Origin: Naegleria gruberi
Lineage: Eukaryota
Assembly (NCBI GenBank): GCA_000004985.1
Contig: GG738957.1
Length of the DNA stretch: 20,478 nucleotides
Reading direction: 5' to 3' (one strand)
The position numbers and the translations under genes are program-made. The notes below the pieces were generated by a model. It was not told the origin of the DNA. It did no database searches and saw only the letters and a list, made by a program, of their open reading frames with translations. This document shows, one piece after another, positions 1-20,478 of the stretch (positions are counted from its first letter, which is position 1; each line of letters begins with the position of its first letter).

Positions 1-2470
1 TCAATCTTCATAACATCAGTAAAATCATCAGATTGGACTACTGCAATGTAATCATCAAGCATGGAATGATACATTTTAAATCTTTTTCGTACTGAATCAA
101 ATCTTGACTTGTCAACGGTACCCGTAGATTGATATTCCTTCATTAAATATCTGTATTCCAACAAGATAGAAAATGGCGTAATTGGAAGAATAGCAGCGTT
201 GATCATTACTGTCAACTGGGTGTTCTGATTGGCTATAAAAACATTGCAAAGCTGGGCCACCAATACTAGCACAATAGAAATCACAATAAGGGAAATGAAA
301 AATGTAGAAAAACACCAGTTGGTACTTTCTCTTTTGATGGCTACTCTATAAATTTCTTTCGCCTTTTCTTGAGGATTAATCCTGTCATCCTTGTACATTG
401 ATGCAGATTCTAGCTCTGCAAAGTCTTCCAATTGTTGCTCAACACTTTTTCTCCTCTCATATAATGCCAAATTACGAGCCTCTTTCAAAGGATGAACTCT
501 GTTGGCTTTCTGGTGTGAGAAAGACATTTTACGTTTGCGAGCTTCATTCTCTTCCATTTGATTCGCTCTCTGTGAATATTTAACTCAAATCTCTTTAAAT
601 TCATATTACTTACTTCATAAAAATCATCAGCTGCCTCTTTCTCATAAAGAACTTGTTCCAAGAATCGAGCATAAGTTCTATAGACACTCTTCTCACGTTT
701 ACCAGAGACTAGATTCTGTAAAATGTCATTGCATGACTCAATTTCAATGGAAATGTTACGAATGGATGATTCGAGTGCTCTCTCAGAAGAATCCTCTGAT
801 AATAAGGTTTTCCAGAATGACTTTTTCAAAAGAAGAATATTTTCTTGCTTCATTAGAACTTTCTCCAAGTAATTACCAATTTCAGACATGTTAGTACATG
901 TTATTTCTTTCTTTCTTATCATGAAATTCATCTTGTCAATGAAATTGGCAGTATCTATCAATTCCTCAGTTTTCTTCAACAGCAATATGGAAGAAGCTTC
1001 AGAATTCTCAATCAAGTAGTATGTATAAACTATTGCAATAAGTCTATCTTGAAAGGATACATCAATCTTGGAGGAAGATACTGTCTTGATCAACAATTCG
1101 GCATAATCAGAATGTGAACTATCCTTCATAGACCAAATTATGAAATAATCCATATATTTAATTCCTCTGTCTAAGAATAGTTCCCCATCAAGAAGATTAG
1201 CTTCAATATTTTTCTTTACATAGGTTTGCATTAATCGAGAAACAATTTCCAATGACGCAAATCCACAAATAAACCCTAAAATGAATATTGAGAGAGCTAT
1301 TCCCATAAAAATTAAACCAACTGTCTCTGTGTCAATGTTTTTAGAGTTTGTCATGACAGAAAAAGATGTTAATGAGACAGCTGACCATAAAATAGATCCA
1401 ACTAACACTCCAAATATCACTGAATTCTCCACTCTTCTCATGAATGGAAGTCTATAGCATTGCAATACACAAAGTGAAAGGTTTTTCAAAATGAGCAAAA
1501 GTGGTGGAACGTAGTATAATGAAGGTGGAATAACTTGTTGAACAAATGCAAATCCAATATTCGAAGAGATCCACATAGTAGAAAAGAATGGACTGAATGA
1601 AATGAAAACTCCCCTACTCATAGGGTTAATGTCAACCATTATCAATGATGATATTATTGATGTAAATAATGTTGTTAATGCTCCAATGACAGAAATAACT
1701 ATCATTCCAATATTGAGAGAAGACCAACATGCATGTGATTGTTCGAATCCTGATAAGGTCATTGAAGTATAGTCACAATGTAAAAACCGCCCATAGCAAT
1801 ACATCATTGGAACTGCAAATAATACATGAAGGGTACTAAGCAGTCGAGTGATTTGCTTTGCTCTCTCCCAGTATTTACTTCCATTACTAAATGCCTTGTG
1901 ACAAAACAAAAACATTAGGAGAGTTGTGGCCGAAACTATGAATGAAATACAAGCAAAAGCAATCAATCCCTATTAAATCATTAATGGTTATGATTAAATC
2001 CAAAAACAACATACTTCATAGGGTAATAAATCAAAAGATAATGTCCATAGAAAAGCAACTGATCTCATAACCCACCCACCAACGAAACCCCACCTGTACT
2101 CTGAATAGGTGGACAAAGTTACTGTCTGTAATATCAGCCACAAATAAATAATGATAGAAATTAGTGGCCTCGTTGTTTCCTCGACATTCCTCAAAAGTAT
2201 TACTAGAGAGCCAAGCTCCTTAGTGATTTTCCTAGTAATATTGCCTTGGAGACTGGAATCTGATATCCATGATGAAAGACTCTCTTTGCTTTTTGTTGAT
2301 TGGGCTACATAACGTTCTGGTACACTAAATGTAACATTTTGTTGGGCATCATCTGATAGTGCTCCTGATGTGTCGACTGTTGTCTTGTCGTTATGAATAG
2401 AATATTGTTGTAATGCTGAATAGTTCTCTGCATATTCTCCAACGTTTTTTGTTGAGGGATTGAGGGACAT
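1..2470 (-). CDS. Multi-pass (about 9-10 TM) membrane protein of unknown family; three exons in the window (2470..2015, 1969..614, 569..1) and the 3' end continues past the left edge.
   Basis: The ATG at 2470 sits in an A-rich context (atcaaaaaaaATGtcc). Exon 1 (152 aa) has 2 TM helices. Exon 2 is the 485..1966 ORF, 7 TM helices followed by about 250 aa that look cytoplasmic. A GTAAGT donor after codon 616-614 and a CACAG acceptor ending at 570 switch from the frame of the 485..1966 ORF into a second frame that stays open from 569 to 1. That frame gives a protein-like sequence (RANQMEENEARKRK...WCFSTFFISLIVISIVLVLVAQL... with another TM). The ORF track shows only a 493-aa ORF, a 158-aa ORF and an out-of-frame shadow at 112..315. 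Confidence 0.6.
570..613 (-). other. 44-nt intron (GTAAGT...CACAG) producing a frame switch at the 3' end of the membrane-protein gene.
   Basis: The minus strand reads ...ttt tat gaa|gtaagtaatatgaatttaaagagatttgagttaaatattcacag|aga gcg aat caa atg.... After splicing, the downstream frame is open for 189 more codons to the window edge. Without splicing the gene ends 28 codons later at an in-frame TGA. Confidence 0.65.
1970..2014 (-). other. 45-nt intron (GTATGT...TTTAATAG) joining ORF 1994..2470 to ORF 485..1966 in frame (...LLPYE|GLIAFAC...).
   Basis: On the minus strand the sequence reads gaa|gtatgttgtttttggatttaatcataaccattaatgatttaatag|gga. The intron contains an in-frame TAA, and both flanking ORFs are hydrophobic TM-rich sequence. 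The length matches the second intron of the same gene. Confidence 0.5.
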
Positions 2471-2704
2471 TTTTTTTGATTACTGACTATAGTATCTCTT
2501 TACATGATTGATAAGTAAATGAGATAAAACGATAAAGTTGTTTTCAAATGGTAGATTGAATTATTACCACGAAAGTCACAAAATTATAACGTCTACAGAC
2601 ATCAAATTCTCCCTCCAAAGCTGAAGATGTTTCAACTACAACTCTAACCAATGTATTCTAATAATTCACAGTCATCTCAAATGAGAATACATTAATTATC
2701 AAAA

Positions 2705-3445
2705 ATGTCAGCACGAGGAGCTAATCACAATCTCTCAATTCTTCTTCTTTGTATTCTTCTTGTTGTAGTTCTATTGATATCCTATTCTATTGACAATGTT
2801 GAAGGAGCAGTAAAGAAGAAGAAGAAATCCAACAAGGCAGCAGAAACTGTCCTTATTGTAGTCAAGAAAAATAACCAATTTCCAGAACTTGAGGTGAGGG
2901 AATTGAAAAAGGGTCGTAAGAAACAATCCGATCCAATTCAAGCATCTTCCAACAATTATAATCATCAAGGCAAAGCTCAGAATATCCAACAACAACAAGG
3001 AGAAGCTGAAACACTCACAGAAGGAGAGGTATTAGCAGAACAAGCAAACACTGCTGCCCAACCCCAACAACCAACTTCATCTCTTCCCAACAAGACTATC
3101 GCCACAAAGGCACAATTAGAAGCCAACACAAAAACCATGATTATTATCTTTTCTATTGTCGGTTGTATTATTCTTGGATTGGCTTTAATTGGTATTATTG
3201 CTGGAGTAGCCTTTGTGGTCAAACAGAAGAGAAATTATCCTTCTTCTTCGGGTGCTGCTGCTTCATCTAATTGTTGTTCCAAGTTGAAGAATTTGTTGTG
3301 TTGCTGTTGTGCAAGGCGAGCAACCTCCCACAGTAAGAAACATGATGATTATGAGAATGGTAGTAGTGGCGGGTCAATATTGTATCGACAAGATGATGAC
3401 ATGAAGAGGCAATTGTTGGACAAGTTGCAAGATTATGAATTGTAA
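2705..3445 (+). CDS. Mucin-like type-I membrane protein, 246 aa: signal peptide, Q/T/S/N-rich ectodomain, one TM, and a cytoplasmic tail with a CC..CCCC cluster.
   Basis: ATG in context atcaaaaATGtca. Hydrophobic N-terminus LSILLLCILLVVVLLISYS. TM helix MIIIFSIVGCIILGLALIGIIAGVAFVV. The tail SSNCCSKLKNLLCCCCARR contains candidate palmitoylation cysteines. No catalytic motifs seen. Confidence 0.6.
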   Translation: MSARGANHNLSILLLCILLVVVLLISYSIDNVEGAVKKKKKSNKAAETVLIVVKKNNQFPELEVRELKKGRKKQSDPIQASSNNYNHQGKAQNIQQQQGEAETLTEGEVLAEQANTAAQPQQPTSSLPNKTIATKAQLEANTKTMIIIFSIVGCIILGLALIGIIAGVAFVVKQKRNYPSSSGAAASSNCCSKLKNLLCCCCARRATSHSKKHDDYENGSSGGSILYRQDDDMKRQLLDKLQDYEL

Positions 3446-3570
3446 TTTTTTATTTTGAAAATTAGAAAATTTTATTTTCATAATAAAAACCTAAAATCTT
3501 TCTTTCAAATCTGTAACGGTAAAAGCGGCAAAACCTTTTAATCTTCTTATTAAAAAAAAATGAAAAAGAG

Positions 3571-3596
3571 GATGACATGAAGAGGCAATTATTGGA
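3571..3596 (+). repeat. Degenerate direct copy (25/26 nt) of the last coding nucleotides of the upstream gene (3395..3420), followed by a diverged alternative tail.
   Basis: gatgacatgaagaggcaattGttgga at 3395..3420 versus gatgacatgaagaggcaattAttgga at 3571..3596. The copy continues in frame as EDDMKRQLLEWFYVMKLQELYITIATSSK*, compared with the original DDDMKRQLLDKLQDYEL*. Confidence 0.55.
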
Positions 3597-4187
3597 GTGG
3601 TTTTACGTGATGAAACTCCAAGAATTGTACATCACCATCGCAACATCATCTAAATAGTAGTAATAATAGTAATTTTTATTAGTGGGTTAGCATCATGAAA
3701 TTGGAATTTATTTTGCATCATGGAAAAATTCAAGTTGGTGTATCATCATCTGATCATGCAATATTGTTTTCCATCAATAATAGTATTTGTGGAATTAATT
3801 GTTAGTAATTTAATTAAATAAATGAAAAGCCTTTCGGAAAAACAACATATTCTCTCACCTTGTTGTTCTTCATTAACTTGAATCATAACTACTATTTAAA
3901 TAGATAATAAACAAGGTTCATCATTCGATTTTTAACAAGACTTATTAATCAAAGTACTAAATGCTCTTCAATATTCAATTATAAGAAATTTTCAATATAA
4001 CTAAAAAGTTGCTTCAATTCTGCTATTCCATTTCACGTCTCAATTCCTCCCAAAATGGAAGAAAGCTACAAAAAGTTCCCAACATGTCAACTTGTTAAAC
4101 TGGGTTTTAAACCTAATTCACTGCCAACCTTTGATTGACATTTAGAACTCACAAAAAAACAACACAACACCACCACCTGTCAAAACC

Positions 4188-5738
4188 ATGAGTAATGATG
4201 ACAACGACGTGCCCATGACCCCAAGGAGAGCATCCAGACAAGTCCAAACCAAATTCAACTCTCGTGATTATGCTCTCGTATTTGAAGAAGCTATCAAAGA
4301 TAAGGACTGTAGAGCAATTTTTAAGAGATTTCTAAAGAAGAGTCGTTCGGAAGAGTTGATGCAATTTTATGAAGAATATACAAAATATGATGAATTATTC
4401 TTGGAATGTTTGAATGCTAGTAGTTCTGGCGGTTCAGGTGGGAAAGGAAGGAGGAGTACCACAACATCAAAATCTGATGAGGATGACACAGTTTCGAATA
4501 GATTGAGTGTTAATAGTGCAGACTCTTCGACTAAATTGTTTAGGAAAGCAATTCAAAAGTTGTGGATTCAGGCACAAAGCATGATAGGTAGATTTATTCA
4601 ACAAGGTGCTGAACATGAAATTAATATTGGAAGTTTACAGAGAATGACATTTTCTAGGTGGCAAATATTGGATGACTTGACACCTGTTGTTTTTCAAGAA
4701 GCTAATTGGACTGATAATGAATATCAAACACTGTTGAATGTTTATCAAACAAAATTGGATCCTAATGTGTTATTTGAAGGATTATTAATAGCAGTATTAC
4801 AGGATTTAAAGCATGACCAATTTCCAAGATTTGTCAGAAATGATTTACTATTCGATTACTTACAAAAGAAGGGTGAGGTCTACACAAGAGCTATTGCCAT
4901 CAATGTTTCACATGGATTTAATGTTGATGTAAGATTTCAACCAAGTGATTTACAAAGTAAGGTCATTGATGAAAAGATGATTTTCTTTGGATTCACACTT
5001 TTACAAGATACACCAGATTGGGAACTAATCCTCGATAAGGATGATATTCAAGGATACATGTCCAAGACCAGTTACTTCTTTGGAAAGGATACAAGTGTTG
5101 GAAAGGAGAAGAAGGGTTTACGGCTGCATAAATCTGTTTACACATTGCCTTTCTGTATTGAGGATGTTTGGAAAATGGTGTGTAATCAAGAAAATCATTT
5201 AAAATTTGATCCAAAAGCAAATGAGGAATTCAAATTGAGAGATTTTAGGGAACCAAATCAAGATTGTGAATTTGCTGTAACGGAAACAGAAATGGGACCA
5301 AAATTCATGCCCATCATGAAAAGAAGACACTTTCCATTTATTACAACAACTTTTTATGACTCTCGTTTGAAAGGTTATGTGGTTGTCTGTAGAAGTTTCA
5401 ATGATTCTGATAATCACACCGATAGAATTCACTATGATGGTTTTGCATATACCATGTACATACCAAATGGTGATAAGGCAACCAATGTTTTCATGATTGA
5501 CTACTCAGATATCAAAATGCCATTCAAGGCGGCCATTTTGGAGAATACAGCCTACAAATTCCACATTCCAACAGTTCAGAAGGGTATGGTTAAGGTATTG
5601 AATGAACTCACCAATAATAGCACAAAGAATGTAGAGTGGAATGAGTCTATGGATGGAAGACACTGGTGGAAAATGGCAGAATTGCACAAAAATCGTTATC
5701 CTAACAAGTCATGGTATGATGAGTGGTTGAAAAAGTAG
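4188..5738 (+). CDS. RGS-domain protein with a C-terminal START/Bet v1-like domain, 516 aa.
   Basis: ATG in context aaaaccATGagt. RGS signature FEEAIKDKDCRAIFKRFLKKSRSEELMQFYEEYTKYDEL ... AQSMIGRFIQQGAEHEINIGSLQRM, interrupted by a Ser/Gly-rich low-complexity insert. The C-terminal roughly 220 aa (RRHFPFITTTFYDSRLKGYVVVCRSF...HYDGFAYTMYIPNGDKATNVFMIDYSDIKMPF) resembles the START lipid-binding fold by eye. Single exon. Confidence 0.6.
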   Translation: MSNDDNDVPMTPRRASRQVQTKFNSRDYALVFEEAIKDKDCRAIFKRFLKKSRSEELMQFYEEYTKYDELFLECLNASSSGGSGGKGRRSTTTSKSDEDDTVSNRLSVNSADSSTKLFRKAIQKLWIQAQSMIGRFIQQGAEHEINIGSLQRMTFSRWQILDDLTPVVFQEANWTDNEYQTLLNVYQTKLDPNVLFEGLLIAVLQDLKHDQFPRFVRNDLLFDYLQKKGEVYTRAIAINVSHGFNVDVRFQPSDLQSKVIDEKMIFFGFTLLQDTPDWELILDKDDIQGYMSKTSYFFGKDTSVGKEKKGLRLHKSVYTLPFCIEDVWKMVCNQENHLKFDPKANEEFKLRDFREPNQDCEFAVTETEMGPKFMPIMKRRHFPFITTTFYDSRLKGYVVVCRSFNDSDNHTDRIHYDGFAYTMYIPNGDKATNVFMIDYSDIKMPFKAAILENTAYKFHIPTVQKGMVKVLNELTNNSTKNVEWNESMDGRHWWKMAELHKNRYPNKSWYDEWLKK

Positions 5739-5992
5739 CCCCAAAGACAGCAAGAAACCAAGTTTCTTCACTCAATAGTAATTACAACCATTTCAGATTC
5801 CCAATAAGACAAATTGCCGTTTGCAAACTAGAATTACTGAAATCTGAAGTTCAATATTGCTAATATTGCTAATGTTTTGTAGGTGAAAATAACCTAATCT
5901 ATTGCCAAAGCACCAGTAAGGATTTCCCTCAATTGTTCAAAGCAGCTGTATTGTTACTTATTTAAATTATTTATTTTTCTTTTTGAATCAAA

Positions 5993-7666
5993 TTAAAATT
6001 CATTTCCCTTCTTCTTTTTCAATTTGTCAACCTTAATCTTGTCAATCTTCATTTCACGTTGGAAAGCAAGAGATTGCTTGAATCTGTGATGAGTATCCAT
6101 CATAACGAGGCATGTTTCCTTTTCCAAAATGTTAAACATATCTTCTGGAAGAGTTTCAATTTGCTTATCATTGAATTTGTCCAACTTATCCTTAACAGAA
6201 TCCACCAAAACATGTGATATATTGACAGCCATATCACCAGTCACTTCCAAGAATTCAGTAAATATTTCAAAAGCAACTTCATACTTTTTGGCTTCAACTT
6301 CTGCATATTCCCTTTCAAGTGGAGATTCCTTCTTCTTCTTTGATGATTGAGCTGACTCTGCTGAAATATCACTCGAAATATCACTCAATGCATTATTTTC
6401 TTGTCCAAATAATCTCATTTGCAAGTCAATTGAACGTTCACATAACGTTCTATAATATTGAATCTTTTCAAGAAGTAAATAATTTTCAATTGACTTTTCC
6501 TTTTCACAATGAACCTTAAAAAGAGCTCTCAAACCATCATCTTCCATTGTGTCCATTAACATGATTGCATTGGCACGACGAATCTTTTCCAAATATAAAG
6601 AATCACGATTAATAGCATAGGTAAAAACAAAGACAATGATTGGCATAATGACAAATAGTGAAATTGCAATAACAATCAATTGTACCAATGTAATACCCAA
6701 TACTTGTGAATCCTTTTCCTTTTCTCTGTTTTGTATAAAGGCAACTAATTTATCCAGACCTGACTGGAAAATTGCTTTTTCAGAATAGAAATAATCAGAA
6801 CTAATCTTTTCAATTGAATCTTCTGGTTGAGTTTTCAGCATTATCAATGCTTGATTATTCAAAGATACTACCATATTAGAAGCTTCAATAGCTGTAGAAT
6901 TGAATAAAGTTTGAATTGACTTGTCATCCACAGTTTTGAAAATTAAAAGTAAAGTTGATTTCATATCAGCAGTCTTGTTTTTAAATTCATTAATCACAGC
7001 TGAGTGACTTGGTTCATCAACATATCCTGTATAGACATGTTTCAACACCACAGCATTTGAACTTTCGAATAGAGAAGTGACCTTTCCAACAGCAATTAAA
7101 ATATCAGTTGCCTTTGTACTAGCAGTTGCAAATGCAGCAATTGCAACACCTGCCAAAACCAACAAACCAATGACAGTAACCAACATTCCCAATAAACAAG
7201 CCAATTTCATTGAAGTCAACTCAACCACACCACAACATGTACGTAAAGTAATTTTACTCTGACTAAATGAACTACCTGATTTACCACTTTCACTTGGTTG
7301 TCCAAAACCTACTTGAGATTGTCCAAGTTTCGTATTACCATTCACAGCACTACCAGATTGAATCGTAACTTGTTTCTTTCCATTACTATTATTATTAATA
7401 TTACCAGTGATACTTGTTCCACCATTTGTTTTGTTGGGATTATTAGGATTGCTGGTAATGAATGTATTTGTGTTTGGTGGTGTAAATTGATATTGTTGTT
7501 GAGTGGTTGGTTGTTGTTGTTGTTGTAGTGGAGGAGAGGATGAAGTTGAAGCCAATTCTATTGAAGTGGGGTTTGTTGTGTTAATAATATTGTTGGAATC
7601 ATGACTGTTGGAGAGTATTATTGGTGGTGGAGAGGTGGATGTCTCCGGAGAGGTTGTATTCATCAT
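5993..7666 (-). CDS. Receptor-like RGS protein, 557 aa: S/T/N/Q-rich N-terminus, TM1, about 160-aa extracellular loop, TM2, cytoplasmic RGS domain.
   Basis: Two strong TM helices (LACLLGMLVTVIGLLVLAGVAIAAFA and VLGITLVQLIVIAISLFVIMPIIVFVFTYAI). RGS motifs GLRALFKVHCEKEKSIENYLLLEKIQYYR ... KKYEVAFEIFTEFLEVTGDMAVNISHVL ... MMDTHHRFKQSLAFQ. Convergent with the previous gene, with 254 bp between the stops. Confidence 0.65.
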   Translation of the reverse strand: MMNTTSPETSTSPPPIILSNSHDSNNIINTTNPTSIELASTSSSPPLQQQQQPTTQQQYQFTPPNTNTFITSNPNNPNKTNGGTSITGNINNNSNGKKQVTIQSGSAVNGNTKLGQSQVGFGQPSESGKSGSSFSQSKITLRTCCGVVELTSMKLACLLGMLVTVIGLLVLAGVAIAAFATASTKATDILIAVGKVTSLFESSNAVVLKHVYTGYVDEPSHSAVINEFKNKTADMKSTLLLIFKTVDDKSIQTLFNSTAIEASNMVVSLNNQALIMLKTQPEDSIEKISSDYFYSEKAIFQSGLDKLVAFIQNREKEKDSQVLGITLVQLIVIAISLFVIMPIIVFVFTYAINRDSLYLEKIRRANAIMLMDTMEDDGLRALFKVHCEKEKSIENYLLLEKIQYYRTLCERSIDLQMRLFGQENNALSDISSDISAESAQSSKKKKESPLEREYAEVEAKKYEVAFEIFTEFLEVTGDMAVNISHVLVDSVKDKLDKFNDKQIETLPEDMFNILEKETCLVMMDTHHRFKQSLAFQREMKIDKIKVDKLKKKKGNEF

Positions 7667-8413
7667 GATGATAATTTAATAAATTATTATATAAATTATT
7701 ATTAGTATTTGTAGTATTATTATTAATCTAGATTTAAAAGATATGATGATGATTTTATATTTATTTGATGATCATCGTGATGATGATGACGGAGATAAAT
7801 CCGATGATGATGGCGCGATTTTGTGTTGGTTTATACTGTTAAATATTAACTAAAAACCTACCACGAGTTTTATCTATATTGTTAAATGTTTGGCAGTTGT
7901 GTACAATTACTACTGTTGTGTTGTTGTTGAAAGCAAACTAAGTGTTTTTGGTTTTGGAGTTTCTTTTTTACGTTTGTGAAATCTGTTGGTGTGTTGGCTT
8001 GGACTTTTCTTTGGAGTCTGACGAGGTTGTTGCATGTTGAATGGTTTGATAACCTAGAAGAGAATGGCTTGTCATTTTATGGACAGTTGATGGGAATTAA
8101 GTTTCGAATAAGTATGAGAAAGTTTGGGAATTGGTTTACTAATTGGACGGCAATGATGGATTATGGTCATGTGAAGAATTTCGGATGAGATTTGTGAATG
8201 GCTTTTGCTTATTTGCATGTTTCGAATATTCGTGCAACTTTCTTCAAAAAAAATAGATAAAGAAAGAGTCTAACAAATCGAAACAGGTACCTGTTTAAAG
8301 AGTGTTATCATCGCAGTTATCTTTGGTACGATATTTGGATAAAAATCATAGTAGTTCGATTGTAATAAGTTTGTAATGAATATTTCGAATACCAAATAAT
8401 TTATTCTAAACCC

Positions 8414-9724
8414 TTATTGATATTTATGCAATTCAGGATCTTTCAACAACCTTTCCATGTGCTCTCTCCACAAACTCAATTGAACAACTAAACTACCCTT
8501 CTCAACACCTTCCACAATTTTGAAAACGCCATCCAAAATTGTTGGAATTTCACCAACGAAAATTGGACTTTCGTTTGAGAATTTCAAATCGAATAGATTG
8601 AATGCAACCCATGAGGTGGCGAAAACATCAGTTCCAAATAGGACATGCATGTCTGATGGTCTAACTTTTTTAGAAACTGAAATCCAATCAATGAAATCTT
8701 GGACATGTTGTTTGTCCATGGTTCGGTTGACTGCATGTCTGGACACAGGTGCAAGAGTGGATAAATTGGAGTGGAGAATGGATTCGACAGAGATTCTATC
8801 AGATTGTCCATTCATTACTAGATAACCAAAGTAATCTTTTTGGATATTCAATGGTTTTCTTACATTACACGAATGTAAAAGACAAGAAGTTTGAGAATTC
8901 GAAAGGTTTCTTGCTTTGGTGATGAGTTTCCACATGTGTGAACAGAGAGCATCATTGGTACTAATCCATGAGTTTGCATTCGATAGTTCAATAGATGACA
9001 TTGCTTCCTTCTTCATGGCTTGAAGTTCTTTTTCACTGAATTTAATCATCTTGGCAGTACATTGACCAATCTTGGCATACAATTCTTCATAATTGATATG
9101 TTCTTCACTTTGAGTCCAGAATGGAAATGACTTTGGTGATTCCTTATTCGAAACCTTAATCACTTCATTCCTATTCAAGCAATCATATCGTATATTGTCA
9201 ATACTTTCACCCCTGAATAGTTGAGACCATCTATGCAAGAACTGAGCATGAGAATCACCATCTCCTAATTGATGTAACAATTCTGAAACTAACAAAACTC
9301 CACCACATTTGAAATAAGTAACTTGAATTTGAAGTGGAGCATCTTGAATGCCTTTCCATTGGGTGTATAGATCTTTAGGATATTGGTCGTAATCTCCCTT
9401 ATCGAAATCATCAAGGTTAAAATTGGCTTGTGCAATGGTGAAGGGAACACCACAAGTTTCGTTTCGAATATCTACAAACCATTCACCTTCGTTATTTCTT
9501 ACTGTTCTGCCGGCGAATATTGGAAAGATAGATAAAGTCTTTTCCAGTGCACTCATCAGTTCAGTTGCATTCATAAAGTTTGGTTCCGATTTTTCATTTC
9601 TATATGCAAATTGAAAGTGAAATGGAAGAGCAGGTGCCAAATTATCAAATACTGTCAATTTGACTAGTGTTTCTTTGGAAAGTAGTGGTTTGACAAGGAT
9701 TGGAGATTTGCTGACTTGTTGCAT
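8414..9724 (-). CDS. BAHD-family (HXXXD) acyl-CoA-dependent acyltransferase, 436 aa.
   Basis: TYFKCGGVLLVSELLHQLGDGDSHAQFLHRWSQLFRG matches the BAHD core F.CGG....HxxxDG....F...W...RG. Compare HCT RFKCGG...[22 protein letters not shown]. The C-terminal DFGWG motif is degenerate (DLKFSN). The ATG has an A-rich leader (aaaaaaaATGcaa). Confidence 0.7.
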   Translation of the reverse strand: MQQVSKSPILVKPLLSKETLVKLTVFDNLAPALPFHFQFAYRNEKSEPNFMNATELMSALEKTLSIFPIFAGRTVRNNEGEWFVDIRNETCGVPFTIAQANFNLDDFDKGDYDQYPKDLYTQWKGIQDAPLQIQVTYFKCGGVLLVSELLHQLGDGDSHAQFLHRWSQLFRGESIDNIRYDCLNRNEVIKVSNKESPKSFPFWTQSEEHINYEELYAKIGQCTAKMIKFSEKELQAMKKEAMSSIELSNANSWISTNDALCSHMWKLITKARNLSNSQTSCLLHSCNVRKPLNIQKDYFGYLVMNGQSDRISVESILHSNLSTLAPVSRHAVNRTMDKQHVQDFIDWISVSKKVRPSDMHVLFGTDVFATSWVAFNLFDLKFSNESPIFVGEIPTILDGVFKIVEGVEKGSLVVQLSLWREHMERLLKDPELHKYQ

Positions 9725-9888
9725 TTTTTTTATGATGTAATTTCAATTTGAAAATTCAATTTCGTAATTGAATTTCGTAATAATTGACTTACAGCGCTCA
9801 TCCTTATTCAAATCTTTAACACCGCAATTTGGAAATATATTTAAAAATTTATTGTAACACTAGAAAAATATTTAGAATGTGAGAAAAT

Positions 9889-12472
9889 TTATAAACCATT
9901 CATGTATTTCACATCACTTTCTAACATGCTTTCAGTTACAACACCGATATTTACACAATATCTTGATAAATCAACATTCTCATTGATTTTCTTTCTTGAT
10001 AATTTAATCAAATGATCCCATAATTTGATTCTATCTGGTTGGTAGGTCTGTAATTCTTCAATTAATCCAATCATGTATTGAACATCTTCATCTGCCATTT
10101 GATTGGTAAACATTGACACGAATTTTTCACATAGCATTGCCAGCTTGTCATTTAATTTCTTTGATTCCAATTCATAAAGCCATTCATCTTCTTTCACATT
10201 ATTGCTTCTTATCAACTCATACACTGTTTGCACATTTTCAAATCCAGAGAAATGTTCACTCGAATATCGGTCAACTGGAGCAAACACAAAGCGAGAATTT
10301 GCCTTATGATTCAAATAGGTACTCTCATCTACAAGAATATTAGTAGAAATAACACTATTCAAATAAGCCAAATCTCTGGAGCATTTCATCGAACGTCCAA
10401 ACATTGCATAATATCTCATTTGTTTGTTTCCGATATTTCCTTGAAGACATGATCCAGTACTTATTCCAATATGCAAGTCAACTGGTGTTTTCTTTTCATT
10501 GGTTAATGTTTCATTGAGAGAATTGAAGAATGATTTGATTTTAAGGGATGTTTCTAGAATGGTAATGTTATCAGGGTGAATGACTGCATATTCATCAACA
10601 CTCTTCGTGTGAACATCAACTTTCATTGTCTTACATAGTTGGAGAATGTTAGTATAGCATTTTGATAGCAAATTACTCAAATCATAGGTGTTATCGATCA
10701 TGTTAAATCCTGTAATCTTGATATACATTACAGAGCTGTTAAGGGTTGACAAACCAATTTTGAAGAGATTCATCTTGTTATTGGTATTGTTATCAACACC
10801 AAGGAAGAATGATGAAGTATGTGAGGATTTCTCTTCCAAGTATGATGAGTTCTCCTTTTTTAGGTAATGTTGTTTGGCTGAATTTTCAATGACATGTTGA
10901 TCTGAAGGTGTTGTAATTACTTTAGGTTTCTGAGGATCATTACTTTCCAATTGATTAAGAATATTCTCTGGAAGGAAAGCTCTAAATTCCTGTAACCACT
11001 TGACTGTCAAGTACAAACTCACATAGATATTTCTAATTTCGGTAAAGATTGAAGAGTGTCTCTCGATTTCTTCCAAACTCATTACTTCAATCTTTGCAAA
11101 ATCGGATTGAATGATTCGAAGAGGTTTCGTTATGGCATATCCTATCAAGATACTAAACATCATTCCAATTAAGGTGACTCCAATAGCAACACCCAAAATG
11201 ACGTAACTGCTAAGAATGACATTTTCCATAATTTCACTCTCCTCACACACTATTGTCATTCTCCATTTCAAATTATCTATTGAATAGGATGAACTGGAAA
11301 TCATGTAGGAAATTCCATCTTCTCCTGTAACTTGTGTAATATCTCCTTCTGATACATTCATTGATAGATACTTGTTCATTAGTGAACCAGCATTTCGAAC
11401 TGTTACATTTCTTACTGGAATTCTGTCAAAACCAACTCCCGTAATATTCAAATTGGCTCCAATAATCATATCATTGGCATATTCAGTCAGAATGATATAT
11501 CCTCTATTCAAAATCTTTAATTTTGATAAAAAGGTTGAAATTTTACCTAGTGAAAGATTGATCTTTGAAATTCCAATTCTTCTCTTTTCGGCTGGCCACA
11601 CTGTTCTGTCGTAAACTGGAGATGAATAATAAATTGATTGAACTCCATCAGAGAGCACTATTTACATTCAAGAAAACAGCATGTGAATATAGTAAATAAA
11701 AAATATGTGAATATAGAAAGGAAATGAATAACTTACCCTTATAAGGAGGACCAAAACCACCAGGTGAAGTTGGATAGGCATTGAATATTCTCAATGATTC
11801 CTTGTAGTAATCTGTAGTATTTATAAAATACTTTGGAACGCTTGTTGAAACCTTATCATACATGGGCACCACTGATGTCAAATTCAAATCGCAAATGGTT
11901 AATTTTAGATTATTAAAATTTACGAAAGCCCAACTTTTGGTGTCCACAGCAAAAAGTCCATTATTATTCAATTCACCAAAACAAATATTCAACATTGTAA
12001 CATTGTTGTAAATTATTCTACTGTGAAAGTATGGAACTAGCGAACTATCGGTATTGATTACTTTTCTGTGATAATCATCAGCCAGAGTGATGGATAAACT
12101 TTTTGCTAGCATTAAGGGTCTATCAAGAAAGTTTATAATCTTCTCCTGGATAGTCTGGACAAGTACTTTTGTCGATTGTATTGATTCCCTTTGATGCATT
12201 ACATAAGCAGAGAGCCAAACACTGAATGATGTAGCAATGACCAATATCATGATTAGCATGACGAGGAATAACCTAAAGGAAAGACAAAAGCCTAGTAAGG
12301 GATTTCTATCATGTATGCTCTTACTACTCTGTATTTCCTCATTATTATTAATATTATTATTGTTGTTGTTGTTGTTGTGATTAATATTGTTAGTGGTTGT
12401 ATTGTTGTTACTGAAGGAATAGAGATTGCTTGCAGAATAGCTATCATGATGATGAGGTGCAATTCTAGTCAT
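9889..12472 (-). CDS. Receptor-type class III adenylate/guanylate cyclase, ACG-like topology, 834 aa in two exons (12472..11737 and 11657..9889).
   Basis: The first ATG (MTRIAPHHH) is at 12472; the ORF track's 'M' at 12568 is a GTG. Exon 1 has a poly-Asn tract, TM1 (FRLFLVMLIMILVIATSFSVWLSAYV) and an extracellular region. The extracellular region continues in exon 2 (about 340 aa in total, CHASE-like). It is followed by TM2 (VILSSYVILGVAIGVTLIGMMFSILIGYAI), a linker and the cyclase homology domain (...YIKITGFNMI...KSVDEYAV...DLHIGISTGSCLQGNIGNKQMRYYAMFGRSMKCSRDL). The exons are joined by a phase-1 GTAAGT...AAATAG intron (K|V-LSDG). Confidence 0.7.
11658..11736 (-). other. 79-nt phase-1 intron of the cyclase gene (GTAAGT...AAATAG).
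   Basis: The minus strand reads cct cct tat aag g|gtaagttattcatttcc...gaatgtaaatag|tg ctc tct gat gga. The 11648..12568 ORF otherwise terminates at TAA. The reading frame is restored exactly and the combined length (2505 nt) is divisible by 3. Confidence 0.75.
12338..12412 (-). repeat. (AAT/AAC)n simple-sequence repeat encoding a poly-Asn tract (NNINHNNNNNNNNINNN) in the cytoplasmic N-terminus of the cyclase.
   Basis: The plus strand shows attattattaatattattattgttgttgttgttgttgtg. Antisense reading gives the poly-Val 'shadow ORF' 12311..12538. Confidence 0.8.
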
Positions 12473-13036
12473 TTTGTTAGAGTTGGAGAGTTTAAAGTCA
12501 GCGAGATTGATACCACTATTAGACGCTGGTTCACATGATACAACCTTAATTGCGCACACAACAAACACCGTGGTTGGAGTGTTACTCCTTATATGATACT
12601 AACTGTGTGTAAGTTCTCTATCTCTCTCGCTTGTTGAGGAGTCACAAACATAACAGAATCAAAATGAAGGTTCATCATACCTCTTGATTTAGTGAGCGTA
12701 AAAATGGAGATTCTGCGAATGATTCTGTTGCGTGTTCAAATATTTCGCCTTAATGATATTAATTTGTGTGAGATGGTGACCAATTAGTGGTTTGTTGGCA
12801 TATAAGTTCGTATCACCTCGTTGCCTTAATGAGACAACTCAAGGTGGTTTTCTTACAGCACATGTTATTTTAAAAAGCAGGAATAGGATCACTGATTCCA
12901 CAACTATGGAATATTACTAACCTGACGTTTATATTTATTTTATATTTATTATACATTCATTTTATTTATAATGAATAATTGCATTTTGAATTTTCTTTAA
13001 AAAAAATACTTAAACAAACAATTTGTATTGTTAAAT

Positions 13037-14338
13037 ATGAGATTCGTTAAGCATATGCTAGCAGTAATTGTACCACAGTCGGAGATAGATGACTCGGTCG
13101 ATATAATTAGCAAGGTTGAATTTAGGGATGTTTGTTTTAATGTGTTTAGAATTGATAGTAATGGTGATTTAATTCCTCCCTCCACCAAGTTCTCCCAAAG
13201 AAAATTAGAGTTTCTTACTAATATTAAGGACATTTTGCAGAAAACCACAGGTGGAATGGCTCGTATTGGCTATCTAAGTAGGAAGGATCCAAGTGCTTCT
13301 GGTACTTGCTTTTATTTACTTCCCGATGTTGTAATTACCAACTCCCACGTTGTGAATACAGATCAAACCCCTTTCGTTTATAAAGGAACCTTTGAGGAGG
13401 CATCTAATGGTTATTTACAAAAGTTGAATCCTATTGAAAGAAAATTGCTCTTCTCTGGATCAGCCTTACAGAATGGAATAAGGAAATATAACCACTCCGT
13501 AACACGAGCACATTTCCCAAGTGTGGATGATGCTTATGTAGATCCAATACTTTCTTTGAGAGGAGATTTTGGATATATGGATGTTTCCTTGCACCAACTG
13601 AAATGCCTATCCAAGAATTTAGAAATGTCTAAAGTACTAATGATTCCGTGTCCTACACTCCTTCAAGTTTCGGATCCTATCTTCACTCTGCATTATCCAG
13701 GGATCGAGGGGTACCAATTTTCCAACCATAAAAGAGGAGAATGTGCAAACTATTTTAATTGGGCTCCCAACGACAATGTTGTTTCTAATTTGTTTCATGG
13801 TTTTGGAAAGCTATGTATTAGTACTGGTAAAGTATTGGCCCCATACGCAGAAATGAAAGATGAAAATGGAAACAATATTTGGGCTCCAAACACTTCACAT
13901 CAATACACATCTCTTAATTCTGATTTCCTTATAACAAATGAATCTGTAATGATGGGTTCTTCTGGTGGTTGTGTACAATCCCATGCTTGTGAGGTTGATG
14001 AGATTAATGGTGTGACATTGGTAGAGTTTCACGCCATCCATTTTGGAGGCGAATTTGTTAAATGTAAGAATTGCTTAAAGCACATCAAACAACAAATGAA
14101 TGTTAATGATGAATATCCATCTTTATTCCAAGGTTTACCTCGAGAATGGAACTTTTGCACAGATTGTCAAAATGGAATAGAACCTTCAAAAATGGTATAC
14201 AATTACTCTGTGTCTGTCCATCATCCATTGTTCAAACAGGTCTACAAGAAATTAATTTTGCCAGATTTGTTGAATGTGTTGAATATTGATTTGTCAGACA
14301 ATAGATTAGAACGATTGAGACAATATTTAGATAGTTGA
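13037..14338 (+). CDS. Trypsin/chymotrypsin-fold serine peptidase (Trypsin_2-like), 433 aa, with a C-terminal CxxC...CxxC zinc-ribbon-like motif.
   Basis: The first ATG is at 13037; the 13028 start in the track is a TTG. Catalytic His in GTCFYLLPDVVITNSHVV, compare DegP ILTNNHVV. Catalytic Ser in MMGSSGGCV, which is GxSGG. The C-terminus has CKNC(x20)CTDC. It is transcribed divergently from the cyclase, 564 bp away. Confidence 0.6.
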   Translation: MRFVKHMLAVIVPQSEIDDSVDIISKVEFRDVCFNVFRIDSNGDLIPPSTKFSQRKLEFLTNIKDILQKTTGGMARIGYLSRKDPSASGTCFYLLPDVVITNSHVVNTDQTPFVYKGTFEEASNGYLQKLNPIERKLLFSGSALQNGIRKYNHSVTRAHFPSVDDAYVDPILSLRGDFGYMDVSLHQLKCLSKNLEMSKVLMIPCPTLLQVSDPIFTLHYPGIEGYQFSNHKRGECANYFNWAPNDNVVSNLFHGFGKLCISTGKVLAPYAEMKDENGNNIWAPNTSHQYTSLNSDFLITNESVMMGSSGGCVQSHACEVDEINGVTLVEFHAIHFGGEFVKCKNCLKHIKQQMNVNDEYPSLFQGLPREWNFCTDCQNGIEPSKMVYNYSVSVHHPLFKQVYKKLILPDLLNVLNIDLSDNRLERLRQYLDS

Positions 14339-15045
14339 AAAGCTTCAAAGCTGCAGTCAGGTTGATTTGCATGCAATCTGAAATATGTCGCATGACTCAA
14401 GTGATTATTCACCAATTCAATGAACAATATTCAATATTCGTGATTTGAATCAACAGCTTGATTAACAAGCTTATGAGAAACATAATGGTGGTGGAATTAA
14501 TCAATAAATAGTTGAAAACACTGAGATGGAATGTAAACTATGGTCTATTTGTTATGTAATGGTGACTAGACAGTGTCAATTTCATCAAATTATTTCAAAC
14601 TGATTACATTCAATAAAAAAAACCATTCTATTCATCAAATATGTCATACAGAATGGCTTAACTGGTCTAAGCGCAAAAGAACACCTAAGAATGTTGCCCT
14701 AGAAGTCTACAAAGCACTAGCTCAGTGTGGGATACAAGCTTCACTATTAACAGGAAATACCTCTCTGCCTACCACTGGCAGGCTCAGTCTAATCAACCAC
14801 TTAGCGTCACAAAGCACTTAAACGTGTCTCTCTGGTCTTTACGATACAAGAGACGTTAATCTTACAATTTATATGTTTAAAATGTATTGCATGGTACTTG
14901 TGCTATTTCTCAAAGGTCAATTTTTTTTACCTGGAACTCTATTGTTTGTCCGACTTGTGATATACTTGGCTCAGCATCGGCTCAACAAGTGACCATTTGT
15001 TCTCAAGGTTGGTGGTGGTTATCGTTTCGTACTCATTGGATCTTT

Positions 15046-15099
15046 ATTATTACTGAAGAGTGGACACATTTTGGCGAGTGACGATTGGCGAAGATCTCC
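15046..15099 (+). repeat. Left terminal inverted repeat of the MULE-like element.
   Basis: See the element entry. It contains the palindromic core cgattgg-cgaagatct-ccaatcg. Confidence 0.7.
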
Positions 15100-15280
15100 A
15101 ATCGCATATTCCATTTCGTATACTTGAACTTTCGCCAATTTCATGTACGTGAACTAAGGAATCGTAAAATTTATGTGGCGAAAAAGCAATTAAGGAACAA
15201 TAAAATGGAAATTCCAATTTATTATTCCAATTAAAAAATCTTTACAAAACCGTTACATTTTGTAAAGTAGTTTTCGAGAG

Positions 15281-15287
15281 TATAAAT
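15281..15287 (+). promoter_or_regulatory. Candidate TATA box (TATAAAT) for the transposase gene.
   Basis: gagagTATAAATggaaag lies 44 bp upstream of ATG 15331, inside the element. Confidence 0.3.
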
Positions 15288-15330
15288 GGAAAGAATTTAA
15301 AGTTATTCATACAATTTAGTTCACTAAAAA

Positions 15331-17364
15331 ATGTCCTCACGTTCTCACAGATTCACCATCAACAACGTATTCAAAGATTCAACACCAAGCATTGAGGTTA
15401 ACGAAGAATCTAAATTCGATAAGCTGTCCTTCCCTTCTGTTGGCACTCTTTATCATTCTTCTACCATTTCTGATCCATTTAAATCTCTTATTCAATACAA
15501 CATTAAATTAAATGGAGAAAAGCCAAGAGAGATTGATGGCAAGGTTTACCAATTTCAAAGTGGTAAATGTAAAGGTTGTAAACAGTGCACAGCTAGTGGG
15601 TGTTCACTTTGTTACAATCTTAATTCAAAGAGAAAGCTGTGTCCTGTTCATAATTGCAATTTGGAACATAGAAAGTGTAATACCAAATTTTATATTGGCT
15701 CAACCAGTCAAGACCAGTTCGTCTATTCTTCTTCTTGTCATTCACATCCAAATCCACCTCCAAGAAAGATTCCTCCAAGCCAAAGACTTGAAATGGGTGC
15801 TGCATTTCAAAACAATACTACTCTTACAGCCAAAGATGTATCATTGGGTATTGGATTATCTGAAATTCCTGCTTTTGAAAATAGAGCATGTGCAAATATT
15901 TCAAGAATTCAATCCATCAAAAGGCAAGCTCTAAAATTGGGTGGCTCATCTCCTTCCTTGGTTATTTTGAAAGTTGAAGAACAACATGTACCAGATTTTC
16001 AAAAGAAAATGAAAGATGTTGATCCTTCAGATTTACAATGGGTCAGAAACATTGTAAACGACGTGGATAATTCTTTGATTCATACACAATTTCCATTATT
16101 TTCTAAAATAATTAAGGAGAAGGCGAATTTTCTGGTAATAGATTTAAAGCATAAGTCAAAAGCAGGTCCTTATTATCATCACCTTGGTTTTTCTTCTTTT
16201 ATTGAAGAACAAAAGGGAGGTCATTCAATCCAATTATGTAGAATTCTAATGGAAGAACAAACATATCAAGAACCGTTTCTATTATTTCTAAACACTCTTG
16301 AAAAAGATGGTTGTAATTTGAATGAATTGTTTGTTGGGCCTAACTGTAAAATCAAAGGGATTTTGGTTGATTTTAGCCAATTTCAATTAAAAGGTTTAAA
16401 AGACGCCTTTAGGGTAAAGTTTGGAGAAAAAGGTGATTCTATAATTGATGAATTGGTTTCAGGTTGTTTCGTACATTTCCTTCGTTCAGCAAGAAGATTG
16501 GTAAATTCGCTGCCAATAGAACAAGAATACAGAAATCTGGTTTTCAAAATGTTGGAAAGTGTTAAAGAATTTAAGAAAGAAGATGAAATCATCCATATCA
16601 TCAATGCTATTGAGGTATTCTGTGCAGGAGCAGCAACTTGGTGTACTTGGTGGAAGCAACCACATATCTTGAAATTGCTTCTTGCAAAAAGTTCCCAAGA
16701 AAATGATATACCAAGACATACAAACCACCAAGAAATTCTTAATGTAAACGTACCAACCTATGGAGGTAACTATGTCATTGAATCAGAGATGCTCTTGAGA
16801 GAAGATATGTTGGCATTGATAAGATATTTGAGTCTTTGTTCTGGTGTGGAATTATCATATAGAAATACTACTAAGCAAGGGAGAGAGAAGAGAAATCTGT
16901 CTCGTAAACAAGCTCAATTCGATAGTAGACCAGCAGATACTGTGGCTAGAGGAATAGTTCCAACCAATGTTTCGACAATAAGTGTTATCAAGAATTTCGT
17001 TCAAGGAGTGGAAGAAATGGAAAGGAAGAAGCTTGATGATTTTGCAGGAGAGCAAGCTGACGATTTGAATGACAAAGATTTTACTCCTACTGGATCCGTT
17101 GAACCTGCAAAACAAAAGAGAACCCCTCGAACTCCAAAGAAAGGCGTAAAAAGAGCAGCCAAGCCTTCACCCTCTCAAACTAAGAAGAAGTCAAAGGTGA
17201 TTGAAGACGAATATTCCAGTAGCTCATCTGATGGATTTGAGAGTGCTGCCAGTAATTCTATTACTGATGAGTCCGAAAGTGAATCTGATTCCATTCGTGA
17301 TACTGAGATATTCACAAGATCCAAAGGATTAATTGGAGATCCAAATAGATCTGAAAGTGCTTAA
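15331..17364 (+). CDS. MULE-type DDE transposase, 677 aa: N-terminal Cys-rich zinc-finger-like region, DDE catalytic core with CxxH, and a basic/acidic Ser-rich C-terminal tail.
   Basis: Cys cluster CKGCKQCTASGCSLCYNLNSKRKLCPVHNCNLEHRKC...SSCHSH. First Asp in NFLVIDLKHK (D271). Second Asp in KGILVDFSQFQLKGLKDAF (D347). Diagnostic MULE CxxH in SGCFVHFLRSARR. The catalytic Glu lies in HTNHQEILN, matching the T-N-x-x-E-x-x-N motif of MuDR-family transposases. The D-D spacing is 76 and D-E is 121. TATAAAT lies at 15281..15287, 44 bp upstream of the ATG. Confidence 0.65.
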   Translation: MSSRSHRFTINNVFKDSTPSIEVNEESKFDKLSFPSVGTLYHSSTISDPFKSLIQYNIKLNGEKPREIDGKVYQFQSGKCKGCKQCTASGCSLCYNLNSKRKLCPVHNCNLEHRKCNTKFYIGSTSQDQFVYSSSCHSHPNPPPRKIPPSQRLEMGAAFQNNTTLTAKDVSLGIGLSEIPAFENRACANISRIQSIKRQALKLGGSSPSLVILKVEEQHVPDFQKKMKDVDPSDLQWVRNIVNDVDNSLIHTQFPLFSKIIKEKANFLVIDLKHKSKAGPYYHHLGFSSFIEEQKGGHSIQLCRILMEEQTYQEPFLLFLNTLEKDGCNLNELFVGPNCKIKGILVDFSQFQLKGLKDAFRVKFGEKGDSIIDELVSGCFVHFLRSARRLVNSLPIEQEYRNLVFKMLESVKEFKKEDEIIHIINAIEVFCAGAATWCTWWKQPHILKLLLAKSSQENDIPRHTNHQEILNVNVPTYGGNYVIESEMLLREDMLALIRYLSLCSGVELSYRNTTKQGREKRNLSRKQAQFDSRPADTVARGIVPTNVSTISVIKNFVQGVEEMERKKLDDFAGEQADDLNDKDFTPTGSVEPAKQKRTPRTPKKGVKRAAKPSPSQTKKKSKVIEDEYSSSSSDGFESAASNSITDESESESDSIRDTEIFTRSKGLIGDPNRSESA

Positions 17365-17561
17365 TTGAAAGCTGCTAGAAAACATGGTGTTGACTCTTCT
17401 AAAAGAATTTCTTTGTAATTTTAATAACAAATACCCAACAAATGTTGGAATTTTTGGTTTATTTGTTTCTTTTTCCAAAAACTTAATCGCAATTTTCATC
17501 TGGAGATTTTCGCCAATCTCCAATTTCATTAAGCGAATGAAACCATTCGCAAAATTCAAGT

Positions 17562-17603
17562 GGCGATTTTCGCCAATCGTCGATCGCCAAAATGTGTATA
17601 CTC
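17562..17603 (-). repeat. Right terminal inverted repeat of the MULE-like element.
   Basis: ggcgattttcgccaatcgtcgatcgccaaaatgtgtatactc is the reverse complement of the left end, with 4 mismatches in 36 bp. Confidence 0.7.
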
Positions 17604-17823
17604 TATTCACCGAAATATATACTCAATGATATACATCATTAAATAGGTTACAATCTCAGCTATCCAGTGGGCTATAGATTGTGTATGGTTTCTTATCTAA
17701 TTATTGAGATAATCAGCAATTGTTATAGGCGATAAAAACTCGAATGGAGATTCAGGCAATTAAATTCGTTGGTATGGACGTGCCAGGCGAAAAATAACTG
17801 GAGCAAGGTACTATTAAATAAGT

Positions 17824-19439
17824 NNNNNNNNNNNNNNNNNNNNNNNNNNNNNNNNNNNNNNNNNNNNNNNNNNNNNNNNNNNNNNNNNNNNNNNNNNNNN
17901 NNNNNNNNNNNNNNNNNNNNNNNNNNNNNNNNNNNNNNNNNNNNNNNNNNNNNNNNNNNNNNNNNNNNNNNNNNNNNNNNNNNNNNNNNNNNNNNNNNNN
18001 NNNNNNNNNNNNNNNNNNNNNNNNNNNNNNNNNNNNNNNNNNNNNNNNNNNNNNNNNNNNNNNNNNNNNNNNNNNNNNNNNNNNNNNNNNNNNNNNNNNN
18101 NNNNNNNNNNNNNNNNNNNNNNNNNNNNNNNNNNNNNNNNNNNNNNNNNNNNNNNNNNNNNNNNNNNNNNNNNNNNNNNNNNNNNNNNNNNNNNNNNNNN
18201 NNNNNNNNNNNNNNNNNNNNNNNNNNNNNNNNNNNNNNNNNNNNNNNNNNNNNNNNNNNNNNNNNNNNNNNNNNNNNNNNNNNNNNNNNNNNNNNNNNNN
18301 NNNNNNNNNNNNNNNNNNNNNNNNNNNNNNNNNNNNNNNNNNNNNNNNNNNNNNNNNNNNNNNNNNNNNNNNNNNNNNNNNNNNNNNNNNNNNNNNNNNN
18401 NNNNNNNNNNNNNNNNNNNNNNNNNNNNNNNNNNNNNNNNNNNNNNNNNNNNNNNNNNNNNNNNNNNNNNNNNNNNNNNNNNNNNNNNNNNNNNNNNNNN
18501 NNNNNNNNNNNNNNNNNNNNNNNNNNNNNNNNNNNNNNNNNNNNNNNNNNNNNNNNNNNNNNNNNNNNNNNNNNNNNNNNNNNNNNNNNNNNNNNNNNNN
18601 NNNNNNNNNNNNNNNNNNNNNNNNNNNNNNNNNNNNNNNNNNNNNNNNNNNNNNNNNNNNNNNNNNNNNNNNNNNNNNNNNNNNNNNNNNNNNNNNNNNN
18701 NNNNNNNNNNNNNNNNNNNNNNNNNNNNNNNNNNNNNNNNNNNNNNNNNNNNNNNNNNNNNNNNNNNNNNNNNNNNNNNNNNNNNNNNNNNNNNNNNNNN
18801 NNNNNNNNNNNNNNNNNNNNNNNNNNNNNNNNNNNNNNNNNNNNNNNNNNNNNNNNNNNNNNNNNNNNNNNNNNNNNNNNNNNNNNNNNNNNNNNNNNNN
18901 NNNNNNNNNNNNNNNNNNNNNNNNNNNNNNNNNNNNNNNNNNNNNNNNNNNNNNNNNNNNNNNNNNNNNNNNNNNNNNNNNNNNNNNNNNNNNNNNNNNN
19001 NNNNNNNNNNNNNNNNNNNNNNNNNNNNNNNNNNNNNNNNNNNNNNNNNNNNNNNNNNNNNNNNNNNNNNNNNNNNNNNNNNNNNNNNNNNNNNNNNNNN
19101 NNNNNNNNNNNNNNNNNNNNNNNNNNNNNNNNNNNNNNNNNNNNNNNNNNNNNNNNNNNNNNNNNNNNNNNNNNNNNNNNNNNNNNNNNNNNNNNNNNNN
19201 NNNNNNNNNNNNNNNNNNNNNNNNNNNNNNNNNNNNNNNNNNNNNNNNNNNNNNNNNNNNNNNNNNNNNNNNNNNNNNNNNNNNNNNNNNNNNNNNNNNN
19301 NNNNNNNNNNNNNNNNNNNNNNNNNNNNNNNNNNNNNNNNNNNNNNNNNNNNNNNNNNNNNNNNNNNNNNNNNNNNNNNNNNNNNNNNNNNNNNNNNNNN
19401 NNNNNNNNNNNNNNNNNNNNNNNNNNNNNNNNNNNNNNN
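17824..19439. other. Assembly gap (1616 N) between the unique subtelomeric sequence and the telomere-associated sequence.
   Basis: The run of n is continuous. The ORFs reported across it (17723..19462, 17752..19446 and 17769..19457) are artefacts of translating N. Confidence 0.99.
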
Positions 19440-20234
19440 GTATCAATAGTTATATGATTCATGATAGTTTAAAATTGACTTGGTCATCTAAGGACAGGTA
19501 ATTAAGGGTTGAATGAATTGATATGAAATTCAATACCAATTATTGATATACCATGTTAAATTGATCTATATATGATATTATAATTGAAAGATTTTAAAAT
19601 TAATATGATTTCATTTTCTTGATATTCATAATTCTCATGATTACACTCCTGACATGTTGAATGAGTTCAAATTGTCATGAGACTGATACAGTGGTGTTTA
19701 TTCATCATTGGCAAGGTACTGTATCAATTATATGATGATCTGTATAGTAGATGTCATTGTCACATCCCTGTAGGTATCAAGTGGATCAGCCATGTACCAT
19801 GTATGATATGGATGATCTTCAAAATCAAATAGATATATTTTATTATCATGTATAGATGTATTAGAAGTGAATTGAAGTGGGAAAGATTTCTATCTTCAGT
19901 GTTAGTATAGGTCAGTTGACAAGTTGAATAGTAAACATCCTGATATGATACCAAAGTATTTGAAATTGATATATATTGTTATTAACATGATTTAAAAGGT
20001 GATATATTGATTTGAAATGATTTTGAAATGTTTTCATTGATATTCTAATTGTCTAATCTATTATATGAAATTAACTTATATAAGTCATTATAATGATGTA
20101 ATATTATGTTATAATATGATTATATATTCAATTTGGAGTATATTGATATATAATATATTGATTTATAATGAGTATTTATTGAGATAATTAATTAAGATTA
20201 ATAAAAGTCAAAATGTTGGGTCTGACCTTAGTCG
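19440..20234. repeat. AT-rich, low-complexity telomere-associated (subtelomeric) sequence with short gatat/tgaaatg-type motif repeats; non-coding.
   Basis: Very low GC, with reiterated motifs such as gatatattgatttgaaatgattttgaaatg and tgatatataatatattgatttataatg. No credible ORF. It directly abuts the telomeric array. Confidence 0.6.
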
Positions 20235-20478
20235 TGGGTTTGGGTTTGGTTAACCTGGGGGTTGGGTTTGGGTTTGGGTTTGGGTTTGGGTTTGGGTTTG
20301 GGTTTGGGTTTGGGTTTGGGTTTGGGTTTGGGTTTGGGTTTGGGTTTGGGTTTGGGTTTGGGTTTGGGTTTGGGTTTGGGTTTGGGTTTGGGTTTGGGTT
20401 TGGGTTTGGGTTTGGGTTTGGGTTGGGTTTGGGTTTGGGTTTGGGTCTGGGTTTGGGTTTGGGTTTGGGTTTGGGTTA
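20235..20478 (+). repeat. Telomeric repeat array (TTTGGG)n, about 40 units, G-rich strand 5'->3' towards the window end, with degenerate proximal units and rare variants (GGGTT, GGGTCT).
   Basis: gggtttgggtttgggttt... repeats perfectly from about 20263 to 20478 and runs off the end. The proximal units are variants, gtgggtttgggtttggttaacctgggggtt. One 5-mer unit lies near 20424 and a C-variant near 20447. Confidence 0.9.

What the first reader, a model, noticed from the sequence alone, without database searches (positions are those of the whole stretch)
1..2470. Hidden three-exon gene with 44-45-nt introns, one of which shifts the frame
The ORF track suggests a 158-aa ORF, a 493-aa ORF and, downstream, only an out-of-frame 67-aa shadow. 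By hand, a GTATGT...TAG intron (45 nt) and a GTAAGT...CAG intron (44 nt) join these into one gene of at least 793 aa. The second intron moves translation into a frame that is open for 189 codons to the window edge and encodes a charged helical segment plus another TM helix. ORF-based or prokaryote-style annotation would truncate this protein and miss the distal part. It also shows the genome tolerates introns of about 45 nt, so similar tiny introns may be missed elsewhere. The protein, with about 9-10 TM helices and a roughly 250-aa cytosolic loop or tail, is of unknown family and could be a channel or sensor.
Basis: seen in the sequence. Interest (0 to 1): 0.5.

Follow-up and report, generated by a model that had tools for sequence, protein, structure and literature searches.

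The report
Naegleria TmcB-type membrane protein gene, two short introns
The three-exon gene with two introns of about 45 bases is real, but it is an ordinary gene of the amoeba Naegleria gruberi that is already in GenBank with the same splice junctions, and it belongs to the known TmcB family, whose full-length relatives are membrane-bound PAS-domain nucleotide cyclases.

Summary
On the minus strand, exon 1 (2470-2015), a 45-nt GTATGT..TAG intron (2014-1970), exon 2 (1969-614), a 44-nt frame-shifting GTAAGT..CAG intron (613-570) and exon 3 (569-1, open to the edge) give at least 793 aa.

Comparison with relatives supports both junctions. Fifteen homologues align across them without gaps. The family motif LYxEANxIEEEExKK spans junction 2. 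A homologue on a metagenome contig, 36-41% identical, has introns at the same two codon boundaries but with different lengths (43 and 37 nt).

It is not hidden. The window is a whole 20,478-bp Naegleria gruberi scaffold, and GenBank's "predicted protein, partial" (685 aa) uses both junctions.

The family is not unknown either. Pfam TPR_TmcB scores above its cut-off. Of 25 long relatives, 22 carry a PAS domain and 19 a class III cyclase domain. The window therefore probably holds the 5' half of a protein of about 1,600 aa; the cyclase half is inferred. I found no support for a channel.

Novelty and interest are low.

The parts
2015..2470 (-). Exon 1 (aa 1-152). It holds the ATG at 2470, a poorly conserved N-terminus predicted with low confidence, and the first membrane helices. 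It ends ...LLPYE.
   Evidence: In-frame TAA four codons upstream of the ATG. Identical to GenBank model P0001.
1970..2014 (-). Intron 1: 45 nt, GTATGT...TAG, phase 0, 22% GC, with in-frame stops. It lies just ahead of the membrane helix that begins in exon 2.
   Evidence: Homologues align without a gap across PYE|G. L001 has a 43-nt intron at the same codon boundary.
614..1969 (-). Exon 2 (aa 153-604). It holds the rest of the membrane bundle and most of the cytosolic TPR_TmcB helical domain. It ends ...DDFYE.
570..613 (-). Intron 2: 44 nt, GTAAGT...CAG, phase 0, 23% GC. Its removal shifts the reading frame.
   Evidence: The conserved motif LYxEANxIEEEExKK spans the junction. L001 has a 37-nt intron at the same codon boundary, which also shifts the frame.
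1..569 (-). Exon 3, incomplete (aa 605-793). It holds a charged linker, a membrane helix at aa 694-712 (bases 246-302), and the start of the next domain. It runs off the scaffold end.
   Evidence: It aligns in order with P0004 residues 589-775 and P0006 residues 676-816.
1..326 (-). 108 codons of exon 3 (aa 686-793) that the GenBank partial model P0001 leaves out.
   Evidence: P0001 ends ...AIKRE at aa 685. The tail is open and codon usage favours the proposed frame (+11.8 against -56 and -50). It is homologous to relatives.
537..898 (-). Pfam TPR_TmcB domain (aa 510-615). It spans intron 2.
1187..2167 (-). Multi-pass membrane helix bundle (aa 102-413, about 8-9 helices). It spans intron 1.
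   Evidence: Hydropathy. AlphaFold2 model: pLDDT above 90 over most of the region, pTM 0.80.
112..315 (-). 67-aa shadow ORF in the wrong frame. It is not a gene.

Best explanation
This is the 5' part of a nuclear protein-coding gene of Naegleria gruberi, on the minus strand. Two ordinary short GT-AG spliceosomal introns (45 and 44 nt) interrupt it. The end of the scaffold cuts it off after codon 793.

Shown: the encoded protein belongs to the TmcB family. It has an N-terminus predicted with low confidence (aa 1-70), a bundle of about 8-9 membrane helices (aa ~100-413), a cytosolic TPR-like helical domain (TPR_TmcB, aa ~420-620), a charged linker, and a further membrane helix (aa 694-712).

Inferred from relatives: the missing 3' half encodes a further region of several hundred residues with predicted membrane helices, then a PAS sensor domain and a class III adenylate/guanylate cyclase catalytic domain. 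The whole protein would be about 1,500-1,700 aa. On that reading it is a membrane-anchored, PAS-regulated producer of cAMP or cGMP, one of the many cyclases in Naegleria genomes. The TmcB-type module would act as membrane anchor and regulatory scaffold.
For: Organism and annotation: P0001, 'predicted protein, partial [Naegleria gruberi]', is 100% identical, sits on a 20,478-bp contig, and uses both junctions.

Splicing: fifteen homologues align without a gap across both junctions, and the motif LYxEANxIEEEExKK spans junction 2. Homologue L001, 36-41% identical in all three exons, has introns at the same two codon boundaries. They have the same phase but different lengths (43 and 37 nt) and are no better conserved than the coding flanks. 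Composition and codon usage agree.

Family: PF25474 TPR_TmcB scores above its gathering cut-off. The exhaustive search gave 91 hits. All the named ones I looked up were Naegleria or Willaertia, apart from one dictyostelid (Synstelium), which aligned over positions 59-612.

Architecture of relatives: among the 25 homologues of at least 1,300 aa, 25 have TPR_TmcB, 22 have PAS_9 and 19 have Guanylate_cyc. The family profile matches solved class III cyclases at up to E = 2e-47, and FixL/DosP-type PAS domains.

The exon 3 tail aligns with the equivalent segment of the 1,620-aa Willaertia PAS-cyclase P0004.

Literature: Naegleria has at least 81 cyclases (PMC9928731). tmcB acts in the cAMP pathway of Dictyostelium sexual development (Muramoto et al. 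2005, cited in PMC8516963).
Against: I could not examine any transcript data. The C-terminal half is not in the window, so PAS and cyclase are inferred from paralogues that are only 21-27% identical. The closest relatives are uninformative on this point: P0002 (462 aa), L001 and P0006 are short gene models or are cut off by the end of their contig. Six of the 25 long relatives show no cyclase domain. At least one N. fowleri family member is annotated at only 951 aa. No function has been tested for any heterolobosean member.
Confidence: 0.85

Rival explanations
1. It is a TmcB-type membrane protein with no enzymatic output domain, like the Dictyostelium TmcB proteins or the 951-aa N. fowleri model. 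The gene would end a few hundred codons beyond the scaffold edge, and the protein would act only as a membrane scaffold or regulator of cAMP signalling.
For: Six of 25 long relatives have no Guanylate_cyc hit. P0025, an N. fowleri 'TmcB/TmcC TPR repeats domain-containing protein', is 951 aa. The closest paralogue model, P0002, has no cyclase.
Against: P0002 is clearly a truncated model: it ends inside the TPR domain. The P0025 cluster also holds a 1,506-aa member. Most long relatives (19 of 25) carry the cyclase. The exon 3 tail aligns with the cyclase-bearing P0004.
Confidence: 0.22
2. There is no splicing. The region holds two or three separate genes or ORFs (158 aa, 493 aa ending at the stop at 485, and an independent downstream gene), as a prokaryote-style reading would suggest.
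For: The uninterrupted ORFs exist. No transcript data could be examined.
Against: Homologues are collinear across both junctions with no gaps. A conserved motif is split by intron 2. The same two intron positions occur in a relative that is 36-41% identical, with different intron lengths. Read-through of intron 1 hits stops after 6 codons. GenBank's eukaryotic model splices both introns.
Confidence: 0.02
3. The multi-pass membrane domain is an ion channel or transporter. This is the 'channel' half of the first reader's suggestion.
Confidence: 0.05

Closest known systems
GenBank/JGI gene model 'predicted protein, partial [Naegleria gruberi]' (P0001, 685 aa)
   Same: Same locus, same ATG and the same two splice junctions. 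100% identical over 685 aa.
   Different: The database model stops at ...AIKRE (window base 327). The open, homology-supported frame continues for 108 more codons to the scaffold edge.
TmcB family (tiny macrocysts protein B, Dictyostelium; Pfam PF25474 TPR_TmcB)
   Same: The TPR_TmcB domain scores above its gathering cut-off and follows an N-terminal multi-pass membrane domain. A dictyostelid protein is hit over the whole module. The family is linked to cAMP signalling (PMC8516963, citing Muramoto 2005).
   Different: Sequence similarity to dictyostelids is weak (E = 1.3e-4). Most heterolobosean members add PAS and cyclase domains. No role in sexual development or macrocysts can be inferred for Naegleria.
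Heterolobosean TmcB-PAS-cyclase proteins (for example Willaertia magna KAL9649878.1, N. lovaniensis XP_044555414.1, N. gruberi XP_002673480.1)
   Same: They align in order from about aa 70 to the window edge, including the conserved PY, RRxENS, FWK and EANxIEEEE motifs.
   Different: Identity is only 21-27%. Their PAS and Guanylate_cyc halves have no counterpart in the window because the scaffold ends.
Metagenome homologue L001 (ENA ERZ27315067, k141_2091734)
   Same: The closest relative for which I had DNA. It is 36-41% identical in all three exons, and both introns are at identical codon boundaries and in the same phase.
   Different: Its introns are 43 and 37 nt rather than 45 and 44. A third 40-nt intron (L001 3610-3649) lies beyond the point that corresponds to window base 1. 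The organism is unknown.
Mammalian and mycobacterial membrane class III adenylate cyclases (for example AC9 6r3q, AC8 8buz)
   Same: The family's C-terminal catalytic domain matches them strongly, at up to E = 2e-47. The general logic is the same: a membrane anchor plus a cytosolic cyclase.
   Different: The N-terminal membrane module here has no detectable sequence or fold relation to their 6-TM bundles. Relatives have a single catalytic domain preceded by PAS. None of this catalytic part is in the window.

Membership tests
U2-type GT-AG spliceosomal intron | GT donor with an extended consensus, and an AG acceptor | tested here: met
   GTATGT...TAG (45 nt) and GTAAGT...CAG (44 nt).
U2-type GT-AG spliceosomal intron | Removal is needed to restore a continuous reading frame that matches homologues in order | tested here: met
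   Read-through stops after 6 and 42 codons. The spliced product aligns without gaps to 15 homologues, and a conserved motif spans junction 2.
U2-type GT-AG spliceosomal intron | Intron position is conserved in a related gene while intron length and sequence are free to vary | tested here: met
   L001 has introns of 43 and 37 nt at the same codon boundaries and in the same phase.
U2-type GT-AG spliceosomal intron | Spliced transcripts are observed | not testable with these tools
   None of the tools I used gives read-level transcript data. N. gruberi RNA-seq exists as PRJEB23822 (PMC6142364).
TmcB family (PF25474 / tiny macrocysts protein B-related) | TPR_TmcB domain above Pfam's gathering score | tested here: met
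   42 bits against a cut-off of 27, E = 1e-10, aa 510-615, profile positions 18-124 of 125.
TmcB family (PF25474 / tiny macrocysts protein B-related) | A multi-pass membrane domain N-terminal to the TPR domain | tested here: met
   Hydropathy peaks. The AlphaFold2 helix bundle at aa 102-413 has pLDDT above 90 over most of its length.
TmcB family (PF25474 / tiny macrocysts protein B-related) | Detectable homology to dictyostelid members over the whole module | tested here: met
   Synstelium polycarpum P0088: E = 1.3e-4, query 59-612 against protein 2-558. P0088 also carries TPR_TmcB (25 of 25). The match is weak. D. discoideum TmcB itself was not compared.
TmcB family (PF25474 / tiny macrocysts protein B-related) | A role in cAMP signalling or sexual development | not testable with these tools
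   Known only from the Dictyostelium literature.
Class III adenylate/guanylate cyclase with PAS sensor | Guanylate_cyc (PF00211) catalytic domain in the protein | tested here: inconclusive
   There is no hit in the 793 aa available. In relatives the domain lies at about aa 1330-1610, which is beyond the scaffold end. It is present in 19 of 25 long relatives.
Class III adenylate/guanylate cyclase with PAS sensor | A PAS domain upstream of the catalytic domain | tested here: inconclusive
   Not in the window. Present in 22 of 25 long relatives.

The most novel reading that the evidence does not exclude
The heterolobosean TmcB-PAS-cyclase proteins, of which this gene is probably one, could be a distinct, uncharacterised class of receptor cyclase. 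Their 8-9-helix membrane module has no relative among solved structures. Their PAS domain is closest to the haem-binding O2 sensors FixL and DosP, which suggests gas- or redox-regulated cAMP/cGMP production in Naegleria. Nothing in the window tests this directly, because the PAS and cyclase parts lie off the scaffold.
Probability: 0.15. Interest if true: 0.45.

Novelty: already known. Interest (0 to 1): 0.1.

Why it matters
It matters little as a discovery. The gene, its two introns and its family domain are already in public databases. Three practical points remain. First, the GenBank model for this locus could be extended by 108 codons. Second, the gene is incomplete because the scaffold ends, so its probable PAS-cyclase half needs a better assembly. 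Third, the case shows concretely that prokaryote-style gene callers applied to heterolobosean contigs in metagenome collections break genes at introns of 37-45 nt. The resulting fragment 'proteins' then populate sequence databases. The TmcB-PAS-cyclase family is experimentally untouched and may be worth study, but this window adds nothing specific to that.

Tried and rejected
I used an alignment of P0001 plus the exon 3 translation instead, but the profile kept only 685 positions. The tail therefore had to be tested by pairwise BLASTP.

2. The second homologous-protein search, with the full-length alignment A2, was dominated by bacterial PAS proteins. It added nothing about the N-terminal module.

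3. The look-up of encoding contigs has no record of P0001 or P0002. I could not compare intron positions in N. gruberi paralogues. The metagenome homologue L001 served instead.

4. The afdb50 fold library was unavailable.

6. Alternative acceptors for both introns (introns of 120, 159 and 104 nt) are rejected, because they would delete residues that align with homologues.

7. A third intron at the point where P0001 ends (aa 685) is rejected. Homologues align straight through it, and no donor consensus is present.

8. I did not search for the missing 3' half among N. gruberi partial proteins. With dozens of paralogues and no overlap, no assignment could be proven.

Full report
**What is in the sequence**

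I read bases 1-2700 on the minus strand and translated them.

- The ATG is at 2470, with an in-frame TAA four codons upstream.
- Exon 1 is 2470-2015, 152 codons, ending ...LLPYE.
- Intron 1 is 2014-1970, 45 nt, GTATGT...TAG, and contains in-frame stops.
- Exon 2 is 1969-614, 452 codons, ending ...DDFYE.
- Intron 2 is 613-570, 44 nt, GTAAGT...CAG. Its length is not a multiple of three.
- Exon 3 is 569-1, 189 codons, open to the window edge.

The 67-aa ORF at 112-315 is a wrong-frame shadow. The true exon 3 frame is missing from the ORF list only because that list omits ORFs that run off the end.

**Is it more than chance?**

- Given the window's base composition, a 189-codon open frame has a probability of about 4e-7. 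The last 108 codons alone have about 2e-4.
- Scored with the codon usage of exons 1 and 2, exon 3 gets +25.5 bits in the proposed frame, against -64 and -90 in the other two.
- The introns are 22-23% GC, while the exons are 34-38%.
- I scanned both strands of the whole window for GT[AT][AT]GT donors paired with TAG, CAG or AAG acceptors 30-200 nt downstream. Only three such introns join long open frames where read-through hits a stop within a few dozen codons. Two are these. The third is a 79-nt intron at 11736-11658 in another gene.

**Where the window comes from, and what is already annotated**

A search of the large protein collection returned P0001, "predicted protein, partial [Naegleria gruberi]". 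It is 685 aa, 100% identical, and sits on a contig of exactly 20,478 bp. The window is therefore a whole small N. gruberi scaffold, with an assembly gap of N at 17824-19439.

P0001 contains ...LLPYEGLIAF... and ...DDFYERANQMEE....

The one difference is that P0001 ends at ...AIKRE (aa 685, window base 327). That is 108 codons short of the scaffold end.

**Independent evidence for the splice junctions**

I could not examine transcript data, so I used comparison with relatives.

An exhaustive HMMER search found 91 relatives. Fifteen of them, aligned with the spliced product, cross both junctions without any gap. A conserved PY sits just before junction 1. The family motif LYxEANxIEEEExKK straddles junction 2; in the window it reads DFYE|RANQMEENEARKRK. 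Only the frame-shifted exon 3 frame encodes the second half of that motif.

The closest relative for which I could obtain DNA is a metagenome contig, L001 (4,489 bp). It carries a homologue that is 41%, 38% and 36% identical across exons 1, 2 and 3.

- L001 has a 43-nt GTAAGT...CAG intron after ...FLPYE|GCIAV.
- It has a 37-nt GTATGT...TAG intron after ...ELYE|RANQIEELE.
- These are the same codon boundaries and the same phase as in the window, but the lengths differ. The second again shifts the frame.

Conserved position with free length is the classical signature of real introns.

ENA's prokaryote-style gene calls on L001 break the gene into four ORFs at these points. P0003 ends ...ELYE+VCI*, which is read-through into the GTATGT donor. 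Several N. fowleri relatives of 1,500-1,700 aa are likewise represented in ENA/Logan only by fragment-length products.

**The extension beyond the GenBank model**

The exon 3 translation aligns in order with residues 589-775 of the 1,620-aa Willaertia protein P0004 (E = 7e-9) and with residues 676-816 of P0006 (E = 6e-13). Both alignments run straight through the point where P0001 stops, across the membrane helix, to the last codon of the window. L001 behaves the same way.

**What the protein is**

Pfam gives TPR_TmcB (PF25474) at aa 510-615, with E = 1e-10 and 42 bits against a cut-off of 27. The family is therefore not unknown.

All the named relatives I looked up were Naegleria gruberi, N. 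fowleri, N. lovaniensis or Willaertia magna, apart from one dictyostelid (Synstelium), which was hit over the whole module at E = 1.3e-4.

The AlphaFold2 model of P0001, built with 61 aligned relatives, is confident (mean pLDDT 84.6, pTM 0.80).

- Residues 1-70 are modelled with low confidence (pLDDT below 50).
- Residues 102-413 form a bundle of about 8-9 long helices that coincide with the hydropathy peaks.
- Residues 421-622 form an all-helical repeat domain.
- A low-confidence charged linker follows.

**What the missing half probably is**

Full-length relatives are 1,500-1,800 aa. Of the 25 relatives of at least 1,300 aa, all have TPR_TmcB, 22 have a PAS domain and 19 have the class III adenylate/guanylate cyclase catalytic domain. 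The family profile matches solved membrane adenylate cyclases at up to E = 2e-47, and its PAS part matches FixL/DosP-type sensor domains best.

Naegleria genomes are reported to encode at least 81 cyclases (PMC9928731). N. gruberi has an unusually large set of PAS proteins (bioRxiv 10.1101/2023.04.23.537977). In Dictyostelium, tmcB acts in the cAMP pathway during sexual development (Muramoto et al. 2005, cited in PMC8516963).

My best reading is that the window holds the 5' half of a membrane-anchored PAS-cyclase of the TmcB type. The gene model and the family assignment are shown. The PAS and cyclase output is inferred, at roughly 65-75%. The main rival is a TmcB-type protein without a cyclase.

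**Are 45-nt introns surprising here?**

No. N. gruberi is reported to have 1.7 exons per gene and a mean intron length of 203 bp. For the related N. fowleri, read mapping used a 30-bp minimum intron length "based on an assessment of predicted genes" (PMC8296547). The JGI/GenBank model had already called these two introns. L001 shows 37-, 40- and 43-nt introns in the same gene family.

**Verdict**

The gene model is right, and slightly better than the database entry. What it describes is an ordinary, already annotated Naegleria gene from a known family. Novelty: already known. Interest: low.

Noticed in passing
window 1-326 (minus strand): The GenBank partial model for this locus (P0001, 685 aa) stops 108 codons before the scaffold end. 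The frame stays open there, and the sequence is homologous to relatives.
   Followed up: yes
window 9889-12568 (minus strand); intron 11736-11658: This is a second signalling gene. A 287-codon and a 588-codon open frame are joined by a 79-nt GTAAGT...TAG intron (phase 1, 23% GC). The downstream part carries a Guanylate_cyc domain (E = 3.7e-8).
   Followed up: partly
window 4188-5738 (+) and 5993-7666 (-): Two convergent ORFs each carry an RGS (regulator of G-protein signalling) domain. Together with the two cyclase-related genes, they make this small scaffold rich in signalling genes.
   Followed up: no
window 8414-9724 (-): A 436-aa ORF has a full-length Pfam 'Transferase family' (PF02458) match, E = 5.5e-46.
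   Followed up: no
window 17824-19439: An assembly gap of 1,616 N. The three 'ORFs' of about 560-580 aa listed across it are artefacts of the N run.
   Followed up: yes
L001 977-4489 (ENA ERZ27315067 k141_2091734); clusters of P0040 and P0049: On L001, prokaryote-style gene calls split the homologue at its small introns, giving pieces of 143, 406, 239 and 296 aa. The N. fowleri clusters likewise hold ENA/Logan fragment products (for example 793, 103 and 712 aa) beside a 1,717-aa GenBank protein.
   Followed up: partly
L001 3610-3649: A third small intron (40 nt, GTAAGT...TAG, phase 1) in the homologue, just before the conserved FxFLWxNR...FC motif. A matching intron may lie in the part of the N. 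gruberi gene that is off the scaffold.
   Followed up: partly
family profile A3, positions about 1207-1334 (not in the window): The PAS domain of the full-length relatives matches the haem-binding O2 sensors FixL (E = 1.9e-9) and DosP best among solved structures. This hints at gas or redox sensing by these cyclases.
   Followed up: no
window 2705-3445 (+): A divergently oriented 246-aa ORF has an N-terminal hydrophobic segment, a Lys-rich stretch, a central membrane helix and a Cys-rich tail. It has no Pfam match.
   Followed up: no

What the first reader, a model, noticed from the sequence alone, without database searches (positions are those of the whole stretch)
9889..12472. Receptor-type cyclase with an extracellular sensor domain and non-canonical catalytic residues
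The architecture is an N-terminal cytoplasmic poly-N stretch, TM1, about 340 aa extracellular, TM2, then a class III cyclase homology domain. This is the design of the Dictyostelium osmosensing adenylate cyclase ACG (CHASE-type sensor) and of trypanosomatid receptor cyclases. The size, 834 aa, is close to ACG. By eye, the motif at the first metal-binding Asp position (canonical F-A-D-I-x-G-F-T) reads Y-I-K-I-T-G-F-N, that is Asp to Lys. The transition-state Asn in the canonical G-D-T-V-N-x-A-S-R block appears as G-R-S-M-K-C-S-R. The second metal Asp (KSVDEYAV, canonical GD) and the G-x-x-x-G-x-x-G loop (HIGISTGSCLQGNIG) are retained. A homodimeric cyclase lacking one metal-binding Asp would be expected to be inactive, or to need a heterodimer partner. 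This copy could therefore be a pseudo-cyclase or regulatory receptor, or a cyclase with unusual chemistry.
Basis: partly seen in the sequence, partly recalled or inferred. Interest (0 to 1): 0.62.

Follow-up and report, generated by a model that had tools for sequence, protein, structure and literature searches.

The report
Receptor with a dead cyclase domain
This Naegleria gruberi gene encodes a membrane receptor with a bacterial-type double-Cache sensor outside the cell and, inside, a cyclase-like domain that has lost five of its six catalytic residues; it belongs to a large conserved family with the same defect, so it probably signals without making cAMP or cGMP.

Summary
A two-exon gene on the minus strand (12472..9889, one 79-nt intron) encodes an 834-aa protein. 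Its order is poly-Asn N-terminus, TM1, ~300-aa ectodomain, TM2, HAMP-like segment, FRAFLP..L helix, low-complexity linker, class III cyclase homology domain (Pfam PF00211, 32.8 bits, E 6.8e-8), helical tail.

Three independent alignments put Lys559 at the first metal Asp and Lys670 at the transition-state Asn. Thr596 and Ala663 occupy the substrate-specifying positions. Asp674 sits at the transition-state Arg position, and Arg673 is one residue out of register. Only Asp600 is canonical, 1 of 6.

The sensor is a double-Cache (dCache_1) fold, not CHASE.

The window is a whole N. gruberi scaffold, and the gene is already annotated as D2W4I0, "predicted protein".

It is not a decaying pseudogene: 25 synonymous against 7 non-synonymous differences from a ~98% identical (DNA) copy.

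Of 132 relatives, 126 have at most 2 canonical catalytic positions. They share derived features instead: an insert before the domain, loss of KGK, and a DEWxYE helix.

Neither catalytic half-site is complete, so a complementing heterodimer partner cannot rescue it. Most likely it is a non-catalytic pseudo-cyclase receptor. This has not been tested biochemically.

The parts
9889..12472 (-). Whole gene (ATG 12472 to stop 9889-9891). It encodes 834 aa. The GenBank annotation is D2W4I0 / EFC36027.1 / NAEGRDRAFT_54618, with a different acceptor site that gives 820 aa.
11737..12472 (-). Exon 1: residues 1-245 plus the first base of codon 246.
   Evidence: The start MTRI.P is conserved in homologues.
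11658..11736 (-). Intron, 79 nt, GTAAGT...AATAG, phase 1.
   Evidence: It diverges more than the exons between the two near-identical copies. The N. lovaniensis intron lies 2 nt away.
9889..11657 (-). Exon 2: residues 246-834 plus the stop codon.
12290..12472 (-). Cytosolic N-terminus (residues 1-61) with a poly-Asn tract. It is poorly conserved.
   Evidence: The other copy has a 9-nt in-frame indel here.
12203..12289 (-). TM1 (about residues 62-90).
   Evidence: Hydropathy. A long helix in the model.
11215..12202 (-). Ectodomain (residues 91-393, interrupted by the intron). It has the double-Cache (dCache_1) fold and 7 N-glycosylation sequons.
   Evidence: Pfam dCache_1 E 5.6e-5, below the cut-off. 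Foldseek on the orthologue model matches dCache ligand-binding domains, E about 1e-8 to 1e-7, TM-score up to 0.75.
11134..11214 (-). TM2 (about residues 394-420).
10987..11133 (-). HAMP-like segment (residues 421-469; KPL...TEI...).
   Evidence: The family profile aligns end to end with Af1503 HAMP, but only at E about 0.1. Three of 10 relatives give weak Pfam HAMP hits at the same place. The query alone gives none.
10945..10986 (-). FRAFLPENILNQLE (residues 470-483). This is the most conserved stretch, and it resembles the helix that precedes canonical cyclase domains.
   Evidence: 100% identical to N. lovaniensis. The motif is present in 66 of 154 relatives. The resemblance to the cyclase transducer element rests on my own knowledge.
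10774..10944 (-). Low-complexity linker (residues 484-540), predicted disordered. It is an insertion relative to canonical relatives.
   Evidence: 14% identity to the orthologue. pLDDT below 35. Spacing from the Pro to the metal position is 84 aa here, against about 30 in canonical relatives.
10204..10773 (-). Degenerate class III cyclase homology domain (residues 541-730).
10717..10719 (-). Codon AAG = Lys559, at the position of the first metal-binding Asp.
10594..10596 (-). Codon GAT = Asp600, the second metal-binding Asp and the only canonical catalytic residue retained.
10372..10386 (-). Codons for K670-C-S-R673-D674. Lys is at the transition-state Asn position and Asp is at the Arg position. 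Arg673 is one residue out of register.
10171..10188 (-). DEWLYE (residues 736-741). This is the family signature at the start of the first helix of the tail.
   Evidence: W is present in 127 of 130 aligned relatives. The motif is absent from the three canonical relatives.
9892..10170 (-). C-terminal helical tail (residues 742-834): about three helices, weakly conserved.
   Evidence: The distant relative P0011 gives weak TPR hits.

Best explanation
The gene encodes a plasma-membrane receptor that derives from dCache-HAMP class III cyclases but no longer makes a cyclic nucleotide.

**Shown**

- The domain order is dCache_1-type ectodomain between two TM helices, a HAMP-like segment, a conserved FRAFLP..L helix, a disordered insert, a cyclase-homology fold, and a DEWxYE helical tail.
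- Five of the six catalytic positions are non-canonical.
- These positions vary freely among relatives, while the structural glycines, R/K660 and DEWxYE are conserved.
- The gene is under purifying selection.

**Inferred**

- A small extracellular ligand binds the dCache module of a dimer.
- The change passes through TM2 and the HAMP-like bundle to the FRAFLP helix.
- It then alters the arrangement of the catalytically dead cyclase-fold dimer and its helical tail.
- The dead domain and tail act as a regulated interaction surface. They could recruit a partner protein, or pair with and silence a competent cyclase domain. They do not act as an enzyme.
For: **The domain is a cyclase homology domain.** Pfam PF00211 scores above its cut-off, and the fold matches solved cyclases.

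**The catalytic centre is gone.** In one HMM alignment, the CyaB and Rv1625c rows read D-K-D-T/D-N-R and the query reads K-T-D-A-K-D. The phmmer alignment to sGC alpha and the family-profile alignments to CyaB and Rv1625c agree.

**The family shares the defect.**

- Of 132 relatives, 126 have at most 2 of 6 canonical positions. The first metal position is R, K, T, Q or E, and the Asn position is E, K, S, N or Q. No alternative conserved polar set appears.
- Conserved instead are G652, N653, G655, R/K660, G666, R705-P706 (query has A705) and D736-E737-W738-x-Y740-E741.
- Three relatives with the same N-terminal layout are fully canonical. They keep KGK, lack DEWxYE, and have about 30 aa between the helix Pro and the metal Asp. 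The degenerate members have 51-121 aa. The degeneracy is therefore a coherent derived state.

**The gene is kept.**

- There are 25 synonymous against 7 non-synonymous differences from the ~98% identical (DNA) copy.
- It is about 50% identical to the N. lovaniensis orthologue. The beta4-alpha4 region of the dead site is about 80% identical and the FRAFLP helix 100%.

**The sensor is dCache.**

**Established knowledge.** Class III cyclases use two-metal catalysis, and both Asp residues are required.
Against: - There are no biochemical data.
- Some class III cyclases with non-canonical substrate residues are active (my own knowledge, for example Rv0386). Arg673 lies three residues after Lys670 on the same helix, so it might partly replace the canonical Arg.
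- Lys or Arg at the metal position in 58 of 132 relatives could allow metal-independent nucleotide binding.
- The structure models are of moderate quality (mean pLDDT 57-58), and the ectodomain fold was predicted on the orthologue, not on the query.
- The HAMP assignment is weak (E about 0.1).
- The disordered insert makes it unclear how a signal would reach the cyclase fold.
- No interaction partner is known.
Confidence: 0.6

Rival explanations
1. It is one half of a heterodimeric cyclase, as in sGC alpha/beta or mammalian C1/C2. A partner subunit would supply the missing residues for a single active site.
For: The best single-sequence PDB match is sGC alpha, itself a heterodimer subunit. Naegleria has at least 81 cyclase genes, so partners are available (PMC9928731). 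A few distant relatives keep both Asp residues but lack Asn and Arg, which is the C1-like pattern (P0103, P0138).
Against: A complementing subunit must bring either both Asp residues or the Lys/Asp/Asn/Arg set. This protein has K559/D600 and T596/A663/K670/D674, so it has neither. No member of the top 132 relatives has the C2-like pattern without also being fully canonical. There is no second cyclase domain in the window in any frame, and none next to the N. lovaniensis orthologue.
Confidence: 0.08
2. It is a dominant-negative or modulating partner. The dead domain pairs with a competent cyclase domain and switches it off or tunes it in response to the extracellular ligand. This is a specific version of the pseudo-enzyme reading.
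For: In a head-to-tail class III dimer each active site uses residues from both subunits (established knowledge). A heterodimer with this protein would therefore have two incomplete sites. The cyclase fold and its beta4-alpha4 region are well conserved between orthologues.
Against: There is no evidence of heterodimerisation. The family-specific DEWxYE tail and the insert suggest a function of its own. This idea cannot be told apart from the scaffold idea with sequence data.
Confidence: 0.17
3. It is an active cyclase, or another nucleotidyl-transferase or nucleotide-binding sensor, that uses unusual residues.
For: The gene is under purifying selection. The pseudo-active-site region is the best conserved part of the domain in orthologues. 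R/K660 and the GN.G loop are retained. Arg673 lies close to the canonical Arg position.
Against: The six positions are not conserved across the family, so no common chemistry is maintained. A Lys sits at a metal-ligand position. The KGK strand that contacts the gamma-phosphate in canonical enzymes is lost (its role is my own knowledge).
Confidence: 0.12
4. It is a decaying pseudogene or a gene-model artefact.
For: The window is a small 20-kb scaffold with a near-identical second copy elsewhere.
Against: The reading frame is intact over 834 codons. There are 25 synonymous against 7 non-synonymous differences. Orthologues and paralogues occur in N. lovaniensis, N. fowleri and Willaertia with the same layout. 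The intron position is conserved. The whole cyclase domain lies within one exon.
Confidence: 0.03

Closest known systems
Bacterial-type dCache-TM-HAMP class III adenylate cyclases. Examples are the canonical relatives P0123, P0144 and P0069 found here; M. tuberculosis Rv2435c, named as a double-Cache cyclase in PMC4822843; and the 'pan-eukaryotic' TM-HAMP-Cache1-NCIII subfamily noted in the Euglena genome paper, PMC6366073.
   Same: The domain order is the same: TM1, double-Cache ectodomain, TM2, HAMP-like segment, LP-helix, cyclase homology domain. The closest solved cyclase domain by family profile is CyaB, class IIIb.
   Different: The canonical relatives have all six catalytic residues, the KGK strand, about 30 aa between the helix and the first strand, and no DEWxYE. 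This protein has 1 of 6, an 84-aa spacing, no KGK, and the DEWxYE tail.
Dictyostelium ACG (CHASE-type osmosensing cyclase) and trypanosomatid receptor adenylate cyclases (ESAG4/GRESAG4).
   Same: The general idea is shared: an extracellular sensor, a membrane anchor, and one intracellular class III domain that must dimerise.
   Different: The sensor here is dCache, not CHASE. From my own knowledge, trypanosomatid enzymes have one TM helix and a periplasmic-binding-protein-like ectodomain. Also from my own knowledge, both of those groups are catalytically competent, whereas this domain lacks the catalytic set.
Degenerate half-sites of heterodimeric cyclases: sGC alpha/beta, mammalian AC C1/C2, and fungal rhodopsin-cyclase heterodimers.
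   Same: It is a cyclase-homology fold in which catalytic residues have been replaced. The best single-sequence PDB hit is sGC alpha.
   Different: In those systems each subunit still contributes one complete half of a single active site. Here both halves are incomplete.
Receptor pseudo-enzymes in general, such as receptor pseudokinases (reviewed in PMC13259870 and PMC10211241) and degenerate GGDEF/EAL receptors such as LapD (PMC6050961).
   Same: The logic is shared: a sensor coupled to a catalytically dead enzyme fold that is kept by selection and used for binding or allostery.
   Different: The fold is different. No ligand, nucleotide or partner is known for this family.

Membership tests
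Class III nucleotidyl cyclase homology domain (Pfam PF00211): homology | Sequence and fold of the cyclase homology domain. | tested here: met
   32.8 bits against a cut-off of 21.9, E 6.8e-8. Family profile against CyaB, E 1.3e-11. Foldseek TM-score about 0.6 to many solved cyclase domains.
Class III nucleotidyl cyclase: enzyme | Two metal-binding Asp residues. | tested here: not met
   K559 at the first position and D600 at the second.
Class III nucleotidyl cyclase: enzyme | Substrate-specifying pair (Lys plus Asp/Thr for ATP; Glu plus Cys for GTP). | tested here: not met
   T596 and A663. K597 is one residue out of register.
Class III nucleotidyl cyclase: enzyme | Transition-state Asn and Arg on helix alpha4. 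| tested here: not met
   K670 and D674. R673 is one residue early.
Class III nucleotidyl cyclase: enzyme | Measured cyclase activity. | not testable with these tools
   This needs an enzyme assay.
dCache_1 extracellular sensor (PF02743) | Profile match above the curated cut-off. | tested here: inconclusive
   23.2 bits, E 5.6e-5, against a cut-off of 45, for the isolated ectodomain. The orthologue gives 18.2 bits. A family profile finds no solved dCache domain by sequence.
dCache_1 extracellular sensor (PF02743) | Long N-terminal helix followed by two PAS-like alpha/beta modules between two TM helices. | tested here: met
   The secondary-structure order in the model of orthologue P0002 fits. 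The top 50 Foldseek hits are dCache chemoreceptor and kinase sensor domains or whole dCache chemoreceptors, probability 1.00, TM-score up to 0.75. This was done on the 50% identical orthologue because the spliced query could not be submitted.
CHASE domain (ACG-type sensor) | Profile or fold match to CHASE. | tested here: not met
   No CHASE hit at E up to 10. The fold search returns dCache domains.
HAMP domain (PF00672) | About 50 residues directly after TM2: helix with an N-terminal Pro, a connector, and a second helix starting with Glu. | tested here: inconclusive
   The query gives no Pfam hit. Three of 10 relatives give E 4e-4 to 0.06 at the homologous place. The family profile aligns end to end with Af1503 HAMP at E about 0.1, and 13 of the 20 listed hits are Af1503 HAMP constructs.
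Heterodimeric cyclase subunit (sGC or C1/C2 type) | One complete half-site: either both Asp residues, or the Lys/Glu, Asp/Cys, Asn and Arg set. | tested here: not met
   Neither half is complete.
Degenerate DEWxYE cyclase-like receptor family (defined here) | Insert of more than 50 aa between the FLP helix and strand 1; loss of the catalytic set; DEWxYE helix after the domain. | tested here: met
   84-aa spacing, 1 of 6 catalytic residues, and DEWLYE at 736-741.

The most novel reading that the evidence does not exclude
A large share of the famous '100 cyclases' of Naegleria, with relatives in Willaertia and at least one euglenid, would not be cyclases at all. They would form a distinct class of receptor pseudo-enzymes. 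In this class a dCache or other sensor and a HAMP segment drive a catalytically dead cyclase fold with its own signature: an insert after the LP-helix, loss of KGK, and a DEWxYE helix. This module would signal by protein binding or by silencing true cyclases.
Probability: 0.5. Interest if true: 0.65.

Novelty: new variant of a known kind. Interest (0 to 1): 0.5.

Why it matters
**Counting cyclases.** Cyclase-domain counts are used to argue that Naegleria has unusually rich cAMP/cGMP signalling. If a whole conserved clade of these receptors cannot make cyclic nucleotides, those counts overstate the enzymatic capacity. They would also hide a separate receptor output that nobody has studied.

**A testable pseudo-enzyme.** It would add the class III cyclase fold to the list of enzyme folds reused as receptor pseudo-enzymes. 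The test set is clear: a few point reversions and an activity assay.

**Cache domains in eukaryotes.** Cache-type sensors appear to be under-counted, because this family falls below the Pfam threshold.

**Limits.** The gene itself is already annotated, and the architecture has been noted before. The new element is the family-wide loss of the catalytic centre and the derived signature that goes with it.

Tried and rejected
- The spliced 834-aa protein could not be submitted for structure prediction or for the representative search. I used the exon-2 product and the N. lovaniensis orthologue instead.
- A CHASE domain was not found.
- A sequence search of the ectodomain family profile against solved structures gave only a chance hit. 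The dCache assignment therefore rests on a sub-threshold Pfam hit plus the fold search.
- A Pfam HAMP search on the query itself gave nothing.
- The C-terminal tail shows no similarity to the TPR region of the TmcB-like gene in the same window.
- No second cyclase domain exists in any of the six frames of the window, and none lies next to the N. lovaniensis orthologue.
- The pseudogene idea is rejected on the synonymous to non-synonymous ratio.
- Literature searches for pseudo-cyclases and for Naegleria cyclases found no description of this degeneracy. The held text of the Actinobacteria cyclase survey did not mention Rv2435c.
- I did not establish the taxonomic origin of most of the 150 relatives. 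Only 10 were looked up.
Full report
**1. What is in the sequence**

The region holds two minus-strand reading frames, 12568..11648 and 11658..9889. A 79-nt intron with GTAAGT...AATAG ends joins them. The gene is exon 1 at 12472..11737 and exon 2 at 11657..9889, and it encodes 834 aa.

The gene model is well supported:

- The junction reads ..GPPYK-V-LSDGVQSIYYSSPVYDR... This segment is conserved in every homologue found.
- The N. lovaniensis orthologue has a single 75-nt intron 2 nt from the same place.
- Against a ~98% identical second copy at the DNA level (locus L001), the intron carries 5 substitutions and a 3-nt indel in 79 nt. Exon 1 carries 6 substitutions in 736 nt plus a 9-nt in-frame change in the poly-Asn tract.

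Exact look-ups of neighbouring proteins show that the window is a complete 20,478-bp scaffold of Naegleria gruberi. The gene is already annotated as D2W4I0 / EFC36027.1 / NAEGRDRAFT_54618, "predicted protein", 820 aa. The annotated model uses an acceptor 42 nt further downstream (11616|11615). That removes 14 residues (LSDGVQSIYYSSPV) that all homologues keep.

**2. Architecture**

| Part | Residues | Evidence |
|---|---|---|
| Poly-Asn N-terminus | 1-61 | |
| TM1 | ~62-90 | hydropathy |
| Ectodomain, 7 N-x-S/T sequons | 91-393 | |
| TM2 | ~394-420 | hydropathy |
| HAMP-like segment | 421-469 | |
| FRAFLPENILNQLE helix | 470-483 | |
| Low-complexity linker | 484-540 | |
| Cyclase homology domain | 541-730 | |
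| DEWLYE and helical tail | 736-834 | |

*Ectodomain.* It is about 300 aa, not 340. Scanned alone, it gives a sub-threshold dCache_1 match (E 5.6e-5, 23.2 bits against a cut-off of 45) and no CHASE match. The spliced protein could not be submitted for modelling, so I modelled the 50% identical N. lovaniensis orthologue. The model shows a long helix, two alpha/beta modules and a second long helix. Its best structural matches are dCache ligand-binding domains of bacterial chemoreceptors and kinases, including Mlp24, Tlp3, PctA/B/C, TlpA and mmHK1S-Z3. Probability is 1.00 and TM-score reaches 0.75. The sensor is a double-Cache domain, not a CHASE domain.

*HAMP-like segment.* After TM2 comes KPL...TEI.... 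The query alone gives no Pfam HAMP hit, but three of ten relatives give weak hits at the homologous place. A 30-member family profile aligns end to end with the Af1503 HAMP structure. The E-value is only about 0.1, although 13 of the 20 listed hits are Af1503 HAMP constructs. I call this HAMP-like, not proven.

*FRAFLP helix and linker.* FRAFLPENILNQLE is 100% identical to the orthologue and is the best conserved stretch in the protein. From my own knowledge it resembles the LP..VA..L helix that directly precedes canonical cyclase domains. Here a low-complexity linker follows it. The linker is 14% identical to the orthologue and has pLDDT below 35.

*Cyclase homology domain.* Pfam PF00211 matches residues 553-709 at 32.8 bits against a cut-off of 21.9, E 6.8e-8. 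A family profile finds P. aeruginosa CyaB at E 1.3e-11 and Rv1625c at 5e-7. The model of the exon-2 product has pLDDT 70-85 in this region and superposes on many solved cyclase domains at TM-score about 0.6.

*Tail.* A helix starting at DEWLYE (736-741) and about two further helices end the protein.

**3. The catalytic positions**

Three alignments agree: phmmer against sGC alpha, the family profile against CyaB and Rv1625c, and one joint HMM alignment that contains the reference rows. In the joint alignment the references read D-K-D-T-N-R (CyaB) and D-K-D-D-N-R (Rv1625c).

| Catalytic position | Canonical | This protein | Note |
|---|---|---|---|
| First metal ligand | Asp | Lys559 | |
| Substrate-specifying 1 | Lys | Thr596 | Lys597 is one residue later |
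| Second metal ligand | Asp | Asp600 | retained |
| Substrate-specifying 2 | Asp/Thr | Ala663 | |
| Transition state | Asn | Lys670 | |
| Transition state | Arg | Asp674 | Arg673 is one residue early |

The loss of both substrate-specifying residues was missed. Only 1 of 6 positions is canonical.

**4. It is a family trait, not an accident**

A profile search of 1.84 billion representatives found 208 proteins at E up to 1e-30. Many match over the full length. Many others match only from TM2 onward, behind different N-terminal regions. Sampled sources are N. lovaniensis, N. gruberi, N. fowleri, Willaertia magna, the euglenid Entosiphon, and metagenomes.

The catalytic centre is lost across the family:

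- Of 132 relatives with all six positions aligned, 126 have at most 2 canonical positions and 3 have all six.
- The positions are variable, not replaced by a new fixed set. The first metal position is R30, K28, T14, Q10, E10. The Asn position is E24, K19, S16, N14, Q12.
- Conserved instead are the structural glycines, the GN.G loop, R/K660, R705-P706 (query has A705) and DEWxYE, with W in 127 of 130.

The three fully canonical relatives (P0123, P0144, P0069) differ in a consistent way:

- They keep the KGK strand.
- They lack DEWxYE.
- They have about 30 residues between the helix Pro and the metal Asp.
- The degenerate members have 51-121 residues there (median 79; 84 in this protein).

Loss of the catalytic set, the insert, loss of KGK and gain of DEWxYE therefore travel together. 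This is what one expects if an active dCache-HAMP cyclase gave rise to a non-catalytic lineage.

**5. The gene is maintained**

- Between the window and the ~98% identical (DNA) copy, exon 2 has 20 synonymous and 6 non-synonymous codon differences. Exon 1 has about 5 and 1. That is roughly a tenfold excess of synonymous change per site.
- Against the N. lovaniensis orthologue the cyclase fold is 53% identical, similar to the ectodomain at 57%. The beta4-alpha4 stretch that contains the dead site is about 80% identical.
- It is not a pseudogene.

**6. How it most likely works**

Class III cyclases act as head-to-tail dimers. One subunit gives the two Asp residues, and the other gives Lys/Asp/Asn/Arg (established knowledge).

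This protein has neither complete half. A homodimer has no functional site. A partner cannot complement it in the sGC or C1/C2 manner. Pairing with a fully competent domain would give two incomplete sites.

No other cyclase domain lies in the window or beside the orthologue.

My best reading, at confidence about 0.6:

- A ligand binds the dCache module.
- The signal passes through TM2, the HAMP-like bundle and the FRAFLP helix.
- The dead cyclase fold with its DEWxYE tail acts as a regulated binding module.

Whether it binds a partner protein, silences true cyclases, or still binds a nucleotide is inference. The disordered insert leaves the coupling step unexplained.

**7. Comparison with what is known**

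- The Cache-HAMP-cyclase layout has been noticed before. One paper mentions a single Cache-containing "bacterial-type adenylate cyclase" in Naegleria (PMC4822843).
- The Euglena genome paper describes a TM-HAMP-Cache1-NCIII subfamily related to N. gruberi genes (PMC6366073).
- Naegleria is credited with at least 81 cyclases (PMC9928731).
- I found no paper that notes the loss of the catalytic centre or the DEWxYE signature. The library does not cover subscription journals.
- ACG and the trypanosomatid receptor cyclases are functional analogies only.

**8. Verdict**

The gene is an annotated "predicted protein". The architecture is known. The family-wide degeneracy appears to be undescribed. 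I rate it a new variant of a known kind, interest 0.5.

Noticed in passing
window 11615-11657: The GenBank/RefSeq model of this gene (D2W4I0, 820 aa) uses an acceptor at 11616|11615. That deletes 14 residues (LSDGVQSIYYSSPV) which all homologues conserve. The acceptor at 11658|11657 (834 aa) fits better.
   Followed up: yes
whole window; L001 1-5002: The window is an entire 20,478-bp N. gruberi scaffold. A ~98% identical (DNA) second copy of the gene and its neighbour exists on an ENA contig (ERZ929261). A partial copy, D2VDK2, lies on an 820-kb N. gruberi scaffold and carries variants also seen in the ENA copy. The small scaffold may be an alternative haplotype or a recent duplicate.
   Followed up: partly
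window 12370-12400: The poly-Asn tract differs by a 9-nt in-frame indel between the two copies.
   Followed up: yes
window 4188-5738 (+) and 5993-7666 (-): Two genes in convergent orientation each carry an RGS domain (Pfam PF00615, E 1.4e-7 and 2e-5). They are further signalling genes close to the receptor.
   Followed up: partly
window 8414-9724 (-): A BAHD/HXXXD-type acyltransferase (Pfam Transferase, E 5.5e-46) lies directly downstream. The same adjacency is seen in L001 but not in N. lovaniensis.
   Followed up: partly
window 485-2470 (-): A multi-pass membrane protein has a TmcB-type TPR region (PF25474, E 1.1e-7), probably split over two reading frames. It has no cyclase domain and no similarity to the receptor's tail.
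   Followed up: partly
window 13028-14338 (+): A 436-aa reading frame shows only a faint Trypsin_2 hit (E 0.15). By eye it has a TNSHV and a GSSGG motif, like a serine protease. It is annotated only as a predicted protein.
   Followed up: no
window 17824-19439: A run of 1,616 N (assembly gap). The long ORFs listed across it are artefacts.
   Followed up: yes
P0002, P0003, P0005 and other Naegleria paralogues: Several Naegleria proteins share this dCache-like ectodomain but fall below the Pfam dCache_1 cut-off. The published statement that Naegleria has a single Cache protein (PMC4822843) is therefore probably an undercount.
   Followed up: partly
P0103, P0138 (Entosiphon): A few distant family members keep both metal Asp residues but lack Asn and Arg, which is the C1-like pattern. 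Some branches of the family might still form heterodimeric enzymes.
   Followed up: no

What the first reader, a model, noticed from the sequence alone, without database searches (positions are those of the whole stretch)
15046..17603. Intact Mutator-like DNA transposon as the last gene before the telomere
A single 677-aa ORF is flanked by 36-bp, roughly 89%-identical terminal inverted repeats, extendable to about 55 bp with one indel. Both subterminal regions carry multiple TTCGCCAAT / GGCGAWTTT motif copies in both orientations, the usual arrangement of transposase-binding sites. The protein has a MULE transposase-like D(271)...D(347)...CxxH...TNxxE(468)xxN arrangement and an N-terminal Cys-rich putative zinc finger. 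The flanks suggest a degraded TSD of about 10 bp (tattactgaa / tattcaccgaa), which fits the 9-11 bp TSDs of Mutator elements. The full ORF, the unbroken catalytic triad and the well-matched TIRs suggest a recently active, possibly autonomous copy sitting in a subtelomere. The long Ser/Glu/Lys-rich C-terminal tail is unusual for MULE transposases.
Basis: partly seen in the sequence, partly recalled or inferred. Interest (0 to 1): 0.78.

Follow-up and report, generated by a model that had tools for sequence, protein, structure and literature searches.

The report
Divergent Mutator-type transposon in Naegleria
This is one full-length copy of a cut-and-paste "jumping gene" of the Mutator type in the amoeba Naegleria gruberi; it belongs to an unannotated, divergent branch that is still jumping in the sister species N. 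lovaniensis, so it is ordinary in kind and only modestly interesting.

Summary
Window 15058-17603 is a 2,546-bp element with 43-44-nt imperfect terminal inverted repeats (38/44), four TGGCGA motifs at each end in mirrored order, and one intact 677-aa ORF. The window is a whole 20,478-bp Naegleria gruberi scaffold, and the ORF is the annotated "predicted protein" XP_002668767.1.

No Pfam model hits the protein, including MULE. A family profile hits only the ISCth4 "Mutator family transposase" in the PDB (E 1.4e-6), aligning C379/H382 and E468 with its catalytic CxxH and E348. The family consensus passes Pfam Transposase_mut. The AlphaFold model best matches ISCth4, Hermes and P-element transposases, and its N-terminal domain matches GCM/WRKY zinc fingers.

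Mobility is shown in N. lovaniensis. Six 99.96%-identical 2,528-bp copies sit at six different loci. Four have exact 9-bp target duplications, and one splits a Na/Ca-exchanger gene.

In N. gruberi, a second scaffold encodes an identical 271-aa C-terminal part. The window copy has only an imperfect flanking repeat.

"Last gene before the telomere" cannot be verified, because 1,616 N lie between the element and the (GGGTTT)n array. There is no evidence of telomere targeting.

Verdict: a new member of a known kind (Mutator/IS256 superfamily).

The parts
15048..15057 (+). Left flanking direct repeat TATTACTGAA, a possible decayed target-site duplication
   Evidence: It abuts the GAGT terminus. It matches 17604-17614 at 9 positions with 1 indel and 1 mismatch, and a permissive chance estimate is about 1%. 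Relatives make exact 9-bp TSDs.
15058..15100 (+). Left terminal inverted repeat, GAGTGGACACATTTTGGCGA...
   Evidence: It pairs 38/44 with the right end, score 58 against shuffles 20.5 +/- 2.6. The terminal GAG, the TTTT and the GC are shared with both ends of the N. lovaniensis element.
15058..15330 (+). 5' subterminal non-coding region with TGGCGA motifs at 15072(+), 15086(+), 15132(-) and 15176(+); presumed transposase-binding sites and promoter
   Evidence: The binding and promoter roles are inferred.
15331..17364 (+). Transposase ORF, 677 aa (XP_002668767.1, NAEGRDRAFT_54620)
   Evidence: It is collinear end to end with the 696-aa transposase of the active N. lovaniensis element at 42% identity.
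15508..15768 (+). N-terminal GCM/WRKY-type zinc-finger DNA-binding domain (about aa 60-146; C80, C86, C91, C104, H107, C116, H137, H139)
16042..16755 (+). [quoted passage not shown]
   Evidence: pLDDT is above 90. The secondary-structure order fits the fold: D271 on a strand, D347 just after a strand, CxxH at the start of the helical insert, E468 on a helix. The profile hits ISCth4 at E 1.4e-6, with catalytic residues as in PMC7780238.
17053..17361 (+). Disordered basic, then Ser/Glu-rich, C-terminal tail (aa 575-677)
   Evidence: pLDDT is below 50. A similar tail with a shared SKVI.DE stretch is present in the Naegleria relatives. More distant relatives carry a chromodomain at the C-terminal end instead.
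17365..17603 (+). 3' subterminal non-coding region with TGGCGA motifs at 17510(-), 17561(+), 17570(-) and 17584(-), and a 32-nt direct repeat (17487-17518 / 17547-17578)
17561..17603 (-). Right terminal inverted repeat, ending ...TCGCCAAAATGTGTATACTC
17604..17614 (+). Right flanking direct repeat TATTCACCGAA, a possible decayed TSD
17824..19439 (.). Run of 1,616 N (context): unknown sequence between the element and the chromosome end
20222..20478 (+). Telomere-like array (context): degenerate GGGTTT-like repeats from about 20222, regular (GGGTTT)n at 20258-20477, G-rich strand running 5'->3' to the scaffold end

Best explanation
Window 15058-17603 is one full-length copy of a DNA (class II, cut-and-paste) transposon of the Mutator/IS256 superfamily in Naegleria gruberi. 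It belongs to a divergent lineage that no curated Pfam model recognises from single sequences.

Proposed mechanism:
1. The single ORF encodes a transposase. Its N-terminal GCM/WRKY-type zinc finger recognises the TIRs and the four mirrored subterminal TGGCGA motifs at each end (inferred).
2. Its RNase H-like domain carries out excision and strand transfer. The relevant residues are D271, D347 and E468, plus the C379xxH382 motif and conserved tryptophans in an alpha-helical insertion domain. This step is inferred from homology to ISCth4, Muta1 and Hermes.
3. Integration uses target cuts staggered by 9 bp, which gives 9-bp target-site duplications. This is shown directly in the N. lovaniensis relatives.
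4. The basic part of the disordered tail probably serves nuclear import (inferred).

The copy looks structurally competent, with an intact ORF, intact catalytic residues, both TIRs and symmetric motif arrays. Whether it is currently active in N. gruberi is not shown. Its position near a telomere is most likely incidental.
For: Anatomy: the TIRs, motif arrays and ORF are confirmed.

Superfamily:
- A 49-sequence family profile hits only 6xg8_A, "Mutator family transposase" (ISCth4), in the whole PDB sequence set, at E 1.4e-6. No hAT, P-element or RAG1 chain appears even at E<=10.
- The aligned residues are ISCth4 C262/H265 and catalytic E348 (PMC7780238).
- The family consensus scores 26 bits against Pfam PF00872 Transposase_mut, above the 21-bit cut-off.
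- The AlphaFold model has mean pLDDT 78, with the core above 90.
- D271 is conserved in 32/32 relatives, D347 in 45/46, C379 in 41/43, H382 in 42/43 and E468 in 34/36.

Mobility of the family:
- The 696-aa N. lovaniensis homologue is encoded at six loci with unrelated neighbours.
- All six loci share a 2,528-bp segment at 99.96% identity.
- Four copies have exact 9-bp TSDs.
- Removing one copy plus one TSD restores a 511-codon open frame of a Na/Ca-exchanger gene.

A 9-bp TSD together with CxxH fits the Mutator superfamily (8-11 bp, PMC6446971; the CxxH superfamilies are listed in PMC9587614).

Other N. gruberi loci:
- P0002, on a 218,836-bp scaffold, is 100% identical to residues 407-677.
- None of the five window genes that could be looked up, including the one next to the element, has a listed twin on that scaffold. 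P0002 therefore looks like an independent locus rather than a haplotig.
- There is also a 39%-identical paralogue, P0004.
Against: - No Pfam, NCBIfam or PDB sequence hit exists for the protein on its own. Pfam MULE PF10551 is missed by every relative scanned; the best is 17.3 bits against a 27.6-bit cut-off.
- The window copy lacks a clean 9-bp TSD.
- Copy number in N. gruberi appears low, and the DNA of the other N. gruberi loci could not be retrieved. Transposition in this genome is therefore not demonstrated.
- DNA binding by the zinc finger to TGGCGA is inference only.
Confidence: 0.88

Rival explanations
1. It is a dead or immobile relic, or a domesticated transposase gene. On this view the ORF is kept for a host function, such as something at the chromosome end, and the TIRs are leftovers.
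For: - Only one full-length copy is seen in N. gruberi, plus one identical partial gene model and one distant paralogue.
- The TSD is imperfect.
- The locus lies next to a telomere-like array.
- Some distant relatives are fused to RecQ helicase or chromodomains, which shows that the domain can be recruited into other architectures.
Against: - Both TIRs and four mirrored TGGCGA motifs per end are retained. Domesticated transposases normally lose these.
- An identical 271-aa segment exists at an unlinked locus.
- The closest full-length relative is clearly mobile. One of its 99.96%-identical copies also has an imperfect TSD (L002, 6/9), so an imperfect TSD does not imply age.
- N. lovaniensis copies are not telomeric.
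Confidence: 0.1
2. It is a hAT-superfamily transposon, or one from another CxxH superfamily (P, Kolobok, Dada), rather than a Mutator element.
For: [quoted passage not shown]
- Kolobok elements are reported from Naegleria.
Against: - The sequence profile detects only the Mutator-family transposase. It does not detect Hermes, P element or RAG1, even at E<=10.
- The family consensus passes Pfam Transposase_mut, and no hAT, P or Kolobok-related model appears.
- TSDs are 9 bp with varied sequence. Kolobok makes 4-bp TTAA duplications, and from general knowledge hAT and P make 8 bp and Dada 6-7 bp.
- No hAT dimerisation domain or BED/THAP finger is found by Pfam. The N-terminal domain is GCM/WRKY-like, the type associated with MULEs (Babu et al. 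2006, reference 16 of PMC5225508; its content is cited from general knowledge).
Confidence: 0.04
3. The inverted repeats and the flanking repeat are chance features around an ordinary host gene.
For: The genome is AT-rich (about 34% GC), which favours spurious short repeats. The TSD-like repeat has about a 1% chance probability on its own.
Against: - The TIR score is about 14 standard deviations above the shuffles.
- The CpG-containing motif is concentrated at the ends, P 6e-11.
- The termini share GAG...TTTT.GC with the N. lovaniensis element ends.
- The protein is a transposase homologue.
Confidence: 0.01

Closest known systems
Eukaryotic Mutator-like elements (MULEs: MuDR, Jittery, Hop, Muta1, TvMULEs of Trichomonas)
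   Same: - A single-ORF cut-and-paste element with TIRs.
- A 9-bp TSD in relatives. MULEs make 8-11 bp (PMC6446971), and Muta1 makes 8-9 bp (PMC5225508).
[quoted passage not shown]
- An N-terminal WRKY/GCM1-class zinc finger.
- A weak SWIM finger downstream of the core in one distant relative (P0030).
   Different: - Pfam MULE (PF10551), FAR1, DBD_Tnp_Mut and SWIM do not hit this protein. No relative scanned reaches the MULE cut-off.
- The TIRs are short, about 44 nt, against the often hundreds of bp typical of MULEs (PMC6446971).
- There is no SWIM finger.
- It has a long disordered basic/acidic tail.
- Naegleria does not appear in the 2019 eukaryote-wide MULE survey.
Prokaryotic IS256 family (Pfam PF00872 Transposase_mut; solved example ISCth4 TnpA, PDB 6xg8/6xgw)
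   Same: - It is the only solved protein detected by the family profile, at E 1.4e-6. CxxH and the catalytic E in the TN.iEslN motif align.
- It is the best Foldseek hit.
- The family consensus passes the PF00872 cut-off.
- The D-D-E spacing is similar: 76 and 121 residues here, 66 and 107 in ISCth4.
   Different: - IS256 elements are bacterial and use copy-out/paste-in through a circle (PMC7780238).
- They have HTH DNA-binding domains, not a GCM/WRKY finger.
- Sequence identity is only about 14-16%.
hAT transposases (Hermes)
   Different: No sequence-profile match. The TSD is 9 bp, not 8. There is no BED finger and no hAT C-terminal dimerisation domain.
N. lovaniensis 2,528-bp element encoding KAG2370672.1 (P0064), annotated only as a hypothetical protein
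   Same: - Same architecture and size: 2,528 bp against 2,546 bp.
- 42% identical, collinear transposase.
- Termini GAGT...CTC with shared TTTTGGC.
- Same genus.
   Different: - Six near-identical dispersed copies with exact 9-bp TSDs. The window has a single copy with an imperfect TSD.
- The subterminal repeats differ: CACCTTACAC in N. lovaniensis, TGGCGA here.

Membership tests
Mutator / IS256 superfamily (MuDR in Repbase terms) | DDE transposase whose catalytic domain is homologous to IS256/MULE transposases | tested here: met
   The family profile hits only ISCth4 "Mutator family transposase" in the PDB, at E 1.4e-6. The family consensus scores 26 bits against PF00872, above the 21-bit cut-off. 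ISCth4 is the top Foldseek hit at E 2e-5. The single sequence on its own gives no hit.
Mutator / IS256 superfamily (MuDR in Repbase terms) | [quoted passage not shown] | tested here: met
   C379xxH382, W437/W440/W441 and T464-N465-x-x-E468-x-x-N471 are present. Conservation is 41/43, 42/43, 37-41 of 42-44, and 34/36 respectively. These residues align with ISCth4 C262/H265 and E348.
Mutator / IS256 superfamily (MuDR in Repbase terms) | Target-site duplication of 8-11 bp | tested here: inconclusive
   The feature is met for the family: exact 9-bp TSDs in 4 of 6 N. lovaniensis copies. For the window copy there is only an imperfect 10/11-nt repeat, with chance about 1%.
Mutator / IS256 superfamily (MuDR in Repbase terms) | Terminal inverted repeats flanking the transposase gene | tested here: met
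   38/44 TIRs, about 14 standard deviations above the shuffles.
Eukaryotic MULE as defined by Pfam PF10551 (MULE transposase domain) | Score above the Pfam gathering threshold for PF10551 | tested here: not met
   No hit at E<=1 for the window protein. Among 38 relatives the best is P0027 at 17.3 bits, against a 27.6-bit cut-off. The family consensus does not hit PF10551 either.
Eukaryotic MULE (typical architecture) | N-terminal WRKY/GCM1-class zinc-finger DNA-binding domain | tested here: met
Eukaryotic MULE (typical architecture) | SWIM zinc finger after the catalytic core (present in many MULEs but not all) | tested here: not met
   No SWIM hit in the window protein. There is only a weak SWIM match (E 0.0075) in the distant RecQ-fused relative P0030.
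hAT superfamily | 8-bp TSD, hAT C-terminal dimerisation domain, BED-type finger | tested here: not met
   The family TSD is 9 bp. There are no Pfam hAT or BED hits and no profile match to Hermes. Only the shared fold class matches.
Kolobok superfamily (reported from Naegleria) | TTAA-specific 4-bp TSD (PMC9587614) | tested here: not met
   The TSDs are GGACTTTTG, TTCAAATTC, ATGAGAAGA and AGCACTTTT.
Autonomous, currently active element in N. gruberi | New insertions, insertion polymorphism or excision in this genome, and expression of the ORF | not testable with these tools
   N. gruberi DNA other than this scaffold could not be fetched. There is only indirect evidence: an identical 271-aa gene model on an unlinked scaffold.

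The most novel reading that the evidence does not exclude
The family, which has no functional annotation in any named source record seen here ("predicted" or "hypothetical protein"), may be a previously undescribed deep lineage of the Mutator/IS256 superfamily in microbial eukaryotes. It occurs in Heterolobosea (N. gruberi, N. lovaniensis, Acrasis kona) and in many unidentified metagenomic eukaryotes. By sequence it is detected by the bacterial IS256 model but not by the eukaryotic MULE model, and it uses a GCM-type DNA-binding domain. It has sub-lineages in which the transposase is fused in one ORF to a RecQ helicase or to a chromodomain, which hints at helicase-assisted or chromatin-targeted transposition. 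The six near-identical N. lovaniensis copies would then be a currently active element that could be developed into the first transposon tool for Naegleria.
Probability: 0.3. Interest if true: 0.55.

Novelty: new member of a known kind. Interest (0 to 1): 0.35.

Why it matters
- It assigns a function to a set of "predicted" or "hypothetical" proteins in Naegleria and Acrasis that current domain libraries leave blank.
- It extends the known host range of Mutator-type elements to Heterolobosea. That group is absent from the 2019 eukaryote-wide MULE survey (PMC6446971).
- It identifies, in N. lovaniensis, an element that looks currently active. This species is the non-pathogenic sister of N. fowleri. 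The element is compact (2.5 kb, one ORF, about 40-nt TIRs, 9-bp TSD), so it is a realistic starting point for insertional mutagenesis or transgenesis in a genus for which, to my knowledge, genetic tools are poor.
- For the window itself the finding is an ordinary transposon copy. Its subtelomeric position carries no demonstrated significance.

Tried and rejected
- Single-sequence searches gave nothing: Pfam at E<=1, PDB sequences and NCBIfam.
- The word-indexed homologue search found only 1-2 proteins, even with a profile. The exhaustive representative search was what opened up the family, with 61 hits.
- The first AlphaFold run, with a 2-sequence alignment, failed at pLDDT 34. It succeeded with 38 sequences.
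- The AFDB50 fold library was unavailable.
- Exact look-ups of the N. gruberi proteins (the window ORF, P0002 and P0004) found no contigs. The second N. gruberi copy and the paralogue therefore could not be inspected at the DNA level.
- The DNA for the closest metagenomic homologue, P0001, was not available.
- An exact 27-base TIR pattern has no match in the JGI metagenome contigs.
- Literature searches for Naegleria MULE or MuDR, or for the Naegleria telomere repeat, returned nothing relevant.
- Subtelomere targeting was considered and rejected. N. lovaniensis copies sit among housekeeping genes, and no GGGTTT arrays occur in 20 kb around them.
- A larger inverted segmental duplication was considered and rejected. 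The flanks share no similarity with the element.
- A haplotig explanation for the second N. gruberi copy was considered and judged unlikely. The neighbouring genes have 97% twins only on an 8,551-bp scaffold, not on the 218,836-bp scaffold that carries P0002.
Full report
**What is there**

The window is AT-rich, at about 34% GC. It ends in a (GGGTTT)n array at 20258-20477, with the G-rich strand running toward the end. A run of 1,616 N occupies 17824-19439.

It is flanked by inverted repeats. Positions 15057-15100 pair with 17561-17604 at 38/44. The local alignment score is 58, against 20.5 +/- 2.6 (maximum 30) for shuffled sequence. Weaker complementarity extends to 54 nt.

The motif TTCGCCAAT occurs four times in the window, only in the element ends. 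The best core is TGGCGA. Eight of its ten occurrences in the window lie within 267 bp of the two ends, four per end, in the mirrored order + + - +.

The flanks share no similarity with the element. The TIRs are therefore not the edge of a larger inverted duplication.

**Organism and annotation**

Cluster look-ups identify the ORF as NCBI XP_002668767.1 / EFC36023.1, "predicted protein [Naegleria gruberi]". It is recorded on a contig of exactly 20,478 bp, so the window is a complete small scaffold. The neighbouring genes are also annotated N. gruberi proteins on this scaffold. They include RGS-domain proteins, a cyclase and a BAHD-type transferase.

**What the protein is**

The protein on its own matches nothing in Pfam at E<=1, in NCBIfam, or among PDB sequences.

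An exhaustive phmmer search found 61 relatives. Named members come from N. gruberi, N. lovaniensis and Acrasis kona, and many others come from metagenomes.

The alignment shows a conserved N-terminal Cys/His pattern. It also shows nearly invariant D271 (32/32), D347 (45/46), C379 (41/43), H382 (42/43), three tryptophans, N465 (37/37) and E468 (34/36).

A profile of 49 family members hits one solved protein only. That protein is 6xg8_A, the ISCth4 "Mutator family transposase" of the IS256 family, at E 1.4e-6. No hit to Hermes, P-element transposase or RAG1 appears even at E<=10. After allowing for a three-residue numbering offset in the PDB chain, the aligned residues are ISCth4 C262/H265 and the catalytic E348 (PMC7780238).

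The HMM consensus of the family scores 26 bits against Pfam PF00872 "Transposase, Mutator family", above the 21-bit cut-off. Pfam MULE PF10551 is never reached; the best relative scores 17.3 bits against 27.6.

**Structure**

An AlphaFold model built on 38 sequences is confident, with mean pLDDT 78 and the core above 90. An earlier 2-sequence attempt failed.

The order of secondary-structure elements fits an RNase H-like fold. D271 lies on a strand and D347 at the end of a strand. CxxH lies at the start of an all-helical insertion, and E468 lies on a helix after it.

The fold therefore places the protein in the class of transposases with helical insertion domains. Sequence profiles and the TSD length select Mutator/IS256 within that class. 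Residues 575-677 are predicted to be disordered.

**Is the family mobile?**

Yes, in N. lovaniensis. The 696-aa homologue P0064 is 42% identical and collinear end to end. It is encoded at six loci with unrelated neighbours. The six loci share exactly one 2,528-bp segment at 99.96% identity.

That segment begins GAGTTG... and ends ...CCTC, and it has imperfect TIRs. Four copies are flanked by exact 9-bp duplications: GGACTTTTG, TTCAAATTC, ATGAGAAGA and AGCACTTTT. One copy has 6/9. One has none, and that one is followed by a partial second copy.

One copy sits inside a Na/Ca-exchanger gene. Deleting the element and one TSD restores a 511-codon open frame across the junction.

The element termini of the two species share GAG, TTTT and GC at the same positions.

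A 9-bp TSD lies within the 8-11 bp range of MULEs (PMC6446971) and matches the 8-9 bp of Muta1 (PMC5225508). It excludes Kolobok, which makes TTAA duplications and is the CxxH superfamily already reported from Naegleria (PMC9587614).

**The window copy itself**

The termini defined by homology are 15058 (GAGT...) and 17603 (...ACTC). The abutting flanks are TATTACTGAA and TATTCACCGAA. They match only with one indel and one mismatch, and a permissive simulation gives about a 1% chance. An in-register 9-bp comparison fails.

This does not date the insertion. One of the 99.96%-identical N. lovaniensis copies also has an imperfect TSD with an apparent 1-nt indel.

A second N. gruberi gene model, P0002 (NAEGRDRAFT_74992, 271 aa), lies on a 218,836-bp scaffold. 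It is 100% identical to residues 407-677. The window's other genes have 97% twins only on an 8,551-bp scaffold, and none on the 218-kb scaffold. P0002 is therefore most likely an independent, possibly truncated, second copy rather than a haplotig.

A 39%-identical paralogue, P0004, also exists in N. gruberi. The DNA of these loci could not be retrieved.

**Telomere context**

The element is the last annotated gene on the scaffold. However, 1.6 kb of unknown sequence lies between it and the repeat array.

The N. lovaniensis copies lie among ordinary genes, and no GGGTTT arrays occur within about 10 kb on either side of them. There is no support for telomere targeting.

**Mechanism**

- Shown: the element structure, homology of the catalytic core to Mutator/IS256 transposases, 9-bp TSD formation, and gene disruption by close relatives.
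- Inferred from established knowledge of Hermes, Muta1 and ISCth4: DDE-catalysed excision and integration, assisted by the CxxH motif and a Trp in the insertion domain (PMC5225508, PMC7780238).
- Inferred from the anatomy alone: recognition of the TIRs and TGGCGA repeats by the GCM/WRKY-type finger, and nuclear import through the basic part of the tail.

**Comparison and novelty**

The element works like a MULE and meets the superfamily criteria that could be tested. It fails the Pfam MULE model, lacks a SWIM finger and has short TIRs.

No paper in the searchable library describes Mutator elements in Naegleria. Repbase could not be checked, and it may already hold such entries, because Kolobok from Naegleria is catalogued there.

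I rate it a new member of a known kind, of modest interest at 0.35. The more novel possibility is an undescribed deep Mutator lineage with RecQ-fused and chromodomain-fused variants and an active copy usable as a Naegleria genetic tool. I give that about 0.3.

Noticed in passing
window 17824-19439: A run of 1,616 N lies between the element and the telomere-like array. It is either an assembly gap or masked sequence, and its content is unknown. "Last gene before the telomere" therefore cannot be verified.
   Followed up: partly
window 20222-20478: A telomere-like array: regular (GGGTTT)n at 20258-20477 (36.8 copies, 97% matches), preceded from about 20222 by degenerate variants (GGGTT, GGGGTT, GGGTCT). 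The G-rich strand points to the scaffold end. I found no paper stating the Naegleria telomere repeat. No such arrays occur in the N. lovaniensis loci examined.
   Followed up: partly
window about 6,900-14,340 (genes 5993-7666 and 13037-14338): An 8,551-bp N. gruberi scaffold carries 97%-identical partial copies of these two genes (P0086, P0091). It is probably the other haplotype. By its size it should end close to the element's left boundary, so it may hold the empty insertion site.
   Followed up: partly
L007 3663-8663 (ENA ERZ28668929 NODE_355), also L008: A distant relative, P0030 (1,666 aa), is one continuous ORF. It fuses a RecQ-family helicase (TIGR00614, 4e-56) to the zinc-finger and transposase core, followed by a weak SWIM finger. 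P0054/P0081 look similar (RQC domain; one is named RecQ helicase by its source). No TIRs were found within the 9-kb contig.
   Followed up: partly
L009 385-2625 (ENA ERZ27230167 k119_38196): Relative P0006 (653 aa) carries a C-terminal chromodomain (Pfam Chromo, 4e-12) in place of the disordered tail. It is flanked by about 50-nt TIRs (CAAGGTTGAGCTC...) with no obvious TSD. P0035 also has a chromodomain.
   Followed up: partly
L001 8381-9785 (N. lovaniensis PYSW02000090.1): A 1,405-bp partial second copy of the element (99.9% identical) lies 111 bp downstream of a full copy, and this full copy lacks a TSD. This suggests a rearrangement or an aborted or nested transposition event. P0003 is a variant copy with a deletion that removes the CxxH region.
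   Followed up: partly
L002 5733-5741 / 8270-8278: A 99.96%-identical, and therefore very young, N. lovaniensis copy has an imperfect TSD: CTTGCGCAC against CTTGCCACC, an apparent 1-nt deletion. Imperfect TSDs in this family therefore need not indicate age.
   Followed up: no
window 17728-17795: Two further GGCGA motifs (GGCGATAAAAA and GGCGAAAAATA) lie just outside the right end, next to the N gap. This stretch shows no significant alignment to the element. They may be the edge of another repeat hidden in the gap.
   Followed up: partly
window 13037-14338 (protein cluster): The 90% cluster of this Naegleria protein also contains a 48-aa "hypothetical protein" from Streptosporangium sp. NBC_01469 (WP_329092644.1). 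This is an odd pairing, perhaps contamination or a spurious short ORF.
   Followed up: no
window 485-12568: The gene content is typical of N. gruberi signalling expansions: two RGS-domain genes, an adenylate/guanylate-cyclase-domain gene, a TmcB-like TPR gene and a BAHD-type acyltransferase.
   Followed up: no

Follow-up and report, generated by a model that had tools for sequence, protein, structure and literature searches.

In Naegleria gruberi NEG-M, positions 20236-20478 of the scaffold analyzed here very probably represent a real chromosome terminus, one that carries a canonical telomere of TTTGGG repeats. The window, meaning the whole stretch of 20,478 nucleotides that was analyzed, is one entire, small scaffold of the Sanger-era N. 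gruberi NEG-M assembly, and the evidence on N. gruberi ends presented here comes from this one scaffold end. The features that favor a telomere are a G-rich tandem hexamer, strict polarity, a location at the outermost edge of the scaffold, and a short proximal variant zone, with an AT-rich, gene-free subtelomere lying inboard of the array. TTTGGG as a putative telomere repeat of N. gruberi is already known, and the present finding is a rediscovery of a candidate published from in silico data (Fulneckova et al., 2013, Genome Biol Evol 5:468; PMC3622300).

The array opens with a G at 20236 (20235 is a T), and its last base is also the last base of the scaffold, the 243 bp recovered being a lower bound on the length of the real tract. 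Parsed into G-initiated units, it contains 40, of which 35 are perfect GGGTTT and the remainder are GGTTAACCT, GGGGGTT, GGGTT, GGGTCT, and a final GGGTTA. Perfect units occur in runs of 2 (20236-20247), 26 (20264-20419, the longest), 3 (20425-20442), and 4 (20449-20472). Tandem Repeats Finder described the array with a period of 6, 36.8 copies, 97% matches, and a score of 419. When a three-unit probe was matched with at most one mismatch, all 33 matches in the window fell on the + strand and within 20258-20478, against an expectation of 0.00 from 100 dinucleotide-preserving shuffles of the window. Runs of two or more AAACCC units were absent from the entire window, left end included. The confinement of all matches to the + strand, together with the absence of AAACCC runs, means that the G-rich strand runs 5' to 3' towards the scaffold end, and the latter absence also marks the left scaffold end as an ordinary assembly break. 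The array therefore combines tandem repetition of a short T/G-rich unit with a G-rich strand that points 5' to 3' at the end of the molecule. An initial annotation, made from the letters of the window, had described about 40 GGGTTT units at the window end with the G-strand facing outward, and its coordinates, count, and polarity all proved correct.

The same annotation had drawn attention to degenerate units in the proximal part of the array, and here it was right in part. The variant block at 20248-20263 bears it out (Table 1), but the 'GGGTCTGACC' that it quoted sits just upstream of the array. The bases directly inboard of the array read TTGGGTCTGACC and include GGGTCT at 20218-20223. Since GGGTCT is a variant that recurs at 20443-20448, within the array, the junction at 20216-20235 may be a decayed proximal repeat. 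The distal variants, namely GGGTT at 20420-20424, GGGTCT at 20443-20448, and GGGTTA at 20473-20478, had been missed. These odd units fall approximately 980 to 1,039 bases from the start of the 1,039-bp contig, and Sanger read quality is typically low at that distance. We therefore read no biology into them, low-quality read tails being as likely an explanation as true variants.

Table 1. Features of the right-hand end of the window, in order of position
Feature	Position	Strand	Remarks
Left terminal inverted repeat, 54 nt	15057-15110		81% complementary to the right copy; both begin AGAGT..ACACATTTTGGCGA
ORF of 677 aa, last gene before the gap	15331-17364	+	Lies in element 15057-17604
Right terminal inverted repeat, 54 nt	17551-17604		Partner of the left copy
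Assembly gap, 1,616 N	17824-19439		Sole link of the 1,039-bp telomere contig to the gene-bearing contig
Array-bearing contig, 1,039 bp	19440-20478
Subtelomeric stretch, 796 bp	19440-20235		25.3% G+C, versus 34.1% in the gene-bearing part
Junction sequence TTGGGTCTGACCTTAGTCGT	20216-20235	+	Opens with telomere-like TTGGGTCT; sequence only
Telomere-type tandem array (GGGTTT)n	20236-20478	+	Sequence read directly, Tandem Repeats Finder, shuffles
Proximal variant block GGTTAACCT-GGGGGTT, i.e., GGTTAACCTGGGGGTT	20248-20263	+	Read from sequence; breaks the array after the first two perfect units

The identity of the gene-bearing part of the scaffold was established by exact-sequence look-up, in which four long ORF translations were identical to N. 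gruberi proteins EFC36021, EFC36023, EFC36025, and EFC36026. N. gruberi belongs to the Heterolobosea, within Discoba. Genes on the scaffold encode two RGS-domain proteins, an adenylate/guanylate cyclase, a BAHD-type transferase, and a TmcB-like TPR protein. The window has a G+C content of 33%, and its proteins carry Asn/Gln runs. Together with the RGS and cyclase genes, these traits at first suggested a dictyostelid such as Polysphondylium or D. fasciculatum, a reading that the identical N. gruberi proteins overturned. Ten long ORFs end at TAA (6), TAG (1), or TGA (3), and the use of all three codons as stops indicates the standard code. The initial annotation had inferred an AT-rich, standard-code genome that is not that of a ciliate, which the analysis supports, and the gap of 1,616 N that it mentioned is indeed present. 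Independent support for gene order at 4188-7666 comes from metagenome loci L001 and L002 (ENA/Logan run ERR1078381), where a contig carries the RGS-gene pair of this region with 96% and 100% amino acid identity, although this has no bearing on the link to the telomere. To judge from these identities, the sample behind ERR1078381 contains N. gruberi or a very close relative.

A further observation concerns the gene at 5993-7666 on the - strand. Over the N-terminal 250 amino acids, its product shares 97% identity with protein EFC35707, which comes from an N. gruberi scaffold of 8,551 bp, and indels are restricted to Gln/Asn low-complexity runs. The 8,551-bp scaffold is probably the other haplotype of region 5993-7666, which would mean that alleles are split in the draft assembly.

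Between the gap and the array lies a stretch that contains only short mechanical ORFs of at most 64 amino acids and a few short low-complexity AT-rich repeats. No 14-mer is common to this stretch and the rest of the scaffold, except for one chance match. It matched no Rfam family and, by blastn, none of 122 metagenome loci, and the exact 23-mer spanning the junction was absent from the metagenome contigs searched.

On the other side of the gap, the last gene before it lies within what looks, from its sequence features, like a divergent Mutator-like DNA transposon adjoining the subtelomere. Of its 677-amino-acid protein, a 99%-identical copy 271 amino acids long is encoded on a second N. gruberi scaffold (218,836 bp). 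Searched directly against Pfam and PDB, the protein gave no match. An exhaustive HMMER search of 1.84 billion proteins recovered relatives numbering 61 representatives at an E value of ≤0.001, and a profile built from 26 family members gave a weak match (E = 0.0034) to PDB entry 6xg8, a transposase of the Mutator family. One family member weakly matches Pfam MULE and SWIM, and two members have chromodomains. In the 26-member alignment, D347 is invariant and the consensus contains a GCxxH motif. Only a two-sequence alignment showed a downstream NxxE and, upstream, what may be an acidic residue of the same set (D271). Structure prediction of the protein (AlphaFold, with a 2-sequence alignment) gave a mean pLDDT of 33.9 and was unusable. 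Inside the right end of the element, two 32-nt direct repeats (17487-17578, TCGCAAWWTTCA..GGMGATTTTCGCCAATC) are 84% identical and lie 60 nt apart, and the motif TTTCGCCAAT occurs again near the left end of the element (15130-15143). These direct repeats and TTTCGCCAAT may be subterminal transposase-binding repeats.

An alternative hypothesis accepts a real N. gruberi telomere but holds that the assembly joined it to the wrong genes. Mate pairs would have misplaced the 1,039-bp contig across the 1,616-N gap, its true position being another chromosome end or the other haplotype. We regard this as improbable, while considering it the likeliest of the alternatives. The contig is tied to the genes solely through the gap, and the two sides of the gap have no sequence in common. 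Repeats such as the transposon-like element that ends the pre-gap sequence, with its 99%-identical copy on another scaffold, can mislead mate-pair scaffolding, which makes an error of this kind more plausible, and the assembly contains near-identical, allelic-looking scaffolds. Against this, a misplacement has no positive support, and multiple mate pairs underlie gap sizes in such assemblies. Were the contig misplaced nonetheless, the nature of the repeat would be unchanged.

A second alternative treats the array as a telomere-like microsatellite in an interstitial position, where the assembly happened to break, rather than as a physical chromosome end. Because assemblers break at repeats, a position at the end of an assembled sequence is weak evidence by itself, and we therefore scanned metagenome contigs for (GGGTTT)6, using the resulting loci (at least 120) solely to calibrate terminal against internal arrays. 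None of these loci was related to the window by tblastn or blastn among the matches listed. Among the matches listed, at least 80 arrays were internal, at least 28 were terminal and outward, and at least 12 were terminal and inward. Such numbers favor caution, as do the internal telomeric blocks reported from many genomes in the 2013 survey (PMC3622300), and we treat scaffold-end position alone as moderately informative. What weighs against an interstitial origin is the combination of outward orientation with a long and pure array and with two features typical of true ends, namely a variant zone on the proximal side and a flank that is AT-rich and free of genes. The longest perfect run in the window comprises 26 units, compared to a maximum of 20 among the metagenome matches listed, a figure that is limited by short-read assembly. 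An interstitial block has unique sequence on both sides; here nothing lies beyond the array in the assembly, though undetected distal sequence is possible. In addition, the 2013 survey, relying on repeat position and orientation, singled out TTTGGG as the N. gruberi telomere candidate (PMC3622300). Taken together, we consider an interstitial array very unlikely.

One locus in the calibration set deserves separate mention. L066 (LUMJ01000369.1) has 10 CCCAAA units at the contig start (array at 2-61, terminal and outward), next to genes that look archaeal, encoding AcnX, NFACT, a class II aminoacyl-tRNA synthetase, and a primase large subunit. Such genes are unexpected neighbors for a telomere-like repeat, and the L066 array is therefore probably not a telomere; a chimera in the assembly or a microsatellite that arose by coincidence could account for it.

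The weakest alternative invokes contamination or a cloning artefact, such as Paramecium-type ciliate DNA or a chimeric clone, and is scarcely credible. TTTGGG units are indeed best known from Paramecium, but its telomeres mix GGGKTT units, GGGGTT among them, whereas the present array has 35 GGGTTT units out of 40 and lacks GGGGTT. The array contig is scaffolded to N. gruberi genes, and the motif is the candidate telomere reported for the N. gruberi genome (PMC3622300).

Returning to the preferred reading of a canonical N. gruberi telomere, what is seen directly is DNA anatomy, and the enzymology outlined here is drawn from general telomere biology. Telomerase would add TTTGGG to the 3' end by copying an RNA template, predicted to hold about 1.5 repeats complementary to TTTGGG (CCCAAA-type, e.g., 3'-AAACCCAAAC-5'). 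The TTTGGG tract would terminate in a 3' G-overhang and would be capped by sequence-specific end-protection proteins of the Myb/OB-fold kind. As TTTGGG is one base away from TTAGGG, a single template mutation suffices for the change, and the N. gruberi repeat could have arisen from TTAGGG through one such substitution. The G-strand (GGGTTT)3GGG folds into a G-quadruplex experimentally, like other telomeric G-strands (PMC3082875). Template-like 8- to 10-mers of the repeat were absent from the 20-kb window outside the array, which is expected at 20 kb and uninformative either way. The window likewise gave no Rfam match. The initial annotation had gone further, taking the array to show conventional telomerase-type ends in this lineage. 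That statement was drawn from the repeat alone, and the authors of the 2013 survey themselves still call for experimental tests to confirm terminal position (PMC3622300).

The novelty that had been claimed for a pure TTTGGG telomere outside the ciliates does not hold, since this repeat had already been published as a candidate for N. gruberi from the same assembly. Fulneckova and colleagues surveyed 143 genome assemblies in silico for TnAmGo repeats, judged candidates by position and orientation, and put TTTGGG forward as the N. gruberi candidate from the same public assembly (PMC3622300). The same paper infers TTAGGG as the ancestral type of Excavata, with variants secondarily derived. Searches of the literature found no Bal31, TRF, or TRAP data for Naegleria, no paper on a Naegleria TERT gene or telomerase RNA, and no paper later than the 2013 survey on telomere-to-telomere Naegleria assemblies. 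Nanopore R9 and R10 reads of N. gruberi have, however, been produced (PMC12695648). Pulsed-field gels indicate at least 12 chromosomes in N. gruberi, giving 24 or more ends, or twice as many where haplotypes are split. The present scaffold is one concrete instance of the 2013 candidate, to which it adds unit-level anatomy, the composition of the subtelomere, and a caveat about the gap. It flags one probable chromosome end of the draft assembly, which carries little weight beyond record-keeping, and it illustrates in Heterolobosea a single-base variant of the ancestral TTAGGG already published in silico. In practical terms, the array is an anchor for scaffold closure and can supply probes or primers for Bal31, TRF, and TRAP assays, and the repeat sets a template constraint for a search for Naegleria telomerase RNA, namely CCCAAACCC-type templates.

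Terminal TTTGGG arrays were also found in an environmental whole-genome shotgun project (JAESGV01), in which at least 12 contigs have ends of outward, pure (TTTGGG)n that directly adjoin unrelated unique sequence (L007, L030, L031, L042, L056, L080, L082, L086, L087, L088, L108, and L122). JAESGV01 may come from a further lineage whose telomeres are pure TTTGGG. L088 carries genes for a Ty3-like pol and two PPR-DYW deaminases. Genes for PPR-DYW editing factors are known from Naegleria and from few other non-plant lineages. Homologue searches with a P4-ATPase fragment and a PPR-DYW protein from JAESGV01 found no close named relative. We speculate, and think it rather doubtful, that pure TTTGGG telomeres mark a wider, mostly unsampled clade of protists beyond N. 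gruberi. If the JAESGV01 organism were heterolobosean, the A-to-T change in the template would be old and clade-defining, and a conserved CCCAAA-type template would offer a handle on heterolobosean telomerase RNA.

Compared with known telomeres, the array is closest to the N. gruberi candidate of 2013, with which it shares organism, assembly, motif, and kind of evidence, and from which it shows no substantive difference (PMC3622300). Paramecium telomeres (GGGKTT, a mixture of TTGGGG and TTTGGG) likewise place the TTTGGG unit in G-rich terminal tandem arrays. [quoted passage not shown] In contrast, the N. gruberi array consists of TTTGGG in essentially pure form, GGGGTT being absent and GGGGGTT occurring once, and it belongs to a heterolobosean genome with the standard code rather than to a ciliate nuclear genome with reassigned TAA and TAG. 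A degenerate telomere of the Paramecium type was accordingly ruled out by the lack of GGGGTT, the use of TAA, TAG, and TGA as stops, and the N. gruberi proteins.

The initial annotation had also contrasted the array with the ends of Dictyostelium discoideum chromosomes, which has little bearing on a member of Heterolobosea and Discoba. Both organisms are amoeboid with AT-rich genomes, but they belong to unrelated supergroups. Chromosome ends of D. discoideum carry rDNA-derived sequence and irregular A-G(1-8) repeats. In Naegleria the rDNA is on a circular plasmid of approximately 14 to 15 kb, and the D. discoideum contrast says nothing specific about the Naegleria lineage. A further comparison is with the human-type TTAGGG repeat used by the related kinetoplastids, the best-studied Discoba. 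It too is a three-G hexamer of the same polarity, and the telomerase mechanism is presumably the same. TTTGGG in N. gruberi differs from it by an A-to-T change at position 3 and is, on the account given in the 2013 survey, a secondarily derived variant (PMC3622300).
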